Positions 1 through 64,000 of a stretch of DNA of 64,000 nucleotides are shown here, one piece after another. The notes under the pieces are model-generated. The model saw nothing but the letters and a program-made list of their open reading frames with translations. It ran no database searches and had not been told where the DNA came from. Location: contig JACPDF010000022.1 of NCBI GenBank assembly GCA_016184145.1, positions 1,542 to 65,541 of the forward strand, written 5' to 3'. The position numbers and the translations under genes were made by a program. Numbering within the stretch: the first letter of the stretch is position 1; each line of letters begins with the position of its first letter. The DNA comes from Candidatus Woesearchaeota archaeon. GTDB lineage: Archaea > Nanobdellota > Nanobdellia > Woesearchaeales > GW2011-AR4.

Positions 1-2
1 AA

Positions 3-1262
3 AGGCGGCAGATTGAGGATGATTGGAAGCGCGGGAGAGAGGCTGCAGGAGAGGCACCTTCAGGCAAAGATAAAGAGCAAAAGAGAAAAGAGCTTGATAG
101 CGAGATAAAGAATAACGAGAAGGCTATTGAAGAGCTAAATCCGAAAATTGCAGCCAAGGATAAAGCAATAGAGAGCCTTGAAAGCAGCATAGAAAAGACA
201 GAAGAAGAAAAGGAAAAGCTGCAGGATAAGGCTGCTGAGAAGAAAAAGGGGCTTGAAGGAATAAGCTATGTAGCATCACTCTTTAAGTTTAGAGAAAAAA
301 AGCCAGTCAGGGAGATTAAGGAAAAAGAGCCCGTATTAAAGAAGGAACAAATAGAGAAAGAAAAAAAGCCGGCAAAAAAACCTGAGATTAAAGAGGTTTT
401 AGAGCCGAAAAAAGAAACGGAAACAGGACCAAAGGAAAAAGCCGGATTATTCTCGGGGATTTTCAGAAAGAAACAAGAAGCAAAGAGAATAGATGAAAAG
501 CCGAAAAAAGAGCCTGAAAAGCGAAAAGAAAAAGAGAGGCTAATAGAAGAGAAAAAGCCGGAAGAAGAGATTAAGAAAAAGAAAGATGTATTGTTCCCAG
601 GCCTGTTTGAAAAAGGGGAGAAAAAACCAGCAAAAACCGAGGATAGAATAAAAGAGGAAAATGAACTTAAACAATTAGAGAGGGAAGTAAAGGATCTTGT
701 ATTAAGAGTTGAGGACAAAGGAAAAAAATGGCTGGGAATACTTGAAGAAGACTTGGAAAGATGGGAGGGGAAAAAGAAGAGCTTGGAAGGGGAAAAAGAC
801 AAAGCTGCCGGCCGGGAAGTAGAGGAAGAAAAACCGGAAGAGCAAAAACCAGAAGAGCACGACCTTGAAAAAAGCATACACGAGCTTGGGGGAAGATTAG
901 GACAGAAGAAAGAGGAAAAGCCCGGCTTGATAAGGAGAATAATAAAAAGGAGCGGAGAAAAGAAAGAGAAGACAGAAAAGACTGAAGAAATCAAAAAAGC
1001 CGGAGAAGAAGTATTGGAAGCAAAGGAAGAAGAAGAGCCCCTTGAAACAGAGAAAAAGGGGGAAAAAGAGGGAAAGAGCAGGAAGTTTACAAAATGCCAT
1101 AAGATGCTTGTGAAAGCTGATGAGGCTTTTGGGAAAAATGACAGGGCAAAGGCAAAGAAGCTTTATTTGAAAGTAAGGGATTTGTACACAAAACTGGAGT
1201 ATATCGAGAAAAAAGAGATATATGACGAGCTTTTGCAGCTTTACAATAAATTAAGCAAATAG
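3..1262 (+). CDS. Lys/Glu-rich coiled-coil protein, 5'-partial (runs off the window start); its C-terminal ~55 aa is conserved with the 22650..23690 protein
   Basis: Frame 3 is open from nt 3 with no stop up to the annotated 591..1262 ORF. The product is extremely K/E-rich with EKK repeats. The C-terminal tail (KCHKMLVKADEAF...LYLKVRDLYTKLEY) aligns to the tail of the 22650..23690 protein. The antisense 266..994 ORF is low complexity and rejected. Confidence 0.6.
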   Translation, partial: RRQIEDDWKRGREAAGEAPSGKDKEQKRKELDSEIKNNEKAIEELNPKIAAKDKAIESLESSIEKTEEEKEKLQDKAAEKKKGLEGISYVASLFKFREKKPVREIKEKEPVLKKEQIEKEKKPAKKPEIKEVLEPKKETETGPKEKAGLFSGIFRKKQEAKRIDEKPKKEPEKRKEKERLIEEKKPEEEIKKKKDVLFPGLFEKGEKKPAKTEDRIKEENELKQLEREVKDLVLRVEDKGKKWLGILEEDLERWEGKKKSLEGEKDKAAGREVEEEKPEEQKPEEHDLEKSIHELGGRLGQKKEEKPGLIRRIIKRSGEKKEKTEKTEEIKKAGEEVLEAKEEEEPLETEKKGEKEGKSRKFTKCHKMLVKADEAFGKNDRAKAKKLYLKVRDLYTKLEYIEKKEIYDELLQLYNKLSK

Positions 1263-1536
1263 AAAAAACGGCCAATAGCAAAAGACAATAATTTGCCAAA
1301 ACAGTAAACAGGTTCTGATAAAAATAGGCAATAATAAGAAAAAAAACAGATAATAAAATTAAAAATTGTCAATGTTAAAAAACAATAATAAAGTTTTCAG
1401 CAAAAAATAGGCGGTAATAAAAGCCTAAAAGAGTTATTTAGGATTATAAATGGATATCAATAAGAATAATCAGCTTCTATAATGCACCGCTAATAAACAA
1501 TTTATTTTTATACTAATTAATAATCCAGGATAGAGT

Positions 1537-2661
1537 ATGCAGAAAACTGACAGCATCAAGGAGAGAAAGGATACGGCAAACGAGAAAATCAAGGAATTAG
1601 AGGAATTAATATCAAAGTCAAAATACAACAAAAGGACTCAGCATGCTATTGGCCTGTATAAGGCGCAGCTTGCAAAATTGAAGGAAAAGCAGGCTTCCAG
1701 GGGCAAAGGTAAAAAGGGGGAAGGGTATGCTGTAAGGAAAACTGGGGATGGGACTGTTGTACTGCTTGGATTTCCTTCTGTTGGTAAAAGCACGCTGCTC
1801 AATGCCATCACAAATTCCGAGTCAAAGGTTGGGGCCTATGCCTTTACAACACTTACTGTAATTCCGGGAACTCTTGAGTATAAGCACGCAAAGATACAGG
1901 TTTTAGATGTTCCAGGAGTTGTGCATGGCGCTGCTGCCGGAACGGGAAGGGGGAAAGAGGTCCTGGCTGTGATAAGGAATGCCGATATGGTCTTGATAAT
2001 GGTTGATGTTTTCCATCCGGAGCATCACAGGGTATTGCTAAAGGAGGTGTATGATACTGGGGTGAGGATAAACCAGAAAAAGCCGGATGTAAAGATTGAA
2101 AAGACAAGCAGAGGGGGAATAAGCATAGGCTCGACTGTAAAGCTTACAAAACTGGACAAAAAGACTATTGAGAGCGTGTTGAGGGAATTTGATGCGAATA
2201 ATGCAAACATAGTCATCAGGGAAGATATAGATGTTGACCAGTTAATTGACGTGGTTGAGGCAAATAAGGTGTACATGCCATCTATAATTGTTTTGAACAA
2301 GATTGACATGGCAAATAAGGAAGAGCTTGAAAGGGCCAGGGGAAAAATAAATCCTGATTTGTGCATTTCCGCTGAAAAAAATATCAATATTCAGGAATTG
2401 AAAGAGCTGATATTCCAAAGGCTGAGATTGATAAGGATCTACCTTAAAGAGTACAATAAAAAGGCTGACATGGAAGAGCCGCTGATAATAAAGGAAGGGG
2501 CTACATTAAGGGATTTGTGCTCGAAACTGCACAAGGACTTTGTCAGCAAGTTCAAGTTTGCCAAGGTATGGGGAAAGTCGGCAAAATACCCGGGACAGAG
2601 GATTACAAAGATTGATCATAGAATGGAAGATGAGGATGTAATAGAGCTGAGGATAAAATAG
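1537..2661 (+). CDS. Developmentally regulated GTP-binding protein (Drg/Rbg1-type Obg-family GTPase with C-terminal TGS domain)
   Basis: G1 motif GFPSVGKSTLL, G2/G3 region FTTLTVIPG...DVPG, NKID motif and a TGS-like C-terminus are present. Length 374 aa and the N-terminal coiled segment are typical of archaeal Drg. Confidence 0.85.
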   Translation: MQKTDSIKERKDTANEKIKELEELISKSKYNKRTQHAIGLYKAQLAKLKEKQASRGKGKKGEGYAVRKTGDGTVVLLGFPSVGKSTLLNAITNSESKVGAYAFTTLTVIPGTLEYKHAKIQVLDVPGVVHGAAAGTGRGKEVLAVIRNADMVLIMVDVFHPEHHRVLLKEVYDTGVRINQKKPDVKIEKTSRGGISIGSTVKLTKLDKKTIESVLREFDANNANIVIREDIDVDQLIDVVEANKVYMPSIIVLNKIDMANKEELERARGKINPDLCISAEKNINIQELKELIFQRLRLIRIYLKEYNKKADMEEPLIIKEGATLRDLCSKLHKDFVSKFKFAKVWGKSAKYPGQRITKIDHRMEDEDVIELRIK

Positions 2662-2695
2662 GCCCCTAAAAACATTTTTAAATCTGCCAGTTTTC

Positions 2696-3619
2696 TTGGA
2701 GACGATGGAATTATTCATAAATAACGGGAATTTAATAGGGAAAGATGAATGGAAAAAAAAGATTGATGCAATTGAGACTGACTTTAATAGTCTGGAAACC
2801 AACAAGGAAAGGGCAAAAAGGAAGCTAATGGACGCTATCCAGGATGCCTTGCTGAGCAGAACAAAAAATTTAGGCAGGTTTGGTGTATTGTTTTCCGGCG
2901 GGGTTGACAGCACTTTATTGGCTTTTTTGTGCAAAAAAAACAATTTGAATTTTACATGCTATACCATCGGCCTTGAGAATTCCCAGGATATTGAATATGC
3001 AAAGGCAATAGCGGAAAAATATGAGCTTGATTTGAAGCATAAAATATTGTCATTGGAAGAATTTGAAAACGTGATTAAAGATACAATAAAAATCCTGGGA
3101 AGCTATGAGATAGTATGGGTTTCTGTCGGCTCTGTTCTTTATGCAACGGCAAGATTAGCATTACAGGACAATATAAAAATACTGTTTGGCGGCCTGGGGA
3201 CGGAAGAAATATTTGCAGGCTACCAGAGGCATGAAGAAGCATTGAAAGACAATGACTTTGAGGCTCTGCACAAGGAGTGCTGGTCAGGCTTAAAGAATAT
3301 GTGGCAACGCGATCTGCTAAGGGATTTTAAGATAGCAAAGAATCTTGGCGTGGAATTAAGGACTCCTTACATGGATGAGGGTTTGATAAAAACAGCAATG
3401 AGCGTGCATCCAATGTATAAGCTTGATAAAGGGCAGAAAAAAATAATCCTGAGAGAAGTTGCGGAGGATTTTGGCCTGGACAAGGAATTTGCCAGCAGGA
3501 AGAAAAAGGCTGCGCAATATGGGAGCAATTTCATCAAAGGCATAGACAAGCTGGCAAAAAAGAACGGCTTTTCAGCAAAAAAAGAGTATCTCCAGAGTTT
3601 GGCCAATAGGTTTAAATAA
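2696..3619 (+). CDS. PP-loop ATP pyrophosphatase, asparagine synthetase-like domain protein
   Basis: SGGVDS PP-loop motif (GVLFSGGVDSTLLAFL). The approximately 300-aa stand-alone adenylation domain is typical of archaeal AsnB-like/PP-loop proteins. Confidence 0.6.
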   Translation: METMELFINNGNLIGKDEWKKKIDAIETDFNSLETNKERAKRKLMDAIQDALLSRTKNLGRFGVLFSGGVDSTLLAFLCKKNNLNFTCYTIGLENSQDIEYAKAIAEKYELDLKHKILSLEEFENVIKDTIKILGSYEIVWVSVGSVLYATARLALQDNIKILFGGLGTEEIFAGYQRHEEALKDNDFEALHKECWSGLKNMWQRDLLRDFKIAKNLGVELRTPYMDEGLIKTAMSVHPMYKLDKGQKKIILREVAEDFGLDKEFASRKKKAAQYGSNFIKGIDKLAKKNGFSAKKEYLQSLANRFK

Positions 3620-3640
3620 GACAAAGAAAAAATTGCTGCA

Positions 3641-3880
3641 ATGGCGAAAGACAAGAGTGTGGAAGAGCAGATTGGCTTCCATAAGGGAGCTTTGACAACC
3701 CTGGCTAAAGAAAGGGAAGAGATGCTGAGGATACTGCAGATTGTTGAGCAATTAATGCAAATGCATATCAAAGGGCTTAAGGATTTAGGGGTTGATCTTC
3801 AGCAGCAGGCTAAAGAGACAAAAAGCCCCAATGGCAAAAAAAACACCAGGAAAAAGCCAATAGAGGATATTTTGAAATAA
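3641..3880 (+). CDS. Small hypothetical protein (79 aa), alpha-helical
   Basis: The ORF sits immediately downstream of the PP-loop gene on the same strand. No motif recognised. Confidence 0.35.
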   Translation: MAKDKSVEEQIGFHKGALTTLAKEREEMLRILQIVEQLMQMHIKGLKDLGVDLQQQAKETKSPNGKKNTRKKPIEDILK

Positions 3881-3993
3881 GGCAACAATTAGGTTTTCAA
3901 TAAATAAGCGATAATTCCTTAGCCAATAATACTAACATAATAAAATACAACAATTAATAAATAAAAATAATAATTCTTATTGCAAATATTAGA

Positions 3994-4413
3994 ATGGAAT
4001 ACTCTTTCAATTGTTATGGGCATAAGAATATAACGGCTAAACACAAAACTACTTTGGAGTTTACTAAAGATAAAGATATGAGTTTAAAAGGGGATTGCAT
4101 TATTGGGGCTGGGGCTGATTTTAAGTTAAGCGAAATCAAGCAATTTATTAAAAGCTCAAACAATAAAAATATAGCAATAACTATGCAAACAATGTCAAAA
4201 AACAAAAAAATACAGGATAAAATAATAGCTGAGATTAACCCGGGTTTTAGCAGCAATAAAGAGATGGTAATCAGAAAAACAGATTTTATTTCTGAAAGGA
4301 CTTTTGCAATAAAAGCAAGTAAGGTAGCTTTTGAATTGGACAGGGACTTGATTGGGTTTTTAAAAGAAGAAAAGAGCAAAATTAAGGTTATTATTAAGGG
4401 CTATTCAAGCTGA
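3994..4413 (+). CDS. Hypothetical protein, DUF371-like (archaeal)
   Basis: N-terminal pattern CYGHKNITAKHKTTLEFTKD...GDCIIG resembles the archaeal DUF371 family from memory; no search was run. Low GC with AAA-rich codons, similar to the downstream island. Confidence 0.4.
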   Translation: MEYSFNCYGHKNITAKHKTTLEFTKDKDMSLKGDCIIGAGADFKLSEIKQFIKSSNNKNIAITMQTMSKNKKIQDKIIAEINPGFSSNKEMVIRKTDFISERTFAIKASKVAFELDRDLIGFLKEEKSKIKVIIKGYSS

Positions 4414-4583
4414 TGTTTAATTCTCAAAGCTAAAATGTTTTTTATATATTTTATATAAACCGTTAAGTAGCGAAAACAGATAGTTTTTTAAATTAATAAA
4501 GCTTAACTATAGCCAAACAAAGGGGTGTTCTTTAAAAGTTTGAGTTAAAGCAGATAGATGGAAGACTGGGGGGTATCTAAATA

Positions 4584-6092
4584 ATGAATATGATGGAAAC
4601 TTGGATGGAAAAAATAGGTGGACTGGGAATTTTTACATCTCCACGAAACTTTAAAATTTCAACTATAGACGATAGGGTATTAGCCACATTTGATAATGGT
4701 TTCGAGTTGGGGAGTATTTTTGATACTAAAGGATATAAAGAAAGCATTGATATGTTTGGGCCATGGCTATCAGAGCCGCAACTTGAGATTTCTAGAAAGT
4801 TTGAGGAATATACCCAGGAACTTTTTAAAAAATTGGGGCCAAGGAGATATAGCGGATTGCCCTCTTATTCTCATGTGCTGGATAATGCCAGCATTGGCTT
4901 TGAGAACTCAAAAGCTGCACAAATCCCATTAGACTTTATCATAATGCTGGATAAAATTGGGCATGATAATATTGAAATCCATGAAAATATAATGGATTTA
5001 TTAAACCAATATGAAACTGAGTTAATCCAGGGGAGATTAGATAAAGCAGCAGAAATAGGTAGAAAATTAAGAGCCGAAAGAATATCATTAAAAGGTAATA
5101 TTGATGGCAGGCTATTAAGATATTTGATGGAGACCAGAACGAAAGGGAGTGAAAAAGAGGCTTTAAGAAGAGATATTGTATCCGCAACAAAGATTATTTA
5201 TGATTTAACAAGGTTCTCAGACGCTTGGCCCTACCCGTTGTCTATGGGTATACAGTTCGGAAGGAAAAGAAACGAGGATTTGGGCCTTACATTCAGGAGG
5301 ACTCCTGTAAAATTTGATGACAGGACATGTAATGTTATGGAATACAAGCGCCAACCTTTATTGGCAAGGCAGATAGAAAGGGCGTATAATGGGGGGGATG
5401 CTGGCAGAAAACTAAGGGAAATATACGGAGATGTTAACGCAAGGGCTGTTGAAATGCCAGCTGCTATTAAAGTGCAAACTGCATTTAAGAGCCTTTTCCC
5501 GCTACATTATATGAATGAAACAATGAATGAATATGGCGCCGATATTAATAATGGTAAATATGGGGACAGGACCAAGCAATTATTTTGGCTGGCTATGCAG
5601 AGCAAAAAAAGGGTGGTTGAGAAAACTTTAGGGCTGTTGGAGTCAGCAGTCAAATTTTATGAAGGCGGCAATATTCCAGAAGGGGTAAAGGAAGCAATTG
5701 ACAGGGACATAAAGCACAAGAGAAAAACAAGTTATTTTGATAAAGTTACTGATGATGGTTTTGTAGAGCCTTGGATTGTATATGATGTAGCCGGAAGGGG
5801 TTATATAGAAGCGTTAGACAGGTCCCAGGATAGAAGGGTTGTGCCATACAGGGCTGCCAGAGAGCTCCAAGTTTTAATTCCGATGTCTAATCATATCTTT
5901 GACAAAGACAGCAGAATGCATATTTCTTCCGGAGATTATGATCCAAAAAAACATGATTTCTACACTTTAAAGCTCGTCCCCCAAACTTTGGCTTCTGTGA
6001 AACACGATTACTTGGATTTAGTTTCAAGGCTAAAATTCCAAACTGAAACGGAAAAAATAAGCGGTAGCAGATTGCCACTATTACTTCTTTAA
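4584..6092 (+). CDS. Large hypothetical protein (502 aa), no recognisable motifs; first gene of the atypical-composition island
   Basis: Long ORF with a GGGGGT Shine-Dalgarno-like sequence upstream of the ATG and a TATA-like tttatata in its upstream region. Arg codons are dominated by AGA/CGN, unlike the AGG-rich core genes. No Walker A motif or nuclease motif found. Confidence 0.6.
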   Translation: MNMMETWMEKIGGLGIFTSPRNFKISTIDDRVLATFDNGFELGSIFDTKGYKESIDMFGPWLSEPQLEISRKFEEYTQELFKKLGPRRYSGLPSYSHVLDNASIGFENSKAAQIPLDFIIMLDKIGHDNIEIHENIMDLLNQYETELIQGRLDKAAEIGRKLRAERISLKGNIDGRLLRYLMETRTKGSEKEALRRDIVSATKIIYDLTRFSDAWPYPLSMGIQFGRKRNEDLGLTFRRTPVKFDDRTCNVMEYKRQPLLARQIERAYNGGDAGRKLREIYGDVNARAVEMPAAIKVQTAFKSLFPLHYMNETMNEYGADINNGKYGDRTKQLFWLAMQSKKRVVEKTLGLLESAVKFYEGGNIPEGVKEAIDRDIKHKRKTSYFDKVTDDGFVEPWIVYDVAGRGYIEALDRSQDRRVVPYRAARELQVLIPMSNHIFDKDSRMHISSGDYDPKKHDFYTLKLVPQTLASVKHDYLDLVSRLKFQTETEKISGSRLPLLLL

Positions 6093-6304
6093 TTTTTAAG
6101 TTATAAACTGAAACCAAAAAAGTTTAGGGATAAAAATATAAATAAATGCATAAATAAGCTTTCTGGTTAATTGATTTTATATGCCTATCAGTTCACGAAA
6201 ACACTACTTTTTAGTGGTATAAAATAGAAAGATTTAAAAAGCCTATGCTGCACTAAAAGCGTTTAAATTGGCTGGGAAATCGTTAATCACTCAGGGAGTT
6301 AAGA

Positions 6305-7534
6305 ATGGACTACAAAGACATACCTGCAACCGACAATAATTATTACACACTAGTTACATTTCTAAGAAGACAAATAATAGACAATATAAGGGTAAAAGGA
6401 AAAAATGCTGCGCCTCGGATAGTTGAAGAAACCTTAGATTCGCTTATGCCTGGTGATATTTTAAGGGGGTTTGAATCTTGGAATGACCAAAAATCCAAGC
6501 TTGAGCAATTATTCATACCTTATTTTTTAGACAATATAGTATATGTTAACATGGAGCCAGAAAGAGGCGGAAATAGATACCAATACGCGCTTGCTACAGA
6601 AGGGAGATGCCTGCAAAGGCATAAGGGTTCCACCAACAAGTTTGGGTTTATACGGGGAAAGCCGCTTGCTAATAGCGAGTTGTATACTTATGACGAGCTG
6701 GTAAAAAATTGGAAAGAAATCTTTGTGCTTGATGATCAAATAAGCGATGATCCAAATTTAAGAGATAAATACGCCCCAAGATGCAGCCATGGAAATGTAG
6801 AAACGCCTGCTTTAGTTCTAACCACCCAGCATCAGCTAAGGATCGTAGATAATAACGGGGCTTATGTGCCTGGCACAAATATATGCTATTCCAGAACTAA
6901 GTCGGGTGTGGGGCATTTATTCAAAATGGCCGAGTATCTTACTAACTTAAGGGCAGATGGAAGTGGGAGGGAAAGCATAGATGATTATCTTGCCGCTTTG
7001 TCAAGAGAGCCTGATCCGAAAAAGATATGGGTAAAGGCAATGAAATGCATTATGAAGGCTGCTGAATCGACTCGTTCAAAGCTGAATGATGTTGTTAGGC
7101 TTAGAGGGTATACGCCTAAGGAAGCTGAGGATTTAAAAAGGGCTTTAGAAAGCGACCCCGAAGTCGGAAAATTTGTCAATGGAAGGACAGATTTAGTGTT
7201 TACTACAGAAGCCCTTTCAGAAGATATGGAAACTAGAAGAATTGGGGAGTTGTGGTTTGCAATTGGCGAAAATGGTGGAAACAAAGTAGTATGGCAGGTT
7301 TACCATGAGCAAGATTATACCAGAATTGAGGGGGACACACAAACAAAGCATCTTGAGTATAAAGCAAAAAGGGAATCTAAAATTTTGAATGGATTTACAC
7401 TTTGGCATTGGGCTATCATGAAAAGGCTAGCCCCATATTTTGTTGATGAATGCCTACGTAGCAGTTTTAGGGAAGTTTATGGACACTATTTAAGCATAGA
7501 CCCAAAGGCTTTTAAGGGGCATGATAAAAAATAA
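6305..7534 (+). CDS. Large hypothetical protein (409 aa), no recognisable motifs
   Basis: Long ORF with its own AT-rich upstream region containing TATA-like motifs. Atypical codon usage (CGG/CGT/CGC/CGA all present). One R-x4-H (RCLQRH) is seen but it is not diagnostic. Confidence 0.6.
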   Translation: MDYKDIPATDNNYYTLVTFLRRQIIDNIRVKGKNAAPRIVEETLDSLMPGDILRGFESWNDQKSKLEQLFIPYFLDNIVYVNMEPERGGNRYQYALATEGRCLQRHKGSTNKFGFIRGKPLANSELYTYDELVKNWKEIFVLDDQISDDPNLRDKYAPRCSHGNVETPALVLTTQHQLRIVDNNGAYVPGTNICYSRTKSGVGHLFKMAEYLTNLRADGSGRESIDDYLAALSREPDPKKIWVKAMKCIMKAAESTRSKLNDVVRLRGYTPKEAEDLKRALESDPEVGKFVNGRTDLVFTTEALSEDMETRRIGELWFAIGENGGNKVVWQVYHEQDYTRIEGDTQTKHLEYKAKRESKILNGFTLWHWAIMKRLAPYFVDECLRSSFREVYGHYLSIDPKAFKGHDKK

Positions 7535-7640
7535 GTAAGATTAATTTTTAAAATAAGGTATGATTGGCAGTGGTTTTTGCGGCTAAGAGTCCTTGATTTT
7601 GCCGGAAAAGTGATGGATAGAATTTTTCGCCCGTACTTGA

Positions 7641-8285
7641 TTGTTAAAGATCTGGATGAATCCAGAAAAAAATAAAATGAAGATAATAAGCGCTCAATAT
7701 CCTGTGTTAGAACCTGTTGAAAGAGAATTAAAAGGCAATGAGCCGGGAATTTTAGTTTTGCCGGAAGGAAGCTGGGATGTTGTCAATGGGTTAAAATTCG
7801 AGGATTTCTTAGCAGCAACCTTAGATTATCGTGTAAGCGTAGTTGGCACCAGAAAAGAAAGAGAAGAATTTGATGTGGCATATTTTCTGAGAGGAGGAAA
7901 GGCAGAACCTGCAGCAATTTATCCGCATGATGGTGCAGAGCAGAATGCAACCATAAGGGATTTATGTTTAAGATTTAATAGAGTACATGATATTTCCCCA
8001 ACGCGAGACTCTGTTTTGTCTATTATTAAACAATGTAGCGAGATATATAGCCCTTTGGCAAGCGAAGATAAAGTTGACTTAATGTGCGTTCCATCCTCAA
8101 TTGATCATACAATATACAGCAGCGGTAGAGCTTTGCTGCTTGATGTTAATAGAAGAAATATTGGCGAAAATTCCTTACTGGTGCAAGCAGTATTACATCA
8201 AAGTGAAGGAACTGGTGTTTTTCAACTGCCGGATTTTAAAAAGCTTGGCAGGAAAGTTGATGGTTATTCTGTATATCAGTTATGA
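7641..8285 (+). CDS. Hypothetical protein (214 aa; true start possibly the ATG at 7677, MKIISAQY)
   Basis: ORF with the same codon bias as the two upstream genes. Weak LVLPEG motif, not assignable. Its 3' end overlaps the convergent 8280..8729 gene by 6 nt. Confidence 0.5.
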   Translation: MLKIWMNPEKNKMKIISAQYPVLEPVERELKGNEPGILVLPEGSWDVVNGLKFEDFLAATLDYRVSVVGTRKEREEFDVAYFLRGGKAEPAAIYPHDGAEQNATIRDLCLRFNRVHDISPTRDSVLSIIKQCSEIYSPLASEDKVDLMCVPSSIDHTIYSSGRALLLDVNRRNIGENSLLVQAVLHQSEGTGVFQLPDFKKLGRKVDGYSVYQL

Positions 8286-8729
8286 CATAATCCTCCTCTC
8301 CTTGCCAACATAATTCAGTATTTTCCCTTCCTTATACCTGCCGGTCCCTAAAAAATCATCATTATTCTTTAATATGACAAATCCCGAATAATTTTCTTTT
8401 GTTTCCAAGTCTTCGCCTTTGAGCCATTTTTTTGCCTGCTCTTCATTTATTTCTATGATGTTTTTTGATGCCTTTGGCCCTACAATCTGGCTTCCTTCTA
8501 TGCTTAGCCTAATGCCAAGCCTGTCAATCTCGCAAAAATACATTCCAATGGAGTTGATCCTTAATTTTGACAAATCAATTTTTGAAATATCCTTGTTTAC
8601 TATGAAAACCCTGTTTTTCTGGTTCTTGAGGAACGCACAATCTAATTTTAATTTTGCTCCCCATTGCTTTTCAATCAGGAAATAAATTTCCTTAATTTCC
8701 CTGCTGTTGAGAATTTTTAGCTGCGGCAT
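8280..8729 (-). CDS. Nip7/UPF0113-like pre-PUA/PUA domain protein (ribosome biogenesis)
   Basis: About 150 aa with the pattern FVILKNNDDFLGTGRYKEGKILNYV near the C-terminus and an N-terminal alpha/beta domain, matching archaeal Nip7 homologs from memory. Confidence 0.5.
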   Translation of the reverse strand: MPQLKILNSREIKEIYFLIEKQWGAKLKLDCAFLKNQKNRVFIVNKDISKIDLSKLRINSIGMYFCEIDRLGIRLSIEGSQIVGPKASKNIIEINEEQAKKWLKGEDLETKENYSGFVILKNNDDFLGTGRYKEGKILNYVGKERRIMS

Positions 8730-8732
8730 TTT

Positions 8733-8996
8733 TTATTTAACGAACCCCATTATTTCTTTTTTCATCCTTGGATTTAATGAAACATGCAATTCTCCAGTTG
8801 ATTTTTTGCATAACAATAAGCCACCGTTAATTAATTCCTTAATTGCCTTGTCAATCAATTTTTGGCCTTCTTTAGAACCTGAAATATTTGCAGGAAAGCC
8901 TTTTTTTATATTCCTAAGTTCCGTATGTTTTCCTCCCCACCTTGGAGGCGTTATAAGGCTTTCCAAGATTATTCTTTTGATTATGCCTATGTCCAT
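8733..8996 (-). CDS. Small hypothetical protein (87 aa)
   Basis: Co-oriented and only 3 nt upstream of the Nip7-like gene, so probably an operon. No motif assigned. Confidence 0.4.
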   Translation of the reverse strand: MDIGIIKRIILESLITPPRWGGKHTELRNIKKGFPANISGSKEGQKLIDKAIKELINGGLLLCKKSTGELHVSLNPRMKKEIMGFVK

Positions 8997-9101
8997 GAAA
9001 TTGTCTTTATATGCATCTTATTATTATACTTTACTATTTTAATGATATAATGTTATATCAAAACAAAAGATTTATATATCAGTCACACTTATCAGAACTA
9101 T

Positions 9102-9431
9102 ATGGAGAAATCAATATTTATAAAAGTGCTTGGTGACACGCCGAAGATAAGGATTTTGAATTACCTGATAAAATACCGCGGCTTGGACTATTCGATGTCG
9201 GATATAGCAAGGAACAGCAACGTTGGATGGGCAACGTTAAGCAGGTTATGGAAGGAGTTTATAAAATTAAAAATAGTTGTTCCAACAAGAGAGATTGGTA
9301 AGGCTAAGTTATTTAAGCTAAATGAGGACAATAGCGCTGTTCAAGAGTTAATAGGAGTATATAAAAATTTATTGCAGCAGGAAACAGAAGATTATTTTTC
9401 AAAAAAAGAAAAGGTAAAAATAATGAGTTGA
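9102..9431 (+). CDS. Winged helix-turn-helix transcriptional regulator
   Basis: N-terminal PKIRILNYLIKYRGLDYSMSDIARNSNVGWATLSRL is a typical archaeal wHTH (ArsR/TrmB-like). Confidence 0.6.
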   Translation: MEKSIFIKVLGDTPKIRILNYLIKYRGLDYSMSDIARNSNVGWATLSRLWKEFIKLKIVVPTREIGKAKLFKLNEDNSAVQELIGVYKNLLQQETEDYFSKKEKVKIMS

Positions 9432-9438
9432 ATAAAAC

Positions 9439-11202
9439 TCAAATCCCCCAGACAGGATTTTTCTCCCTCATTATTGCTGCTATCTCCTTGAGAAGCTCTT
9501 TTTCCTCCTGGGTAAGGTGCTTTTTTAATTCTTTGAACTTCTTGAAGTCCTGTTCGGGAACAGCTGAATACAGGATATCATTCTCATTTATCTGCCTTCC
9601 TACCGTGACCCTTGGCAGGGAGATTGCCACTTGTTTGCCTCTTTCCGCCTTTTCCACATTCTCCTGGTCCTGCTGTATGCTTTTTACCTCTGTTATTTTA
9701 TTTCCATCTTTTTTCATTAACGGTGTGTTGACTTTCAAAGTTCCAAAAAGAACATCAACGCCTACAACAGCAGGGTTATTCTGCCTAAAGACATAGCCTT
9801 TCATGAGCTGGAGCTTGCATGGCCTCACCAATAAGTCTATCTCGCCAGTTTCCTGCTTTTTCCTTTCCTCTTCGCGCCATTTCTCAAAATCCTCTATCAA
9901 TTTATAGATGACGTTGTTTGTGATGACTTTGACGTTTTTAGGGACAGAAACACCAGGAACCAAGGAAGCATTAAAACCAAGAATTGCGCTCTGCAGAGGA
10001 TCCTGCTCATAGCTTATTTGGGCATCGGAAATGTCTTTTTTTGATATGCTGCCTATGGATGCCTTTTTTACATCAATATTTTTTTCTTTTAACAGTTTCA
10101 ACAACGCTTCCAAGCTTCCAAGAGAATCTGCCTTTATTACTATGCCCTGCAAGTCAGTTTTAACAATAACCTCTTCAACTTCCTTTTTGATCTCTTCTTT
10201 TACTTTCCCTGCGTCACTTGCATTGCAAGACCTTAATGGCATTCCTGACACGACCTCGTCAATTCCAGGCGCGACTATTTTGACGCCTGCTACCGCGCTT
10301 ACCTCCTTTACATTCTGGAATTTTGTCTTCTTGTCTTTCATGTCCTTCAGGGGCAATGGCTCCAAAAGGGTCTTTATTTTCGTGCCTATAGGCTCTGTTA
10401 AAGTTCCTATGACTATTACATCATTCTGCCTCAAGGTGCCATCATAGATTATGACATCGAGAGTTGTCCCTATCCCTTTTTCCTCCTTTACCTCTAGAAT
10501 TGTGCCTTTTGCATTGCCATCAACATTTATATTCAGCTTTTTTTCCAGATATCTTTGCGCCAAGCCGGTTAAAACCATCAGTAATTCCGGAATCCCTTCG
10601 CCTGTTTTTGCTGATGTGGGTATTATGGCAATCTGCTTTGTATAATCCTCAATCCTGTCAAACCTTTCTGAATTAAGGCCAAGCTCCGAGAGCTTTCCGA
10701 CCAATTCATAAAGCTTTGTATCAAGGATTTTTTGCACAGATTCCGGCTGGGAACTGACATTTTGGATAAGGAATATGCTTTTGCTCTGCCATCCCGGCAG
10801 CAGGTCAATTTTATTTAATGCAACAATAAAAGGGGTCTTATATTGCTTTAAGATCTCAATGCACTCCAAAGTCTGCGGCATAATGCCCTCATTCACATCC
10901 ACTACCAGAATAGCAATATCTGCCAGGTTTCCTCCCCTTTTCCTCAGGTTGGTAAAGGCTGCATGGCCCGGGCTATCAATAAACAATAATCCTGGGATTG
11001 TGATTGAAAGTTTCAATGTCTCGAGCAGTTTCCCGCATATTTTTTTAATTGTCGGGAGAGGTATGCTGCTGGAGCCTATATGCTGGGTTATTTTGCCTGC
11101 TTCTGTTTGAACTATAGAAGTGCTCCTAATAAAATCCTGCAAGCTTGTTTTTCCATGGTCTATATGACCTAAAAATGCCACTATTGGCTGCCTGATTTTC
11201 AT
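9439..11202 (-). CDS. infB: Translation initiation factor aIF5B/IF-2
   Basis: GTPase G1 motif AFLGHIDHGKTSL followed by the DSPGH region and long beta-barrel domains; 590-600 aa. Start chosen at MKIRQPIV (the annotated ORF extends 18 codons further upstream). Confidence 0.9.
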   Translation of the reverse strand: MKIRQPIVAFLGHIDHGKTSLQDFIRSTSIVQTEAGKITQHIGSSSIPLPTIKKICGKLLETLKLSITIPGLLFIDSPGHAAFTNLRKRGGNLADIAILVVDVNEGIMPQTLECIEILKQYKTPFIVALNKIDLLPGWQSKSIFLIQNVSSQPESVQKILDTKLYELVGKLSELGLNSERFDRIEDYTKQIAIIPTSAKTGEGIPELLMVLTGLAQRYLEKKLNINVDGNAKGTILEVKEEKGIGTTLDVIIYDGTLRQNDVIVIGTLTEPIGTKIKTLLEPLPLKDMKDKKTKFQNVKEVSAVAGVKIVAPGIDEVVSGMPLRSCNASDAGKVKEEIKKEVEEVIVKTDLQGIVIKADSLGSLEALLKLLKEKNIDVKKASIGSISKKDISDAQISYEQDPLQSAILGFNASLVPGVSVPKNVKVITNNVIYKLIEDFEKWREEERKKQETGEIDLLVRPCKLQLMKGYVFRQNNPAVVGVDVLFGTLKVNTPLMKKDGNKITEVKSIQQDQENVEKAERGKQVAISLPRVTVGRQINENDILYSAVPEQDFKKFKELKKHLTQEEKELLKEIAAIMREKNPVWGI

Positions 11203-11310
11203 AGCAAAAAGAAATGGAATTTGTTTTTTAAAGGTTGTTATATTTTTATAATACACTATAAAGCGCAGAAATGTTTATATATCACCAACACTTTATGATG
11301 CAAGGGTGTT

Positions 11311-11655
11311 TTGATGCAGAATCATAAAATCTTTTTTGCCATGGTTCTAGTTTTAGGGCTGATAGGAATGATAAGAAGCCCGGATTTTATTCCTGGAGAC
11401 ACTGATTTCATGCTTGTCAATGTCAATAACGAGGGCAGTGACGACATTGATAACTTGCAGGTCAAGGTTTTCATATATGATTTAGGGGTTGTGCTGCAGA
11501 CAGATGAATTTGACCTGGATGACCATGACGCAGAAGGAAAGCTTCTTTACTGGAGTGTTCCAAATGATGCAAAACCGGGAAATTACTGGGCTAGGATTAC
11601 TGTAAGCAACGATGATGTAAGGGAAGCAACTCACAGGATTGTTACAATAGCATAG
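11311..11655 (+). CDS. Small secreted hypothetical protein
   Basis: N-terminal hydrophobic signal-like segment (FFAMVLVLGLIGMI) followed by a beta-rich acidic domain. Confidence 0.45.
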   Translation: MMQNHKIFFAMVLVLGLIGMIRSPDFIPGDTDFMLVNVNNEGSDDIDNLQVKVFIYDLGVVLQTDEFDLDDHDAEGKLLYWSVPNDAKPGNYWARITVSNDDVREATHRIVTIA

Positions 11656-11742
11656 ATAGTATAATCCAAAAAGGCTTTTTTATTCTTGATTTGTTATTCT
11701 CCAATATTATCTTAATCAATAGTTTTTTATTTTGGGCTTAAT

Positions 11743-12828
11743 TTGTATTTTTATAAAATGCCTAAAAAGAATAATTTTCCTATGAGGAAGGTAAGAGAAG
11801 GCTCTGCCGAGGTATTCATACCGACAGAGGAAAAGATATCAAAAGAGCTTCCTGTGTTCTACAATCCTGCAATGAAATTAAACAGGGATATTTCCATACT
11901 ATTGTTGCAGCAATTTCCTTCTATGAATATATGCGATTTGCTGGCTGGAACCGGAATCAGGGCTATAAGGATGGCCAAGGAGCTAAAGCATAAATCAATA
12001 GCAGCCAATGACAACAGCAAAAAAGCATTTGAGCTGATAAAGGAAAATATGAGGCTAAATAAAGTAAAATTTAGCGTCCATAATGAGGATGCGAACAGGT
12101 TTTTGCTGAATTCAAAAGGATTTGATTATATCGATGTTGATCCTTTTGGCTCCTCAAATTTTTTCCTTGATGCCGCAGTAAAAAGGATTTCAAGGAACGG
12201 CATTTTGGCTGTGACGAACACAGACACAGCAGCCCTTACCGGGACTTACCCTAAAGCATGCATAAGGAAATACTGGGCTACGCCGAAAAGGGATTATATG
12301 ATGCACGAAACGGGCCTGAGGATTTTGATAAGGAGAGTGCAATTGATAGGAATGCAGTATGAAAAAGCCTTGATTCCGATATTTTCCTATTATAAGGACC
12401 ATTATCTGAGGATTTTCTTTAAATGCATTAAGGGAAAGAAGGAATGCGATAAAGTTGCAGAGCAGCATGGCGTGCTCAATAATGCCGGGCCTTTGTGGCT
12501 AGGCATATTATGGGACAAAAAATTAGCCGACAAAATTTATCGTAAAACAATAGGAAATAAAATAATAAAAATCAATGATAATAAAAGCTATGATGAGCTG
12601 TTGAAATTCCTGAAAATAATAAAAGAAGAGTCAAAAATAAATGCTGCAGGATTTCATGATATACATGAGGCAGCAAAGGAAAAAAAATTAAAAGTGCTGA
12701 TGAAGAAAGAAGATTTAATCAGGAAAATAAGGAAGATAGGCTATAAGGCTGCTTCCACCCATTTTTCAGGGACGGGAATAAGGACGGATATTGACTACAA
12801 GAGATTTTTAGCCCTGTTAAAGGGATAG
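11743..12828 (+). CDS. trm1: tRNA (guanine26-N2)-dimethyltransferase Trm1
   Basis: REGSAEVFIP...PVFYNPAMKLNRDISIL...DLLAGTGIRAIRMA pattern and a length of about 360 aa match archaeal Trm1. Confidence 0.85.
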   Translation: MYFYKMPKKNNFPMRKVREGSAEVFIPTEEKISKELPVFYNPAMKLNRDISILLLQQFPSMNICDLLAGTGIRAIRMAKELKHKSIAANDNSKKAFELIKENMRLNKVKFSVHNEDANRFLLNSKGFDYIDVDPFGSSNFFLDAAVKRISRNGILAVTNTDTAALTGTYPKACIRKYWATPKRDYMMHETGLRILIRRVQLIGMQYEKALIPIFSYYKDHYLRIFFKCIKGKKECDKVAEQHGVLNNAGPLWLGILWDKKLADKIYRKTIGNKIIKINDNKSYDELLKFLKIIKEESKINAAGFHDIHEAAKEKKLKVLMKKEDLIRKIRKIGYKAASTHFSGTGIRTDIDYKRFLALLKG

Positions 12829-12876
12829 ATTTTTATAGCCAACTAGCCGAATATACATAAAAAGTGTTTAGTTCGT

Positions 12877-13683
12877 TTGGATATAGCAAGATTTTTTGCT
12901 GAAAAAATGAAACATAAAACGATATCCAATGATAAAACGACCAATTATATTATATTGTTTCTTGTTATTGTTGTGATTGCGGGTATTGCTGTTTCTATTG
13001 CGAATAAAAAGGAAGCCAAAACCGCGGAAAAGACAGAAGAAAGCGCAGGATCAGGGTTTCTTGATGTAGACGCCTCTCCAAGCAATGCGCACATATTTTT
13101 GGATAATGAATACGTGGGAGAAAGCCCAACTGTTTTGTACAATATTCCAGCAGGGCAGCATGAAGTTGCAATAAAAAAAGACGGCTATGAGGATTTTACA
13201 ATTAATGTCGAAATTGAGGCTGGAAAAAAGGCCTTTATCCAGGCTGAGCTAGCGCAAATACAGGTTTTGGAAGAAAAAGAAGAAATCCAGGAAACGGCAG
13301 GAGAAGAAAAAATTGAGGAAGAGTTGGGGAAAGAAACACCAACAACCGAAAGCACAGTAAATGTCGGAAACAGAATTTTGCTATATTATGATTTTAGCGA
13401 GAAAAAATTTACAGACAACAGGCAGCAAGGCTCAGATGTTTTCTCAAAAAGGTTTGACACCTACCTATTATTTACAAGGTATAATCCTGTGAATATCAAG
13501 GTTGTTGATAAAAGCATTGACAGCATCAAAAAGGAAGATTGCGCTGACATAAATGATGAAATAGGATACCTGCATTCCGGACAGAGCTTATGCATTGTTA
13601 CAAAAGAGAGTGGAATGGTGGCATTAGGCGGCGAGTGGGATAAAACAGAAAATGCGGAATTGGAATGGAAAATGCTTAATTAG
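12877..13683 (+). CDS. Membrane-anchored PEGA domain protein
   Basis: N-terminal TM helix followed by a PEGA-like beta domain (FLDVDASPSNAHIFLDNEYVGESPTVLYNIPAGQHEVAIKKDGYEDF). Confidence 0.6.
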   Translation: MDIARFFAEKMKHKTISNDKTTNYIILFLVIVVIAGIAVSIANKKEAKTAEKTEESAGSGFLDVDASPSNAHIFLDNEYVGESPTVLYNIPAGQHEVAIKKDGYEDFTINVEIEAGKKAFIQAELAQIQVLEEKEEIQETAGEEKIEEELGKETPTTESTVNVGNRILLYYDFSEKKFTDNRQQGSDVFSKRFDTYLLFTRYNPVNIKVVDKSIDSIKKEDCADINDEIGYLHSGQSLCIVTKESGMVALGGEWDKTENAELEWKMLN

Positions 13684-13976
13684 CCAACAGCCCTTCTTAC
13701 ATCTATTGTCTCTACGGAATTGACGCCTTCTATGCTTCTTAAGTCTTCTTCCAAAGCATCTGGGGAACCTTTGCTTTCGTCCATGACAAAGGTTATCTTT
13801 AATGCTTTAAGACCGAAGGCTATCGGCTCCTGCTCAGATTTCATTTCCTTGCTGCCAGAAAAAGACTTTATTTTTTCCCTAGACTCTTTTTCTATGCTGT
13901 CCAAATCAATATCTGGAGATTGAGGCATTATCCTTATTGTAGCCACAACACGCGCCATTTTAGTTTGGACCTTCAA
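13680..13976 (-). CDS. Elongation factor 1-beta (aEF-1beta)
   Basis: ARVVATIRIMPQSPDIDLDSI... and a length of about 90-98 aa are typical of archaeal EF-1beta. Confidence 0.8.
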   Translation of the reverse strand: MKVQTKMARVVATIRIMPQSPDIDLDSIEKESREKIKSFSGSKEMKSEQEPIAFGLKALKITFVMDESKGSPDALEEDLRSIEGVNSVETIDVRRAVG

Positions 13977-14136
13977 AATTACAACTGGAGCAGGTGTATT
14001 TAGCTGCTATTTGCCTGCAGTGCATGCACCTTATTATTTCTGTCTTGCCGCAAGCAGGGCAGCTGAACTTTGTCGTGCCTTTTGAACTTGCAATATCCTT
14101 CCTGCATGATGAGCATACTAATTTCTGGTTTGCCAT
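13960..14136 (-). CDS. Zn-ribbon protein (COG2888-like), conserved partner of aEF-1beta
   Basis: Four CxxC pairs (CSSC, CPAC, CMHC, CSSC). Start taken at MANQKL. Adjacency with the EF-1beta gene is the classical archaeal arrangement. Confidence 0.65.
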   Translation of the reverse strand: MANQKLVCSSCRKDIASSKGTTKFSCPACGKTEIIRCMHCRQIAAKYTCSSCNFEGPN

Positions 14137-14218
14137 GGTTTTTTGGAATAAAGGCGTGTTTATAAAGCTTATTGTTTGGTATTTTATTGTTGTTTTTAAC
14201 ATTATAATTATTCATTTT

Positions 14219-14300
14219 AATTCTAGGCTCGGCGCATTACGGCCTCGCATTTAGTGGGATGTACAACATTAAGAACACGTTCGCATTGTCCCGTGATTAA
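14219..14300. repeat. Intergenic repeat family R1, copy 1 (aattctaggctcggcgcattacggcct...cattaagaacacgttcgca)
   Basis: A 27-nt block and a 20-nt block are near-identical to 26640..26722. Confidence 0.8.
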
Positions 14301-14332
14301 ATATCTTTGTTTAACGAACCTAGCGAACATAC

Positions 14333-15430
14333 CTAATTTATTGCAGAAATGATGTTTTCCTCTTCATTTATTTCAAAAGTTTTCCCAAAAAATTTTTCTA
14401 TTGCGTAAATGTTTGTTTTTGCATGGCTAGTTATTGATGAGGTTCTAATTGCGCTATTGCCTACTAGGACCATGAATTTTAATATCTGGTCCGCAAGGTG
14501 CTTATCAGCAGCAGCTTTGCTCTCTATCTCCCTAATTAGATTATTTGCCGTCTCTGCCCCTACAATTTCAGCTTTCTTTCCTCTTTCTCCTAAGGCATCT
14601 GCCCCTAGCCTTATGGGATTCCATATATTAATTTCGTCCTTATTTTTCGAAAAAATTGCCCATATGGTTATTCCTGAGCCAGTTGACAATGCCTCATTAT
14701 ACTCAATCTGGATATTTACGGGACAGCCATAATTCTTTAAGCATATTTCTGCGGATTTTGCCTGCCGCTCCGCGACATTTGCATTCTGCAAATCCGCAGA
14801 TGCATGGGATATGCCTTTTATTTGAATCAAATGCCCTTGCTCCATCAGGCTGATTTTCGGGGCATTTTCTTTTAGATAGTTATGGAATTCTTCAAAATTA
14901 TTGAAATCTGATATTTTGTATTTTGGCTTTATTTTTAATTCCACCCTGCCATTGCCTTTTGGGTAATAGCCGCGCTTGAGCAATCTGCATTCTATGCTTG
15001 CATATTTCTGCAGCTGGGGCAAAAAAACTTCTTTGAAATAGTCTATCGGAGCTGCCCATTTTCCGTCTGTGCCTCCAGTTATATTTAACTTTACAGGCTT
15101 GTTTGCAAACATTGACGGCAGCAAAATTGACTGCAAAAAAAGAGAAATACTTCCAGCGGTTTGGATGTCTATTTCTATTGTTTTTCCTTCTATTTTTCCA
15201 GGGGAGTATCTTAGCCTTGTAGAGCCCAAGTAAGCTCCTTCTGCCTTTGCATTGCATAATTTTTCCAGGGCTTTTATGCAGAATAAATGCTGGCTCTTAA
15301 GGCCTGGCTGCGGCCTGTTTTTCCTTATATCAGCTATTTCAAAGGGCTTTTGGGTTATTGTTGACAAAGCAAGAGCTACGCGGGCTATTGAGCCGCCTCC
15401 TTCAAGATACGAACCATCCAATTCAATCAT
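14333..15430 (-). CDS. rtcA: RNA 3'-terminal phosphate cyclase
   Basis: N-terminus IELDGSYLEGGGSIARVALALSTITQKPFEI... with a length of about 365 aa. Confidence 0.85.
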   Translation of the reverse strand: MIELDGSYLEGGGSIARVALALSTITQKPFEIADIRKNRPQPGLKSQHLFCIKALEKLCNAKAEGAYLGSTRLRYSPGKIEGKTIEIDIQTAGSISLFLQSILLPSMFANKPVKLNITGGTDGKWAAPIDYFKEVFLPQLQKYASIECRLLKRGYYPKGNGRVELKIKPKYKISDFNNFEEFHNYLKENAPKISLMEQGHLIQIKGISHASADLQNANVAERQAKSAEICLKNYGCPVNIQIEYNEALSTGSGITIWAIFSKNKDEINIWNPIRLGADALGERGKKAEIVGAETANNLIREIESKAAADKHLADQILKFMVLVGNSAIRTSSITSHAKTNIYAIEKFFGKTFEINEEENIISAIN

Positions 15431-15483
15431 AGAAAAGGGGGAAAAGAGTTGTTATATAAAAAATTATTATATAAAATTATCAG

Positions 15484-15750
15484 TTAAATTTTCTCTATAT
15501 CAGCTAGTGTACTATCAATATCTTCCAGACCAGATGAGTCGAGCTCATTTTCCGCATTATTTATGCCGGAAATTCCAGCTGCTACATCATCAGCAGGCGT
15601 TTCCACTACAACAGGCGGAGAAGGCGCTGGAGGAGGAGGTGTTGGAGCTTTAACCTCAGGCTGCTTGGCAGCGCATCCTACAAACAGAAATAATGATAAA
15701 ATCATTAAAACAGCAATTGTAATAATTGTAAAATTCTTAGTCATTGACAA
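15484..15750 (-). CDS. Small secreted lipoprotein-like protein, Pro-rich
   Basis: Signal peptide ending in the lipobox-like LFLFVGC, followed by a PTPPPPAPSPP linker. Confidence 0.5.
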   Translation of the reverse strand: MSMTKNFTIITIAVLMILSLFLFVGCAAKQPEVKAPTPPPPAPSPPVVVETPADDVAAGISGINNAENELDSSGLEDIDSTLADIEKI

Positions 15751-15856
15751 ACACCCCTTCTTGGTATATTAACCATAATTAACTATATTCCTAAGAGGAG
15801 TTATATTTAAATCTTTCTGTGGCGTTTAATATTAAAAATAAAAAAAATGAAGAAGA

Positions 15857-17221
15857 CTATTCCTCATCTTCTTCTTCAACTTCTACAGTCTCATTAGCAT
15901 CTATCTCAAGCTCATGCCCTGCTTCCCTTATTTTTTCCACTATGTCCTTAAGCTTTTCGTGTGCATCTTTCAATGAACTCCTTGCATCCTTAAGCAGGGA
16001 TCTGGCATCATCAACAAGATCCTTCTGGGTCTCCCTGTCAGTAGCGTTTATTGCCTGTCTGAGCTTTTCCTGTGCCTGGTTAAGGCTGTCTTTTGCATTC
16101 TGAACAAGAGTGCTAAAAGCTGCTACTTCTGCGTCGACATCTACCTCAATGCTCTGCGCTTCCATTTTTTCCAAGGCTACATCAAGCTTCTTCTCAAGCA
16201 CTTCTGCTCGATTTAAAGCCACTTCAACTCTTGCCGCAACAACCCTTTCGGCAAATGCCCTTGCTTTATGCTCGATTTCTTTCCATGCCCTCCTAAGCTC
16301 TTTTGCCGCTGTTTTTAGCTCGTCTTTTGTCTCTGCCGCTTGTATTTTCTCCTTTATTGCTGCAATTTCCGCAATCTGGTTGTCTATCTTTTCCACAAGT
16401 TGGGCGGCAGTTTCGTCGCTTATGTGCTCATTTTCTTCTATCTTTGCCTTTATCCTTTCAAGATGCTCGATAATAGAATCCGCCGAGCTCAACAATACCT
16501 CCTTTGCATGCTCTAATGCAGTTTCTTCATCGCCTGATTCCTTTGCAGCAAGATACCTTTCTCTTGCATTTTGGTATTTTTCCCTTGCATTTTCATATCT
16601 TTCCCTTGCTTTCTCGAAGTTTTCCCTCGCAACTTCTATTTTCTGCCTTGTGAGGACTCTTTCCCTTAGGTCTTCAGCAGTCCTTACCTGCCTCACCCTT
16701 ATTTCTCTTAGCTTTTCTTTAATCTCTGTCTTATTCATTCCTGCGAGCTCTGCCTGCCTTGCCCTTGAAAGCGCAGCCAGCTTTTCTACCTCATCCTTGT
16801 CAAGTCCTGCAATCTTATCTATAGCAACATTACTTAGAGCTTCAAGCCTTCTTAGCTTCTCAGGATCCTGGATTCTCAGCTTTTCCTTAAGCTCTTCCCT
16901 CCTCTCCGTAAATCTCTTCCTGATTTCTTCCTTTGTCATTGATGTAGCATTTCTTTTTTCCAAACTGCTTCTTATCTCTACCTTGTTTTCGTCTTCATCA
17001 ACTTTTACTTCTGTTTCTAGCCTTATATTATTGTCAGCATTATCCCCAGCAGCCGTATTTACTTCTATCTTATTATCTCCAGAATCACTTTGACCTTCAT
17101 CTGCAACTGCTATCGGCACTAAACTTATCAAAAACAGCGCCGCAACAAATAATGATATTAATTTTTTTTCAAAATTCTTCGAATTTTGCAAGCCTTTATT
17201 CAACAGTTTCATTTTTTCCAC
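15857..17221 (-). CDS. Secreted coiled-coil protein (454 aa, E/K/R/A-rich)
   Basis: N-terminal signal/TM segment (LISLFVAALFLISLVPIAVA) followed by long heptad-like charged repeats. The antisense 16110..17093 ORF is rejected. Confidence 0.6.
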   Translation of the reverse strand: MEKMKLLNKGLQNSKNFEKKLISLFVAALFLISLVPIAVADEGQSDSGDNKIEVNTAAGDNADNNIRLETEVKVDEDENKVEIRSSLEKRNATSMTKEEIRKRFTERREELKEKLRIQDPEKLRRLEALSNVAIDKIAGLDKDEVEKLAALSRARQAELAGMNKTEIKEKLREIRVRQVRTAEDLRERVLTRQKIEVARENFEKARERYENAREKYQNARERYLAAKESGDEETALEHAKEVLLSSADSIIEHLERIKAKIEENEHISDETAAQLVEKIDNQIAEIAAIKEKIQAAETKDELKTAAKELRRAWKEIEHKARAFAERVVAARVEVALNRAEVLEKKLDVALEKMEAQSIEVDVDAEVAAFSTLVQNAKDSLNQAQEKLRQAINATDRETQKDLVDDARSLLKDARSSLKDAHEKLKDIVEKIREAGHELEIDANETVEVEEEDEE

Positions 17222-17485
17222 CTCAAATGGTTTTATTTCTTGAATTTTAGATTATTTATTTGGCAAATGCCAACAGGTGTATAGACTAATTTATTTATAA
17301 ACATGCTTTTTTAGTCTGAAAATTAAGGGTTTTTAAGAAATTTTAATACTTTACAAAGCTTTATCTAATCTTTTTATTGAAAAAGAAGCCCGTTTAGAGC
17401 TTTAAACCAAAAAATGGGTTTAATTTTATTTTTTAGACTAACGGGATTATAAAAATTTAAATACACCTTACACTTTTTTGATGTT

Positions 17486-18211
17486 ATGGATGCTTTAATC
17501 AGGGGATTTTTGTTGGCTGCAGTGCTGTCTTTGTTTTCCAATATTGCGATTGCTGCGAATGTGCATGGCAATATCTATGATTTGTCGCTGAACAAAGTTT
17601 CCGGTGCAAGGGTTGTTGTTAATACAACTCCGGAGCAGTTTATGGTGTCTAAGGATGGAAGCTACTCATTTGATGCTCCAAACGGATTCTATGCAATTAG
17701 AGCAGAGTTAAGGCAGGATGGCACTGTTGCTTCAGAGAGCAGAAACATATCAATAAGCCAGGAAGGAAAGTATGTGATTGACCTTATATTGTTCCCGAGC
17801 TTTGATGAAGAGGATGATATTTCGAGGGAGCCAGAGCTAAGCTTTCCTGAAACGGAGAATGGGAGTTTTACGCCATTTATTATTATTTTATTTCTCGTTA
17901 TACTTGCTATAGTGATCTTTGTCATTTTCAAAGGCAAAAAAGAAAGCATGAAAGGAAGTGGTGAAGGAAGTGGCGAGAATGTCCATACTGAAGAAAAAGA
18001 AAAGGACAAAAAAGAGGATGATTCAGATCTGGATAAGGTTATTGAGGTAATAAAAAAGGAAGGCGGAAGGACGACACAGAAGGAGATAAGGAAGCAAATT
18101 CCTGTGTCAGAAGCCAAGATAAGTCTGATGATAGCCGAGCTTGAGCACAAGGGCATTATCAGGAAAATCAAGAAGGGAAGGGGAAATATTATAGTCTTGG
18201 AGAAGAAATAG
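17486..18211 (+). CDS. Single-pass membrane protein: extracellular CarbopepD_reg-like beta-sandwich, TM helix, cytoplasmic winged-helix DNA-binding domain
   Basis: Signal peptide, a GARVVVNTT...DGSYSFDAPNGFYAIRA beta-sandwich pattern, the TM helix FIIILFLVILAIVIFVIF, and the C-terminal RTTQKEIRKQIPVSEAKISLMIAELEHKGIIRK wHTH. Confidence 0.55.
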   Translation: MDALIRGFLLAAVLSLFSNIAIAANVHGNIYDLSLNKVSGARVVVNTTPEQFMVSKDGSYSFDAPNGFYAIRAELRQDGTVASESRNISISQEGKYVIDLILFPSFDEEDDISREPELSFPETENGSFTPFIIILFLVILAIVIFVIFKGKKESMKGSGEGSGENVHTEEKEKDKKEDDSDLDKVIEVIKKEGGRTTQKEIRKQIPVSEAKISLMIAELEHKGIIRKIKKGRGNIIVLEKK

Positions 18212-18260
18212 CCTGAAAGCAAAAACCTTATAAATCCATGCTCATTTAAGCTCAATTGGG

Positions 18261-19064
18261 GTGTGGTGTTTGTCAGCTGAAAAAGAGATAGTCAACTTCT
18301 GGCTCAATAGTAAGGGCTATTTTACTTTAGGCAATGTCAAAAGCCATAACAGGGATATAGGGATTCTGGCCTTAAAGTTTGACAAAGGGAGCTTAATCAG
18401 GGCAATACATGTGGAGGTATGCTGCTCAATAACAGGCTTCATCGACCAAAACCACATTTTTGAGAAAATAATATTTGAAAAATTTAATGATAAAAACATC
18501 ACAGATGCAATAAACAAATACACAAAAGATACCGGGAGAGAAGAGGATATAGAGAATGTTATTGTCCTTAATTCACTGCCAAAAGAAATGGATGCTATAA
18601 CAAAAAAATTCGAGAAAAACAATATTGCATTGTTTGAGTTTGAGGACATTCTTGCTGATGTGATGAAAGGCCTTAAGACAGAGTACTTCAAGGATGATGT
18701 CGTAAGGACAATGCAGATTGTGAAATACCTTCTGATAGCAAATCCCAAAAAGCTTGTTGATGTCTTGTATGCTGGCTTAAGCCCCTCAAAAAGAAAGGAG
18801 TTTATTGCAGAGCTATTGGGCAGGGATGAGATAATCAAGGAGTTCAAGAAAACAAATGAAGAGAGGCTGGCAATGATATTAAAGCAGGCAATGATCAAGC
18901 CGGAAAGGCTTGCTGAGATGCTTGAGAAAGATATTCTGAACAAAAGAACCAGAAAACCATTCATCGCCTCATTGATCGAGCAGGAAAAAACAGGAAGAGC
19001 TTATAAGAAAGGGATGACAATTAAGAAAGAGACTCCACTAAATAAATTTTTTGCGCGAGAATAA
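18261..19064 (+). CDS. Hypothetical protein with an N-terminal restriction-endonuclease-like (PD-(D/E)xK-like) fold, possibly inactive
   Basis: EKEIVNFWLNSKGYFTL...RDIGILALK...IRAIHVEVCCS resembles Hjc/NucS-type core strands, but the expected Lys is replaced (EVC). The rest of the protein is alpha-helical. Confidence 0.3.
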   Translation: MWCLSAEKEIVNFWLNSKGYFTLGNVKSHNRDIGILALKFDKGSLIRAIHVEVCCSITGFIDQNHIFEKIIFEKFNDKNITDAINKYTKDTGREEDIENVIVLNSLPKEMDAITKKFEKNNIALFEFEDILADVMKGLKTEYFKDDVVRTMQIVKYLLIANPKKLVDVLYAGLSPSKRKEFIAELLGRDEIIKEFKKTNEERLAMILKQAMIKPERLAEMLEKDILNKRTRKPFIASLIEQEKTGRAYKKGMTIKKETPLNKFFARE

Positions 19065-19085
19065 ATAAGGATAAAAAAGATAAAA

Positions 19086-19277
19086 ATGGATAAAAACCAA
19101 TCTTTAATGCTGGCAGCAGTTATTTTTGGCGTTATAGCTTTGTTGCAGTTAATAAGGGCTGTTTTTGGATGGCAAGCTGTAATTGAAAATTTTAATGTCC
19201 CTGTTTACTTTAGCTATATCGCGTTTATTGCAGCCGGCTACCTGTCATGGCATATGTATAATGCAAGCAAGAAATAA
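19086..19277 (+). CDS. Small membrane protein (63 aa, two TM helices)
   Basis: Hydrophobic helices LMLAAVIFGVIALLQLI and YFSYIAFIAAGYLSW. Confidence 0.4.
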   Translation: MDKNQSLMLAAVIFGVIALLQLIRAVFGWQAVIENFNVPVYFSYIAFIAAGYLSWHMYNASKK

Positions 19278-19299
19278 TTTATTATTTGGTTAAAATAAT

Positions 19300-19707
19300 T
19301 TATTTTTTAGTTATTCTAGCCATTTCCAAAGCTGCTTTGACTGCCCTTTTTGCATATTCTTCTGCTCTTGACTCTGCCTGCTTCCATGTCACTCTCGGGC
19401 CAATGATTCCAAATCCAATAGGTTTTTTGTATTTTAGAGAAATATCAACGAGTTTTTTGGCAATCGTGCCAACAATAATAACATCGTGATGGGTTTCTCC
19501 TCGTATTACAGCGCCTAAAGCCGCTATAGCATCTATTTTCTCTTTTTCAAGAATATTTTTTACGGCAAATGGAATTTCGAATGATCCCGGAACATGTATT
19601 TTTTTGGCTACCTCCGCTCCTAAGCTTTTTGCAGCTTTTACAGCAGCCTTTTCCATCCTTGATGTTATCTCCTTATTGAAATCAGAAACAACTATGGCTA
19701 TTTTCAT
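19300..19707 (-). CDS. ribH: 6,7-dimethyl-8-ribityllumazine synthase
   Basis: MKIAIVVSDFNKEIT...VPGSFEIPFA...GAVIRGETHHD is typical of archaeal RibH (about 135 aa). Confidence 0.85.
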   Translation of the reverse strand: MKIAIVVSDFNKEITSRMEKAAVKAAKSLGAEVAKKIHVPGSFEIPFAVKNILEKEKIDAIAALGAVIRGETHHDVIIVGTIAKKLVDISLKYKKPIGFGIIGPRVTWKQAESRAEEYAKRAVKAALEMARITKK

Positions 19708-19779
19708 TTTTTTGATTTTTATAGATTTATTTTATTATATTTGTTGATCAGTCCGTATTGTTTATTATTTATAATGGAA

Positions 19780-20247
19780 TCAGTTTATTTTTATCGGGCC
19801 CTGATCTTCCTTGCCCTGCCTTTTCCCCATGCCTGCGTATTTTGTCAAGGTTTCCTTGCCTTTTAGCAATTCTATGGCATTCAAGGCATGCTTTTCTGTG
19901 CGATTCTTAGCTATTTGATAAAGCTCCTTGTCATTGTCAGCCTCATCCATATGGACAAAGACTTCCATTATATGCTTATTTGCCATTAACTGCGCTGTTT
20001 GCATCCCTAAAGAGGCTTCGTGGCTGCATTGCTTGTCAATTGGCTTTGGCCCCGCCATCCCCAAAGCCAGCACTATGTCGCAATTGTATTTCTCAAAAAG
20101 CAGTTTGCATGCTACCGGCAGGTCTTTCATTCCAGGAACTGTGTAGCGCTCTATCTGATGCTTGGAAATTTTTTTGATTGCGTCTACTGCAAATTCTGCC
20201 ATGTTTATCCTTGAAAAGGTTGTGTCTGCAATCCCGATTTTTGCCAT
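19780..20247 (-). CDS. ribC: Archaeal-type riboflavin synthase
   Basis: About 155 aa lumazine-synthase-fold protein (IGIADTTFSR...VPGMKDLP), adjacent to ribH and ribK, matching the MJ1184 family from memory. Confidence 0.7.
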   Translation of the reverse strand: MAKIGIADTTFSRINMAEFAVDAIKKISKHQIERYTVPGMKDLPVACKLLFEKYNCDIVLALGMAGPKPIDKQCSHEASLGMQTAQLMANKHIMEVFVHMDEADNDKELYQIAKNRTEKHALNAIELLKGKETLTKYAGMGKRQGKEDQGPIKIN

Positions 20248-20249
20248 TT

Positions 20250-20669
20250 TTATAATAATTCTATTTTTATTCTGTCTCCGTCTTTCAGATTTAATATTTC
20301 CCTCAGATTAAATTCTGAAATTACCTCAACAATGTCAAGGCCGTATCTTGTGAATTCTGGAATGATTATTGCACATTTAATCTGGTTTATCATGCAGGGA
20401 TAACAATAAACTTTTCCAAACTGCTTTATTCCTTTTTTAAACCCGCCAATTTTTATTAAATCTAGTGAGCTGATGAATTTTTTTGCTTGTTGCTTGTCTA
20501 CTTTAAGGTTGAGTGTTCCTTTGAATGGAGCATACCCCAGCTTTTTTTCCATGGAAAGCATATATGGCTCCAGAGACATGAAAAAGGCTCCATCCCCAAC
20601 GCCAGTGCTCACTATACCATGCAAAGCAGTTTTTACACCCCTCATACAATCCCAGAAGGACAATTTCAC
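20250..20669 (-). CDS. ribK: CTP-dependent riboflavin kinase (archaeal RibK, DUF120)
   Basis: GIVSTGVGDGAFFMSLEPY...PFKGTLNLKV...GKVYCYP pattern of the MJ0056 family. Confidence 0.75.
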   Translation of the reverse strand: MKLSFWDCMRGVKTALHGIVSTGVGDGAFFMSLEPYMLSMEKKLGYAPFKGTLNLKVDKQQAKKFISSLDLIKIGGFKKGIKQFGKVYCYPCMINQIKCAIIIPEFTRYGLDIVEVISEFNLREILNLKDGDRIKIELL

Positions 20670-20678
20670 TTATAAAGT

Positions 20679-21113
20679 TTACTTAATAAGCTCTTTAAAG
20701 CTCAAGGTAAGCTTTCTGCCCGTCTCGATGTCTTTTGCAAGGACTTTTTTTGCCATGCCGATTATTTTTATTTGGTCTCCTTTATACTTTATTATATCTC
20801 CTTTTTTGAAACTTGGCATTTTAAAAAGCAGGTTTACCCTGTACACGTCTCTGCTCGTTAGCCTGTTCCTTGTGTGTAGTTTTCTGCTCACTTCCAAGTG
20901 CCCTGAAAACCTTTCCTGCAATTTATTTCCAATGCTCCTGAGAAATCTCTGGGAGGATATGTAAATGTCCAAGCCGTTATTTATCTTCTTTGTTTTGGCT
21001 ATAGATACATTTCCTTTTTCTTTTATCTCTTTTGCTATAAAGTCCAGAACCTCGTCATTCGGGTTCCTTACCTGCAAAATTCCCTCAAAATACTCATTGT
21101 GCCTTGCTTCCAT
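20679..21113 (-). CDS. Hypothetical protein, possibly Nmd3-like OB-domain fragment
   Basis: EGILQVRNPNDEVLDFIAKEIKEK resembles the mid-region of Nmd3. No Zn-binding cysteines are present; the call is uncertain. Confidence 0.3.
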   Translation of the reverse strand: MEARHNEYFEGILQVRNPNDEVLDFIAKEIKEKGNVSIAKTKKINNGLDIYISSQRFLRSIGNKLQERFSGHLEVSRKLHTRNRLTSRDVYRVNLLFKMPSFKKGDIIKYKGDQIKIIGMAKKVLAKDIETGRKLTLSFKELIK

Positions 21114-21251
21114 TTTTAATATTTTATTTTTGATATTTTATTAATAATTATGATATAATTATAATCCAATTATTAATTTATTGATTTTTAACTATTGCTG
21201 GTTTAAAACAAAAACAAAAGCTTTTTATGTTATTGTGTAGTTTTTCGGCTT

Positions 21252-21860
21252 ATGGATAAAAAGGAAATGGAGAAGAATTTAAAGAAAGTATGGCATTTTA
21301 TCTGGGAAGACAACAGCATATGGAGCTGGATTGTGAACATTATTTTAGCTTTTATTCTTATTAAGTTCGTAGTTTATCCTTTTTTAGGATTGGTGTTGAT
21401 CACGAGCCATCCGGTTGTTGCAGTTGTGAGCGGCAGCATGGAGCATAATGGGATGGAGCTTGAGCAATGGTGGGAAAAAAACAAGGACTGGTACTTGAAG
21501 AACGGGATTGACAAAGCAGCTTTCGAGCAGTTTTCCCTAAAGAATGGCTTTAACAAGGGAGATATAATGATTCTAGTTGGAAAAGATGGGAGAAATATCA
21601 AAATAGGGGATGTCATAGTTTTTGTTGAGGGAGGTAAAGATCCCATAATACATAGGGTTGTAAAAAAGGCAGAGAGAAAGGGAACCATTTATTTCCAGAC
21701 AAAAGGGGATAACAACAGGGATTCGATAAAAACCAGCCAGCTTGACGAGACCAATATAGCAGAGACTGAGGTCATAGGGAAGGCTGCTTTCAGGGTGCCT
21801 CTTCTTGGATATATAAAAATAGGCTTTGTGGAGATTCTAAAATTGGCAGGCATACAATGA
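21252..21860 (+). CDS. Signal peptidase I (archaeal/eukaryal S26B type)
   Basis: N-terminal TM helix, catalytic-box VVSGSMEH, GDIMIL, and the IIHRVV motif. Confidence 0.8.
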   Translation: MDKKEMEKNLKKVWHFIWEDNSIWSWIVNIILAFILIKFVVYPFLGLVLITSHPVVAVVSGSMEHNGMELEQWWEKNKDWYLKNGIDKAAFEQFSLKNGFNKGDIMILVGKDGRNIKIGDVIVFVEGGKDPIIHRVVKKAERKGTIYFQTKGDNNRDSIKTSQLDETNIAETEVIGKAAFRVPLLGYIKIGFVEILKLAGIQ

Positions 21861-21897
21861 AAAGATTATTAAACCAGCACTAAAAGTTTAATATAAC

Positions 21898-22215
21898 ATG
21901 TTCTGTCCGAAGTGCGGCTCTGTATTGCTGCCAAGGAAGGAAGGCAGCAAGAGGATTCTTGTATGCAGCTGCGGCTATAAATCAAGCGGCATGGAGAAAA
22001 CGAAGATAACGGAGACCATCAACAGGAAAGGGAGGGAAGTGGAAGTCATAGAAAAGACTGATTTTGAGACGCTGCCAAAAACAAAAGCAGAATGCGAGAA
22101 ATGCGGGCATAAGAAGGCCTTTTATTGGACTTTGCAGACAAGAGCAGGAGACGAGCCTGAAACCAAGTTCTTAAAGTGCGAGAAATGCGGATATACGTGG
22201 AGAGATTATGACTAG
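21898..22215 (+). CDS. tfs: Transcription factor S / RNA polymerase subunit M
   Basis: N-terminal Zn ribbon CPKCGS...CSCG and C-terminal CEKCGHKKAFYWTLQTRAGDEPETKFLKCEKCG (a TFIIS-type Zn ribbon with the acidic RAGDEP loop). Confidence 0.9.
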   Translation: MFCPKCGSVLLPRKEGSKRILVCSCGYKSSGMEKTKITETINRKGREVEVIEKTDFETLPKTKAECEKCGHKKAFYWTLQTRAGDEPETKFLKCEKCGYTWRDYD

Positions 22216-22263
22216 GATTTAGCAGTCCAACGGTTAGATCATTAATTAGGCATTCATTAATTT

Positions 22264-22512
22264 ATGCAAATCAGAGAAAAGTCATTCAGGGTCATAATAA
22301 AGCCAAATTCTTCTAAAAATGAGATTATCAGCTTCGATAAGGATAAAAAGGCATATAAGGTAAACATAAAGGAGAAAGCAGAAGATAATAAGGCAAACAA
22401 GGAATTATTAAGGTTTTTGTCTAAATATCTGGGAAAAAGGGTAAAAATCAAATCCGGGCTTAAGTCAAGGGAAAAGCTTATTGAAGTTATTGATTATAGT
22501 GGCGGAATTTAA
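22264..22512 (+). CDS. DUF167/YggU family protein
   Basis: About 80 aa with the pattern IKPNSSKNEI...KAYKVNIKEKAEDNKANKELLRFLSKYLG...V.I.SGLKSREK. Confidence 0.6.
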   Translation: MQIREKSFRVIIKPNSSKNEIISFDKDKKAYKVNIKEKAEDNKANKELLRFLSKYLGKRVKIKSGLKSREKLIEVIDYSGGI

Positions 22513-22649
22513 TATTTGTAATGATTGTTAAATTCCGCTAATATAGGCACGGATTACCTATTACAAAAATTAACTTCCGTGCCTATAAAATAATAAACAT
22601 TTAAATATTATATTCAAAATATTGTTTCAAAAAGAGGTGTGTTTAGTCA

Positions 22650-23690
22650 ATGAGTCTGCTTAATTTCATTGTTATTTCTGGCATTTTTGGCAAAAAGGAT
22701 AATGATCTAGACATATCACCCCCACCGCCGCCTTTTCCGCAGATAGGAGAAAAGGAGAAAGACCTGATAGAAAGCGAGAAGAGGAGAAAGGCTGAGGAGA
22801 AAGGGAGAAAAGCGCAGGAAGTGCTGCGCTTAAAGGAAGAAAAAAGGGAGCAGGAAGAATTGAAGAGAAGAAAGCTGGAAAAGATACGGGCAGAGGAGAA
22901 GAAGAAGAAACAAAAAGAGCTGGAAAGAAGAAAGCTTGAGCAGCAAAGGAGAAAAGCGCAGGAAGAGGGAATAAGGCAGAAGGAGCTTGAGAAAAGAAGG
23001 AGAGGAGAAGAGGAGAAGAGAAAAGAACTAGAGAAGAAAAAGAGGCAGGAAGAGATAAAAAGGAAAAACAAAAGGCTGATGGAGAGAAGAGCCAAAACAG
23101 CAAAGAAAAAGACATTTGATTTCTTAAATAAAGTAGGGCTGGCAAAAACGAAGAAAGAGAAAACAGAACATCACAGGCAGAGGAAGGAATACGCTGAATT
23201 AAGGAAAAATGCAGAGAAAATGCTGGCGGAGGAAGCGAGACGGAGGGAACTAGAGAGTAAAAAACAAATTAAGATTAAGGAGAAAGGGGAGGGGAAGCTG
23301 GAAAAAGAGACCTCAAAAGGAATAGAAAAGCCCCATGAGATAGCAGGAGCTGAAGAAGAGATACAAAAGGCGATAGAAGGGATAAAGAAAAAGGAAAAGG
23401 AGCCTTCAAAACTGAAAAAATTATTTGGGAGAAAAGAAGAGGAAAAATTAGAGACTCCGGAAGTAATGCCGAGCTTTGAGGAAAAGGCTGATGAAGTTGA
23501 TCTTATAGAGGAAAAGATACATAAGGCAAGGCTGGCGTTAATGGATTTCAAGTTTGATATGGCAAAAAAGACTTACATTGAGATTATGAGAATATATAAT
23601 GATATGGACAGCAAGAAGAAAGCCAGAGTCTATCCTGACATAAAAGACCTGTATTATGAAAGGAAGACTGCGGAAAAATACGCAAAGTAG
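22650..23690 (+). CDS. Lys/Glu/Arg-rich coiled-coil protein with an N-terminal hydrophobic segment and a conserved C-terminal domain (paralog of 3..1262)
   Basis: (E/K/R) repeats over about 250 aa. The C-terminal IHKARLALMDFKFDMAKKTYIEIMRIYNDMD...YPDIKDLYYERK aligns with the tail of the first ORF. Antisense ORFs 22643..23095 and 22672..23145 are rejected. Confidence 0.6.
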   Translation: MSLLNFIVISGIFGKKDNDLDISPPPPPFPQIGEKEKDLIESEKRRKAEEKGRKAQEVLRLKEEKREQEELKRRKLEKIRAEEKKKKQKELERRKLEQQRRKAQEEGIRQKELEKRRRGEEEKRKELEKKKRQEEIKRKNKRLMERRAKTAKKKTFDFLNKVGLAKTKKEKTEHHRQRKEYAELRKNAEKMLAEEARRRELESKKQIKIKEKGEGKLEKETSKGIEKPHEIAGAEEEIQKAIEGIKKKEKEPSKLKKLFGRKEEEKLETPEVMPSFEEKADEVDLIEEKIHKARLALMDFKFDMAKKTYIEIMRIYNDMDSKKKARVYPDIKDLYYERKTAEKYAK

Positions 23691-23842
23691 ATGTTTCTGT
23701 TTTTATATGTAATGAAAGACAAAAATTTTGACTTAATTTGTTTTGTCTTTCAAACATTAGTAGCTGATTTCTATAAGCAATAATTTTTATCAGCTACTAA
23801 TGTTCCACAAAGTTAATAAATAAATTGAATTCCTAGTTTTCC

Positions 23843-24460
23843 ATGGCTAGAAGCTTGTTTATTGTTCTGGATGGCATGGATGGCTCTGGAAAAAGCGAGA
23901 TGGTAAAGCTGCTGCATAACTATATTTTTTCAAAAAGCAGGAGCTACAGGATATTGACAACTAGGGAACCTACAAGTGGCAGCTATGGAAGAGAGATAAG
24001 GGAAATCCTTGCATCTGACAAAGATCCTAAAGAGAATGCGGAAAAGCTGCTTGAGCTTTTTATAAAAGACAGGCAGGAGCACGTCAATAATTCTATTGTG
24101 CCATTCCTTAAAAAGAGCAATGGAGACATGAATATTGTAATATGCGACAGGTATTATTATTCCACAATTGCATTCCAGGCTGTGCAGGGATTGGACATGA
24201 AAATGCTCGTTGAGAAAAATAAAAAATTCCTTAAACCTGATGTAGCGTTTATCATGGACCTAAAGCCGGAGATTGCGCTGGAAAGGATAAAAAGGAGGGA
24301 AAAGGAAAAATTTGAACAGGTTGATTTCATGAGGAGGCTGAGGGAGAGGTTCTTGCAGCTGCCAAAAATCTTAAAGGATAATATAAAGATTATAGATGCA
24401 TCAAAGGATGTTGATAAGGTATTTGAGGCTATAAAGAAAGAAGTTGACAAAATCCTCTAA
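23843..24460 (+). CDS. tmk: Thymidylate kinase
   Basis: P-loop FIVLDGMDGSGKSEMVKLL, a DRY-like motif (CDRYYYS) and lid region; about 205 aa. Confidence 0.85.
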   Translation: MARSLFIVLDGMDGSGKSEMVKLLHNYIFSKSRSYRILTTREPTSGSYGREIREILASDKDPKENAEKLLELFIKDRQEHVNNSIVPFLKKSNGDMNIVICDRYYYSTIAFQAVQGLDMKMLVEKNKKFLKPDVAFIMDLKPEIALERIKRREKEKFEQVDFMRRLRERFLQLPKILKDNIKIIDASKDVDKVFEAIKKEVDKIL

Positions 24461-24575
24461 AGCAATCAGAATCAGCTTTCTTCCTCGTCCTCTGTTTCCT
24501 TGTCTTCTTCTGTAAACTCATCAAGCTTCTTGTTCTTCTGCATTGTCTTGTAGCTGACTGTCATTTTCACCTCTT

Positions 24576-25031
24576 TTAGAGACCGGTGCTTCCAAAGCCA
24601 TTTTCTGACCTCGTTGTTTCGGAAAGCTGAGCTGACTCTTCAAAAACAGCTTCTTCCACTTTGGCAAATATAAGCTGGCCTATCTTCCTGCCCTTTTCTA
24701 TCTTGTAAGTTTCAGCGCTCAGGTTTATTACAGGAATTTTTATTTCTCCCCTATATGAGCTGTCGATTGTTCCAACAGCATTTGCATGGGTTATTCCATG
24801 GTTCATAGCCAAACCGCTTTTGGGCCTTATCTGGCATTCATATCCATAAGGAATTTCAAGCTTTAATCCTGTAGGCACCAGTTTGCGCTCCATTGGTTTT
24901 AAGACACAATCTTCTGCAGAATAAACATCTACACCTGCGTCTCCTTTGTGGGCATAAGAAGGCGTGGGAACATCAGCAACTTTCTGTATCTTTATTTTAA
25001 TCACCATTTTAGAAGCCTCAATTTCTTGCAA
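24576..25031 (-). CDS. dut: dUTP diphosphatase (trimeric dUTPase)
   Basis: Motifs AHKGDAGVDV, RPKSGLAMNHGI, GTIDSSYRGEI and the C-terminal GFGSTG. Confidence 0.85.
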   Translation of the reverse strand: MQEIEASKMVIKIKIQKVADVPTPSYAHKGDAGVDVYSAEDCVLKPMERKLVPTGLKLEIPYGYECQIRPKSGLAMNHGITHANAVGTIDSSYRGEIKIPVINLSAETYKIEKGRKIGQLIFAKVEEAVFEESAQLSETTRSENGFGSTGL

Positions 25032-25078
25032 GAAGGTTGTATTTAAATTATATGGGTATGCAAAATATAGTTTCTATG

Positions 25079-25579
25079 CTATTTTTTAATTAATCCCATT
25101 ATTGATTCTATTTTATTGTACAATATCCTGCCATCTTCTGCATCAGCCTTTATGTTGATTGTGTTAAAAGAGCTGGTTATTTGGGTTATGTTCCATACTG
25201 TGCCGTATTTTTCAAGATTTTGCAGTATTGCTATTGTCTTATTTATCAGCTCACTTGAATAGGTTTTGTTTGTAAATTCCTTTGTTTTTTTCAGAATACC
25301 ACTAAATGACATTTTTGCTTTTTCTGTTTCTATTGGCTTTACTTCTGCATCCGGCTTTTTGAAGATTTCCTCTTCCTCCTGCATATCTATTTTTTCATCT
25401 ACAATAAATGTGACAACCTTGCCAGTTGATTTGCGGTAAAAGCCAAGGTTCCATGGCTGCTCCTTGTTTTCTTCGGAAATTTTCAGGGCATAGGAGAAGA
25501 AAGTGTCCGGATTTTTTTGCTTCCATTCCTTGAACTCTTTGCTTTCATTCAGTTTTTCTAATGCCTCTTTTAGCTCCAT
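25079..25579 (-). CDS. Hypothetical protein (166 aa)
   Basis: ORF divergent from taw1. No motif recognised. Confidence 0.4.
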   Translation of the reverse strand: MELKEALEKLNESKEFKEWKQKNPDTFFSYALKISEENKEQPWNLGFYRKSTGKVVTFIVDEKIDMQEEEEIFKKPDAEVKPIETEKAKMSFSGILKKTKEFTNKTYSSELINKTIAILQNLEKYGTVWNITQITSSFNTINIKADAEDGRILYNKIESIMGLIKK

Positions 25580-25619
25580 ATTTTGGATTTAGCGCTAAAA
25601 ATTTATATATGTTTGTATA

Positions 25620-26603
25620 TTGCCAAGGAGAATGGCAATTGCGCTGAATGTTTTCCAGGAGCAGAAGGATTTAAAGGAGAAGAAGAGGCATAATGAGGGC
25701 TATAGGCTGGTTGGGAATCATTCTGCAGTCAAAATATGCGGTTACTGCAAGAAATCAATAAAGGGGGAGGATGTCTGCTATAAGAATACCTTTTATGGAA
25801 TAGAGAGCTGGAGATGCATCCAGATGTCTCCTACATTCTTTTGCGACCATAGATGCGTTTTCTGCTGGAGAGACATAGATTATGTATGGCCAAAATGGCA
25901 AGGGCCAATAGATAATCCCAATGAGATAGTGGATAATGCTATAAAAGCACATGTCGAGCTTTTGCAGGGATTTAAGGGAAACCCAAAATCTGTTGAAGAA
26001 AAGCTTAAGGCCATGGAAAAGCCCCTGCATTTTGCAATTTCCTTGACTGGAGAGCCGACAATGTATCCTAGGCTGCCGGAAATGATTGACTACATAAAGG
26101 AAAAAGGAATGACTGCTTTTTTGGTTACTAATGGGACTATTCCGGAGATGGTTGAGAAATTGATTGATCACCAGCCGACACAGCTTTATATTTCTGTCTA
26201 TGGTACTAACAAAGAGATGCATCAACGTACAGCTAACCCGATAACAAAAGATGCGTGGGAAAGACTGCAAAAATCATTGTCTATGATGCACAAGTTCAAC
26301 AGGAATGTCATGAGGCTGACTTTAGTAAGAGGATTTAATTTCATGGATCCAGAAGGGTATGCAAAGCTTGCTGAAAAATACAATCCTATGTTTATTGAGG
26401 CAAAAGGTTTTGCCTTCGTTGGACACAGTCAAGAACGTTTAGAAGTGCATAATATGCCGTATCATCATGAAATAATGGAATTCGCCAAAAAGATAGAAGA
26501 AAACTCGTCTTATAAGGTAATTGACAGCAAAGCGGAGAGCAAAGTTGCTTTGTTGGTTAAGGAAGATTTTGAAGGAAGGAAGATGAATTTTGGAGGGTTG
26601 TAA
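25620..26603 (+). CDS. taw1: tRNA 4-demethylwyosine synthase (radical SAM, Taw1/TYW1)
   Basis: YRLVGNHSAVKICGYC near the N-terminus and the radical SAM cluster CDHRCVFC; about 327 aa, typical of archaeal Taw1. Confidence 0.8.
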   Translation: MPRRMAIALNVFQEQKDLKEKKRHNEGYRLVGNHSAVKICGYCKKSIKGEDVCYKNTFYGIESWRCIQMSPTFFCDHRCVFCWRDIDYVWPKWQGPIDNPNEIVDNAIKAHVELLQGFKGNPKSVEEKLKAMEKPLHFAISLTGEPTMYPRLPEMIDYIKEKGMTAFLVTNGTIPEMVEKLIDHQPTQLYISVYGTNKEMHQRTANPITKDAWERLQKSLSMMHKFNRNVMRLTLVRGFNFMDPEGYAKLAEKYNPMFIEAKGFAFVGHSQERLEVHNMPYHHEIMEFAKKIEENSSYKVIDSKAESKVALLVKEDFEGRKMNFGGL

Positions 26604-26639
26604 AATAGTTTTATTATTGATTATAATTATTATTTCCAC

Positions 26640-26722
26640 AATTCTAGGCTCGGCGCATTACGGCCTTGCAATATTTGAATACTCAGCATTAAGGACACGT
26701 TCGCAATAGTTCGTGTTAAAAG
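26640..26722. repeat. Intergenic repeat family R1, copy 2
   Basis: Shares aattctaggctcggcgcattacggcct and cattaag(g/a)acacgttcgca blocks with 14219..14300. Lies between the convergent taw1 and phosphoesterase genes. Confidence 0.8.
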
Positions 26723-26743
26723 AGTTTGCTTTCAGAATAAAGT

Positions 26744-27346
26744 TTATATTTTTATTATCTTCCCGTAAGGCCCCGGATTTACAATTAAAGTTTTCTTCAG
26801 ATTATCTTTTTTGTTGAAATTCTCATGCAGATGCCCGCAAATATACAAATCTACCTTATTTTTTGCTATGAAATCCCTATAGGTTTTGTTGCCGCAATGC
26901 TCTCCAACTATTAAATCCACTTTTGTTCCGTAAGGAGGCGCATGGGTTATGAAGACTATTTTTTTATCGTAGTTTTTTTTGATGATTTTTCTGAATTTTC
27001 TGCCGGTTAGGTAAAAGCGCGGCTCCCTCAAAGAAAAACCTCCGCCGCCATAGCCCAAAAAGAGGCATTCATCATATTTATAAAAATTTTTATGGATAAA
27101 AACCAGATTATTGTATTCTTTGCATATTCTTCTCGTCAATGCTTCTGTTTCATGGTTCCCGTGTATTAACAGGATTTTTTTCTTTAGTTTGCTTAATTTG
27201 CTCAATACAATATCGAGACCCTGCTCAAATATTGTCAAATCCCCTGCGCAAACCAACAAGTCAGGGTTTTCCATCTTTATTTTCGACTTTATTTTATTTA
27301 ATGCTATGCTTGATAGATGAATATCTGTAAAGGCAAGGATTTTCAT
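26744..27346 (-). CDS. Calcineurin-like metallophosphoesterase
   Basis: Motifs ILAFTDIHL, CAGDL and LIHGNHE. Confidence 0.8.
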   Translation of the reverse strand: MKILAFTDIHLSSIALNKIKSKIKMENPDLLVCAGDLTIFEQGLDIVLSKLSKLKKKILLIHGNHETEALTRRICKEYNNLVFIHKNFYKYDECLFLGYGGGGFSLREPRFYLTGRKFRKIIKKNYDKKIVFITHAPPYGTKVDLIVGEHCGNKTYRDFIAKNKVDLYICGHLHENFNKKDNLKKTLIVNPGPYGKIIKI

Positions 27347-27391
27347 TTTGGTTTTATGTTTTAAAGTATTTTATAAATTTATTTAATTTTA

Positions 27392-27556
27392 GGGCTTTGC
27401 ACAAAAACTACGCTTCGCTTCGGGTTAGCAGCTTCAAATCTTTAATGTTCAAATTTAAGGCTGACATTTCCCGTATGGAGCATCCCCTTTGTCAGCTTAA
27501 TGTTATATTAAAAGAGATTTGACCTTAAGGCTGCTAACCACTTTTTGTGCAAAGCC
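27392..27556. mobile_element. MITE-like element copy A (165 nt, terminal inverted repeats gggctttgcacaaaaa / tttttgtgcaaagcc with a nested inverted repeat)
   Basis: Perfect 15-16 nt terminal inverted repeats. The conserved core gacatttcccgtatggagcatcccctttgtca is shared with copy B. Confidence 0.65.
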
Positions 27557-27561
27557 TGATT

Positions 27562-28794
27562 TTAGGAAATGTTATAGTAGTCTTCCAGAACAACCTTATC
27601 AACATTCTCAACATCCTTAACAATATAGAGCTTTCCATTCCCTAACTCTATTATTTTTTCTGCGAGCTTTTTTCCTTTCTCGCCCAGATTTATTCCGATT
27701 AAAGAGATGGTTATGCCTTTGTTTCTTGCTATTGAGACCTCTTTTAACGTGTCTTTTTCCGGCTCCTCTCCAAGAGTGGGCATAGCATCTGTTATCAGGA
27801 TCAGGTGTTTGGTTACATTGCCATGCGGAAACAATTCTATTGCTTTTTTCAACGTGGCTTTAAAGTCTGTCTGCCTTGAAGCTCTGGCAACTGCTATATT
27901 CCTCAGCAGGAATGTAAAATCACTTGTAGGCTCTATTGTCGTCTTGATTTCAGAGCCGAAAACTATTAAGCCTACTTTATCTTTTTCATGTATTGCTTTG
28001 TAAGCTAACGCAATTCCTGCTCTCTTGCACGCATCCATCTTGTTCCCTTTCATGCTCCCGGATGCATCCAAAGCGTAGATTATGTAATTTTGACCGCGGC
28101 TTTGCCTTTCAAATACCTGCAGGTCTTTTTGATCGAGAGCCTTATGGCCTCTTCTTATTGCGAGTTTGGATGAGCGCTTTATTGAGATATCCCTGTATCT
28201 ATCCCCTTTTTTGTAAGCCCTTGAAGATTCCTTGCTGCCATAGATAGATGCCTGCTTGTGCATTTTTTCCCCTAAAATTCCTTTAGGGGTTATTTTGTCT
28301 AACTCTTCAAAATACATGACTAGGGATGCCAATTCAAAGCCTTTCTCGCTTATATTTGAATCAGAATCAAGAAAACCCTCATCTCTCAGGCTTTCTATGT
28401 TTTTTTCAATCCTGAACCTTAGTTCTTTCCTAAATTCCGGAATGTTTATGTTTTTCCTTATGTAGTCTGGATCATAGCCTGTGGCCAACTTCAATAAAGA
28501 AGGGCCATAGATATTATGTGCGATGCTGTAGTTTTTAACAAGCTGCTGGTACATTAGCTCAGGGGCAAATGACTGCAGGCCCTGGTTTATCGAATCAGCA
28601 ATTAGCTTGCCCTTCTCTATGGTTTCCTTGTCATTCTCCAGGACAGAGCGCATTAACTTATCCTCTGCCTTTTGCGCAGAAAGATTTCCGGTTAATTCCT
28701 GTATTTCCTCTTTTTCATCAACATGTTGCCGGCTGTCAAAGTAAATCACCTTTTTTTTCCTCAAGAACTTCAGAATCAATAATGTTTTTCTCAA
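27562..28794 (-). CDS. von Willebrand factor type A domain protein
   Basis: MIDAS motif YALDASGSMKG followed by ...LITDAMPT. The annotated start overlaps the upstream MoxR gene by 59 nt; the true start may be a later Met (e.g. MRSV). Confidence 0.75.
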   Translation of the reverse strand: MRKTLLILKFLRKKKVIYFDSRQHVDEKEEIQELTGNLSAQKAEDKLMRSVLENDKETIEKGKLIADSINQGLQSFAPELMYQQLVKNYSIAHNIYGPSLLKLATGYDPDYIRKNINIPEFRKELRFRIEKNIESLRDEGFLDSDSNISEKGFELASLVMYFEELDKITPKGILGEKMHKQASIYGSKESSRAYKKGDRYRDISIKRSSKLAIRRGHKALDQKDLQVFERQSRGQNYIIYALDASGSMKGNKMDACKRAGIALAYKAIHEKDKVGLIVFGSEIKTTIEPTSDFTFLLRNIAVARASRQTDFKATLKKAIELFPHGNVTKHLILITDAMPTLGEEPEKDTLKEVSIARNKGITISLIGINLGEKGKKLAEKIIELGNGKLYIVKDVENVDKVVLEDYYNIS

Positions 28795-29665
28795 ACTGGT
28801 GCTGTACGTATTCTTCCGGGCTTTGTAGGTATTTTACAGACGGCTTCAGCCTTATCCTGTGCGCCAAAACAGAAACAACTGATTCTTCTATGTCATTAAA
28901 ATTCACTGATTTTCTTCCATGCAATAGGGCATTTGATTGGGACCTTTCGTACAACCCTAAAGATGCCCTTACAGAAGGCTTTTTTTCCAGATTCTTGTCT
29001 TCCCTCAATAATCTTACAAAATAAACCATTAATTCGAGCAATTTATTGCCAATGAATATACCATCAATTTTTTTGCCTTTTTCCACTACAATCTCTTTTT
29101 CTATGCCGATGTTTTCAGGATAATGCATGTAGATGAAATCAAATCTGTCAACTAAAACATCCGAGAGTTTTTCTGTTGATGTGTCTTCCGGATTCATTGT
29201 GCCAATAAAAATAAAATCAATTTCAAAATCAACATCATAGCTGCCAATGGTTGCTTCTTTTTCTTCCAAAACCTGCAATAAAGCGTTTTGGACTTTTTCT
29301 GGGCACCTGTTAAGCTCGTCAAAGAACAAAATTCCCTTGTCTGCCTTGAAAATCTTTCCTTTTGTAAATGCTTCTATGCTTAATGGGCCGAATTTAAGCG
29401 CCTTTACCGGATCTATGTCTCCAAGAAGGTCTTCTACAGTGAGGTCTGGAGAGCCCTGGACACGGACAAAAGGATTATTTTTGCCAAGAAGCTTTGCAAT
29501 ATTCTTTGCTAAAGTGGTTTTTCCTATTCCTGGAGGACCTACAAAGATTATATGCCTGTCTGCCAGCAAGGCTGATTTTACAGCCGACTTTACCTTATCC
29601 TGGCCAATAATGTCTGTGAAAGGGTCATTTTCCAGCAACCTTTTTTGCAGTTCTTTGTTTGCCAT
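28736..29665 (-). CDS. MoxR/ChlI-family AAA+ ATPase
   Basis: Walker A FVGPPGIGKTTLAK, Walker B FFDELNR, sensor region; about 309 aa. The pairing with a vWA protein is the classical MoxR-vWA arrangement. Confidence 0.8.
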   Translation of the reverse strand: MANKELQKRLLENDPFTDIIGQDKVKSAVKSALLADRHIIFVGPPGIGKTTLAKNIAKLLGKNNPFVRVQGSPDLTVEDLLGDIDPVKALKFGPLSIEAFTKGKIFKADKGILFFDELNRCPEKVQNALLQVLEEKEATIGSYDVDFEIDFIFIGTMNPEDTSTEKLSDVLVDRFDFIYMHYPENIGIEKEIVVEKGKKIDGIFIGNKLLELMVYFVRLLREDKNLEKKPSVRASLGLYERSQSNALLHGRKSVNFNDIEESVVSVLAHRIRLKPSVKYLQSPEEYVQHQFEKNIIDSEVLEEKKGDLL

Positions 29666-29735
29666 AGCATGTAATTAATATATAGCCAAAACTTAAGGGT
29701 AAGGCTTATTATTTTAAAAAGGTTGGGATTTGTCA

Positions 29736-29900
29736 GAGGTTGGTGCGAAATTCTCGCTTTGCTCGGGTTGCCATCAGTTCGCACTTAATGTTATTTGTTA
29801 TATTGACATCTCCCGTAGGGAGAGCATCCCCTCTGTCAATGTGCTTTCATTTTTAAGGGTGCTCACAAATTGATGGCAACCCTCATTTCGCACCAACCTC
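29736..29900. mobile_element. MITE-like element copy B (165 nt, terminal inverted repeats gaggttggtgcgaaat / atttcgcaccaacctc)
   Basis: Same length and architecture as copy A, with the same conserved core (gacatctcccgtagggagagcatcccctctgtca) in the same orientation. Confidence 0.65.
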
Positions 29901-29913
29901 GATTTGTCAAGAA

Positions 29914-31122
29914 CTATTTTCTACTAGTATATGCTGCATGCCTTCTTACCATGTACTTGAATACTATTGGGGCTAAGAAAGTGCTTATCATTGCGACTGT
30001 TATTATTATTGTAAAGATTGAAACTGTAATGATGCCGCTTTGCAAGGCTAAAGTGGCAATTACAAGCTCTGTATCCCCTTTAGGCAAAACACCCCAGCCA
30101 ACAATTAACCCCTCATTGAAAGAGCCCTTGCTCAGCATTACGCCAATTATAGTTCCAGCTAAAGTTCCAATGATATCAATGAAAGCAAATGTTCCAACTA
30201 GAAGCAAATTTGAGGATAAGGAAAATAAGTCCGTCTGCAAGCCAACGCTAACAAAAAATATGGGTATTAGGAATCCAAATGATACTATATGCAATGAATG
30301 CGAAAGCTCGTTTTTTCTCCATGGCTTCCTGTCTGCACCAGTAAGCAAGGTCTGCCTTACAAGAGCTCCTGCAATTAACGAGCCTATCAATGAGCCTATC
30401 CCTAATAACTCTGAGATGTATGCAACTGCAAGGACAATTATCAAAGCCCCCATGAATAAGGAAGCCTGTGATTTTTCTCTTTCGAATATCTTCAATGCAA
30501 AGGGAATAAGCGAGACTCGCAAGAGTATTACTAAAGCTACAAAAAATAGTATATTTATTGCCAATACTGTAAAGTCAGGTGTATCTGCAGTTGCTGAATG
30601 GAATAAAATCAAAACCGAGCTTATAAGGAGCAGCTCAAAAACATCATCAACGGTGCCGGATGCTATGATCAAATTTCCGATTTTGCTTTTTAGCAGCCTG
30701 ACTTCTTCAAGAATATCAAGGGAAATTGCCTGAGAACTGACTGAAACAGAGATACCCATAACAATTGATACTAAATTGTCAAAACCAAATAAAAATTTTG
30801 CAGCAAGAAAGCCAAAAGCAAATGGGATTAAGGTATTAAAAATCGCAATGTATGATGTTTCTTTCAGATTTTTTCTAAACTCCTTCAAATTAAGCTCCAA
30901 TCCAATAAAAAAGAACAGCAAAATAATGCCTATATTGGCCAAAAAGGAAAAAGATAAAGAAATGTCTTCTGTAAATAACATGCTTTTGAAAAGAGGTATG
31001 CCGAGGATTGCACCAGCCAAGATTTGCCCTATAACCCTTGGCAGCTTGAAATAGCGGAATATCTCTGATAAGATATAGGCAAGAACTAAAGCTATTAAAA
31101 TAACTAGCAAAACATTGCTCAT
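29914..31122 (-). CDS. Cation:proton antiporter (CPA2/KefB-like Na+/H+ exchanger)
   Basis: About 12 TM helices and the N-terminus LPRVIGQILAGAILGIP typical of Kef/NhaP-type exchangers. The antisense 29870..30733 ORF is rejected. Confidence 0.8.
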   Translation of the reverse strand: MSNVLLVILIALVLAYILSEIFRYFKLPRVIGQILAGAILGIPLFKSMLFTEDISLSFSFLANIGIILLFFFIGLELNLKEFRKNLKETSYIAIFNTLIPFAFGFLAAKFLFGFDNLVSIVMGISVSVSSQAISLDILEEVRLLKSKIGNLIIASGTVDDVFELLLISSVLILFHSATADTPDFTVLAINILFFVALVILLRVSLIPFALKIFEREKSQASLFMGALIIVLAVAYISELLGIGSLIGSLIAGALVRQTLLTGADRKPWRKNELSHSLHIVSFGFLIPIFFVSVGLQTDLFSLSSNLLLVGTFAFIDIIGTLAGTIIGVMLSKGSFNEGLIVGWGVLPKGDTELVIATLALQSGIITVSIFTIIITVAMISTFLAPIVFKYMVRRHAAYTSRK

Positions 31123-31168
31123 AAAGGTTCAATAGAAAATGAGGTTTATATAGTTTATGATTATTAAA

Positions 31169-31768
31169 TTAGGCTCTAAATTTGCCTTCCATAATTATTT
31201 CCTTTAAAGGCTTTCTTTGAGAAGGTATTTCCCTTTCCTGCAATTCTTGAGGCAAATCGGATTTTTTCCCCCTTTTTCCAATAGCTGCCATTGCCTCGAC
31301 ATTATAGACTTCTGGAATTCCCAGAGCTTTTTTTGCCTTTTCATAATCAAATCCCTGCATTCCATGTATGACATAACCTCTTCTTGCTGCTTCCAAAGCC
31401 ATGTTTTCCCAGGCAGCCCCTGCGTCAAAGCTGTGGGTTATTGATGGCTGGCCATTATGGTCAAAGGTTTTCTTGGATATAATAACAACCAAAACAGCGG
31501 CATTTTTTGTCCAGCTTTGGTTAAACTCCACCATTAAATTAAATAATCTATCCCAGTGTTCTGTATTTCTTTTTGCGTAAATAAAGCGCCATGGCTGGTT
31601 GTTGTAAGAAGAAGGCGCCCATCTTGCAGCTTCAAAAATAGCCATTAGCTCCCGCTCGTCAATTTCCGCCCCAGTCATTGCCCTCGGAGACCACCTGTTT
31701 AATATCAAAGGGCTTATATCGTAATCTGATTTTCTATGTTGCTTTATTTCATTTGAAAGCTTTTCCAT
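31169..31768 (-). CDS. Nitroreductase family protein
   Basis: RWSPRAM...FEAARWAPSSYNNQPWRF pattern. Confidence 0.8.
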   Translation of the reverse strand: MEKLSNEIKQHRKSDYDISPLILNRWSPRAMTGAEIDERELMAIFEAARWAPSSYNNQPWRFIYAKRNTEHWDRLFNLMVEFNQSWTKNAAVLVVIISKKTFDHNGQPSITHSFDAGAAWENMALEAARRGYVIHGMQGFDYEKAKKALGIPEVYNVEAMAAIGKRGKKSDLPQELQEREIPSQRKPLKEIIMEGKFRA

Positions 31769-31845
31769 AAAAAACCAGAATTTTTGCTAGATTAATAAAC
31801 TTTTTGTTTATAATGCAAAATAAATTAATTGTTTCAATGCTAATT

Positions 31846-32439
31846 TCATATCAAAAATCTTGTAAAAGAGATTGCTATTGCCGCAACCAACGGGATTATT
31901 ATATTATCATCAACCTGCTCTGCTCCTATTTTTATTTCAATGCTTTCTGCCAGCATTGCAAAAAAAGATGCTATTAAAGCTTCATGCCATGCCAAAAAAG
32001 CCAAGGAACCAATAAAGGCTGCTATAAAGCCTGCAATCATCCCTTCAATGAATTTTTTATCGGAAAAGGGATGCTTTATTCTTCCGTATCTTACCCCAAA
32101 TAAATGGCTTACACTGTCTCCAAAGGCCAAAACAAGTATGGCAGGCATTGCTATATCAAGAGGGAAAAAAGACAATGCCAGAAAAACTCCAATCAGATAG
32201 AAAATAACCCCTTTGCCAGGAAATGATTTTAAGTCTTTTTCCCTATCAAAATTCTTCAGAAACCAGTAAATTACCGGTATTTTGTGTTTTTTGCTCAGGA
32301 AGGATACAATTATGCCTATTATTATCAGGAAAAATATGTGGGTTTTATTGAGCAAGCCATAAATAAGCAGGGCTACTATAGCTGTCCCTAAGAACATATG
32401 AAAAAGCTGCCTTTTTGCTTCAAGCTCCTTATTATTCAT
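31846..32439 (-). CDS. CTP-transferase-family (CDS/dolichol kinase/CarS-like) membrane protein
   Basis: Polytopic protein whose C-terminal motif GDSVSHLFGVRYGR resembles the cytidylyltransferase signature. CarS cannot be distinguished from dolichol kinase from sequence alone. Confidence 0.5.
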   Translation of the reverse strand: MNNKELEAKRQLFHMFLGTAIVALLIYGLLNKTHIFFLIIIGIIVSFLSKKHKIPVIYWFLKNFDREKDLKSFPGKGVIFYLIGVFLALSFFPLDIAMPAILVLAFGDSVSHLFGVRYGRIKHPFSDKKFIEGMIAGFIAAFIGSLAFLAWHEALIASFFAMLAESIEIKIGAEQVDDNIIIPLVAAIAISFTRFLI

Positions 32440-33035
32440 TTTAAGAACTTAAATGGCCTGTATTTTTCCTCAATATAAATAATGAAAACCCCAATGAGAT
32501 AGCCTAAAAATGCCCCAAAAACAACATCACTTAAAAAATGGTACTCAAGGTATATTCTGCTGAACGCAACAAAAAAAGCGAATAAAATCCAAAAAAACTT
32601 TAATTTTGGAAATTCTTTGTTTAGTATTGGCAATGCTGCAAATAAAGCTGTTGCATGCAGACTTGGGAAGGAATAATTCAAACCGGTTAAAATTTGGCTT
32701 GTCTCTATTGGCCTTGGCCTCAATGTTATTATTTTAATAATATAAGAGAGTATAATAGAAATAAAAAAGGAAAGCCATAAAGGAAAAATCCATTCCCTCT
32801 TTTTTTCCTCCCATAAAAATAATGCAGTTATTAAAATAAATATTACAAAAATATTGATAAAATCTGTAAACCAGCCAAATATTATATCAAACAGGTTATT
32901 TTTTATTAAAGAAACCATATATTGGGCGTTTTTGTCTAAAAAAAATGATGTAAAAAAAAGGATTATGCCTGCTACTAACAAGACAATTTTATTTGACTTT
33001 TTCATTTTTTCTTTTTTCTTTCCCGATGCTTCCAA
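32436..33035 (-). CDS. PAP2-family phosphatase (phosphatidate / polyprenyl-diphosphate phosphatase)
   Basis: PAP2 motifs KxxxxxxRP (LRPRP) and YSFPSLHA (the PSGH-like motif), plus TM helices. Confidence 0.65.
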   Translation of the reverse strand: MEASGKKKEKMKKSNKIVLLVAGIILFFTSFFLDKNAQYMVSLIKNNLFDIIFGWFTDFINIFVIFILITALFLWEEKKREWIFPLWLSFFISIILSYIIKIITLRPRPIETSQILTGLNYSFPSLHATALFAALPILNKEFPKLKFFWILFAFFVAFSRIYLEYHFLSDVVFGAFLGYLIGVFIIYIEEKYRPFKFLK

Positions 33036-33613
33036 ATAAAATACACAAAAAACAAAATAACTAAAGCAACAAAGATTATATCCAATTCTTTTGAGTACTG
33101 ATGTATTTTATCCCAATGCTGGCCAAGCCTAAAACCGGCATATAACAATATAAGGTTCCATATAGTGGCCCCTAAAAATGTATATATTATGAATTTATGC
33201 ACGGCCATCTTTGCAATGCCGGCAGGTATGGAAATCAAATGCCTTACAACAGGAATAAACCGGCTTATGAATATTGTTTTTTGACCCTGCCTTTTAAACC
33301 AGTTTTCCGTCCATTCCAGATGCTCTTTTTCAAGCAATAAATATCTGCCATACTTTAAAACAAAAGGCCTTCCACCATAAAATCCTATATAATAAGAAAA
33401 CAAGGAGCCAAAAATAGAGCCGAGGCTGCTAACTAATAGTGCAAGAAAAAAATCAAACCTTCCCTGCAAAGCCAAGTAGCCGGCAAATGGCATTACAATT
33501 TCACTTGGAATCGGGGCTATCATGCTTTCCAAAGCCATCAGAATAAATAATCCAAAATACCCTGTTGTAGACATCCCTAAAGTTATATACTCAACAAGCT
33601 TCTCTACAATCAT
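33002..33613 (-). CDS. DedA/SNARE-associated family membrane protein
   Basis: GYFGLFILMALESMIAPIPSEIVMPFAGYL...GGRPFVLKYGRY pattern. Confidence 0.75.
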   Translation of the reverse strand: MIVEKLVEYITLGMSTTGYFGLFILMALESMIAPIPSEIVMPFAGYLALQGRFDFFLALLVSSLGSIFGSLFSYYIGFYGGRPFVLKYGRYLLLEKEHLEWTENWFKRQGQKTIFISRFIPVVRHLISIPAGIAKMAVHKFIIYTFLGATIWNLILLYAGFRLGQHWDKIHQYSKELDIIFVALVILFFVYFIWKHRERKKKK

Positions 33614-34644
33614 AATACATCATTCCTAATGGTTTTATTTTCGATTATTTTATTCGGCCATATTTTACATCCAGGATTTATGATGACATTTTTTGCCGTT
33701 ACATTATCTCCAATTATCGCTCCCAGCCTTCCAGCATTTATTCTTTTGTTTTTTACAATAGAAACAGTATTGTTTTTTGATATTATTTTCCCATCAAAAC
33801 TGACGTTTTCTCCAATTATGGAATCTTCAACAACGGAATTTTTGCCGATAATTGCATTGTCCATTATAATAGAATTTTTTATATTTCCGTTTATAATACA
33901 ATCGCTTCCTACAGAAGAATTTTTAACAAATCCCGTTATTTTCGAATTTTTCCCTATTGAATTTTTATTTTTCCTGAAAAATTTATCTGCTTTCAGCAAA
34001 TCCCACGGATAGGCCACAGGCAAATATTTTGTTGTCTTGATGCAATGGATTTTTTGTTTTTTTGCAAAATTAACCAGTGCATCTGGAAATTCATATTCTC
34101 CTCTTGGGCCTTTGCCTGCTTTTTCGACATACTTAAATATTTTCCCATCCAGCACATAGAGCGCCGTGCTGATTGAATTTGAGATAAACTTTTCTGGCTT
34201 TTCAATTATATTTACAAGAACGCCGTTTTTCTCCTGAACGACTCCGAAATTACCGGGATTTTTCACTTTTGTAACAAGGATGGAATATTTGCTTTTTATG
34301 CATATTTTTATATCCTGCCTTTGGTAAATATCATCCCCCATCATCAGGATAAATCTTCCATTAATATGGTTTTTGACAACGGAAACCGCATGGCCGGTTC
34401 CAAGCTGCTTTTTCTGCTCGATATATTTTATTTTCAGCTTGGGGTATTTTTCTAAAATAAATTTTTTAATCATTTCCTGCCCATAGCCAACAACCATAAT
34501 TATCTCATCAGCCAATCCCTTAACTGCTTCCAGGTTGCGCTCCAGGATTGCCTTATTTGCAGCTTTGAGCAATGGCTTCGGCCTTGTGAGTGTCAAAGGG
34601 TATGTTCTTGTGGATTTTCCCGCTGCCAGAATAACGGCCTGCAT
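33610..34644 (-). CDS. Sugar-phosphate nucleotidyltransferase with C-terminal left-handed beta-helix (GlmU/RmlA-like)
   Basis: N-terminal MQAVILAAGKSTRTYPLTLTRPKPLL and C-terminal hexapeptide repeats (IIGKNSVVEDSIIGENVSFDGKIIS...). Confidence 0.8.
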   Translation of the reverse strand: MQAVILAAGKSTRTYPLTLTRPKPLLKAANKAILERNLEAVKGLADEIIMVVGYGQEMIKKFILEKYPKLKIKYIEQKKQLGTGHAVSVVKNHINGRFILMMGDDIYQRQDIKICIKSKYSILVTKVKNPGNFGVVQEKNGVLVNIIEKPEKFISNSISTALYVLDGKIFKYVEKAGKGPRGEYEFPDALVNFAKKQKIHCIKTTKYLPVAYPWDLLKADKFFRKNKNSIGKNSKITGFVKNSSVGSDCIINGNIKNSIIMDNAIIGKNSVVEDSIIGENVSFDGKIISKNNTVSIVKNKRINAGRLGAIIGDNVTAKNVIINPGCKIWPNKIIENKTIRNDVL

Positions 34645-34645
34645 T

Positions 34646-35881
34646 TTACACCAGCCTTATATCATTTACATTATTCTTTACATTAGAAGCCTTTACCAGG
34701 GTTTTTATCAGGGTTTTTGCGTCTGCAAACTTCCTTTTTCCTGCTGCAAAGAGCCTTTTTCCTTTTACAAAGGTCTTTTTATGCTTTTTTTTGAATGCCA
34801 AAGCGTGCTTTTCATTTTTTACAGGAGGCCCGATAATTTCCACTTGCGTTGGAAGCTTGGTGTCTTTTAATGCATAATAAAATAAAGAATTTGGAGCATG
34901 CCACATCATATCGCTTTCCACTACCTTGAAGCCGCACCTCACCAATTCGTTTTCAATATAATGGAAAGCCTTCAGCATCTTTGCCCCTGCAACATCTGTC
35001 TTTTTCTTTAATGGCATAACATTTAGCATTACAAGATTACTGCCGAATTCCTTCCTGATGTCCTGCTCTGTAAGGGCTTTTACCTCGAAAAATTCCTTTG
35101 ACGGCTTTTTCAGAAATTCCCTGGCCTTGTGCTTTATAATCTCAAATTTTTCATGGTCCAAAGCAGCAGCAGCATTCCTGTCCTTCTGCACAGGGTCTAT
35201 AACAATGATGGGGCTTGTAAGCTTTGACTGGTTTATTTCGGAAAAAATATTTTTTCCCTTGTAATAGCCTTTAATGTCAATAACTTCCTTGTCCTTCCAT
35301 TTCGCGATTGCCTTAATGAGGGCTAAAAAAGAGCCGTAATAGATTGTAATTATCTCACACACATAGCCACTAAAGCCGCGGATGTAGCTTTCGGCGCCGT
35401 AAACTTTTGCTGCCTTGAAGAACTGTTTTGTGAGCCTAATCTCATCGTTCAGCTTTTTGTGTTTAAGGACGAAGTCTGAATGCAACGGAGAGACATCAGT
35501 TATATTTTTTGCCTGCTCTGCCTTCCTTATATCCAGTATAGGGACTATCTCAAAGGTAAATTTTCCTTCTTTTATCTGGAAATAGTCCCTTGAACCGTGC
35601 AATCTTCTTATCTTGAAATGCTTTTTGAGAAAATCTCCAAGAATATCTGAAAGCTGGTCGCTTTTATCCTTAAATATTTCATAGTTGAATTTTACAAAGA
35701 TGTCGGCATCAAAGGTCTTTAGCCATGTGTCTTTTGCCCCAGAGCCTCCAAGAACAGCTTTTGCGTGCCTTAATCCGGAATTTATCTTTTTAATCAGGCT
35801 GTCTGCCTTACCAAAAATCTCTTTTTCGTATTTGCTGTCCGGTCTTATTTTCCTTATAACTTCTGAGAGCAGCTTTTTCAT
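34646..35881 (-). CDS. cca: CCA-adding tRNA nucleotidyltransferase (archaeal class I)
   Basis: LLSEVIRKIRPD...AVLGGSGAKDTWLKTFDADIFVKF pattern; about 410 aa. Start taken at MKKLLSEV. Confidence 0.8.
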   Translation of the reverse strand: MKKLLSEVIRKIRPDSKYEKEIFGKADSLIKKINSGLRHAKAVLGGSGAKDTWLKTFDADIFVKFNYEIFKDKSDQLSDILGDFLKKHFKIRRLHGSRDYFQIKEGKFTFEIVPILDIRKAEQAKNITDVSPLHSDFVLKHKKLNDEIRLTKQFFKAAKVYGAESYIRGFSGYVCEIITIYYGSFLALIKAIAKWKDKEVIDIKGYYKGKNIFSEINQSKLTSPIIVIDPVQKDRNAAAALDHEKFEIIKHKAREFLKKPSKEFFEVKALTEQDIRKEFGSNLVMLNVMPLKKKTDVAGAKMLKAFHYIENELVRCGFKVVESDMMWHAPNSLFYYALKDTKLPTQVEIIGPPVKNEKHALAFKKKHKKTFVKGKRLFAAGKRKFADAKTLIKTLVKASNVKNNVNDIRLV

Positions 35882-35982
35882 GCATTTTTGTTGTCTATGT
35901 CCATATAAAAACATTTGTGTTTTTGCAATTTCAATTTAAATTAGAAGACAAGGGTTAGCCTGCTAGACAGAAGCGAAAAAGA

Positions 35983-38439
35983 TTAATCATTTATGATTTT
36001 GGCTACGCTGACTAATTTATCATTATCATCAAGCTTCATCAGCCTTACCCCCTGGGTGCTTCTTCCTATGACGGAAATCTGGGATATTGGCATCCTTATT
36101 GTTATCCCATTCATTGTTATAAGCATTATCTCGTCATTATCATCGACAGAATTTATTGAAATTACCTTTCCATTCCTTTCAGAGCAGATTATATTTTTAA
36201 CTCCTAAACCGCCCCTGCTTATCAGCCTGTATTCTGATATTTCTGTCCTTTTTCCATAGCCGTTTTCTGTTACAGTGAGCAGAGTCTTATCATCAGTCGC
36301 GACAACCATCCCTATCACATAATCATGTTCGGAAAGTTTAATCCCACGAACTCCCTGAGCAGACCTTCCTGTGGGCCTTACATCATTCTCGTTAAACCTC
36401 ACTGCTATGCCGTTTCCGGTAGCTAATATTATCTCCTTGCTGCCATCCGTAAGCTTTACGCCTATAAGGCTGTCGTTCTGCTCAAGGGATATTGCTATAA
36501 TCCCGGTTTTTCTTGGGTTTGAGTAGGCTGCAAGACCTGTTTTCTTTATTGTGCCATTCTTTGTGGCCATGATAAGATAATGGCTGCTGTCAAAATTCAT
36601 TACGGGTATGTATGCAGTCACATGCTCATTATTTTCCAGATTAACGAGATTTATTATAGCTTTACCTCTTGCCTGCCTTGATGCTTCCGGTATGTTGTAA
36701 ACCTTAAGCCAGTAAACCTTTCCCTTATTTGTAAACATCAGTATGTATGAATGGGTGCTTGCAATAAATATGTCCTTTACGAAATCCTCTTCTTTTGTTG
36801 TTGTGGCTATAAGCCCTTTTCCGCCGCGTTTCTGCTGCCTGTAAGCAGCAAGAGGCTGCCTCTTTATGTAGCCGGAATGGGTTATGGTTATCACGCAATC
36901 ATGCTTTTCTATTATGTCCTCTACTTCGAATTGCGATGCTTCTGACTGCATTATCTGGGTTTTTCTGCTGTCTGAATAATTCCCTTTAAGTTCAAGAAGC
37001 TCTTTTTTTATTATGTCCAAGATTTTTTGCGGCGATTGTAAGATGGACTTTAGCTCCTCTATCAGCTTGAGAAGATCTTTGTGCTCCTGCTTTACCTTTT
37101 CCTGCTCCAAAGATGTCAAGCGCTGCAATCTCATCTCTAAAATAGCAGTGCTCTGCTCTTTTGAAAGAGCAAAAGCTGATATTAATGCGTTGTTGGCATC
37201 TTCAACAGACTTGCTCTCTTTTATCAGCTTTATTGTCCTGTCCAGATTATCAAGGGCTATAATAAGGCCTTCAAGAAGATGAGCCCTATTCTGGGCCTTG
37301 TGCATATCAAACAAAGTCCTTTTTCTTACAATATCTTTTCTATGCTCAATATAGTGGCTTATTATCTGCTTTAATCCCAGCACTTTTGGTATGTTGTTCA
37401 CCAAAGCGACCATTATTATGCCAAATGTGACCTGCAGCCTTGAGTGCGTATAAAGCTGGTTTAGGATAACTTCCGGGTTAGAATCTTTTCTAAGCTCAAT
37501 CACAATCCTTATTCCATCCTTGTCTGACTCATCCCTTATATCTGATATGCCGTTGATTTTTTTGTCCCTCACCAGATCAGCAATATGGCTTATCATCTCT
37601 GCCTTGTTTACCATATAAGGAATTTCCGTTACAATTATCCTCTTCCTGTCTTTTATGTCTTCTGTCTCTGTTTTTGCCCTTACTATTATTTTCCCCCTTC
37701 CTGTCTTATAGGCACTTTTAATTCCGCTTGTGCCGCATATTATTGCTCCTGTAGGAAAATCAGGCCCTTTGATGTGCTGCATCAGCTGCTCTGGAGTGAT
37801 ATCAGGATTGTCAATCTGACTTATTACCGCGTTTATTGTCTCAGACATATTATGCGGGGGAATGTTTGTGGCCATGCCGACTGCAATCCCCGAGGAGCCG
37901 TTGACAAGCAGATTTGGGACTTTTGACGGCAGGACTAATGGCTCCTGGGATGTATTGTCAAAATTAGGCGCAAGCTTTACCGTCCTTTTTTCTATGTCCT
38001 GCAGCATCTCTTCCGCAAGCTTTGTCAATCTTGCTTCTGTGTACCTCATTGCGGCTGGATTGTCACCATCAATGCTGCCAAAATTACCCTGGCCGTCAAC
38101 CAAAGTATAGCGCATAGAGAAATTCTGTGCCATCCTCACAAGGGAATCGTATATTGCCGCATCGCCATGCGGATGAAATTCAGCCATAGTCCTTCCCACT
38201 ATGAAGGCTGATTTCCTGAATGGCTTATTGTGGAGCAAACCGGCATGGTACATTGAGTAAAGAATCCTGCGATGCACCGGCTTTAAGCCATCCCTTACAT
38301 CAGGCAATGCCCTACCAACAATAACAGACATAGAATAATCTAGGTAAGACTGCTTCATTTCATCTTCTATTATCCTTGGGATTATTATAGTTCCTGAGCT
38401 AAATTCCTGCTCTTTATTTTCATTAGTTTTTTCATCCAT
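35983..38439 (-). CDS. gyrA: DNA gyrase subunit A
   Basis: N-terminus [30 protein letters not shown] with the active-site Tyr region (AMRYTEARL) and C-terminal beta-pinwheel repeats; 818 aa. Confidence 0.9.
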
Positions 38440-38901
38440 TTTTTCTTCAGAAATTAGGCTTATTTGCCGTCGACAAAAGGTATATTTCTGGATTTATAAG
38501 GGTTGTGTTTTTTGAGTATTATTTTCTATATTGAAATTAATAAGACTTTAAGGTGCTTGCCACTTATAAGAAATGCATAAAGAATCATGATTTCTGCACT
38601 ATGCTTTCCCTGACTTTATAGCTATGACCACAATAAACACATCTCTTCTTGTTTTTTTCTGAAATCAAGCCAGTGGAATTATATTTCATCCTGTTTTTGC
38701 ATTTTGGGCATTTTAGGAGAAGCATCATTTTCGGCTGTCTCTAATCAATTTTTCATTATATAATATGATGATTAATTTTTACTATTATAGTTTGCTATTT
38801 TTTATTATAATCAAAATTTATTGAACAGTTGTTATTGCTTATTGAAATTATTGTTTATTTTTAATGAACATTTTATTATTTTTTATTAAGATGTTTTGAT
38901 T

Positions 38902-39951
38902 TTATTGTTTTTCCTCTTCGCTTTCCCCCTTTTCTTCCATTGAGGCATCTAAAAGGTCTTTTGGCTCTTCTTCTGTTTCATTCACTTCTCTTTTTTGTTT
39001 TTCTGCAACTTCTTTGCCGCTTTCCGCTTCCTCGCCCTCTTCTTTTGGAGGGTGCAGCATTCTCTCTACTTTCCTGTCAATTATTTTTTCCATATCTTTG
39101 CTTACCTGTATGCCTTTGCCCTTGAATTTGGGCTTTTTCTTCTCTTCTTCTTTTTCTTCCAGGATTTTTTCATCTTCTTCTTTCATTCCCTTTATTCTTT
39201 CCTTTTCTTTTTCCTGCTCTTCTTCAGAAGGCTCGTCCACAACTTCAAGGCTCCCAAGCTTTTCCTTGTATTCCATTATTTCAGGATTTTCTTCTTCCAA
39301 GCTTTCTGCCACTTTATTTTCTGATTCTTTTTCGTTTTCAAGCTTATCCAAAGAATCTATCTGCTCCTTTATTCTTTCGTCTGTCTGCTCTTCTTCCATT
39401 GCCTTTCTTCTCTGCTCTTCCTTAATCGATTCTATTTCCTTTTCTTTTTCCTCTATGGCTCTTGCAATGCTCTGGAAGTCCTGGAACTGCTCCCTCAAAT
39501 TTTCTTGAGGCAGGTCAAAATATTCAAAGAATTTCTGGGTAAGCTTAATCAGATTCGTGCGGCCGTGCTTCTGCCTCGTTATGTAGCCCATCTCTTCAAG
39601 CTCCTTCAGATGGTCGTAAGCCTTGTTTGTTCTTATCCTTATTAAGTCTGACTGCTTTATTGGATACTTGAATGCTATTACAGCCAAAGTTTCCATTATT
39701 GTCCTGCTCAACTCTGTTTCCGTCACTATATTTCTTACTAAAGGAAGAAACTGCTCTCTTACAGTCAATTTCCAGAAATTGCCTTCATTTATGAGCATGG
39801 TGCTTGAATTCTTCTCGTGATATTCTTTCTTTAATTCCTCTAATGCTGCTTGCACTTCATCTTCCTTAGCCTTGGCTAATTTTGACAGTTCTTCCACGCT
39901 CATCTTCCTGCCTGAAGAAAAAAGCAATGCATCCAGTTTATTCTTGAGCAT
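38902..39951 (-). CDS. scpB: Segregation and condensation protein B (ScpB) with a long acidic C-terminal extension
   Basis: Tandem winged helices (LDALLFSSGRKMSVEEL...; TLAVIAFKYPIKQSDLIRIR...YITRQKHGRTNLI), then an E/K-rich tail of about 170 aa. Antisense ORFs 38995..39508 are rejected. Confidence 0.7.
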   Translation of the reverse strand: MLKNKLDALLFSSGRKMSVEELSKLAKAKEDEVQAALEELKKEYHEKNSSTMLINEGNFWKLTVREQFLPLVRNIVTETELSRTIMETLAVIAFKYPIKQSDLIRIRTNKAYDHLKELEEMGYITRQKHGRTNLIKLTQKFFEYFDLPQENLREQFQDFQSIARAIEEKEKEIESIKEEQRRKAMEEEQTDERIKEQIDSLDKLENEKESENKVAESLEEENPEIMEYKEKLGSLEVVDEPSEEEQEKEKERIKGMKEEDEKILEEKEEEKKKPKFKGKGIQVSKDMEKIIDRKVERMLHPPKEEGEEAESGKEVAEKQKREVNETEEEPKDLLDASMEEKGESEEEKQ

Positions 39952-40549
39952 TTTCCATCTCTTTTTTTACTAAGCTGTAAGAGCCGTTCTCCTCTTTTAG
40001 CTTGTTATCTTTTATCATATCATCTAAGAATATCTTGAGTTCTTCTGATTTTATGCCTGTCACTTTTGAGAGCTTTTCCCTATCAAGGCTGCCATATAAT
40101 AAGGATATAAGGATCATGTTCTTTACTGTTGTGTGCATGTTTTTCTTCAAAAATTCATTCTCATTCTTTTGTTTTTTGACAATCATATCAACATCATGCA
40201 GCCTTGCCTGTAAATCATTTACAAAATCTTCTATCATCGACCTGTCCAGATTATAAGATTCCGGCTTCAGTATCTGGACAGAAGAGGGCATATAATCAAA
40301 ACAGAAAGCTATTAGCTTCCTTATGCCTTTTACCACCATCTCCAGTTCTGCAAAAGTTGCCCATAAGCCTTGTTTTTCTTTGGCATCAGCAAATTCCTCC
40401 TTGAGGACTATAAGGTCTGAGTCCTGCTTTATCTTATCCACATATATCTTAAGGGCTTTTTCCACATGCCCTTTCGGCTTCCCAAGTACCTCTATTATGA
40501 CTTTGCACCTTATGTGGGTTTTCTCATCAGCAATTTTCAGTTCTGGCAT
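39938..40549 (-). CDS. Hypothetical protein upstream of scpB (possible kleisin-like partner; unproven)
   Basis: Overlaps the scpB start by 14 nt on the same strand. No ScpA signature recognised. Confidence 0.4.
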   Translation of the reverse strand: MPELKIADEKTHIRCKVIIEVLGKPKGHVEKALKIYVDKIKQDSDLIVLKEEFADAKEKQGLWATFAELEMVVKGIRKLIAFCFDYMPSSVQILKPESYNLDRSMIEDFVNDLQARLHDVDMIVKKQKNENEFLKKNMHTTVKNMILISLLYGSLDREKLSKVTGIKSEELKIFLDDMIKDNKLKEENGSYSLVKKEMENAQE

Positions 40550-40775
40550 AATTTTTTAGAATGGAATTAGGTTTAAAAAGGTTGTGGAAAACTCTTTTGA
40601 GTTTTCGCAACCTCGAAAATCACGAGAAAAGCGAAGCTTTTCTGTGACACAACAAAATCCAAAGGATTTTGTGTGCAGGAAATTCAAAAGGAATTTCCAC
40701 GCACAGAAAATTTTCAATTTTCTTGTGTCTCTGATTTTCGGTTGGTTTTTAAAAATTCGGCTTTGAATGCTTAGC

Positions 40776-42542
40776 TTATCTTCTCCAAATCAGTACAATG
40801 TTCAGAACAACAGAAAGAAATACCAAAAACATAAGAATAAGGTTTTTTGCCTTTTCAGTTGTCGACTCATAGACTATGCCATAATTGACGGCATTATTCG
40901 TTATTTTGTTTTTTATTCCATCATCAATATTAATTTCTTTTGCTTCCAATTCCTCTGGATTGTTATTTTCATCCTGATTGTTTTTAACAACTATGTCTTT
41001 TGTTATCTCATTGTTTGTTTTCTGGCCATTTTTATTTAATACAACTTTAAATTTGTAATTTCCCGGCTGCATGTTTTCCACCATATTGCTCAGTTCCACA
41101 ACCTGCAGCGAGTTTCTATTCAAGGTAAACTCTTTCATATTTTCTTCCCTTTCACCGGAATATGATTTTGAGCCCCTGTAAACATAGCTCCATAATTTTA
41201 TGTCCATATCCTCATCATTATTGTTGTCCAGAACTATTTTTGCGCTGAATTTTTTGTTAACATCAACAACTTCGTTAAAATCTTTCAATTCAAAATCAAA
41301 GCCTTTTGCTGCTAATTTTTTGCTTTCTATTATTTTTACATCGCACATCGAATCTGTGAGATCATCTATTCTGATTTCTTCTTCGTCCTGGGAATCCAGG
41401 CCTTCTGCCTTAATCGTGTAATCATCATTGTCAAATTTCCCATCGCAGTTAGGGTCTATTTGTACAGGAATTGTCAAAGAATAATTTGTATACTTTGATT
41501 CCAAGCCGGTTCTTGACTGCTTGCTTACCCTGTTGCCATTATTGTCTTCTATCCACACTGCAATACTCTCCTTGTTGGTGTTGCCCTTATAAGCGTTAAG
41601 CCTTACTCTTATTATCTGGCCGAACTTTGCCTGTTTGTCATTTCCAAGATCAAGCACATTTTCTATGTTTATTGATGATTTCTCATCCAATGGCTTTCCT
41701 TTTATTGTTATTATCTGCATGTCGAAATTATTTTCTATGTTTGCGTCATCGCATCCAGTTGTTATATTGGAATCCAAAATGTAAGATTTGCCTTCATCAA
41801 GATTTGGGGTGTATTCTGATGAGGTTTTTTGTGTTGTTATGGATTCGTTAGTAAATGGCTCGTATTCCCTTACTAGCTTTCCGTTAAGATCCTCTATCTT
41901 TGCCCTCATTGTAAAGTTAGTTGTTGTTCCGGATATCTTTGAAGCCCTTATTTTGAATGTAAAATCCGATGAGTTGTCAAACAAAGTCTTCGAGAGGATG
42001 AAATTTACCGCATAATCACATCCTTCATTTATTATGGCACTGCCATCATTGGGAAATCCTGGCGTGGGGTTTGACTTATGCAAAGAGCCGTTTAGGACAG
42101 CCCAGCTCAAGCCATCTGTAGTTGAATTATAATTTTTAACATCAACCAAATTTCCATTACTATCATACAAATAAAATGCTTCTCCGCTGTTGCTCAATCC
42201 ATTCCCTATAGAACTATCGTCAACATAAAGCCTTACAGCATCTGAACTTACATTAAAGTTGTTATAAACCCTTGTTGAGCCATCTGCTATTATTGCGAAG
42301 CCGTATGCAGGTATTACTGTTCCTTCCTTATTGTATAATCCCCCTTCTATTGTGTCATTGTCATTATTATCCCCGATAATCCAGTTGCTTGCATTTATGC
42401 CTGCGCTTTCATTGTTGTACAGCTCTATCCACTCATTTAGGCTTTCATCTGCTACCGGATCTGCCATTATTTCATTTATCATTAAGGCATCGGATATGCC
42501 AATAGACAATAAAAAAGCCAATAAAAGGAATAAAAATCCCAT
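40776..42542 (-). CDS. Secreted lamin-tail-domain (LTD) surface protein with C-terminal TM anchor
   Basis: Signal peptide, LTD pattern MINEIMADPVADESLNEWIELYNNESAGINASNWIIGDN, Asn/Asp-rich beta repeats and a C-terminal hydrophobic anchor plus RR. Confidence 0.65.
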   Translation of the reverse strand: MGFLFLLLAFLLSIGISDALMINEIMADPVADESLNEWIELYNNESAGINASNWIIGDNNDNDTIEGGLYNKEGTVIPAYGFAIIADGSTRVYNNFNVSSDAVRLYVDDSSIGNGLSNSGEAFYLYDSNGNLVDVKNYNSTTDGLSWAVLNGSLHKSNPTPGFPNDGSAIINEGCDYAVNFILSKTLFDNSSDFTFKIRASKISGTTTNFTMRAKIEDLNGKLVREYEPFTNESITTQKTSSEYTPNLDEGKSYILDSNITTGCDDANIENNFDMQIITIKGKPLDEKSSINIENVLDLGNDKQAKFGQIIRVRLNAYKGNTNKESIAVWIEDNNGNRVSKQSRTGLESKYTNYSLTIPVQIDPNCDGKFDNDDYTIKAEGLDSQDEEEIRIDDLTDSMCDVKIIESKKLAAKGFDFELKDFNEVVDVNKKFSAKIVLDNNNDEDMDIKLWSYVYRGSKSYSGEREENMKEFTLNRNSLQVVELSNMVENMQPGNYKFKVVLNKNGQKTNNEITKDIVVKNNQDENNNPEELEAKEINIDDGIKNKITNNAVNYGIVYESTTEKAKNLILMFLVFLSVVLNIVLIWRR

Positions 42543-42672
42543 TTTTAATCAATTTTTGAAAATTTGTATAAAAACTTTTCACTTTGGATTATGTTAGCTT
42601 CACCATTTTAAAATGATAATAAAAGTTTAATAAAGAATCTCTTTTTATTTATGGGAAAGAAGAGGTGCGGCT

Positions 42673-43365
42673 GTGGGGTTTTTAAAATTCTTAAAAAGGG
42701 ATAAAAGCAAAAATCTGGATGTAGATTTTGACAATTTTGATGTTCCGCCTATGCCTCCTGCGCCTTCAGGCATGGAGGGAAAGGATTTCGAGAATCTTCC
42801 AGAGTTGCCGGAATTGCCTGATTTTGGTGAGCCTGCTCCGGAGATGGAAAAGACGGAAGAGAAGAAAAAGCTGGTTTCTGAGGTTAAAATCCCATTGCCG
42901 CAAACAATGAGAATGGAGGAGGCTGTTTTGCAGCAACCTGAGAGTTTTAAGCCTATTGAGAATACTGAGGATATGAAAACTGATTTTGAGATGGAGATGC
43001 CGGAAGAACCAATGCCCAAAATTAAAGAGTATATTCCAGAGATGGAGCCTGAGCCTAGAAGAACAAGCAGAGCAGGCCCTTATGAAAGGTTTTCCAGGGG
43101 TGCTATCAGAGAAGAAATGAGCATTTTGGAGCATAAAGATGCGAAAGGGCCGGTTTACATGAGGGTGGACAAGTTCAGAAATGTTTTGAGGAACGTAAGC
43201 GAGATGAGAAGCGGCTTAAGAGCTTCAAATGAAATTCTTTCAAAGCTTACCCAGATTGATGCCAATGCAGACAAGGAATTTGAAAAATGGAAAAATATTA
43301 TGGTGGATATGCAAAAAAAGCTCGTTTTTGTCGATAAAACTTTATTCAAAGGTGATAAGAAATGA
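42673..43365 (+). CDS. Coiled-coil protein paralog 1: Pro/Glu-rich disordered N-terminus plus a conserved C-terminal module of about 70 aa
   Basis: The C-terminal module PVYMRVDKFRNVLRNV...EFEKWKNIMVDMQKKLVFVDKTLF aligns with ORF2 (PVFIKIEDYKDILDIL...ELEMWGSTLNEIEKKVESIDRTLF). Confidence 0.6.
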   Translation: MGFLKFLKRDKSKNLDVDFDNFDVPPMPPAPSGMEGKDFENLPELPELPDFGEPAPEMEKTEEKKKLVSEVKIPLPQTMRMEEAVLQQPESFKPIENTEDMKTDFEMEMPEEPMPKIKEYIPEMEPEPRRTSRAGPYERFSRGAIREEMSILEHKDAKGPVYMRVDKFRNVLRNVSEMRSGLRASNEILSKLTQIDANADKEFEKWKNIMVDMQKKLVFVDKTLFKGDKK

Positions 43366-43607
43366 AAAGCTATAAGACGGGAGAGGCTCCGGTATTCATA
43401 AAAATCGAGGATTATAAGGATATTTTGGACATATTGGAGCTCATAAAAGACAGGCTTAGCGAGGCAAAGAGGACTTTAGCTGATATAAATGAGATAAAAA
43501 ATGATGAGGATGCGGAATTAGAGATGTGGGGCTCCACATTAAATGAGATAGAGAAGAAAGTAGAAAGCATTGACAGGACACTGTTTGAGCCTGAAAGCAC
43601 TTATTAA
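43362..43607 (+). CDS. Coiled-coil protein paralog 2 (81 aa; the conserved module alone)
   Basis: ATGA start/stop overlap with ORF1, which indicates translational coupling. Confidence 0.6.
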   Translation: MKSYKTGEAPVFIKIEDYKDILDILELIKDRLSEAKRTLADINEIKNDEDAELEMWGSTLNEIEKKVESIDRTLFEPESTY

Positions 43608-43608
43608 A

Positions 43609-44013
43609 ATGGAAAAGGAAAGTGAAGATATACTTTTTGTTGGAATAAGGGAGCCAGGCGAGGTAAGGAGAAATATCCTGGAGTCTTTAAAGGATATAGT
43701 CGAGGTCCTGCAAAGGTTTGAAAAATTCAAGCATGCAAGGAAGGAGAAACTGTACAGTATAGGCAAGCTGAGCAATGACTTAAAGGGGATAAACAAGATA
43801 CTTTCTGATTTAAAAGCTGCTATTCCGGAGACAAAGCTAAGGGAAATAAAGATAAAAGCCGTTCTTAAGGAAGAAAAGAAAGAGAAGCAAAAAAAAAGAA
43901 GGCATGGCAAAAGATCCAAAGATGCTGAAGGGGAAAAAAGGCCGTCTACAGAAATTGAAAGGCTGGAGTCGGAATTGGGCGCAATAGAAGAGAAACTAAG
44001 GGGATTGCAATAA
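43609..44013 (+). CDS. Coiled-coil protein paralog 3 with a basic Lys/Arg-rich tail
   Basis: Starts 1 nt after the ORF2 stop (MEKESEDILFVGIREPGEVRRNIL...); a weaker match to the module. Tail KKEKQKKRRHGKRSK. Confidence 0.55.
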   Translation: MEKESEDILFVGIREPGEVRRNILESLKDIVEVLQRFEKFKHARKEKLYSIGKLSNDLKGINKILSDLKAAIPETKLREIKIKAVLKEEKKEKQKKRRHGKRSKDAEGEKRPSTEIERLESELGAIEEKLRGLQ

Positions 44014-44220
44014 ACTTATATTTGATTTTAATTTCTACTTTTTTTCTAATTTTAATCTGCTCTGCAATTCTAGTGCGAGGCGTCGCTTTCTGGGCATGCA
44101 CAAAAATCGGGGATTTTTTGGCATCCTGAAAATTCCCAATTTTCATGATATCGCTCCGCCTCGGTTATTTATTTGATTTAGCAATGTTTTTAAATTGAAT
44201 ATTGATTCTTGAAGCCTTAT

Positions 44221-44390
44221 GCGGAGGTGCCGGAGTGGCCAAACGGGATAGACTCAAGGCATTTGAATGTTGAGTGCTCATAATGAGTGCGATGATAAAA
44301 ATCATTTGTAAGTCATCTATTGGCTTAGTGCCTACGCAGGTAATTATTAAGCACTGCTTGATAATCTGCAATCGAATCCTGTCCTCCGCA
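44221..44390 (+). tRNA. tRNA-Leu (anticodon CAA), class II, apparently with two introns: a canonical one next to the anticodon and one in the T-loop
   Basis: Acceptor gcggagg pairs with cctccgc plus discriminator a. D-stem ccg/cgg with D-loop gagtggccaaa. Anticodon stem ataga/tctat, loop ctCAAgg. Variable arm ggc-ttagt-gcc. T-stem gcagg pairs with cctgt. An insert of about 56 nt lies between 44259 and 44315 and an insert of about 30 nt lies inside the T-loop (44342..44371). Confidence 0.7.
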
Positions 44391-44424
44391 TTATTACATA
44401 ATTTATTTATACTAAATTCTATAA

Positions 44425-45882
44425 TTGTTTAATATGCAGAGCAAAATTACAAGAATAATTGCTGTTTTTCTCATTTTTGCTGTATTGCTTGGAATAATGC
44501 AGTTTACAGTACCTTACATTATCGGGTTTGACGGCTATTATAACATAAAGGTTGCGGAGATAATAAAAGAAGAAGGCTTTGTAAAAGAAGGCATAGCTCC
44601 TGAAAACACAATATTGGCAGATAATTATGCGGACATACAGGTTTTGTTCAGGATTTTACTGATACCGTTTACATTCCTTGGGCTTGAGCTTGGGGCAAAA
44701 ATAGCTGCCATTTTGTTTGGAGCAATAGCATTTACTGTATTTTTCTGGTTTTTGACTGAGAACAGGATAAGGCATGCTCTTTTTTGGTCGGTGCTTTACT
44801 TATTTACATCCGAGGCGTTAATGTACAGGCTCATGCTGCCGAGGCAGATGCCTTTGGTAATTTCTTTGCTGTTATTAACAATTCATTTTCTGCAGAAAAG
44901 AAAATACGTTTTTTTGTTTTTTACAATGCTTGCTCATGTTTTATTGCACAGCAGCTTTGTTTTCCAGTTCATTATAATTATTTTTTATCTGATTTTAGAA
45001 AAAATAATTTCAAAAGAATTTAACTATAAAATTATTTTATATCCGATTATTGGAGCCGTAGCCGGGTTGATTTTGAATCCTCACTTTCCAAATAGTGTTA
45101 TTATGTCGTATATGCAGATTTTCAAGGTAAATTTAGTTGGAAATTTATACAATGTTGAATGGAAGGCTTGGACATTTAGCGAATTCATAAAAAACAACAT
45201 TCTCGTCTTAGCATATTTTATTGTTATTGTTATTGCCATTTTTAAAACTAGGAAAATAAATAAAAATAAATTATTTTTTCTCCTGTTAGCGTTGTTTTTC
45301 TTTATCTATACAATTTTATCAAGAAGGATGCAGGAATATCTTGTGCCATTTTCAATAATAGCGCTAGCATTAATTTTGGATGATTATATTCCAATATTTG
45401 ACAGAAGCAGGCTATTTAGCAAATTTAAATACGCAGCAATAATCTTCCTGATTATAGTTGTGGGAATAAACTTCAGCTTATTAAGAGAAGATATAAGAAA
45501 TAACACCTTTTTGCATAATTTTAACAAATGCGCGGGTTGGATGAAGGATAATATCCCGGAGAATTCCTTGGTATTTGTAAATGCCTATGCTTTCCCTTAC
45601 CTGTTTTTTGAGAATAGTGATGCAAGGTACACCCATGGAATAGACTTAACATATTCTTATCTTTATGATGATGAAAGCTTTGAGAGGTACATGGGAATTT
45701 TGCAAGGGACTCTTAAATCAGATGCTGATTATATAATTAAAGACTATAATCCTGACTATGTGTTCTCTGGAAAGGTAAAACAGGATGTGCAGCTATTCAA
45801 CTATATTGTAGCGCACAAAGAGAATTATAAGGCTGTGTACGAGGATGAATGGTGCGCGGTCCTAAAGGCCAAGCAGATATAG
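44425..45882 (+). CDS. Polytopic membrane protein, GT-C-fold glycosyltransferase-like (PMT/ArnT-like)
   Basis: More than 10 TM helices with an early loop, GFDGYYNIKVAEII. No AglB WWDYG motif. The assignment is tentative. Confidence 0.4.
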   Translation: MFNMQSKITRIIAVFLIFAVLLGIMQFTVPYIIGFDGYYNIKVAEIIKEEGFVKEGIAPENTILADNYADIQVLFRILLIPFTFLGLELGAKIAAILFGAIAFTVFFWFLTENRIRHALFWSVLYLFTSEALMYRLMLPRQMPLVISLLLLTIHFLQKRKYVFLFFTMLAHVLLHSSFVFQFIIIIFYLILEKIISKEFNYKIILYPIIGAVAGLILNPHFPNSVIMSYMQIFKVNLVGNLYNVEWKAWTFSEFIKNNILVLAYFIVIVIAIFKTRKINKNKLFFLLLALFFFIYTILSRRMQEYLVPFSIIALALILDDYIPIFDRSRLFSKFKYAAIIFLIIVVGINFSLLREDIRNNTFLHNFNKCAGWMKDNIPENSLVFVNAYAFPYLFFENSDARYTHGIDLTYSYLYDDESFERYMGILQGTLKSDADYIIKDYNPDYVFSGKVKQDVQLFNYIVAHKENYKAVYEDEWCAVLKAKQI

Positions 45883-45940
45883 TTGATATTGATCAATTAT
45901 TGGTTATGCCACTATATTTATAAACATGCTATGATTCTAA

Positions 45941-47275
45941 ATGCGGATGATTGAAATTTATGCAGTAGGCGGCTATAATGAAATAGGAAAGAACTGCACT
46001 GCAATCAAGGTTGATGATGAGGTTGTTATTATTGACTTGGGCATCCATCTGGAAAGCTACATCAAGCTTACAGAGGATGAGGACATTGTAAATATAAACC
46101 CGGAGAAGCTAATGAAAGTAGGGGCAATCCCGGATATTTCTATCCTGAACAAAATTATGGATAAGGTAAAGGCAGTCATAATAAGCCATGCCCATCTTGA
46201 CCATTTAGGAGCTGTTCCGTATCTTGCAGACAAGTTTGATGCTCCGATAATAGGGACTCCTTTTACAATTGAAGTTATAAGAGCCATATTAAGGGATGAT
46301 AAGATAAGCCTAAAGAATAAAATAATAACCCTAAACTCAAATTCTTCCTATGACATCTCCAAGAACATAAAAGTGGAATTTATACACATTACCCATTCCA
46401 CGCCGCAAACAGCCTTGGTGGCAATACATACAAAATACGGGACAATACTTTATGCCAACGATTTTAAGCTGGACATGCATCCTGTCCTTGGAAAAAAGCC
46501 GAATTTCAAGAGGCTGCAGGAGCTTGGAAAGGAGAATGTTATTGCCTTAATAGTCGAGTCAACTTACGCAAAAGACGCAAAAAAGATGCCTTCTGAAAGC
46601 GTTGCAAAAGAGATGTTGAGGGAGGCTATGCTGGAGACAGAAAACAAGAACAACATAATATTAGTAACTACATTTTCATCGCATATAGCAAGGCTAAAGT
46701 CAGTAATAGAGTTTGGGAAAAAGCTCAACAGGAAAGTTATTTTCATGGGAAGGTCGCTGGCAAAGTATGCAAAGGCTGCTGAAAATGTGGGTTTAGTGAA
46801 TTTCTCAAAAGATGTGGAGATGGTTAAGTACGGAAAGCAGATAAAAAAAAAGCTTAAAAAGATTGAGAAGGAAAGGGAAAAGTATGTCCTGGCTGTTACC
46901 GGGCATCAAGGAGAGCATAAATCTGTACTGTACAGGATGATGAGGGGCGAGCTTGGATTTAGGCTGCATCCAGAGGATAACGTGATATTCTCATGCAAAG
47001 TGATCCCAACACCTACAAACATAGCAAACAGGGAAGCGCTTGAAAATGAGCTAAGGCAGCTTGGCATAAGGGTTTTTAGGGATGTGCACCAGTCAGGGCA
47101 TGCTGCAAGAGAGGACTTGAGGGATTTCATAGGGCTCGTAAAGCCAAAGAAAGTGATTCCTGCGCATGGGAATAAGGAGATGAAAGAGGCCCTGGCAGAT
47201 CTTGCAACTGAGATGGGCTATAAAATGGAAAAGAGCATATTCCTGGTAAAAGACGGGCATAAGGTTGCTATATAA
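45941..47275 (+). CDS. rnj: Ribonuclease J (metallo-beta-lactamase / beta-CASP family)
   Basis: HxHxDH motif IISHAHLDHLGAVPY, beta-CASP motifs, and the C-terminal HQSGHAARED; 444 aa. Confidence 0.8.
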   Translation: MRMIEIYAVGGYNEIGKNCTAIKVDDEVVIIDLGIHLESYIKLTEDEDIVNINPEKLMKVGAIPDISILNKIMDKVKAVIISHAHLDHLGAVPYLADKFDAPIIGTPFTIEVIRAILRDDKISLKNKIITLNSNSSYDISKNIKVEFIHITHSTPQTALVAIHTKYGTILYANDFKLDMHPVLGKKPNFKRLQELGKENVIALIVESTYAKDAKKMPSESVAKEMLREAMLETENKNNIILVTTFSSHIARLKSVIEFGKKLNRKVIFMGRSLAKYAKAAENVGLVNFSKDVEMVKYGKQIKKKLKKIEKEREKYVLAVTGHQGEHKSVLYRMMRGELGFRLHPEDNVIFSCKVIPTPTNIANREALENELRQLGIRVFRDVHQSGHAAREDLRDFIGLVKPKKVIPAHGNKEMKEALADLATEMGYKMEKSIFLVKDGHKVAI

Positions 47276-47325
47276 ACCACAAAAATTATAAATAAACGGC
47301 TATTTTTCTGCTTTGGGGGAATATT

Positions 47326-48066
47326 ATGAAACTTACTCTGGCAGAGCCTAAATACCTAAAGGAAAGCATATCTATTATTTCTGATTTAGTTAATGAAGCC
47401 AGATTTAAAGTCAATAAGGAAGGGATTGAGCTGGTTGCTATGGACCCTGCGAATGTTGCTATGGTCATATTCAAGCTACTAAGCAGCACTTTTACTGAGT
47501 ATGATGTCAAAAAGGATGTGGAAATTGCCATTAATCTAAGCAATTTAAAGCAGATAATGAGAAGGGCAAAGCCTAATGACATGCTTACATTGGAGCTTGA
47601 TCCTGACAATAAGCTGAAGATACAGCTCAAAGGGGACAATGTGAGGACTTTTAATCTGCCAATAATAGAGCTTGATGAAAAAGAGCAGAAAATACCAGAG
47701 CTAAACTTTCCTGTCGGCATAAGGATTCCTTCTATTGTGCTCAATGAGGCTGTCGAGGATGTTGATGTTGTTGCCGAGTCAGTTGCATTTCTTGCAGAGC
47801 CAAAGAAGTTTACAATTTATGCGGAAGGAGACCTAAGCCAGGCAAAGATTGAGATAAAGGAAGGCGATAATGTAAAAATAAAAGCCGATGAGAAAGCAAA
47901 GGCAAAGTACAGCATAGAATACCTCAAAAAGATGATAAGCGGAAGCAAGATTGCAGATGAGGTTCTTATCCAGTTTAACAATGATTACCCGCTAAAGCTG
48001 GAGTACAAGACTGTAGATAAGGTAATGCTGAGTTTTATCCTTGCTCCGAGAGTTGAGAACGACTGA
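47326..48066 (+). CDS. pcn: DNA polymerase sliding clamp PCNA
   Basis: About 246 aa with N-terminus KLTLAEPKYLKESISIISDLVNEARFKVNKEGIELVAMD and two similar domains. Confidence 0.85.
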   Translation: MKLTLAEPKYLKESISIISDLVNEARFKVNKEGIELVAMDPANVAMVIFKLLSSTFTEYDVKKDVEIAINLSNLKQIMRRAKPNDMLTLELDPDNKLKIQLKGDNVRTFNLPIIELDEKEQKIPELNFPVGIRIPSIVLNEAVEDVDVVAESVAFLAEPKKFTIYAEGDLSQAKIEIKEGDNVKIKADEKAKAKYSIEYLKKMISGSKIADEVLIQFNNDYPLKLEYKTVDKVMLSFILAPRVEND

Positions 48067-48098
48067 GCATAATCTTTATAAATAAGAATTCTAATTTT

Positions 48099-48566
48099 TT
48101 GCATATGGATGAGGCAGTTTCTTTCCTGAAAGAATGGTTCATAAGATTTCTTGAGAATAGGGATTTGGTAAGGAAGAATATTGCAAGCATTGATGGCAAA
48201 GAAGGATTTGATTTCGTTGTAAATTATAGGGATAAAGCTGTAAATTTTTTAATCATGCCAATTTTAGAGGGCAATAGCCTAGAAAAAATAAATAATAACG
48301 AAAATTTCGGCATTATCACCCTTAACAATTCCCAGAATATAAGATTCTCATATAACTGCTGGAAAAAAATAGCTGAAATGAGGTTTTTGAGCCTGTATTT
48401 CGTAAATCCATTTTCTAATACAGATAAAGCATGGATACTTTGCCCTTATGCGCATGACAGGATATGCGACAAAAATTCCCTGTGGCTGGGGCTTAAAGCA
48501 ATGGCTGAGATGGTAGAGCCCATTAATTATGAAAAAGTCATGGAAAGGCTCAAACTAGAAAGATAA
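48099..48566 (+). CDS. Hypothetical protein (155 aa)
   Basis: ORF downstream of PCNA. No motif recognised. Confidence 0.4.
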   Translation: MHMDEAVSFLKEWFIRFLENRDLVRKNIASIDGKEGFDFVVNYRDKAVNFLIMPILEGNSLEKINNNENFGIITLNNSQNIRFSYNCWKKIAEMRFLSLYFVNPFSNTDKAWILCPYAHDRICDKNSLWLGLKAMAEMVEPINYEKVMERLKLER

Positions 48567-49143
48567 GCAGCTGGCCTACAAAGCCGCTGACTATTGGTAC
48601 TATTAAGTTATCGTCCAATTCATCTACTAATGTTTCTGTTATTGTTGCCACAAAGGCCATTATAATTGGTATGTATATGTTTATTGTAAAGGCCAAGCTT
48701 ATCAATACTGCCACTATAAGATTTGTTACTAGCTCTGATGCAAAGCCTACAACAGTCTTGTTCTTGAATAATAAGGTGGTGCCGTATTTTTTCCCTGCGA
48801 TTGCCGCAGCAACATCGCCAAAAGTTGTCATTAACAATGCTGCAAGGGCTATGGCAGTGTCAAATACTGCAAACGCTATTATTGTTGAGGAAAAGAAAAA
48901 AATAACGCCGTAAACCCTGTATTGCTCCTTAGGCCTTATGAACTGGTGGAAAAAAGGGAGCTTGAAATTCAATTCTAAGCGGAAATACTCCAATACTAGG
49001 AAGAATATAAGCAGCCCAACAAGGAACAATAAAGCAACCTGCTGCCCTGCCTGATTCTTTATTGCAAAGAAAAGGACAAGTACTATTAAAATAGTTATGT
49101 GGATTATTTTCCTGCCTATCTCATGAAAAAACTGCCAAGGCAT
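48550..49143 (-). CDS. CTP-transferase-family membrane protein (CarS/dolichol kinase-like), second paralog
   Basis: Polytopic protein whose motif TFGDVAAAIAGKKYG resembles the cytidylyltransferase signature. Confidence 0.5.
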   Translation of the reverse strand: MPWQFFHEIGRKIIHITILIVLVLFFAIKNQAGQQVALLFLVGLLIFFLVLEYFRLELNFKLPFFHQFIRPKEQYRVYGVIFFFSSTIIAFAVFDTAIALAALLMTTFGDVAAAIAGKKYGTTLLFKNKTVVGFASELVTNLIVAVLISLAFTINIYIPIIMAFVATITETLVDELDDNLIVPIVSGFVGQLLIFLV

Positions 49144-49241
49144 ATTCAGCTATTGGTAGCGTTTTAGTATATATAACTTTCTTAAATTGCGTCTTTAGCG
49201 AGTAGCGAAAGCTTTTTAAACGCCCGAGAGTTAGTTTTAAT

Positions 49242-49742
49242 ATGAATTCGATAGACAAATTTAAGAACGATAACGGGGGAATCGGCAGGGATAATATCAA
49301 GAAAATTATACCTTATGACGATCCTTTTCTGATGATAGACAGGGTAGTAAGCCTTGATAAAAAAAAGATTATAGCAGAGAAGGATGTAAAGGCTGATGAA
49401 TATTATTTCAGGGGCCATTTTAAAGGCTTTCCTATAATGCCTGGAGCATTGATTGTTGAAGGCCTTGGGCAAGCAGCTACATTGTTAATAAGATATAACA
49501 TACCAAGCCACGAAGAGAAAGATGTTTTGGCATATAAGATAAGAGGCGCAAAGTTTTTCAGGCCGACTTTTCCTGGTCATACATTGAGGTTTGAGGCAAA
49601 ACTTACTTTCAAGCTTAAAATGGCATGGTTTGTAAATGGGATTGTATATAGAAACGAGAAGGTAGTGTCAAAGGTAAAAATGGTTTTAGCTGTTGTTGAT
49701 AAAGATAAGTTTAGGGGAAAGTATAGCGGAAGAACTAAATAG
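49242..49742 (+). CDS. fabZ: 3-hydroxyacyl-thioester dehydratase, FabZ-like hotdog fold
   Basis: PYDDPFLMIDRV...YYFRGHFKGFPIMPGALIVEGLGQAA matches the FabZ signature. Confidence 0.75.
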   Translation: MNSIDKFKNDNGGIGRDNIKKIIPYDDPFLMIDRVVSLDKKKIIAEKDVKADEYYFRGHFKGFPIMPGALIVEGLGQAATLLIRYNIPSHEEKDVLAYKIRGAKFFRPTFPGHTLRFEAKLTFKLKMAWFVNGIVYRNEKVVSKVKMVLAVVDKDKFRGKYSGRTK

Positions 49743-49873
49743 ATAAGATAATTGTTTAGTTCTTCCTGATACACTGGGAAATGCTTTGCATTTCCGGTGT
49801 CCCAAAAATCTACGATTTTTGAGGATAGCAAACACACATCTATCTGGAAAGAAATATTTTGTGGGGGGTAAAA

Positions 49874-50878
49874 ATGCCTGTTTATATTAAAGGAGTCGGA
49901 ATGACGAAATTTGGCGTGCATACGAAAACCAGCCAGGAGCTGTGCTATGAGGCTGCCCTTGAGGCTATTCAAGATGCGGATATCCAGCCAGAAGACATAA
50001 ATGCCATTGTTATTTCCCGAGGGGATTCTGCAGTTGATGGAGAGAGGCAAAGACTGTTTCCTTCCGTAATAAGCAGCATTCTTCAGAAAGAAAACATCCC
50101 AATAATCCAAGTAACGGCTGCCTGCAGCGGCGGAGGGGCTGCATTGTGGGACGCTATCCATTCAGGCTATGATAATGTGCTGATAATTGGAGTAGAAAAA
50201 TTAACTCCCACTCCAACAAAAATAGTGACTGATAATCTGATGATGGCATCTGAAAGAATATACGAGCAGACCGAGGGCCTTAACTTCCCAGCCCAGAACG
50301 CTTTGATTGCCCAGCAATACATGATGAAATACAATGCTACAGAAGACGATCTTGCATTAGTGGCTTTGAAGAACCACGACAATGCTTTTCTAAACCCCAA
50401 GGCAAGGTTTATAGAGATTATCGGATCTTCATTGTATGCTGACAGGCTCCCTGCATTTGAAAGCAGGGATATGACATCATGGGAAGCTACGAAGCTTGCT
50501 GCAGCAGAGGCATATAAACGAGCAGGGATAACGCCAAAGGATGTTAATTTTGCAGAGCTGCATGATGCATTTACATCTGTGGAGCTAATGACATATGAAG
50601 ACCTTGGCTTTGCGGAAAATGGAAAAGGAAAGGTTCTGATAAAAAAGGGGATTACGAAAATTAATGGAGAATTGCCAGTAAATGCATCCGGCGGCTTAAA
50701 GGCGAAAGGGCATCCGGTAAGCGCCACAGGCGTTTCCCAGATTTATGAAATAGTAAGCCAAATGAGAAAACGAGCAGAAAAAAGGCAGCTAAACAATGTA
50801 AAAATCGGCTTGGCGCATAATGTTGGAGGTACCGGCAGCACTGCAACAGTCCACATATTAAAAAACATAGGTGGTTAA
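49874..50878 (+). CDS. Thiolase-family protein (acetyl-CoA acetyltransferase / SCP-x-like), paralog 1
   Basis: VYIKGVGMTKFG...TAACSGGGAALWDA (active-site Cys) ...NASGGLKAKGHPVSATGVSQIYE. A GGGGGT Shine-Dalgarno-like sequence precedes the ATG. Confidence 0.8.
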   Translation: MPVYIKGVGMTKFGVHTKTSQELCYEAALEAIQDADIQPEDINAIVISRGDSAVDGERQRLFPSVISSILQKENIPIIQVTAACSGGGAALWDAIHSGYDNVLIIGVEKLTPTPTKIVTDNLMMASERIYEQTEGLNFPAQNALIAQQYMMKYNATEDDLALVALKNHDNAFLNPKARFIEIIGSSLYADRLPAFESRDMTSWEATKLAAAEAYKRAGITPKDVNFAELHDAFTSVELMTYEDLGFAENGKGKVLIKKGITKINGELPVNASGGLKAKGHPVSATGVSQIYEIVSQMRKRAEKRQLNNVKIGLAHNVGGTGSTATVHILKNIGG

Positions 50879-52346
50879 TGTGATAATCAGATGGGTTTCA
50901 GAAGACGGGAAGAGAAAATGGATTTATCCTGTTGAGAAGGACTTATATTCCAAGGGCAGGATAATAAAACAGGTGAGCACAAAAGCAAAGGTCATTGGTA
51001 TAACCAAGGTCAATATTCCCTCGCCATTGCACCCCATTATCCCTTATTATGTCATGCTGCTGGAAGACAAATACGGAAACAGAATGCCAAAGAAAACAAT
51101 GAGAGAATGTAAGATTGGGGACACTTATGAGGTTAAGGCTGCTACAACTGATAATGCAGTTATAATAACAAAGATAAAATATGATGTAGAGGAATATTTG
51201 AAAGAATCTCTTAAGCTAGTCCACGCTCATGAGCTTGAGGCTGCTGATAAAATTCTCATAAAACCAAGCATAATAGAGGCTGCTTATGCATACCAGGCAG
51301 TCAACACGAATCCTAAAGTTATAGATGGGCTGATAAGTTACCTCAGGGAAAAGGGCATAGAGGATATTGCAGTTGGAGAGCAGGCTATGCTTGGCAATGA
51401 TGTTATTGATGCTGCAAATAAGGCAGGAATTCTTGATGTATGCAAAAAGCACAATGTGCCTTTTATTGATTTAAGCAAAGCAGAATATGCCGAAAAAACA
51501 TCTGACGGATTCAGCTTTAGGATTGCAAAAGATGCTATGGACAGAAAGGTGATAAATGCACCAGTGGTGAAGACAAATTCCCAGATTGGGATTTCAGGAG
51601 CAATGGAGAATATGATAAGGGTTACAGACGAGAGAACCCAGAAAAAGATGTTCGAGGAGGATATAGAAAAGAGCCTGCCAAAGCTTATAAAAGCGCTCCC
51701 GGAATTTTTAACTGTGGGAGATGCTACCATAGGCCTTCATGCTCAAGGCCCTACCTCACTAGGAGAGCCTGCATTCCTGAACATGCTGTTTATCAGCAAG
51801 AATCCTGTTGCTTTGGATTCCGTATTTGCTGAAGCTGGTTTGTTTAAAATGCCCCAATACCTGAAAGAGGCTGCTGCAATAGGTTTAGGAAGCAATAATG
51901 CCAGGGATATAGAGATTGTAGGGGACGAGCTGGAAGCCATAAAGCAGCACCTAAAATACCCGGAAAAAGATGTAACTTCCCACCCCCACATAAAACTCAT
52001 AGACGGAAAGGCTGATCCTTATATCTTTAATTCTGCTTTGAAAATGACTGCTAAGCTTGTAGGCCTGCTGGGCTATGAAATGTGGGTTGCAATAGGACTT
52101 CATTTTTCAGAAGAAGAACTTGCAGGAAAAAATAGGCTGGTGGCGTATGGAAAGGATGCAATCAAGAGGACAAGAGAACTTGGAGCGAAAACAATAGCAG
52201 AGATTCCTGATGATATAGATGATATGGAGAAAATAGTGCTATTAAAGAGTGTTTTGGAAAACAAAGAAAAAAGGAATATCACGGCAGCGGATAAGCTTAA
52301 ATCAAAAATTACTAGTATCGGAGCTAAAATCAAGGGCTCATTTTAA
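50871..52346 (+). CDS. Fusion protein: N-terminal DUF35-like OB-fold (thiolase-associated) and C-terminal DUF362-like domain
   Basis: N-terminus GRIIKQVSTKAKVIGITKVNIPSP...PYYVMLLEDKYGNRM...IGDTYEV matches the DUF35 OB-fold pattern without the Zn ribbon. The C-terminal ~380 aa contain ILIKPSII...NTNPKVIDGL, INAPVVKTNSQIGISGAMENM and DATIGLHAQGP, resembling DUF362 from memory. Confidence 0.5.
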   Translation: MVNVIIRWVSEDGKRKWIYPVEKDLYSKGRIIKQVSTKAKVIGITKVNIPSPLHPIIPYYVMLLEDKYGNRMPKKTMRECKIGDTYEVKAATTDNAVIITKIKYDVEEYLKESLKLVHAHELEAADKILIKPSIIEAAYAYQAVNTNPKVIDGLISYLREKGIEDIAVGEQAMLGNDVIDAANKAGILDVCKKHNVPFIDLSKAEYAEKTSDGFSFRIAKDAMDRKVINAPVVKTNSQIGISGAMENMIRVTDERTQKKMFEEDIEKSLPKLIKALPEFLTVGDATIGLHAQGPTSLGEPAFLNMLFISKNPVALDSVFAEAGLFKMPQYLKEAAAIGLGSNNARDIEIVGDELEAIKQHLKYPEKDVTSHPHIKLIDGKADPYIFNSALKMTAKLVGLLGYEMWVAIGLHFSEEELAGKNRLVAYGKDAIKRTRELGAKTIAEIPDDIDDMEKIVLLKSVLENKEKRNITAADKLKSKITSIGAKIKGSF

Positions 52347-52365
52347 TTACAACAGGTGTTTTATT

Positions 52366-53379
52366 GTGACATACATAAAAGGTATCGGGATGACGAAATT
52401 TGATGTTGACCAGAGAAGCTCTTATGAGAGAGTATACGAATGCGTAAATGATGCCCTTGACAGCGGCAATATCGGAATAGAGAATATAGATGTTATTTTT
52501 GTTTCCAATGCCGAGGCAGAATCAAACGGGGAAAGGCAGAAACACATTGGGCCTATGATGAGCAGCATGTTCCAGAAAAAGATGCCGATAGTCACTGTGC
52601 CTGCAGGCTGTGGCGGAGGAGGCACGGCACTATGGAATGCCATTCATTACCAGAAAAACAATAAGGAAAATAATATCCTGGTTATAGGTTTTGAAAAGCT
52701 AGTTGCAAATTTATCTGAAAGGGCGACAGATGAGATGCTTATGGGTGGTGAAAGGGTATACGAGCAAAATGAAGGCGTAATATTTCCAGCCCAGAATGCA
52801 TTAGTAGCGCAGCAATACATGATGAAATACAATGCTACAGAAGACGATCTTGCATTAGTGGCTTTGAAGAACCACGACAATGCTTTTCTAAACCCCAAGG
52901 CAAGGTTTACAGACATAGAGATAGCAGGCAGCGGATTAAGCACCAGCAATTTAGCAAGTTTTGAAAGAGAAGATATGACTTCCTGGGATTCTACAGTTAC
53001 TGCTGGAAAAATAGCCTATAAGGAAGCTGGCATTAAGCCAAAAGATATTGATATAGCTGAAGTCCATGATGCATTTACTCCTGTTGAGCTGATATCTTAT
53101 GAAGACCTTGGCTTTACAGGAAAAGGAAAAGGCAAGGACCTAATAAGGGAAGGATACACAAATTTATCAGGCAAGCTTCCAGTCAATACTTCTGGCGGCT
53201 TAAAGGCAAAGGGACATCCTATAAGCGCAACAGGCGTTTCCCAGATTTATGAGCTTGTTCTGCAATTGAGAGGTCAGGCAGGGAAAAGGCAGGTTGACAA
53301 TGTAAAAATCTGCTTGGCGCATAATATAGGAGGAGCAGGCAGCACTGCAAGCGTGCATATACTGAAGAAAGTTGTTTAA
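52366..53379 (+). CDS. Thiolase-family protein, paralog 2 (probable GTG start)
   Basis: TYIKGIGMTKFD...VPAGCGGGGTALWNA...NTSGGLKAKGHPISATGVSQIYE. aggtg lies 9 nt upstream of the GTG. Confidence 0.75.
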   Translation: MTYIKGIGMTKFDVDQRSSYERVYECVNDALDSGNIGIENIDVIFVSNAEAESNGERQKHIGPMMSSMFQKKMPIVTVPAGCGGGGTALWNAIHYQKNNKENNILVIGFEKLVANLSERATDEMLMGGERVYEQNEGVIFPAQNALVAQQYMMKYNATEDDLALVALKNHDNAFLNPKARFTDIEIAGSGLSTSNLASFEREDMTSWDSTVTAGKIAYKEAGIKPKDIDIAEVHDAFTPVELISYEDLGFTGKGKGKDLIREGYTNLSGKLPVNTSGGLKAKGHPISATGVSQIYELVLQLRGQAGKRQVDNVKICLAHNIGGAGSTASVHILKKVV

Positions 53380-53393
53380 ATTAGAAATAAAAA

Positions 53394-54806
53394 TCATAAT
53401 CTTGGATTTAAAATATGTATCGCTTTTCCCATTGTCGCTTCTGCAGCTTCCATCAGGCTCTCGCTTAATGTGGGATGTGGATGAATAGTCAATGCTAAAT
53501 CATCCAAAGTCGCTTTCATTTTTATTGCCAACGATGCCTCGCTTATAAGATCTGAAGCGTCTGAACCGATAATTTCCACGCCAATAATTTTATTATTTTT
53601 AGAGTCTGCTATTATTTTTACAAATCCTTCTGTGTCTGATTTTGTCATTGCCCTGCTTGAAACAGAAAAGGGAAATTTTCCCACTTTTACTTTTATGCCA
53701 TTATCTTCTGCATCCTTTTCTGACATCCCTACTGTAGCGATTTCCGGATCAGTAAAGATTACAGAAGGAACAACAGAATCTTCATATTTTTCTTTGTTGT
53801 TGGTTATTATTTCCGCAACAAACTTTCCCTGGTAGGATGCCTTGTGGGCAAGCATTGGGCCAATTGAAACGTCTCCTATTGCATAAATATTCCCATCATC
53901 TGTGATTAAATTTTTGTTTACATTTATGAATCCTTTATTGTCTAACTGCACTTTTGTATTCTCCAGGCCAAGGCCTTTTGTATTTGGGTACCTGCCTATA
54001 GCTACAAGCACTTTATCCGCTTCCAAGGAAATGCTTCCTTTTTCTTTTGAGCTTGCAATTATCTTGGTATTTTCAAATTTTTCAGCCTTTGTATCCAAGC
54101 AAATATTTACGCCCAGCTTTTCCAGCTTTTTATGAATAACCTCAACTATTGCCTTGTCAAATCCCGGAAGCAGCTGACCTGTCATCTCTATTATAGAAAC
54201 ATTGCTGCCAAGCTTTGCATATACTGTTCCCAGTTCTAGCCCGATATAGCCGCCTCCAATTACAACAAGGTTTTGCGGGATTTTGCCCAGGTAAAGAATT
54301 TCTGTTGAGCTTAGAATTTTGCTGCCATCAAACTTTAGATTGGGGATTTCCACTGGCTTTGAGCCAGTTGCTATGATTGCCTTTTCAAAATCAATATAAG
54401 AAATATCATTTCCATTGCTTATTTTTAGTTTGCTGGAGGATTCGAAGGCTGCAATACCTTTCACAACTTCGATATTATTGCCTTTGCATAGGTTTTCTAT
54501 CCCTTTGTTTAGTTTTGCTATTATGCTGTCTTTCCATTCCTGCATCTTTTGGAAGTCCATAGATACATTGTCAGCATTAATCCCCATGTTTGAGGCGTTT
54601 TTTATCCTGCTTAGGAAATCGGAAGCGTAAATCATAGCCTTGCTTGGTATGCAGCCATAATTAAGGCAGATGCCTCCAAGCTTATCGTCTTTCTCCACAA
54701 GAACTGTTTTTTTTCCGAGCTGGGCTGACCTAATAGCAGCAACATAGCCGCCAGGGCCTGCGCCTATTACTACAACATCAGCCTTTGCATTATTATTTTT
54801 TCCCAT
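53394..54806 (-). CDS. lpdA: Dihydrolipoyl dehydrogenase (E3, lipoamide dehydrogenase)
   Basis: FAD site VVVIGAGPGGYVAAIRSAQLG, redox-active disulfide GGICLNYGCIPSK, NAD site VVIGGGYIGLELG, and a C-terminal dimerisation HPHPTLSE motif. Start taken at MGKNNN. Confidence 0.85.
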   Translation of the reverse strand: MGKNNNAKADVVVIGAGPGGYVAAIRSAQLGKKTVLVEKDDKLGGICLNYGCIPSKAMIYASDFLSRIKNASNMGINADNVSMDFQKMQEWKDSIIAKLNKGIENLCKGNNIEVVKGIAAFESSSKLKISNGNDISYIDFEKAIIATGSKPVEIPNLKFDGSKILSSTEILYLGKIPQNLVVIGGGYIGLELGTVYAKLGSNVSIIEMTGQLLPGFDKAIVEVIHKKLEKLGVNICLDTKAEKFENTKIIASSKEKGSISLEADKVLVAIGRYPNTKGLGLENTKVQLDNKGFINVNKNLITDDGNIYAIGDVSIGPMLAHKASYQGKFVAEIITNNKEKYEDSVVPSVIFTDPEIATVGMSEKDAEDNGIKVKVGKFPFSVSSRAMTKSDTEGFVKIIADSKNNKIIGVEIIGSDASDLISEASLAIKMKATLDDLALTIHPHPTLSESLMEAAEATMGKAIHILNPRL

Positions 54807-55000
54807 TTTTGTTAATCTACTTCCACAATATTTAAATCTTCTCCTAGTATTTCGGAGGGTTGCGAAGGTTTGCTGGAGCAAACCTCGAAAATCCTTTTTT
54901 GATTTTCCGTTGCAATCCCTCCACTAGTGTGCGGGTACGCACAAATAGAAAGTTTAAAAAAGCCCTTAATTTTGCTCTTAGAATCGATACAATAAATAAT

Positions 55001-55984
55001 ATGGCCGATATAATGAGTTTACAACAATCAAAATCATGGAAGCCTGACAGGCCTGTTTCAAGGGGGGCTACAGAATTCCACAATGCGGTAATAAATGCTA
55101 CATGGAACCATGAATGCCTTGATTACCTCATATCTTTGGCTGAGCCAAACATCGAGGAAAATGATATTATAGTTGATTTTGGCGCTGGCACAGGCACTTC
55201 TGCAGCCAGAATTCTTGAAAAAATAAAGACCGGAATAAGACTATGGCTTGTTGACAATTCACCGGCGTGGCTGGGCAAAGCCTACGAAATTTTCGGAAAA
55301 ACCCCGAATGTCAGCTTTTTTGTTCTGGAGAAAAAAAATGGGGATGATGCTACCTTGTCTGAGACAGTGGGAAAAGAAACTGTGGATAATGTGCTTTCCG
55401 CCAATACAGTCCATTTGATCCCGGATTTGAAATCTACATTTAAGGGTATTGCCGAGGCATTAAAGCCAAAAGGCATCTTCGTTTTTAACAGCACGAACGT
55501 GACAAGAGAAGGAAGACCTGACGGAGCATTGATGCTGGATTCAACTGTTTACAGGGTGCATGACATTGCCATAGACATAATAAGGAGCGATCCAAGATAC
55601 AAAAAATACAGAAAAGATATTGACAACAAGATAGTCGAAGAAGCCCCGCAAAGGAACTTCATATTTCCGCAGCCTAAGCCGATTAGTGATTATTTGAAAG
55701 CGTTAAAGGATGCTGGTTTTGAGTCAATTAAGACCAATTATAAATGCATCAGGGTCAAGTATAATGAATACATTAAATTCCTAAGGGTCAAGAGGCTGCA
55801 GGCCGGAATGCTGCCGGAAGTTGGCGGAAAGAAACCAAGCCCTGAAGAGGAAAAAGACAGAGACGAGCTGGTAACAATGGCTTCTTTAAAGCTTTTTAAG
55901 GAATTAGAGGAAAATAATCCTCTTGCGGACAGCGAGGCTTGGCAATGCGAATGGGCTTATGTTTCAGCTGTAAAACCAGGTTAA
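55001..55984 (+). CDS. Class I SAM-dependent methyltransferase
   Basis: Motif I IIVDFGAGTGTSA and post-I acidic residue (LVDNS). Start taken at MADIMS (the annotated ORF extends 47 codons upstream). Confidence 0.65.
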   Translation: MADIMSLQQSKSWKPDRPVSRGATEFHNAVINATWNHECLDYLISLAEPNIEENDIIVDFGAGTGTSAARILEKIKTGIRLWLVDNSPAWLGKAYEIFGKTPNVSFFVLEKKNGDDATLSETVGKETVDNVLSANTVHLIPDLKSTFKGIAEALKPKGIFVFNSTNVTREGRPDGALMLDSTVYRVHDIAIDIIRSDPRYKKYRKDIDNKIVEEAPQRNFIFPQPKPISDYLKALKDAGFESIKTNYKCIRVKYNEYIKFLRVKRLQAGMLPEVGGKKPSPEEEKDRDELVTMASLKLFKELEENNPLADSEAWQCEWAYVSAVKPG

Positions 55985-55985
55985 A

Positions 55986-56720
55986 ATGCTAAAAGGAAAA
56001 ACTGCACTTATAACAGGAGCTTCGAGGGGAATTGGAGAATCTATTGCTATTGAGTTTGCCAAAAACCATGCTGATGTCATTATAAACTACTACAGCGACA
56101 AGCATGAAGCGCAGAAAGTTGTTGACAAAGTGAAAAAATATGGCGTTAACTGCGTTGCTGTGCAGGCCGATGTCAGCAAGGTTGATGAAGTAAAGAGGAT
56201 GGCTGATGAAATACAGAAACAATTCAAAAAAGTCGACATTCTTGTCAATAACGCAGGAATTGTAAAGGACAGAACATTGAAGAATATGACCCTGGATGAA
56301 TGGCATACTGTGATAAACACAAACCTCAACGGAGTTTTTTATGTGACTAAATTTATTTTGCCTTTGATACCAGAAGGGGGCAGGATAATAAGCATATCTT
56401 CCATTGTGGGGCAGTATGGAAATTTTGGGCAGAGCAATTACGCAGCTGCAAAAGCCGGAATCATAGGGTTTACAAAGTCACTTTCGAAGGAGCTTGGAAA
56501 GAAAAAGATAACAGTAAATGCAATCGCCCCAGGCTTTGTTAAAACAGCAATAACCAAGGACATACCTTTTTTCAGAAAAAAGCTGATAAACCATATGATA
56601 CCATTGAAAGAAGAGGCTATGCCGGAAGATATAGCTACTGTAGCAGTTTTTTTGGCTTCTGATAAATCAAGATACATAACCGGGGCAGTCATTAATGTTG
56701 ATGGCGGCCTGGCTATCTAA
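55986..56720 (+). CDS. fabG: 3-oxoacyl-[ACP] reductase-type short-chain dehydrogenase (FabG-like SDR)
   Basis: TGASRGIGESIA, NNAG, catalytic S...YAAAK, and PGFVKT. Confidence 0.8.
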   Translation: MLKGKTALITGASRGIGESIAIEFAKNHADVIINYYSDKHEAQKVVDKVKKYGVNCVAVQADVSKVDEVKRMADEIQKQFKKVDILVNNAGIVKDRTLKNMTLDEWHTVINTNLNGVFYVTKFILPLIPEGGRIISISSIVGQYGNFGQSNYAAAKAGIIGFTKSLSKELGKKKITVNAIAPGFVKTAITKDIPFFRKKLINHMIPLKEEAMPEDIATVAVFLASDKSRYITGAVINVDGGLAI

Positions 56721-56836
56721 AAAGTATAGATTTATAAATAAGCCTCTTTTACTAAAGATTAGTTATCTTAAGGTCTTGAGGAGTAATTCTTGGGATTTCT
56801 TAAATAGCTTAAAAATTTGAGAGGTATGAATTAAAT

Positions 56837-57205
56837 ATGGACAGAGATAGGGGATTTAGGCAAAAATTCGCTCCAGTCAAGGTTGGAGACGAGTTAGATG
56901 TAAAGATAGAGGCTGTAGGGGAGAAGGGAGACGGCATAGCAAAGAAAGAAGGCTTTGTTTTGTTTGTGCCTAACACGAAAGAAGGCCAGGAAGTAAGGAT
57001 AAGGGTAACAAGAGTGTTAAGGAATGTAGGGTTTGCAGAGGTGGCTGGAGAGGCAGGAAGCGCGCCAGAGCAATCTGAGGAAGCGGATGCAGAAGAGCAG
57101 CAGGAAGAAGAAACTTCCTATACGCCTGAAGAAAATACAGCAGAACCTGAAAGCCAAGGAGAAGATACAGAGGATTTTGGCGAGGATTTGGAAGAAGACA
57201 AGTAA
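56837..57205 (+). CDS. TRAM domain protein with acidic C-terminal tail
   Basis: VKVGDELDVKIEAVGEKGDGIAKKEGFVLFVPNTKEGQEVRIRVTRV matches the TRAM pattern. Confidence 0.7.
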   Translation: MDRDRGFRQKFAPVKVGDELDVKIEAVGEKGDGIAKKEGFVLFVPNTKEGQEVRIRVTRVLRNVGFAEVAGEAGSAPEQSEEADAEEQQEEETSYTPEENTAEPESQGEDTEDFGEDLEEDK

Positions 57206-57262
57206 TAAGATAATTCTATTATTATTATAATTAATTTTAAATAGTGTTACCTATAAGAGAGA

Positions 57263-57802
57263 TTGATGAGACTTTTCATAGCTTTTGATGTTCCTGATGA
57301 TGTAAAGGAGTACATGGCTCGCATACAGGGCATTATAGGGGACAATCTGGCTGAAATAAGATGGGTAAAGAAAGAGCAAATGCATTTAACATTAAAGTTT
57401 CTTGGGGAAGTGCAGCCAAATGCAGCAGATAAAATAAAGGATGAATTAAGAAAAATAAGATTTGACTCTTTTACTGTTTATTTGAACTCCATAGGGGTTT
57501 TTCCCAATGAAAATTATATAAGGGTTGTATGGGTTGGCTTGGAGCCGGAAGACAAGATTATAGGGCTGCAACGGAGCATTGATGAAAATCTCAAGGAATT
57601 CTTCAAAAAAGAAAAGGATTTCAAAGCCCACATAACATTGGGAAGGGTAAAATATGTTAAGAACAAAGAGCAGTTTTTAAGCAAATTAAAGGGCATAAAA
57701 GTTGAAAAGAAAAATTTTAGAGTAGATAAGTTCAAGCTCATGAAAAGCACCTTGACAATGCAAGGGCCTCTTTATGAAGCGGTTGAGGAATTCGGGCCGT
57801 AG
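57263..57802 (+). CDS. thpR: RNA 2',3'-cyclic phosphodiesterase (2H family, ThpR/LigT)
   Basis: Two HxTx motifs, HLTLKF and HITLGR; about 180 aa. Confidence 0.8.
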   Translation: MMRLFIAFDVPDDVKEYMARIQGIIGDNLAEIRWVKKEQMHLTLKFLGEVQPNAADKIKDELRKIRFDSFTVYLNSIGVFPNENYIRVVWVGLEPEDKIIGLQRSIDENLKEFFKKEKDFKAHITLGRVKYVKNKEQFLSKLKGIKVEKKNFRVDKFKLMKSTLTMQGPLYEAVEEFGP

Positions 57803-58067
57803 AAAGCAGCGGAAAAAACAAGTTTTTCGAGGTTTTGGCCAAAACCAATGGAAACAAAGTTTCCAAGGTTTCGAAAATTAGTGAATTGTGAGCGAGTTCG
57901 GAAAAACGAGCTCACTCGCATCTCACTCGAATTTTCCAAAACCTTTTTAAATCAAGCTTCTTTCTCAAGGACTATTACCAACGTGCGCTGTTTTGGCGCG
58001 CAATGCTGCATGAGGTAATAAAAACTGCAGTTCAGTTTCTGGACTGTTTCAAGTTTAAGGAGGAAAA

Positions 58068-58667
58068 ATGACAGAAGAGAAGTTTTTGGTGCCTACTGAT
58101 GAATACCTTAAGTCAGGAATACACATAGGGACAAAGTACAAGACAAGGTACATGGAGAAGTTCATATACAAGACAAGGCCTGATGGATTGTCCGTATTAA
58201 ACCTGCAGAGAATTGATGAAAGGATAGCCATAGCTGCAAAATTTCTTGCCACATATAACCCTGAAGACATCCTGATTGTTGGAAGGAGGGAAAGCGCCTG
58301 GAAGCCCATAACAAAATTCGGGAAAGTTATCGGAGCAAAGGTATATGCTGGAAGATATCCTCCTGGAATTCTGACAAATCCCGGCTTGGAGGATTATATA
58401 GAAGTAAAAGTGCTGCTGGCTGTGGATGTATGGCCCGACAGGAATGCTGTCATGGACTGTGTAAAAATAGGAATACCTGTTATTGCCATATGCGACACAA
58501 ACAACCAGTCAAATAACATAGACCTGGTGATTCCCGGAAATAACAAGGGCAAAAAGAGCCTTGGGCTGTTTTTCTGGATACTTGCCAAAGAGTATCTAAA
58601 AGCAAGAGGGATAATAAAAAGCGACAAGGACTTCAAGGAAAAATTAGAGGATTTTACTGAAGAATAG
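58068..58667 (+). CDS. rps2: 30S ribosomal protein S2 (uS2, archaeal type)
   Basis: YLKSGIHIGTKYKTRYMEKFIYKTRPDGLSVLNLQ...VIAICDTNN. Confidence 0.9.
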   Translation: MTEEKFLVPTDEYLKSGIHIGTKYKTRYMEKFIYKTRPDGLSVLNLQRIDERIAIAAKFLATYNPEDILIVGRRESAWKPITKFGKVIGAKVYAGRYPPGILTNPGLEDYIEVKVLLAVDVWPDRNAVMDCVKIGIPVIAICDTNNQSNNIDLVIPGNNKGKKSLGLFFWILAKEYLKARGIIKSDKDFKEKLEDFTEE

Positions 58668-58669
58668 AC

Positions 58670-59452
58670 TTATTTTTTCTTTTCTGTTTCAAGAATAAAA
58701 TCGCAGATTTCCTTGAATATTCTTTTCTTATCGAAATCCACGCTTATCACGTGACCAGAGTTTTGGATATAAATGATTCTTTTTTCACTTATCCTTAGAG
58801 CATCATAGATAAACTGCGAGCTTTTAGGCTTTATTGTATTGTCTTTTTTTGAATGTATAATTAATGTTGGAACCTTGATGTTTTTTATTTCCTTCTTTGC
58901 AATTTTTATAAGTTTTAATGCAGATGCCATGGACTCTAGAGGAACCTGCTTGTATGCTATCCTATCCTTCAAGGCTTTTTCATCTGCAATATCGAAAAAT
59001 GCTTCTTTTCTTCCAGGATAATATCTGCCGTAGTCTTTTATTGAGTATTTTTTGAAATATTTTAAAATTGGCGTAAATTTCGCTAATGGGCTTGTATAGA
59101 AGATTGCCGGGGCTAATAGCACTAATCCCTTTATTTTATTATTCTTAATGTTGGCAGCGAGGTGCAATGAAAGCATGGCTCCAATTGACAGGCCAATTAC
59201 ATAGATTTTATCACAATTCTTATTTAGGAAATCAAAATCTTCTGTAACGGAAGAATACCAGTCCTGCCATGTGGTTTTACTTAGATCTTTTACAGAGGCG
59301 CTGTGGCCTTTGAGAAGAGGCGCAAGCACAGTATACTCCTTCGAATGCAAATAAGATGCGAGCTCTTCCATTTCCTGCGTGGAAGAAGTAAGCCCGTGCA
59401 CTAACAAACAGCCGATTTTGCCTTTTTTCTTAAATAACCTGCTGCCTTTCAT
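58670..59452 (-). CDS. Alpha/beta hydrolase (carboxylesterase/lysophospholipase-like)
   Basis: Oxyanion-hole region LLVHGLTSS and nucleophile elbow GLSIGAM (GxSxG). Confidence 0.75.
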   Translation of the reverse strand: MKGSRLFKKKGKIGCLLVHGLTSSTQEMEELASYLHSKEYTVLAPLLKGHSASVKDLSKTTWQDWYSSVTEDFDFLNKNCDKIYVIGLSIGAMLSLHLAANIKNNKIKGLVLLAPAIFYTSPLAKFTPILKYFKKYSIKDYGRYYPGRKEAFFDIADEKALKDRIAYKQVPLESMASALKLIKIAKKEIKNIKVPTLIIHSKKDNTIKPKSSQFIYDALRISEKRIIYIQNSGHVISVDFDKKRIFKEICDFILETEKKK

Positions 59453-60444
59453 CAGATTATGTCTAGAAGCTGGTCTATTGCTTCCTTAAGGTCCATCCCC
59501 TGATAGAGCACTTTGTGCGCATGGGCTATCAAAGGGGTCTCTAAACCATTATTTTTGCACAATTGGTAAACTGCTTTTGTATTTTTAATGCCTTCTGCCA
59601 CCATACCATGCATTTCTTTGTTTATCTGCGCTATACTCTTTCCTTTTGCAAGCCCTTCCCCAACAAACCTGTTTCTGCTATGGTTGCTGTAGCATGTAGC
59701 AACTAGGTCGCCAACTCCCGCCAACCCATAACAGGTTTCTCTTTTTGCCCCGAATTTCCTTGCTATAATGCTCATTTCAGAAAGGCCTAAAGTAAGGATG
59801 CTAGCTTTGGAATTATCCCCGAACCTTAGGCCGTCGCAAACCCCTATTGCTATCGCGACTATGTTTTTTATGGCGCCGCATATTTCAACCCCTGTTACAT
59901 CGTCATGAGGATAAGTCTTAAAATAAGGAGTGCAAAAAACTTTTGCCACTAATTCCCTCGTGCTTTTGTTTTCCGATGCCACTACTGTTGCTGTGGGCAG
60001 CTTAACAGCAACCTCCTCCGCATGGTTTGGCCCTGACAAAACCGCAATGCTCTTTGCCTCGGGCAATTCTTCTTCCAGCACTTTTGACATGAGCTTTCCT
60101 GTATTCTCCTCTATACCTTTGGCTACATGGACAACAATCATGCTTTTATCGATGAATCCTGAAAAAGATTTTGCAGTATGCCTTAGAAATTCCGAAGGCA
60201 CTGCGAAGACAACCATGCCAGAATTTTCAATAGCATCTTTCATTGAATGGGTTGAACTTACACTAGAGGGTATTTTGATGCCTTTAAGATATTGACCATT
60301 TTCTCTTTTTTTATTTATCTCATCAGCAAGCTCTTCTCTTCTCGCCCATAAAGAAACCTTATATCCTTTTTCTCCGAGCAGTATGGCCAAAGCTGTTCCC
60401 CAGCTTCCTGCTCCAATAACCGCAATTTTTCCTGCCTTTTTCAT
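59452..60444 (-). CDS. gpsA: NAD(P)H-dependent glycerol-3-phosphate dehydrogenase (bacterial GpsA type)
   Basis: IAVIGAGSWGTALA, GPNHAEEV, GAIKNIVAIAIG and C-terminal helical domain; 330 aa. Confidence 0.85.
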   Translation of the reverse strand: MKKAGKIAVIGAGSWGTALAILLGEKGYKVSLWARREELADEINKKRENGQYLKGIKIPSSVSSTHSMKDAIENSGMVVFAVPSEFLRHTAKSFSGFIDKSMIVVHVAKGIEENTGKLMSKVLEEELPEAKSIAVLSGPNHAEEVAVKLPTATVVASENKSTRELVAKVFCTPYFKTYPHDDVTGVEICGAIKNIVAIAIGVCDGLRFGDNSKASILTLGLSEMSIIARKFGAKRETCYGLAGVGDLVATCYSNHSRNRFVGEGLAKGKSIAQINKEMHGMVAEGIKNTKAVYQLCKNNGLETPLIAHAHKVLYQGMDLKEAIDQLLDII

Positions 60445-60446
60445 GT

Positions 60447-61078
60447 TTAATAATTATATTTCTGCCCTGACAGATTTGCTATTTCCCTCATTATACTGTC
60501 TGTTACCGACCTTAAGAGTTTTTTTGTCATTGGCTTATTGTAATACTTGTCAAAATACATCGGCTTACCGAAACTGAATGACGCTCTTTTTAATTTCGGT
60601 ATTTTTGCGCCTTTTGGTAGTATTTCAAATGTGCCTTTTATTCCTACCGGGATAACAGGAACCCTTGCCCATAAGGCTAATCTTGCCACTCCTGTCTTGC
60701 CTTTTTGGAGCTTTCCTGTCAGGTTACTATGATTGCCCCTCTCCTTAGGTATGATACGGCTGCTTTTATAGCCCCTTCGCCTTTTTCCCTGTCTATGGGA
60801 ATATAGGTTATGTATCTTTTCCATAAACTGTGCCATGTACTTTGGGTGATGCTTTCAAAATGCTCTTTTTTTGCTATGAAATAGAGTTTTTTGTTCAAGT
60901 ATGGAACTACTATAGAGCCTATCATGAAATGCTCTATGTAGCTGCAATGGTTAGGGGCAAGTATGAAGGCTTTGTCTTTAGGCAGATTCTCCAATCCCCT
61001 GATATTTTTTATCCAAAGCTTTATTATGGGCGGAACAAGATATTTCCCTATGGGTGGAGGAAAAGGCTTTATTTTCAT
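60447..61078 (-). pseudogene. Frameshifted 1-acyl-sn-glycerol-3-phosphate acyltransferase (PlsC-like) paralog
   Basis: The N-terminal part (60719..61078, APNHCSYIEH) and the C-terminal part (60447..60836, LTGKLQKGKTGVARLALWARVPVIPVGIKGTFE) lie in different frames. Compared with the intact neighbour, about 11 nt are missing just upstream of the shared tract. Confidence 0.7.
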
Positions 61079-61668
61079 AGCTTGTACCTCTGATTGGATA
61101 ATTTTGCAATTTCTGTCATTATTTTATCAGTAAGTTTTCTCAATATTTGCTTTTTTATCTCTCTTTTATAATAATTATCAAAATAGATCGGTTTTCCTAT
61201 ATTTATTACTATATTTTTTTTAAATTTTGGCATGATTTTCCCTTTAGGCATAAGCTCAAATGTGCCTTTTATTCCTACCGGGATAACAGGAACCCTTGCC
61301 CATAAGGCTAATCTTGCCACTCCTGTCTTGCCTTTTTGGAGCTTTCCTGTCAGGATGGCTTCCTGCAAAACTATTTGCCCCTCAGCTTCCCTGTCAAAAG
61401 TAATCTGCCTGCCAATTTTGAATATCCACTTAATTATTGGATTAGAAACCAGCTCTTTCTTTGCAAGATACCTAACTTCCTTTTTCCTCAGCCTCATTAA
61501 AACTGTTGAAAGGGCTATTATATCCAGATAACTTGAATGGTTTGCAGCTAAAATAAACCCTTTTTTTTGCGGAAGATTTTCCTTTCCATTGATTTTTCTT
61601 ATGAGAATCTTGCTGCATAATTTAAGAAAAGGACCGTATATAATCCATAAAATAAAATTGCTGAACAT
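61075..61668 (-). CDS. plsC: 1-acyl-sn-glycerol-3-phosphate acyltransferase (PlsC family)
   Basis: HX4D motif AANHSSYLD, FDREAEG, LQKGKTGVARLA and VPVIPVGIKG blocks. Confidence 0.8.
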   Translation of the reverse strand: MFSNFILWIIYGPFLKLCSKILIRKINGKENLPQKKGFILAANHSSYLDIIALSTVLMRLRKKEVRYLAKKELVSNPIIKWIFKIGRQITFDREAEGQIVLQEAILTGKLQKGKTGVARLALWARVPVIPVGIKGTFELMPKGKIMPKFKKNIVINIGKPIYFDNYYKREIKKQILRKLTDKIMTEIAKLSNQRYKL

Positions 61669-61731
61669 ATCATAGAAGATAGCTTGTTAATTTAAAAAGC
61701 TTATTGATATAAAAAAGAAAAAATAAAGGAC

Positions 61732-62760
61732 TTAAATGTCCTTTATGCCCGAGCTTTCCACATAGAAGCTGGCTTCCCCTTCCGGTAGGTTTGGACTATC
61801 TACTAATTTTGCAACTCTGCTGCCTTTCTTTCCTTTTCTCAAGTAGATTCTGAAAGTAGAGGCATGGCCCACTATATGGCCTCCAATTGCTGTGGTGGGG
61901 TCTCCAAAGAACATATCAGGCCTGGCCATTACCTGGTTAGTTACATAGACGCAAATATTGTTCATGTGCGCGATTTTTGCCAAATCCCGCATATGCCTGT
62001 TGATTTTCTGCTGCCTCTCTGCTAATGTGCCCCTGCCTATGTATTCAGCCCTGAAATGCGCTGTCAAAGAGTCTATAATTACCAGCTTTACGTCAAAGCC
62101 CTGTTTTTTTATCAAATCCTCAACTTTTTCTCCTAGTAATGTCTGATGGTCTGAATTATAAGCACGAGCTACTTTGATGTTTTTAAGCGCTTCTGTAGTG
62201 TCCAAGCCAACGCCTTTTGCGAGCTGTTCTATTCGCTCCGGCCTGAATGTGTTTTCTGTGTCTATGTAGACTGCTACTGCTCCAGGAAACTGCTTCTGGA
62301 CATTAACAGCAAGAATATGCCCAATCTGCGTTTTTCCACTTCCATACTCACCAAAGCACTCTGTTATTGCTCCAGTCTCAAAGCCTCCGCCCATTAAAGC
62401 ATCGAAGCTTTTGCTTCCTGTACTTAATTTCAGGACTTGCTCCCTTTTTTTGAGAACTTCTTCCCCTGACTCAAAGCCCATCTCTAGCGATGCTCTTGCA
62501 ACTGCTATGAGCTTTTTTGCTGCTGCTTCTGTCATTCCTGTTGCATCCACCATCTCTCCGGGTGTTGCAACTGCGACTGACATCAAATCCGAGTAGCCTA
62601 CAGCCTCTAATTTTTCTGCAGTGGCCGGGCCTACTCCAGGAAGATCAGAAAGCGCCTTTTCCTTGACTACTTTAGTTTCTTCCCTTAATCTTGATTTTTT
62701 CTCAACTGCTTTTTTTTCATTGTTTTGCAATGTTTCCGGTTCCATTAATACTTGTTTCAT
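61732..62760 (-). CDS. radA: DNA repair and recombination protein RadA
   Basis: N-terminal HhH ([15 protein letters not shown]), Walker [13 protein letters not shown], Walker B VVIDSL. Confidence 0.9.
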
Positions 62761-62822
62761 TTAATCACCTTTTAAAGTTTTTCTTTGTTTTATTGTTTTT
62801 TCAGTTAAAAAATAAAAAAAAT

Positions 62823-63098
62823 TTATGCATCTTGCTGTTCTTTCATTACAAGATACTCGTAGGCTTTCTGCAATACTAAAGATGCTTTTGGCAGGTCATT
62901 GAGCCTTAAAGTGCTTGTTGACTGCCAGTCTCCGTTTTTATCCTTGTACCTTCTCTGGAAAGATACTGTCCGGTAGCTTACATCTTCACCTGACTGGCCT
63001 TTTCCCTGGTTCTGCCAGACTGCAGCAACTAAAGCTCCAGTAGAAAACTTTTTTTCGGGCAAATTGCCCACTGTTTCTGTTTCTATTTTTTGATTCAT
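62823..63098 (-). CDS. Small PC4/YdbC-like putative ssDNA-binding protein
   Basis: Start at MNQKIE, preceded by GAGGT 7 nt upstream. Pattern AVWQNQGKGQSGEDVSYRTVSFQRRYKDKNGDWQSTSTLRLNDLPKA resembles PC4-like domains from memory. The upstream extension in the annotated ORF lacks a ribosome-binding site. Confidence 0.35.
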   Translation of the reverse strand: MNQKIETETVGNLPEKKFSTGALVAAVWQNQGKGQSGEDVSYRTVSFQRRYKDKNGDWQSTSTLRLNDLPKASLVLQKAYEYLVMKEQQDA

Positions 63099-63615
63099 TT
63101 TACTTACCTCTTCCTTGTCGGATTTTGTTTCAACATCCCCTGATTGTGAGCTCCAAATGAAATGGTGAATGAGTTTCTTGCGAATCTCACAATTCACTTG
63201 TGCTCCGAGGATGGAGGCGCTATATGCTTTGCACACAGCGATAATATCAATGACAGAGCTCTTTTAAATACCCTGTGCGCAGATGTCCAGTGGCATTAAA
63301 ATAGTGGATTTTTGGCTTTTAGACTATAAAAAGGCAGAATTTTTGGGTTTCAGAATGTCCAGTGCATTTAACATATCTTAAGCGGGAGCTTCGCAACTTT
63401 AACAAGTAAAAGTTCGCTTAAGAATAGTTATATTCACTTTTTTAGACACCTATAGAAAGGCTTACACCGTAAATCTTTATTGAGAGGCACTTTCGCATAA
63501 TCTTAAAAATGCAAACTCAAAGAGATTCGCATAACGAGAGATTATACGGTTCACTTCGTTCTCCTAAGTTTTTACATTTAGATAGAGAGGGGGCTTAGAA
63601 CTCGTTACGTTATTA

Positions 63616-64000
63616 TCAAACGAATATACTTAATTCCTTCTGCTCTTTTTCTAGAGAATAATTTTCCACAAGATTTTCCGGAATGGGAAGTTTTTCTAAA
63701 TTTCTCGGTTCAACCTTAACCGCACCAGAACCATAGCTTTTGCCAACTAATTTTAGATTCTTAATAGTTTCTGGATGATTTAATACTTCCCACAATGCGT
63801 TAACATGTCTCTTATCAGTTTTTTTAGGATATACGCACAGAAATGTAGTAAGAGGTAAAACGTCAGCTTCATTTTTAATAAATCTAGAATTCCTTCTTCC
63901 TAAATATGCAAAAAGTAACGGGGGGGTTTGTCTTTTTTCCATTTGATACCAAAATTTTCTTTGTTTTAATAAAGCACGTTTAGGCAAATTCAATTCTATT
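63616..64000 (-). CDS. Partial ORF (runs off the window end), possibly the C-terminal region of a DNA methyltransferase (TaqI_C/Eco57I-like)
   Basis: The frame stays open to the window edge. The pattern LFAYLGRRNSRF...VYP...NALWEVLNHP...VEPRNLEKLPIP resembles C-terminal domains of N6-adenine MTases; this is uncertain. Confidence 0.3.
   Translation of the reverse strand, partial: IELNLPKRALLKQRKFWYQMEKRQTPPLLFAYLGRRNSRFIKNEADVLPLTTFLCVYPKKTDKRHVNALWEVLNHPETIKNLKLVGKSYGSGAVKVEPRNLEKLPIPENLVENYSLEKEQKELSIFV

What the first reader, a model, noticed from the sequence alone, without database searches (positions are those of the whole stretch)
49242..53379. FabZ-like dehydratase, thiolase, DUF35(OB)-DUF362-like fusion, thiolase cluster, with a 100-nt gene-conversion tract between the thiolases
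The FabZ-like hotdog dehydratase and both thiolases (active-site Cys in TAACSGGG / PAGCGGGG) are confidently identifiable. The two thiolases flank a 491-aa protein. Its N-terminal ~110 aa match the DUF35 OB-fold pattern that partners archaeal thiolases, and its remaining ~380 aa resemble DUF362. A DUF35 fused to a DUF362-like domain between two thiolases is an arrangement I do not recognise. The published archaeal complex is thiolase, a separate DUF35 protein and HMG-CoA synthase, and no HMG-CoA synthase signature is present here. Positions 50312..50411 and 52810..52909 are 100/100 identical inside otherwise diverged paralogs (encoding QQYMMKYNATEDDLALVALKNHDNAFLNPKARF), indicating recent gene conversion. 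Together with FabG-like (55986..56720), lipoamide dehydrogenase (53394..54806) and a SAM methyltransferase, this may be a fatty-acyl synthesis or beta-oxidation-like module feeding the ester-lipid genes downstream.
Basis: partly seen in the sequence, partly recalled or inferred. Interest (0 to 1): 0.55.

Follow-up and report, generated by a model that had tools for sequence, protein, structure and literature searches.

The report
Thiolase–DUF35/DUF362 fatty-acid cluster, partly misassembled
A tiny symbiotic archaeon (Woesearchaeota) carries a conserved gene cluster that probably builds fatty acids with thiolases docked on an unstudied fusion protein, but the "100-nt gene-conversion tract" owes its length to an assembly error that also removed about 125 nt from each thiolase gene.

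Summary
They are a FabZ-like dehydratase, two SCP2/archaeal-type thiolases, and a 488-aa protein between them. That protein has Pfam DUF362 at aa 128-320. Its N-terminal ~105 aa model as a DUF35-type OB fold.

The 100-nt identity (50312-50411 = 52810-52909) is exact. Its length, however, is an assembler signature: 99 nt (assembler k or k-1) plus one chance base. Right after it, both thiolase genes lack 41-43 codons that all 119 closest homologues have. An independent assembly, 100% identical over 2,429 nt, carries 26 of the missing codons. A second exact 99-nt repeat breaks the two PlsC genes of the same window.

Gene conversion between the thiolase paralogs is nevertheless real and recurrent in relatives.

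The cluster FabZ-ThlA-fusion-ThlB-FabG is conserved in about 70 Woesearchaeota loci. It sits next to GpsA and two PlsC genes, and usually next to BC/BCCP/BPL/BioY. A shorter version occurs in CPR bacteria. I found no ACP, KAS or carboxyltransferase nearby.

Best reading: an ACP-independent, thiolase-based fatty-acid synthase, a variant of the Sulfolobus KT/DUF35 complex. The LarA-like domain lacks the family's His-Lys-His motif and probably acts as an adaptor.

The parts
49242..49742 (+). FabZ-like hotdog 3-hydroxyacyl dehydratase (166 aa), first gene of the operon
   Evidence: Pfam FabA E 3.9e-22. The best NCBIfam hits are FabZ equivalogs, below their cut-offs. It lies directly upstream of ThlA in 55 related loci.
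49874..50878 (+). thlA, SCP2/archaeal-type thiolase; as assembled 334 aa, with about 129 nt (43 codons) missing between 50410 and 50411
   Evidence: Pfam Thiolase_N and Thiolase_C_1. PDB alignments show a gap at the N-beta5 'DGAAA' segment. Homologues are mostly about 375 aa. L004 supplies 78 nt of the missing part.
50312..50411 (+). Copy A of the exact repeat: 99 nt shared with thlB plus 1 coincidental A. The misjoin lies at 50410/50411.
50880..51194 (+). Fusion protein aa 1-105: DUF35-like module (OB fold; the zinc-ribbon Cys residues are lost in this lineage)
51237..51959 (+). Fusion protein aa ~120-360: DUF362 / LarA-like domain that lacks the His-Lys-His motif of stand-alone DUF362
51972..52346 (+). 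Fusion protein aa ~365-488: family-specific alpha/beta C-terminal extension, absent from the ~380-aa 'short-type' relatives
   Evidence: Secondary structure of the model. Matches covering only residues 1-360 in L049-L063 and L066.
52366..53379 (+). thlB, paralogous thiolase (GTG start); as assembled 337 aa, with about 123 nt missing after 52908
52810..52909 (+). Copy B of the exact repeat. Its left boundary is independently marked by the end of Logan contig L004 at 52839.
53394..54806 (-). Dihydrolipoyl dehydrogenase (Lpd), convergent with the operon; a lineage-specific neighbour
   Evidence: NCBIfam TIGR01350, 556 bits against a cut-off of 409. Present in 11 loci only.
55004..55984 (+). Class I SAM methyltransferase, a conserved neighbour of FabG
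   Evidence: Pfam Methyltransf_12/31/25. Only a weak BioC-like hit. Found beside the cluster in many related loci (28 ORFs), partly as ~575-aa long forms.
55986..56720 (+). FabG-like 3-oxoacyl reductase (SDR)
   Evidence: Pfam adh_short_C2 E 1.6e-68. NCBIfam FabG subfamily NF009466, 258 bits against 222. In L056 it is fused in frame to the OB-DUF362 protein.
59452..60444 (-). Bacterial-type NAD(P)-dependent glycerol-3-phosphate dehydrogenase (GpsA)
   Evidence: Pfam. Syntenic in 24 loci.
60450..61668 (-). Two tandem PlsC-like acyltransferase genes, broken by a second 99-nt repeat misjoin (60625-60723 = 61256-61354)
48550..49143 (-). CTP_transf_1 (CdsA-like / cytidylyltransferase family) membrane protein, divergent from the operon
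   Evidence: Pfam E 3.7e-6. Syntenic in the window's clade: L001, L012, L016 and L047 (L022 rearranged).

Best explanation
Two things are superimposed.

(1) Biology. fabZ-thlA-(OB/DUF362)-thlB, together with the nearby methyltransferase-fabG pair, encodes the condensing, reducing and dehydrating core of an ACP-independent, CoA-based fatty-acid synthase of Woesearchaeota. The two thiolase paralogs perform the Claisen condensation. The N-terminal DUF35-type module of the 488-aa protein docks on them, as DUF35 proteins do in the thiolase/HMGCS, BbsAB, PhlABC and Sulfolobus KT/DUF35 complexes. Its LarA-like DUF362 domain has lost the family's conserved His-Lys-His motif. It most likely acts as an adaptor or ligand-binding platform that recruits FabG, and perhaps FabZ, so that the unfavourable condensation is pulled forward by channelling. 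The products would feed the neighbouring PlsC acyltransferases and GpsA to make glycerol-3-phosphate ester lipids.

(2) Artefact. thlA and thlB really do exchange sequence by gene conversion at a hotspot (QQYM...NPKARF...). The resulting exact repeat of 99 nt or more broke the de Bruijn assembly. The scaffolder then joined each left contig, which ended k (or k-1) = 99 nt into the repeat, to a downstream contig. This left a '100-nt' identical tract and deleted about 125 nt from each gene.

Shown: gene identities, fold assignments, synteny, the deletions and the k-mer signature. Inferred: complex formation, the direction of the pathway and the adaptor role of DUF362.
For: Artefact.
- The gap relative to solved thiolases begins at the end of the tract.
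- All 119 closest homologues are 349-401 aa (mostly 375), and only the window's own protein is short.
- L004 is 100% identical over 2,429 nt and carries the missing SPLRLFDCSISVDGAAAAIISRDKTD. It ends 30 nt into tract B.
- The sister scaffold L001 has two exact 99-nt tracts with truncations, and the Logan contig L002 restores the lost C-terminus.
- The second 99-nt repeat in the window breaks the PlsC pair.
- Tracts of 99 or 141/142 nt with split thiolases occur mainly in NC_groundwater and RIFCS scaffolds. The NC_groundwater MAGs were made with MEGAHIT defaults plus the IDBA-UD scaffolder (PMC7906910).

Conversion is real.
- In 25 loci with intact genes the tract-equivalent 99 nt is 68-100% identical (7 loci at 100%), against about 67% in the flanks.
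- Long exact tracts also occur in intact genes from other assemblers.

Function.
- Pfam and NCBIfam assignments.
- AF2 model with pLDDT 89.7.
- A CxxC..CxxC ribbon is present in 53 of 76 relatives.
- The order FabZ-Thl-fusion-(FabG)-Thl-...-FabG-...-GpsA-PlsC-PlsC is conserved in about 70 loci.
- L056 has an in-frame OB-DUF362-FabG fusion.
- The CPR locus L069 has Thl-fusion-FabG-CMAS-FabZ::FabK-FabK-PlsC-PlsC-BC-BCCP-BPL.
- No ACP was found in any locus.
- Precedent: the S. acidocaldarius KT/DUF35 complex binds the SDR reductase and the dehydratase (bioRxiv 10.1101/2024.07.05.601840).
Against: - No enoyl reductase was found in the window.
- There is no sequence-level DUF35 signal (Pfam none; hhalign probability 0.6%).
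- The window copy has no zinc-ribbon Cys.
- The cluster thiolases carry HDAF rather than the SCP2-type HDCF. The consequence is unknown, and PDB 7yvy, annotated as an acetyl-CoA acetyltransferase, has HDAF too.
- The tight linkage of BC/BCCP/BPL/BioY without a carboxyltransferase in relatives hints at a carboxylation-dependent step that a pure 'channelling' model does not explain.
- The DUF362 domain keeps its own invariant residues (K128, K231, N244, D281, D313, the GP loop, and family-specific E243, R247, H368). It may therefore be catalytic rather than a passive adaptor.
- The exact mechanism of the scaffolding error was not reproduced.
- The thlB deletion has no independent read-level check.
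- Bulge-collapsing by other assemblers could inflate some of the 100%-identity tracts seen in relatives.
Confidence: 0.6

Rival explanations
1. Biotin-dependent decarboxylative condensation. The OB-DUF362 protein is, or recruits, the missing carboxyltransferase. BC/BCCP carboxylate an acetyl unit, and the thiolases, which lack the HDCF base, condense a malonyl-type extender with loss of CO2.
For: - BC (42 loci), BPL (40), BCCP (29) and BioY/ECF (10-17) lie directly beside the cluster, with no carboxyltransferase among the conserved neighbours within 9-10 kb.
- The same linkage holds in CPR bacteria.
- The thiolases have HDAF instead of HDCF.
- The DUF362 domain has strongly conserved family-specific residues.
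Against: - There is no precedent for a LarA-fold carboxyltransferase.
- A carboxyltransferase could be encoded elsewhere, since whole genomes were not searched.
- The window has no BC, BCCP or BPL in 64 kb.
- A solved protein annotated as an acetyl-CoA acetyltransferase (7yvy) also has HDAF.
- Sulfolobus KTs do not use malonyl-CoA.
Confidence: 0.12
2. The thiolase pair plus the DUF35-like protein is a non-lipid C-C or acyl-transfer enzyme (PhlABC/MucABC-type acyltransferase, BbsAB-type thiolytic cleavage, or an Ltp2-type aldolase). On this reading it works in degradation or secondary metabolism.
For: - The fold hits of the N-terminal module include PhlB, MucB, BbsA and ChsH2.
- Two different thiolase-fold subunits plus a DUF35 protein is the PhlABC/MucABC layout.
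- ECH and CoA-transferase III genes lie beside the cluster in some loci.
Against: - Synteny with FabZ, FabG, GpsA, two PlsC genes, a cyclopropane-fatty-acid synthase and FabK-like reductases (in CPR) is consistent and biosynthetic.
- These are reduced episymbiont genomes with little secondary metabolism (established knowledge).
- The nucleophilic Cys and the GHP His are kept in both thiolases.
Confidence: 0.13
3. A variant mevalonate-pathway entry complex. The thiolase plus DUF35 module makes acetoacetyl-CoA for isoprenoids, and DUF362 replaces HMG-CoA synthase as the pulling enzyme.
For: - The thiolases are closest to archaeal acetoacetyl-CoA thiolases (7yvy, 6esq).
- DUF35-mediated coupling is the published archaeal solution.
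Against: - A separate HMGCS-like-Thl-DUF35(-MaoC-SDR) set lies next to this cluster in 7 loci, so the two are distinct.
- Woesearchaeota mostly use the MEP pathway (PMC8204110, PMC10936187).
- FabZ and FabG have no role in the mevalonate pathway.
Confidence: 0.05
4. The sequence is correct as assembled. The thiolases are naturally short and a recent 100-nt conversion tract ends at a shared in-frame deletion.
For: - Both reading frames stay open across the junctions.
- A deletion variant at low abundance in the population cannot be excluded from contigs alone.
Against: - The deleted segment contains the core strand N-beta5 of the thiolase fold.
- No short homologue exists outside this pipeline's scaffolds.
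- The independent assembly has the segment.
- An identical 99-nt signature occurs at the PlsC pair and in the sister MAG.
Confidence: 0.03
5. The identical tract is a pure assembly duplication. Only one paralog really has this sequence, and there is no gene conversion.
For: The contig is demonstrably corrupted at exactly this place.
Against: - A de Bruijn contig ends inside a stretch only if that stretch is shared.
- The Logan contig coming from the thlB side stops exactly 30 nt into the tract, which places the same left boundary in both genes.
- Intact relatives show 92-100% identity in the same 99 nt in about half of the loci.
Confidence: 0.07

Closest known systems
Archaeal fatty acid synthase complex of Sulfolobus acidocaldarius (KT Saci_1121 / DUF35 Saci_1120 + SDR ketoacyl-CoA reductase Saci_1104 + MaoC dehydratase Saci_1085; separate MDR enoyl-CoA reductase), bioRxiv 10.1101/2024.07.05.601840
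   Same: It uses thiolase-type condensing enzymes paired with a DUF35-type OB protein. It has a FabG-like SDR reductase and a hotdog dehydratase. It is CoA-based with no ACP. Complex formation is the proposed way to pull the condensation forward, and here this is hinted at by the L056 OB-DUF362-FabG fusion.
   Different: - The DUF35 module is fused to a LarA-like DUF362 domain of about 380 aa.
- Two thiolase paralogs flank it.
- The dehydratase is of the FabZ type, not MaoC.
- No MDR reductase was found.
- It is linked to GpsA/PlsC and, in relatives, to BC/BCCP/BPL/BioY.
- The hosts are DPANN archaea and CPR bacteria, which that paper does not cover.
Thiolase/HMG-CoA synthase/DUF35 complex of Methanothermococcus thermolithotrophicus (PDB 6esq/6et9)
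   Same: The thiolases are of the same SCP2/archaeal type (E 4.5e-48). The N-terminal module of the fusion superposes on the DUF35 subunit 6esq_E/F.
   Different: There is no HMG-CoA synthase here. The place of the third enzyme is taken by a covalently attached DUF362 domain. A canonical HMGCS-like-Thl-DUF35 set exists separately in some relatives.
LarA superfamily / DUF2088 nickel-pincer-nucleotide racemases (5huq, 7s91, 9eia, 9q3j) and Pfam clan CL0471
   Different: There is no detectable sequence similarity to LarA. The positions that in stand-alone DUF362 carry H..K..H, with LarA-like spacing, are N233, E243 and F258 here. It is therefore probably not an NPN enzyme.
PhlABC / MucABC multicomponent acyltransferases and BbsAB benzoylsuccinyl-CoA thiolase
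   Same: These are thiolase-fold subunits held together by a DUF35 protein. PhlB, MucB and BbsA are fold hits.
   Different: Their genomic contexts differ (secondary metabolism, anaerobic toluene degradation). They have no FabZ/FabG/PlsC/GpsA linkage and no DUF362 domain.
Bacterial type II fatty acid synthesis (FabH/FabF, ACP, FabG, FabZ, FabI/K, ACC)
   Same: FabG- and FabZ-type enzymes are present, with downstream PlsC and GpsA. The CPR version adds FabK-like reductases, a cyclopropane synthase, BC and BCCP.
   Different: No ACP, no KAS-type condensing enzyme and no carboxyltransferase appear in any of the neighbourhoods. Thiolases occupy the condensing-enzyme position.

Membership tests
DUF35 thiolase-partner proteins (PF12172 zinc ribbon + PF01796 OB) | OB-fold domain of the ChsH2/BbsA/PhlB type | tested here: met
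DUF35 thiolase-partner proteins (PF12172 zinc ribbon + PF01796 OB) | N-terminal CxxC...CxxC rubredoxin-like zinc ribbon | tested here: not met
   The window protein has no Cys in aa 1-32 (SEDG...DLYS). 53 of 76 relatives do have CxxC..CxxC, so the loss is lineage-specific.
DUF35 thiolase-partner proteins (PF12172 zinc ribbon + PF01796 OB) | Match to the family's sequence profile | tested here: not met
   No PF01796 or PF12172 hit at E<=0.01. hhalign against the canonical DUF35 of the same taxa gives probability 0.6%.
DUF35 thiolase-partner proteins (PF12172 zinc ribbon + PF01796 OB) | Encoded next to an SCP2-type thiolase and forming a complex with it | tested here: inconclusive
   Adjacency is met wherever the upstream flank is held (a thiolase ORF in all 73 loci). 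Physical complex formation cannot be tested with these tools.
DUF362 (PF04015) | Profile match above the gathering score | tested here: met
   105.4 bits against 24, aa 128-320, profile positions 1-199 of 200.
DUF362 (PF04015) | Nearly invariant K-T-H ... K-N ... H motif of stand-alone members | tested here: not met
   K231-T232 and N244 are kept, but H is replaced by N233, K by E243 and H by F258. G is replaced by R247 and K by Q254.
LarA / nickel-pincer-nucleotide enzymes | LarA two-domain fold | tested here: met
LarA / nickel-pincer-nucleotide enzymes | NPN-tethering Lys184, Ni-ligand His200 and catalytic His108/His174 (PMC11770544) | tested here: inconclusive
   No residue-level superposition was available. 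By spacing (H-10-K-15-H in stand-alone DUF362 against H174-10-K184-16-H200), the equivalents here are N233, E243 and F258, that is, absent. The mapping is an inference.
LarA / nickel-pincer-nucleotide enzymes | LarB/LarC/LarE cofactor-synthesis genes in the genome | not tested
   None were seen among the annotated ORFs of the window, but the genome as a whole was not available.
SCP2/archaeal-type thiolase | Thiolase N and C domains with the nucleophilic Cys and the GHP His | tested here: met
   Pfam. phmmer to 7yvy E 5.9e-60. TAACSGGG and PAGCGGGG, GHPVSATG and GHPISATG.
SCP2/archaeal-type thiolase | Complete N-terminal domain including the '...PL.l.D.s..DGAAA...' strand | tested here: not met
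   It is missing from both window genes. It is present in the independent assembly L004 and in all homologues, so I attribute the absence to misassembly.
SCP2/archaeal-type thiolase | HDCF acid/base cysteine motif of SCP2 type-1 thiolases | tested here: not met
   HDAF occurs in 71 and 48 cluster thiolase ORFs. PDB 7yvy also has HDAF, so the meaning is unclear.
Archaeal KT/DUF35 fatty acid synthase (S. acidocaldarius type) | Ketothiolase + DUF35 pair + SDR ketoacyl-CoA reductase + hotdog dehydratase | tested here: met
   All four functions are encoded within 49242-56720. The dehydratase is of the FabZ type rather than MaoC.
Archaeal KT/DUF35 fatty acid synthase (S. acidocaldarius type) | NADPH-dependent MDR enoyl-CoA reductase | tested here: not met
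   No MDR, FabI or FabK-type protein was found among the window ORFs scanned. The CPR relatives have FabK-like NMO proteins.
Archaeal KT/DUF35 fatty acid synthase (S. acidocaldarius type) | Stable multi-enzyme complex mediated by the DUF35 protein; de novo fatty-acid synthesis | not testable with these tools
   There is only an indirect hint: the in-frame OB-DUF362-FabG fusion in L056.
Bacterial type II FAS | ACP and KAS (FabH/FabF/FabB) condensing enzymes | tested here: not met
   tblastn with E. coli ACP finds nothing in 77 loci, and no ACP hit was found in the window. No KAS family appears among the conserved neighbours. The test is limited to about 10 kb on each side of the cluster.
Interparalog gene conversion | A tract of identity far above the paralog background, including synonymous sites, with mosaic distribution among lineages | tested here: met
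   Window: 33 of 33 codons are identical, against 54% identical codons at conserved residues elsewhere. Relatives: 68-100% identity in the same 99 nt. The length and right boundary in the window are artefactual.

The most novel reading that the evidence does not exclude
DPANN archaea (Woesearchaeota) and some CPR bacteria share an undescribed, ACP-free fatty-acid synthase. Its condensing core is a thiolase bound to an OB(DUF35)-DUF362 protein. The LarA-fold DUF362 domain is the functional partner of the tightly linked biotin carboxylase/BCCP: either a new kind of carboxyltransferase or a coupling module that makes thiolase condensation decarboxylative. If so, these 'lipid-auxotrophic' episymbionts could make their own acyl chains for G3P ester lipids.
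Probability: 0.12. Interest if true: 0.9.

Novelty: new variant of a known kind. Interest (0 to 1): 0.55.

Why it matters
Woesearchaeota and CPR bacteria are generally treated as unable to make their own membrane lipids, and how archaea make fatty acids has only just begun to be worked out in Sulfolobus.

This cluster gives a concrete, testable candidate for the missing condensing enzyme behind the 'bacterial-type' FabG/FabZ/GpsA/PlsC genes already noted in Woesearchaeota. The candidate is thiolases docked on a DUF35-DUF362 fusion. It also assigns a first genomic context to a subfamily of DUF362.

The unexplained linkage of BC/BCCP/BPL/BioY without a carboxyltransferase deserves an experiment.

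There is a practical point as well. It leaves exact 99- or 141-nt tracts, split or shortened thiolases, and broken PlsC genes in this window. Annotation-based claims about 'degraded' lipid genes in these MAGs need checking against the reads.

Tried and rejected
- Pfam, NCBIfam and hhalign gave no sequence-level DUF35 signal in the N-terminus. Only fold and architecture support it.
- phmmer and hmmsearch of the fusion protein and its family profile against PDB sequences gave nothing useful.
- A profile of stand-alone DUF362 hit only 4Fe-4S ferredoxin domains through its Cys-rich C-terminus, not LarA. The LarA residue mapping therefore rests on spacing.
- The third large homologue search, with a 109-aa peptide built to fish out Logan fragments of the missing segment, returned only 20 unrelated fragments.
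- Look-up of the NCBI thlA protein found no record.
- The afdb50 fold library was not available.
- I searched the window for BC, BCCP, BPL, BioY, CoA-transferase and ACP and found none.
- I considered and rejected an intein or intron, or a natural 'mini-thiolase', as explanations for the short genes. The difference is a deletion, not an insertion, and it removes a core strand.
- I considered and rejected beta-oxidation, because the enzymes are FabZ/FabG-type and the neighbours are biosynthetic.
- I considered and rejected biotin synthesis via BioC/BioH-like genes. The hits are weak and below cut-offs, and relatives carry a BioY importer.
- I did not reconstruct how the scaffolder produced the exact junctions.

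Full report
**Origin and gene content**

The window is a contig of a Candidatus Woesearchaeota (DPANN) metagenome-assembled genome. The middle protein is 100% identical to an NCBI protein of that name, and the neighbours are archaeal housekeeping genes.

- 49242-49742 has a FabA/FabZ hotdog domain (Pfam E 3.9e-22). FabZ equivalogs are its best NCBIfam hits, though below their cut-offs.
- 49874-50878 (thlA) and 52366-53379 (thlB, GTG start) are SCP2/archaeal-type thiolases with Thiolase_N and Thiolase_C_1. Their best solved relatives are 7yvy and the M. thermolithotrophicus thiolase 6esq.
- 50880-52346 encodes a 488-aa protein whose only Pfam hit is DUF362, at aa 128-320 (105 bits).
- 53394-54806 (minus strand) passes the NCBIfam dihydrolipoyl dehydrogenase equivalog.
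- 55004-55984 is a generic class I SAM methyltransferase.
- 55986-56720 is FabG-like.
- Downstream lie a bacterial-type GpsA and two PlsC-like acyltransferases. Upstream lies a CTP_transf_1 membrane protein.

**The identical tract**

Positions 50312-50411 and 52810-52909 are exactly identical, and the match does not extend on either side. Elsewhere the paralogs are 56% identical in amino acids, 64% in nucleotides and 46% at third positions. The tract is therefore not chance, even allowing for protein conservation (P about 5e-9).

The region is nevertheless not correctly assembled.
- Against solved thiolases, both window proteins have a gap of roughly 50 residues that starts at the last codon of the tract.
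- In an alignment with relatives, thlA lacks 43 residues and thlB lacks 41 (YGKKVTLEMIKNSPVIASPLRLFDCSISVDGAAAAIISRDK(TD)). This segment includes the conserved DGAAA strand of the N-terminal domain.
- All 119 closest homologues are 349-401 aa (mostly 375). The only short one is the window's own NCBI protein.
- A contig from an independent assembly (Logan, run SRR4343435; L004) is 100% identical to window 50411-52839. Upstream of 50411 it continues with 78 nt that the window lacks. These encode SPLRLFDCSISVDGAAAAIISRDKTD, which are 26 of the 43 missing residues.
- The other end of L004 stops at 52839, exactly 30 nt into the thlB copy of the tract. That is where a k=31 unitig (the k I recall for Logan, not checked here) must stop if the tract is shared by two contexts.

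The tract's 100th base (A) is where a Tyr codon (TAY) is expected. The real shared stretch in the contig is therefore 99 nt plus one coincidental base.

**Why 99 nt**

The number 99 recurs.
- The only other exact repeat of 60 nt or more in the 64-kb window is 99 nt long (60625-60723 = 61256-61354). It lies between the two tandem PlsC genes. One of these is split into two overlapping ORFs, and the other lacks the FPEGTRS block that relatives have.
- A syntenic sister MAG from the groundwater dataset of He et al. (L001, GCA_016180235.1) has two exact 99-nt tracts between its thlA and thlB, each followed by truncation. Its independent Logan contig (L002) carries the normal thlA C-terminus that the scaffold lacks.
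- Across 73 related loci, split or shortened thiolases are found mainly in NC_groundwater and RIFCS scaffolds. There the exact tracts are 99 or 141/142 nt long.

The NC_groundwater MAGs were assembled with MEGAHIT defaults and then scaffolded with the IDBA-UD scaffolder (PMC7906910). From my own knowledge of these programs, MEGAHIT's default k list includes 99 and 141, and IDBA-UD's default maximum k is 100.

My reading is as follows. Each left-hand contig ended k (or k-1) nt into a real repeat. The scaffolder then butt-joined it to a downstream contig, losing about 125 nt. The exact mechanics of the join are inferred, not reproduced.

**Is gene conversion real?**

Yes, but its extent in this genome is unknown.
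- The repeat must be at least 99 nt in both genes to have broken the graph.
- Its left boundary is seen independently.
- If it runs to the first 30 nt of L004, it is about 180 nt long.
- In 25 related loci where both thiolases are intact (mostly other assemblers), the equivalent 99 nt ranges from 68% to 100% identity. Seven loci are at 100% and several are at 92-98%. The flanks stay near 65-70%.
- Exact tracts of 146-695 nt occur in intact gene pairs.

This mosaic pattern indicates recurrent, independent conversion at a hotspot (QQYM...NPKARF...), not uniform selection. One caveat applies: bulge-collapsing by assemblers could exaggerate some of the 100% values.

**The 488-aa protein**

An AlphaFold2 model built on 62 homologues is confident (pLDDT 89.7, pTM 0.89).

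N-terminal module (aa 1-105).
- Foldseek's specific matches are the DUF35 subunits of thiolase-type complexes: BbsA 7pxp, ChsH2 6ok1, the M. thermolithotrophicus DUF35 6esq, PhlB 5m3k and MucB 9vbo. All have probability 1.0.
- In 53 of 76 relatives a CxxC...CxxC zinc ribbon precedes the OB fold, which completes the DUF35 architecture. The window's clade has replaced all four Cys.
- At the sequence level there is no support. Pfam finds nothing, and hhalign against canonical DUF35 proteins of the same taxa gives probability 0.6%.

LarA-like domain (aa ~120-360).
- Stand-alone DUF362 proteins conserve K-T-H, K-N and H with the spacing of LarA's H174, K184 and H200.
- The fusion family has N233, E243 and F258 at these positions, and R247 and Q254 at two further conserved sites.
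- I therefore think it is not a nickel-pincer enzyme. It may be an adaptor or a neofunctionalised ligand-binding domain. It does keep invariant residues of its own.

C-terminal extension and family size.
- The last ~125 aa form a family-specific alpha/beta extension that a ~380-aa 'short type' lacks.
- An exhaustive search finds 2,201 DUF362-type cluster representatives, but only 35 at E<=1e-30. The OB-fused form is a small subfamily.
- No paper in the searched library contains both DUF362 and thiolase.

**Genomic context in relatives**

The family has at least 268 close homologues of about 488 aa, the named ones all Woesearchaeota or Nanoarchaeota. In 73 loci from species-representative genomes the order is conserved:

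[BioY/ECF]-[BPL]-[BCCP]-BC(<) FabZ> ThlA> fusion> (FabG>) ThlB> ... methyltransferase> FabG> ... GpsA< PlsC< PlsC<

- Lpd occurs in only 11 loci.
- In L056 the fusion protein continues in frame into FabG, giving a 747-aa ORF.
- CPR bacteria (Saccharibacteria, Paceibacterota, Patescibacteria) have a 28-30%-identical short form. In L069 it sits in Thl-fusion-FabG-cyclopropane-FA synthase-FabZ::FabK-FabK-PlsC-PlsC-BC-BCCP-BPL.
- A canonical HMGCS-like-Thl-DUF35(-MaoC-SDR) set lies separately next to the cluster in seven loci, so the two systems are distinct.
- No ACP (tblastn), no KAS and no carboxyltransferase appear in these neighbourhoods.
- The window itself has no BC, BCCP, BPL or BioY, and no enoyl reductase.

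**Interpretation**

The closest known system is the recently described archaeal fatty acid synthase of S. acidocaldarius. There a ketothiolase/DUF35 pair binds an SDR ketoacyl-CoA reductase and a hotdog dehydratase, so that channelling pulls the unfavourable condensation forward (bioRxiv 10.1101/2024.07.05.601840). That paper does not mention DPANN or FabZ, and no paper in the searched library holds both DUF362 and thiolase.

I propose that the window encodes a variant of this design:
- two thiolase paralogs;
- a DUF35 module fused to a degenerate LarA-like domain;
- FabG;
- a FabZ-type dehydratase;
- products feeding PlsC and GpsA.

The biosynthetic direction is favoured by the FabZ/FabG types and by the neighbours. 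Earlier papers had already noted FabG, FabZ, FabI, G3P dehydrogenase and cyclopropane synthase genes in Woesearchaeota, but no condensing enzyme (PMC8204110, PMC10936187).

Several points remain unexplained:
- the missing enoyl reductase;
- the HDAF (not HDCF) motif of the thiolases;
- the tight linkage of biotin carboxylase, BCCP, biotin ligase and a biotin importer without a carboxyltransferase.

The last point keeps open a more radical reading in which DUF362 couples carboxylation to condensation.

**Verdict**

The sequence is as stated, but the tract length and the thiolase gene models are assembly artefacts.
The DUF35-like/DUF362 fusion and the fatty-acyl synthesis context hold. Gene conversion is real, but it is misdescribed for this contig.
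- The system is a new variant of a known kind.

Noticed in passing
window 60450-61686 (repeat 60625-60723 = 61256-61354): A second exact 99-nt repeat lies between the two tandem PlsC-like acyltransferase genes. One copy is split into two overlapping ORFs. The other lacks the conserved FPEGTRS block seen in relatives. This is the same misassembly signature as at the thiolases.
   Followed up: yes
L001 7497-7595/9926-10024 and 7819-7917/10322-10420; L002: The sister MAG scaffold (GCA_016180235.1) has two exact 99-nt thlA/thlB tracts, each followed by lost sequence. The Logan contig L002 carries the normal thlA C-terminus that the scaffold lacks. Other scaffolds from the He et al. groundwater dataset show 141/142-nt tracts.
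   Followed up: yes
L056 9938-12178: An in-frame triple fusion of OB(DUF35-like, with a full CxxC..CxxC ribbon)-DUF362-FabG (747-aa ORF). This is a Rosetta-stone link between the fusion protein and the ketoreductase.
   Followed up: partly
L069 8092-19940 (Saccharibacteria MAG); also L070, L071: CPR bacteria carry a short (~345-aa) OB-DUF362 homologue next to a thiolase. In L069 the cluster also includes FabG, a cyclopropane-fatty-acid synthase, a FabZ::NMO (FabK-like) fusion, a second NMO, two PlsC genes, BC, BCCP and BPL.
   Followed up: partly
L003, L005, L009-L011, L019-L041 etc., upstream of FabZ: Biotin carboxylase (42 loci), biotin protein ligase (40), BCCP (29) and BioY/CbiQ/ABC ECF transporter genes (10-17) flank the cluster. 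No carboxyltransferase gene lies within about 10 kb. The window itself lacks all of these.
   Followed up: partly
L003 12923-16593; also L033, L038, L045, L050, L057, L065: A second thiolase system lies immediately downstream: HMGCS-like (ACP_syn_III_C) - thiolase - canonical DUF35 (- MaoC dehydratase - SDR). It resembles either the mevalonate entry complex or the Sulfolobus-type FAS.
   Followed up: no
window 53394-54806 (-): A full-length dihydrolipoyl dehydrogenase (passes the NCBIfam equivalog cut-off) in a DPANN genome, convergent with the thiolase operon. It is present in only 11 related loci, sometimes with an enoyl-CoA hydratase (ECH) gene next to it. Its partner complex is unknown.
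   Followed up: no
window 51735-51773 (fusion aa 286-298): The only low-confidence stretch of the model (pLDDT below 50) is a highly conserved G-x-x-x-x-G-P-x-x-x-G-E-P loop, shared with stand-alone DUF362. It is probably a mobile active-site or interface loop.
   Followed up: no
window 49874-50878, 52366-53379 and related loci: The cluster thiolases almost always carry HDAF where SCP2 type-1 thiolases have the HDCF acid/base cysteine (71 and 48 ORFs).
   Followed up: partly
window 4584-6092, 6305-7534, 15857-17221, 22650-23690: Several long ORFs (346-502 aa) have no Pfam match at E<=1e-5. In addition, a 588-aa protein with a lamin-tail domain lies at 40776-42542.
   Followed up: no

What the first reader, a model, noticed from the sequence alone, without database searches (positions are those of the whole stretch)
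58670..61668. Bacterial-type glycerol-3-phosphate lipid module (gpsA, two plsC copies, alpha/beta hydrolase) in an archaeal chromosome
Four contiguous minus-strand genes encode a canonical NAD(P)H G3P dehydrogenase (GpsA; GAGSWGTALA, GPNHAEEV) and two PlsC-family lysophosphatidate acyltransferases with the HX4D motif, one of which is frameshifted. Immediately downstream sits a GxSxG esterase/lysophospholipase-like hydrolase. Archaea normally make sn-glycerol-1-phosphate with EgsA and build ether lipids. GpsA together with PlsC would allow bacterial-type G3P ester lipid synthesis, the other side of the lipid divide. The flanking genes are unambiguously archaeal (radA, rps2). The same window also carries FabZ-like, FabG-like and thiolase genes at 49.2-56.7 kb, which could supply acyl chains.
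Basis: partly seen in the sequence, partly recalled or inferred. Interest (0 to 1): 0.7.

Follow-up and report, generated by a model that had tools for sequence, protein, structure and literature searches.

The report
Bacterial-type lipid operon in a Woesearchaeote
A DPANN (Woesearchaeota) archaeal chromosome carries a conserved operon of bacterial-type genes for making glycerol-3-phosphate and attaching fatty acids to it; this trait is already reported for the group, and in this assembly both fatty-acid-attaching genes are damaged.

Summary
On the minus strand lie plsC-A (61075-61668), plsC-B (60447-61078, frameshifted), gpsA (59452-60444) and a monoacylglycerol-lipase/Est30-like esterase (58670-59452). 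They sit between archaeal radA and uS2. The contig is not chimeric: composition is flat, and radA-plsC-plsC-gpsA-uS2 recurs in 27 Woesearchaeota/Nanoarchaeota species genomes.

Two corrections. Only plsC-A has H-X4-D; plsC-B has H-X4-E. Both copies, not one, lack catalytic motif III (PEGTR). plsC-A has an in-frame 54-nt gap and plsC-B a 22-nt gap. Both gaps end at the left edge of a 99-nt block that is identical between the copies. Among 226 homologues, the only full-length one without the motif is this window's plsC-A. dN/dS is still low, so the lesions are either very recent or assembly errors. Only the reads can decide.

GpsA without G1P dehydrogenase in Woesearchaeota was reported in 2016. 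PlsC in DPANN and bacterial fatty-acid and MEP genes in Woesearchaeota were reported in 2019-2024. The phenomenon is therefore known. The order-wide tandem plsC-plsC-gpsA operon is a useful refinement. It suggests phosphatidate synthesis or lysolipid re-acylation without PlsB/PlsX/PlsY, which is untested.

The parts
61075..61668 (-). plsC-A: LPLAT/AGPAT-superfamily acyltransferase, 197 aa. Motifs I (NHSSYLD), II (FDRE) and IV (VPVIPV) are present. An in-frame 54-nt deletion removes motif III (IYPEGTRS) and the preceding helix.
   Evidence: Pfam PF01553 scores 71 bits but covers only profile positions 3-82 of 132. The protein is identical to GenBank MBI2208345.1. The 54-nt gap is seen against the 215-aa orthologue P0122/L013.
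60447..61078 (-). plsC-B: second acyltransferase paralogue with H-X4-E (NHCSYIE). It is disrupted by a 22-nt deletion that removes IYPEGTRS and shifts the frame. The N-terminal ORF is 60719-61078 (119 aa, stop TGA). The C-terminal homologous part, 60447-60722, is in another frame.
   Evidence: The N-terminal ORF equals GenBank MBI2208344.1. The orthologues P0241, P0349, L008 and L010 are intact at 213-218 aa.
61256..61354 (-). 99-nt block in plsC-A that is 100% identical to 60625-60723. It encodes LTGKLQKGKTGVARLALWARVPVIPVGIKGTFE. The 54-nt deletion abuts its 5' (left) edge.
   Evidence: Identity is 99/99 here, against 86/99 between the two copies of the closest relative L013 and 55% outside the block.
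60625..60723 (-). The same 99-nt block in plsC-B. The 22-nt deletion abuts its 5' edge. Nine independent Logan contigs start exactly 30 nt (k-1) inside its 3' end, at 60654.
59452..60444 (-). gpsA: NAD(P)H-dependent sn-glycerol-3-phosphate dehydrogenase, 330 aa, intact.
   Evidence: NF000942 scores 409 bits (cut-off 257), PF01210 199 bits and PF07479 181 bits. It aligns end to end with Coxiella GpsA 3k96, with GAGSWGTA, KNI, GDL..TC and SRNR conserved. dN/dS against L013 is 0.13.
58670..59452 (-). Alpha/beta-fold serine esterase of the bacterial monoacylglycerol-lipase / Est30 carboxylesterase family, 260 aa. Its start overlaps the gpsA stop.
   Evidence: PF12146 Hydrolase_4 scores 88.6 bits. 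Best PDB matches are 7e0n, 5xks and 3rli (thermostable monoacylglycerol lipases) and 1tqh (Est30), E 1e-30 to 1e-34. The triad positions align: GLSIG to GLSMGG, SKKDN to SKEDH, NSGHV to NSYHV. The gene is present only in the closest relatives L013 and L017.
61669..61746 (-). Intergenic region between radA and plsC-A. It holds a terminator-like hairpin plus T-run after radA (61746-61723) and an A/T-rich TTTTTAAA box about 30 nt upstream of the plsC-A ATG, which is the likely operon promoter.
   Evidence: This is inference from sequence only.
61732..62760 (-). radA, an archaeal recombinase and conserved upstream neighbour.
   Evidence: NF003301 scores 457 bits (cut-off 259). Synteny is shown.
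58068..58667 (+). rps2 (uS2, archaeal/eukaryotic type), the conserved convergent downstream neighbour.
   Evidence: TIGR01012 scores 243 bits (cut-off 211.5). Synteny is shown.

Best explanation
This is a four-gene, translationally coupled operon (plsC-A, plsC-B, gpsA, esterase) of bacterial ancestry. It has been inherited vertically within the DPANN order Woesearchaeales and sits between core archaeal genes.

How it most likely works in lineages where it is intact:
- GpsA reduces dihydroxyacetone phosphate to sn-glycerol-3-phosphate. This step is strongly supported by homology.
- The two AGPAT-superfamily paralogues transfer acyl chains to G3P and/or to lyso-glycerolipids, giving phosphatidate-type ester lipids. 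This is inferred. One paralogue may act directly on G3P, as mycobacterial PlsM does.
- The monoacylglycerol-lipase-like esterase, added in this subclade, trims or recycles acylglycerols. This is also inferred.

In this particular MAG both acyltransferase genes lack catalytic motif III. The two deletions end at the same edge of a 99-nt block that is identical between the copies. As assembled, only GpsA and the esterase are functional. The lesions are either a very recent gene-conversion/deletion event or a local assembly error.
For: -
- Operon structure: start and stop codons overlap or lie 2 nt apart.
- Archaeal host: RadA, uS2, PCNA, CCA-adding enzyme, CTP-dependent riboflavin kinase and wyosine synthesis genes are in the window.
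- The window is GenBank Candidatus Woesearchaeota DNA.
- All named proteins among the top 120 GpsA homologues (59-88% identity) are Woesearchaeota or Nanoarchaeota.
- In 27 GTDB species loci, GpsA lies beside archaeal-type uS2 in every locus. Two tandem plsC copies lie upstream in nearly all loci with enough sequence, down to 51% GpsA identity.
- Purifying selection: dN/dS is 0.08-0.19 for all four genes against L013.
- Motif III is present in 224 of 226 Woesearchaeal homologues. The only full-length exception is this window's plsC-A; the other is an atypical or partial sequence that was not examined.
- The deletions are 54 and 22 nt, and both end at the same alignment column next to the 99/99 identical block.
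- The block's 3' boundary is a branch point in 9 independent assemblies.
- A PlsC homologue is known to act on G3P: mycobacterial PlsM (PMC10593935).
Against: - No enzyme has been assayed.
- Intact orthologues score below NCBIfam's PlsC cut-off, and their second-best match is the acyltransferase domain of lysophospholipid re-acylating Aas-type enzymes.
- plsC-B has Glu in place of the catalytic-dyad Asp in this subclade.
- No PlsB/PlsX/PlsY, ACP or acetyl-CoA carboxylase was seen in the 64-kb window.
- Coleman et al. judged a membrane role for archaeal PlsC/PlsY unlikely because of their patchy distribution (PMC6431249).
- DPANN archaea are generally thought to take lipids from hosts (PMC11868695).
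- In this genome the two acyltransferases are broken as assembled.
Confidence: 0.6

Rival explanations
1. The two plsC lesions are local assembly or curation errors caused by the near-identical internal repeat. In the organism both genes are intact (about 215 and 217 aa) and the operon works as in its relatives.
For: - Both gaps end at exactly the same alignment column, at the edge of the only exact repeat in the locus.
- Among 226 homologues, this window's plsC-A is the only full-length one without motif III.
- dN/dS shows no relaxation of selection.
- Logan contigs break at the repeat. The only radA-side contig (L007) ends at 61387, 33 nt before the plsC-A junction, so no independent assembly confirms either junction.
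Against: - De Bruijn assemblers build contigs from k-mers seen in reads. The sequences on either side of each junction share no long k-mer that could cause a false join (inference).
- The branch point at the block's 3' end in 9 assemblies shows that the identical block, or at least its last 30 nt with two different continuations, really exists in the population.
- No intact allele of this population was found. The best other copies are 83-84% identical.
Confidence: 0.45
2. The operon serves salvage and remodelling rather than de novo synthesis. The acyltransferases re-acylate lysolipids taken from a (possibly bacterial) host, the esterase deacylates them, and GpsA only supplies or consumes G3P.
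For: - The second-best family match of the intact orthologues is the lysophospholipid-reacylating acyl-ACP--phospholipid O-acyltransferase domain.
- A monoacylglycerol-lipase-like esterase lies in the operon.
- No dedicated sn-1 G3P acyltransferase is present in the window.
- Published views hold that Woesearchaeia may modify lipids taken from a host (PMC11868695).
Against: - The tight, order-wide coupling of the two acyltransferases with gpsA, which makes the backbone, fits de novo backbone acylation better.
- The esterase is a late addition found in only 3 of about 30 loci.
- FabZ-like, FabG-like and thiolase genes nearby could supply acyl chains.
Confidence: 0.3
3. GpsA here works in glycerol/G3P catabolism or redox balance, as proposed for some other archaea, and has nothing to do with membranes.
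For: [quoted passage not shown]
Against: - It is the biosynthetic GpsA type, not GlpA/GlpD.
- It is translationally coupled to two glycerolipid acyltransferases in at least 24 species loci.
- No glpK or glpF lies beside it in the window.
Confidence: 0.08
4. The contig is a chimera, or the module is contaminating bacterial DNA joined to archaeal DNA.
For: None found. One related contig is labelled Candidatus Nomurabacteria (L033).
Against: - GC and GC3 of the four genes lie within the range of the other window genes, and the tetranucleotide distance z-score is -0.7 to +0.24 across 56-64 kb.
- Logan contigs from independent runs span gpsA-esterase-uS2 (L001) and radA-plsC-A (L007) with identical sequence.
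- The same order, radA-plsC-plsC-gpsA-uS2, occurs in 27 species genomes.
- L033 itself carries an archaeal-type uS2 (74% identical) next to gpsA, so it is a misbinned archaeal contig.
Confidence: 0.01

Closest known systems
Bacterial GpsA (NAD(P)H-dependent sn-glycerol-3-phosphate dehydrogenase), e.g. Coxiella burnetii 3K96 and Thermotoga maritima 1Z82
   Same: Full-length collinear alignment and the same two-domain architecture. The nucleotide-binding GxGxxG and the KNI, GDL and SRNR substrate motifs are conserved. It passes the NCBIfam subfamily cut-off.
   Different: The host is an archaeon. The protein is about 40-45% identical to the nearest bacterial clusters (Clostridium, Latescibacterota) and is equally close to GpsA of other uncultured archaea (Promethearchaeota, 'Euryarchaeota'). 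It is much more distant from the characterised archaeal enzyme of Archaeoglobus (1TXG, 124 bits).
PlsC / AGPAT (LPLAT superfamily) acyltransferases, e.g. Thermotoga maritima PlsC 5KYM
   Same: Pfam PF01553 domain. Motifs I, II and IV are present here and motif III in all orthologues. The size is about 210-218 aa, and the best solved relative is TmPlsC.
   Different: Scores fall below the TIGR00530 cut-off, even for intact orthologues. The N-terminus is short, so the long two-helix membrane anchor of TmPlsC is not matched (the alignment starts at TmPlsC residue 66). The genes are always in tandem pairs. In this subclade one paralogue has H-X4-E. In this window both copies lack motif III.
Mycobacterial PlsM/PlsB2 route to phosphatidate (PMC10593935)
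   Same: It shows that a PlsC homologue with H-X4-D can acylate G3P itself (at sn-2), so two acyltransferases can make phosphatidate without PlsX/PlsY. This is the working model for the two Woesearchaeal paralogues.
   Different: No orthology was shown. The mycobacterial partner is a PlsB-type enzyme, whereas here both are small PlsC-like proteins. The activity is untested.
Bacterial-type lipid genes reported in other archaea: Woesearchaeota GpsA (Yokobori 2016), DPANN/MGII/Asgard PlsC and PlsY (Coleman 2019, after Villanueva 2017), Woesearchaeota G3PDH, fatty-acid and MEP genes (Castelle 2021; Zhang 2024)
   Same: The same phenomenon and the same lineage: GpsA present, G1PDH not found, and PlsC homologues in metagenome bins.
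   Different: The passages of those papers that I read list gene presence. I did not find a description of the conserved radA-plsC-plsC-gpsA-uS2 operon, the paralogue pair, the H-X4-E variant or the lesions seen here (searches found nothing). The absence of such a description is not proven.
Bacillus/Geobacillus thermostable monoacylglycerol lipase (3RLI, 5XKS) and Est30 carboxylesterase (1TQH)
   Same: About 250-aa alpha/beta hydrolase with E 1e-30 to 1e-34. The Ser-Asp-His triad positions are conserved.
   Different: The substrate is unknown. It is encoded in an archaeal operon downstream of gpsA and only in a small subclade.

Membership tests
GpsA (NAD(P)H-dependent G3P dehydrogenase) | N-terminal NAD(P)-binding Rossmann domain (PF01210) with GxGxxG | tested here: met
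   PF01210 scores 199 bits (cut-off 23). GAGSWGTA lies at residues 11-18.
GpsA (NAD(P)H-dependent G3P dehydrogenase) | C-terminal substrate-binding domain (PF07479, PF20618) with the conserved Lys-Asn, Asp and Arg substrate residues | tested here: met
   PF07479 scores 181 bits and PF20618 69 bits. GAIKNIVAIA, GVGDLVATC and SRNRFVG align with the same motifs of 3k96. The role of these residues is taken from knowledge of GPD1/GpsA structures, not tested.
GpsA (NAD(P)H-dependent G3P dehydrogenase) | Score above the curated NCBIfam family cut-off | tested here: met
   NF000942 scores 409 bits against 257, and NF000940 338 against 202. It is below the cut-offs of the narrower equivalog models.
GpsA (NAD(P)H-dependent G3P dehydrogenase) | Catalyses DHAP + NAD(P)H -> sn-glycerol-3-phosphate (stereochemistry) | not testable with these tools
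   Needs an enzyme assay with chiral analysis.
[quoted passage not shown] | Motif I: H-X4-D catalytic dyad | tested here: inconclusive
   plsC-A has NHSSYLD (met). plsC-B has NHCSYIE, i.e. H-X4-E (not canonical). The same Glu is found in the orthologues L008, L010, L013 and L017.
[quoted passage not shown] | Motif III: (F/Y)PEGTR, binding of the glycerol-phosphate acceptor | tested here: not met
   It is absent from both window copies, through deletions of 54 and 22 nt. It is present in 224 of 226 homologues and in all syntenic orthologues.
[quoted passage not shown] | Motifs II (xxDR) and IV (VP(V/I)xPV) | tested here: met
   ITFDRE / IPIDRE and VPVIPVGIKG occur in both copies.
[quoted passage not shown] | Score above curated family cut-offs | tested here: inconclusive
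   Pfam PF01553 is passed (71 and 38 bits, cut-off 23). NCBIfam TIGR00530 is not: 60 and 32 bits for the window copies, and 72-100 bits for intact orthologues, against a cut-off of 102.95.
[quoted passage not shown] | Acylates the sn-2 position of 1-acyl-G3P | not testable with these tools
   Needs an enzyme assay or complementation of an E. coli plsC(ts) mutant.
Monoacylglycerol lipase / Est30 carboxylesterase family (alpha/beta hydrolase, PF12146) | Alpha/beta fold with GxSxG nucleophile and Ser-Asp-His triad | tested here: met
   PF12146 scores 88.6 bits (cut-off 27). GLSIG, D204 and H233 align with the triad positions of 7e0n and 5xks.
Monoacylglycerol lipase / Est30 carboxylesterase family (alpha/beta hydrolase, PF12146) | Hydrolyses monoacylglycerols or short-chain esters | not testable with these tools
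   The substrate cannot be read from the sequence.
Complete bacterial phosphatidate pathway (GpsA + PlsB or PlsX/PlsY + PlsC + CdsA) | A dedicated sn-1 G3P acyltransferase (PlsB or PlsX/PlsY) | tested here: not met
   None was found among about 50 window ORFs scanned with Pfam. The rest of the genome was not available.
Complete bacterial phosphatidate pathway (GpsA + PlsB or PlsX/PlsY + PlsC + CdsA) | CDP-diacylglycerol synthase (CdsA) | tested here: inconclusive
   The 197-aa ORF at 48550-49143 hits PF01148 CTP_transf_1 weakly (27 bits, cut-off 24). It has no NCBIfam hit and no PDB relative. It could equally be a polyprenol or dolichol kinase.

The most novel reading that the evidence does not exclude
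Woesearchaeales as a whole order build, or largely build, their membranes on the 'bacterial' side of the lipid divide. GpsA would supply G3P, and the two small PlsC-family paralogues of the conserved operon would act as the sn-1 (or sn-2) G3P acyltransferase and the LPA acyltransferase. That would be a minimal phosphatidate pathway without PlsB/PlsX/PlsY, fed by an ACP-independent FabZ/FabG/thiolase system.
Probability: 0.3. Interest if true: 0.75.

Novelty: already known. Interest (0 to 1): 0.33.

Why it matters
The lipid divide is the split between G1P isoprenoid ethers in archaea and G3P fatty-acyl esters in bacteria. It is central to models of early cell evolution and of the origin of eukaryotes. 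Archaea that carry bacterial-type genes are the natural test cases.

This window adds no new lineage. The synteny analysis, however, shows that plsC-plsC-gpsA is an old, conserved operon under purifying selection, embedded between radA and rps2 across Woesearchaeales. That argues against the view that such genes are sporadic and unlikely to act in membrane synthesis. It also points to specific proteins to express, namely the intact orthologues P0122 and P0241.

The paired lesions are a caution. Pathway calls made from this MAG's annotation, which names two '1-acyl-sn-glycerol-3-phosphate acyltransferases', would be wrong or unverifiable.

Tried and rejected
1. Chimeric contig. Rejected on composition, independent contigs and synteny.

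2. Confirming the deletion junctions in independent assemblies.
- Exact-product look-ups found nothing for the 197-aa ORF, the 119-aa ORF and two predicted edge-cut products of a 'middle' contig.
- A positive control, the 68-aa edge-cut product of plsC-B, was found in 9 contigs.
- The predicted middle contig would be only about 590 nt, and every Logan contig seen here was at least 988 nt. The negatives are therefore probably uninformative.

3. Two exact-pattern scans of JGI metagenome contigs, one for the plsC-A left flank and one for the shared block, found nothing.

4. Looking for an intact allele of the same population.
- The nearest other copies are 83-84% identical (P0122, P0241).
- The 90% cluster of the 119-aa fragment holds one intact 218-aa protein (P0349). 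It diverges in the C-terminal half and comes from another species.

5. Programmed frameshift in plsC-B. Rejected, because 8 conserved catalytic residues are missing, not merely out of frame.

6. Archaeal lipid genes (G1PDH, GGGPS, DGGGPS/UbiA, CarS) in the window. None were found among the ORFs scanned. That is uninformative for a 64-kb piece.

7. RNA elements. There were no Rfam hits and no tRNAs in the window. The sigma-70 promoter and terminator scan was at background level, apart from a hairpin after radA.

8. A formal GpsA/PlsC phylogeny with labelled bacterial taxa. Not done, because the large libraries return few names. Only the nearest clusters were named.

Full report
**What is there.**
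Between 58,670 and 61,668 the minus strand carries four tightly packed genes.
- The first is a 197-aa acyltransferase (61075-61668), here called plsC-A.
- The second is another acyltransferase (60447-61078), here called plsC-B. It is split into a 119-aa ORF and a C-terminal part in another frame.
- The third is a 330-aa gpsA (59452-60444).
- The fourth is a 260-aa alpha/beta hydrolase (58670-59452).

The plsC-A stop overlaps the plsC-B start (ATGA). Two bases separate plsC-B from gpsA. The gpsA stop overlaps the hydrolase start. The four genes therefore look like one operon. Its likely promoter is an A/T-rich TTTTTAAA box about 30 nt upstream of plsC-A, just after a hairpin plus T-run that follows radA (inference).

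GpsA is unambiguous.
- It hits both Pfam domains, and NCBIfam NF000942 scores 409 bits against a cut-off of 257.
- It aligns end to end with Coxiella GpsA, and the nucleotide- and substrate-binding motifs are conserved.

The hydrolase belongs to the bacterial monoacylglycerol-lipase / Est30 carboxylesterase family.
- E-values are 1e-30 to 1e-34.
- The Ser (GLSIG), Asp and His triad positions all align.

The flanks are archaeal radA and euk/arch-type uS2, and both score above curated cut-offs.

**Where it comes from, and whether the contig is sound.**
The 197-aa and 119-aa products are identical to GenBank proteins MBI2208345.1 and MBI2208344.1. Both come from a 65.5-kb contig of a Candidatus Woesearchaeota archaeon MAG.

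The rest of the window is an ordinary archaeal chromosome. It encodes PCNA, an archaeal CCA-adding enzyme, CTP-dependent riboflavin kinase, a wyosine enzyme, RNase J, aIF5B and more.

Several results argue against chimerism.
- GC, GC3 and tetranucleotide composition show no break at the module.
- Logan contigs from independent sequencing runs reproduce gpsA-esterase-uS2 and radA-plsC-A exactly.
- All named proteins among the 120 best GpsA homologues (59-88% identity) are Woesearchaeota or Nanoarchaeota.
- A scan of one genome per GTDB species returned 27 loci.

In those 27 loci, tblastn shows gpsA beside archaeal-type uS2 in every locus, down to 51% GpsA identity. Two tandem plsC copies lie upstream in nearly all loci with enough sequence. 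radA, LigT, TRAM and FabG are nearby in many loci.

The esterase occurs only in the window and its two closest relatives, L013 and L017.

One locus is labelled Nomurabacteria and several are labelled 'uncultured Methanosarcinales'. They carry the same archaeal neighbours, so they are mislabelled or misbinned.

**Two corrections to the observation.**
First, only plsC-A has the H-X4-D dyad (NHSSYLD). plsC-B has NHCSYIE, i.e. H-X4-E. The same Glu is found in the closest orthologues (L008, L010, L013, L017, P0349). More distant Woesearchaeales have H-X4-D in both copies.

Second, the apparently intact plsC-A is not intact.
- Its closest orthologue is P0122 (215 aa, 83% identical). Compared with it, plsC-A lacks 18 residues, KALKKGEVIGIYPEGTRS. 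These include motif III, which binds the acceptor.
- plsC-B lacks IYPEGTRS and is frameshifted.
- At the DNA level the gaps are 54 nt and 22 nt. Both end at the same alignment column, immediately 5' of a 99-nt block that is 99/99 identical between the two copies (61256-61354 and 60625-60723).
- Elsewhere the copies are 55% identical. In the closest relative, L013, the corresponding blocks are 86/99 identical.
- The window's block is closer to the B-type (90/99 to L013-B, 85/99 to L013-A).
- Motif III (PEGxR) is present in 224 of 226 Woesearchaeal homologues. One of the two exceptions is this window's plsC-A. The other is an atypical or partial sequence that I did not examine.
- Every syntenic locus has motif III in both copies.

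**Real lesion or artefact?**
dN/dS against L013 is 0.08-0.17 for the plsC parts. That is as low as for gpsA (0.13) and the esterase (0.19). Any inactivation is therefore very recent.

Nine Logan contigs from different runs all begin exactly 30 nt (k-1 for k = 31) inside the 3' end of the block in plsC-B. This is what a true repeat with two different continuations would produce, so the identical block is probably real.

The two 5' junctions are not confirmed.
- The only radA-side contig stops 33 nt before the plsC-A junction.
- Exact-product look-ups for the predicted intervening contig were negative. That contig would be about 590 nt, shorter than any Logan contig seen here, so these negatives carry little weight.
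- Two pattern scans of JGI metagenomes found nothing.

A false de Bruijn join is hard to picture without a shared k-mer at the junctions. On the other hand, two deletions ending at one repeat edge is the classic look of a repeat-induced error. I put real lesions at about 55% and an artefact at about 45%. Read mapping would decide.

A biological scenario exists. plsC-B first loses 22 nt. B-to-A gene conversion then follows, with its tract ending where homology ends, at the deletion, and taking 54 nt of plsC-A with it. This scenario is inference only.

**How the module most likely works.**
- Shown by homology: GpsA makes sn-G3P from DHAP, and it is the bacterial biosynthetic type.
- Its best solved relatives are Coxiella and Thermotoga GpsA (232 and 226 bits). 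Archaeoglobus GpsA scores only 124 bits.
- Its nearest clusters outside the Woesearchaeota, at 43-47% identity, are Clostridium, Latescibacterota and other uncultured archaea.
- Inferred: the two AGPAT-superfamily paralogues acylate G3P and/or lyso-lipids.

The paralogues' best solved relative is Thermotoga PlsC. Even the intact orthologues, however, score below the TIGR00530 cut-off. Their second-best match is the acyltransferase domain of lysophospholipid-reacylating enzymes. Substrate and regiochemistry are therefore open.

No PlsB/PlsX/PlsY is present in the window. Mycobacterial PlsM is a PlsC homologue that acylates G3P directly (PMC10593935). It is a precedent for two PlsC-like enzymes being enough to make phosphatidate.

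PlsC and PlsY from bacteria accept both glycerol-phosphate stereoisomers (PMC13400652). GpsA, not the acyltransferases, would therefore set the stereochemistry.

The esterase suggests acylglycerol turnover.

Several genes upstream could supply or process acyl chains, but none is diagnostic.
- a FabZ-like dehydratase
- two thiolase-domain proteins
- a FabG-like reductase
- a weak CTP_transf_1 hit

**Comparison with what is known.**
- Yokobori et al. (2016) listed Woesearchaeota as GpsA-positive and left G1PDH unmarked.
- Coleman et al. (2019) found GpsA in Woesearchaeota and PlsC in DPANN bins. They inferred transfers from Bacteria and doubted a membrane role because the distribution was patchy.
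- Castelle et al. (2021) reported bacterial G3PDH and fatty-acid genes beside MEP genes in Woesearchaeota.
- Zhang et al. (2024) reported FabG/FabI/FabZ, the MEP pathway and cyclopropane-fatty-acid synthase.
- A 2025 Black Sea study found bacterial ether- and membrane-spanning-lipid gene homologues in Woesearchaeia.

The phenomenon is therefore already known, and these very proteins are already annotated in GenBank. I did not find three things described in the passages I read:
- the order-wide plsC-plsC-gpsA operon wedged between radA and rps2
- the H-X4-E paralogue
- the paired lesions in this MAG

**Verdict.**
- Interest is about 0.33. That reflects the conserved operon as a concrete handle on an open question, and the caution about this MAG's two broken acyltransferase genes.

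Noticed in passing
L033 (LBZW01000033.1, 5,074 bp), gpsA at 2785-3771, uS2 at 3778-4380: A contig deposited as Candidatus Nomurabacteria (a CPR bacterium) carries plsC-plsC-gpsA next to an archaeal-type uS2 that is 74% identical to the window's. It is almost certainly a misbinned Woesearchaeal contig, not a bacterial source of the operon.
   Followed up: partly
L017, L018, L023-L025, L027, L029-L032, L036: Many TPA 'binchicken' MAG contigs titled 'uncultured Methanosarcinales archaeon' share the Woesearchaeal radA-plsC-plsC-gpsA-uS2 synteny. The organism label looks like a placeholder or an error.
   Followed up: no
L008/L016 3670-4677 (GCA_016180235.1, contig JACPBQ010000004.1): In this relative a 335-aa ORF with a faint LAGLIDADG_3 hit (homing-endonuclease-like) is inserted between radA and plsC-A. 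The window has only 63 nt there.
   Followed up: no
window 48550-49143 (-): A 197-aa membrane-protein-like ORF has a weak PF01148 (CdsA / dolichol-kinase family) hit and lies next to the FabZ-like gene. It has no NCBIfam or PDB match. It could be a CDP-diglyceride synthase or a polyprenol kinase.
   Followed up: partly
window 49859-53379 (+): Two thiolase-domain genes (339 and 376 aa, non-ATG starts) flank and overlap a 491-aa DUF362 ORF (50871-52346). The overlaps suggest miscalled starts or an unusual arrangement. A complete dihydrolipoyl dehydrogenase (TIGR01350, 556 bits) follows on the other strand, with no other 2-oxoacid dehydrogenase subunits nearby.
   Followed up: no
window 32436-33613 (-): There is an adjacent PAP2 phosphatase (weak undecaprenyl-diphosphatase-like hit) and a VTT/DedA-family membrane protein. 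This is a second small lipid-related gene pair in the window.
   Followed up: no
window 35983-38439 (-) and 38902-39951 (-): A bacterial-type DNA gyrase subunit A (818 aa) and an ScpB homologue are present in this archaeal chromosome. They are further examples of bacterial-like genes in the lineage.
   Followed up: no
window 4584-7534, 15857-17221, 22650-23690, 44425-45882: Several long ORFs (346-502 aa) have no Pfam hit at all. In addition, 40776-42542 encodes a 588-aa protein whose only hit is a lamin-tail domain.
   Followed up: no
L013 562-746 vs 1215-1399; L010 5227-5342 vs 5877-5992: In relatives too, the motif III-IV region or the C-terminal region of the two plsC paralogues is much more alike at the DNA level (76-87%) than the rest of the genes (about 52%). 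This hints at recurrent gene conversion between the tandem copies across the clade.
   Followed up: partly
window 1-64000: No tRNA gene and no Rfam family at gathering threshold were found anywhere in 64 kb.
   Followed up: yes
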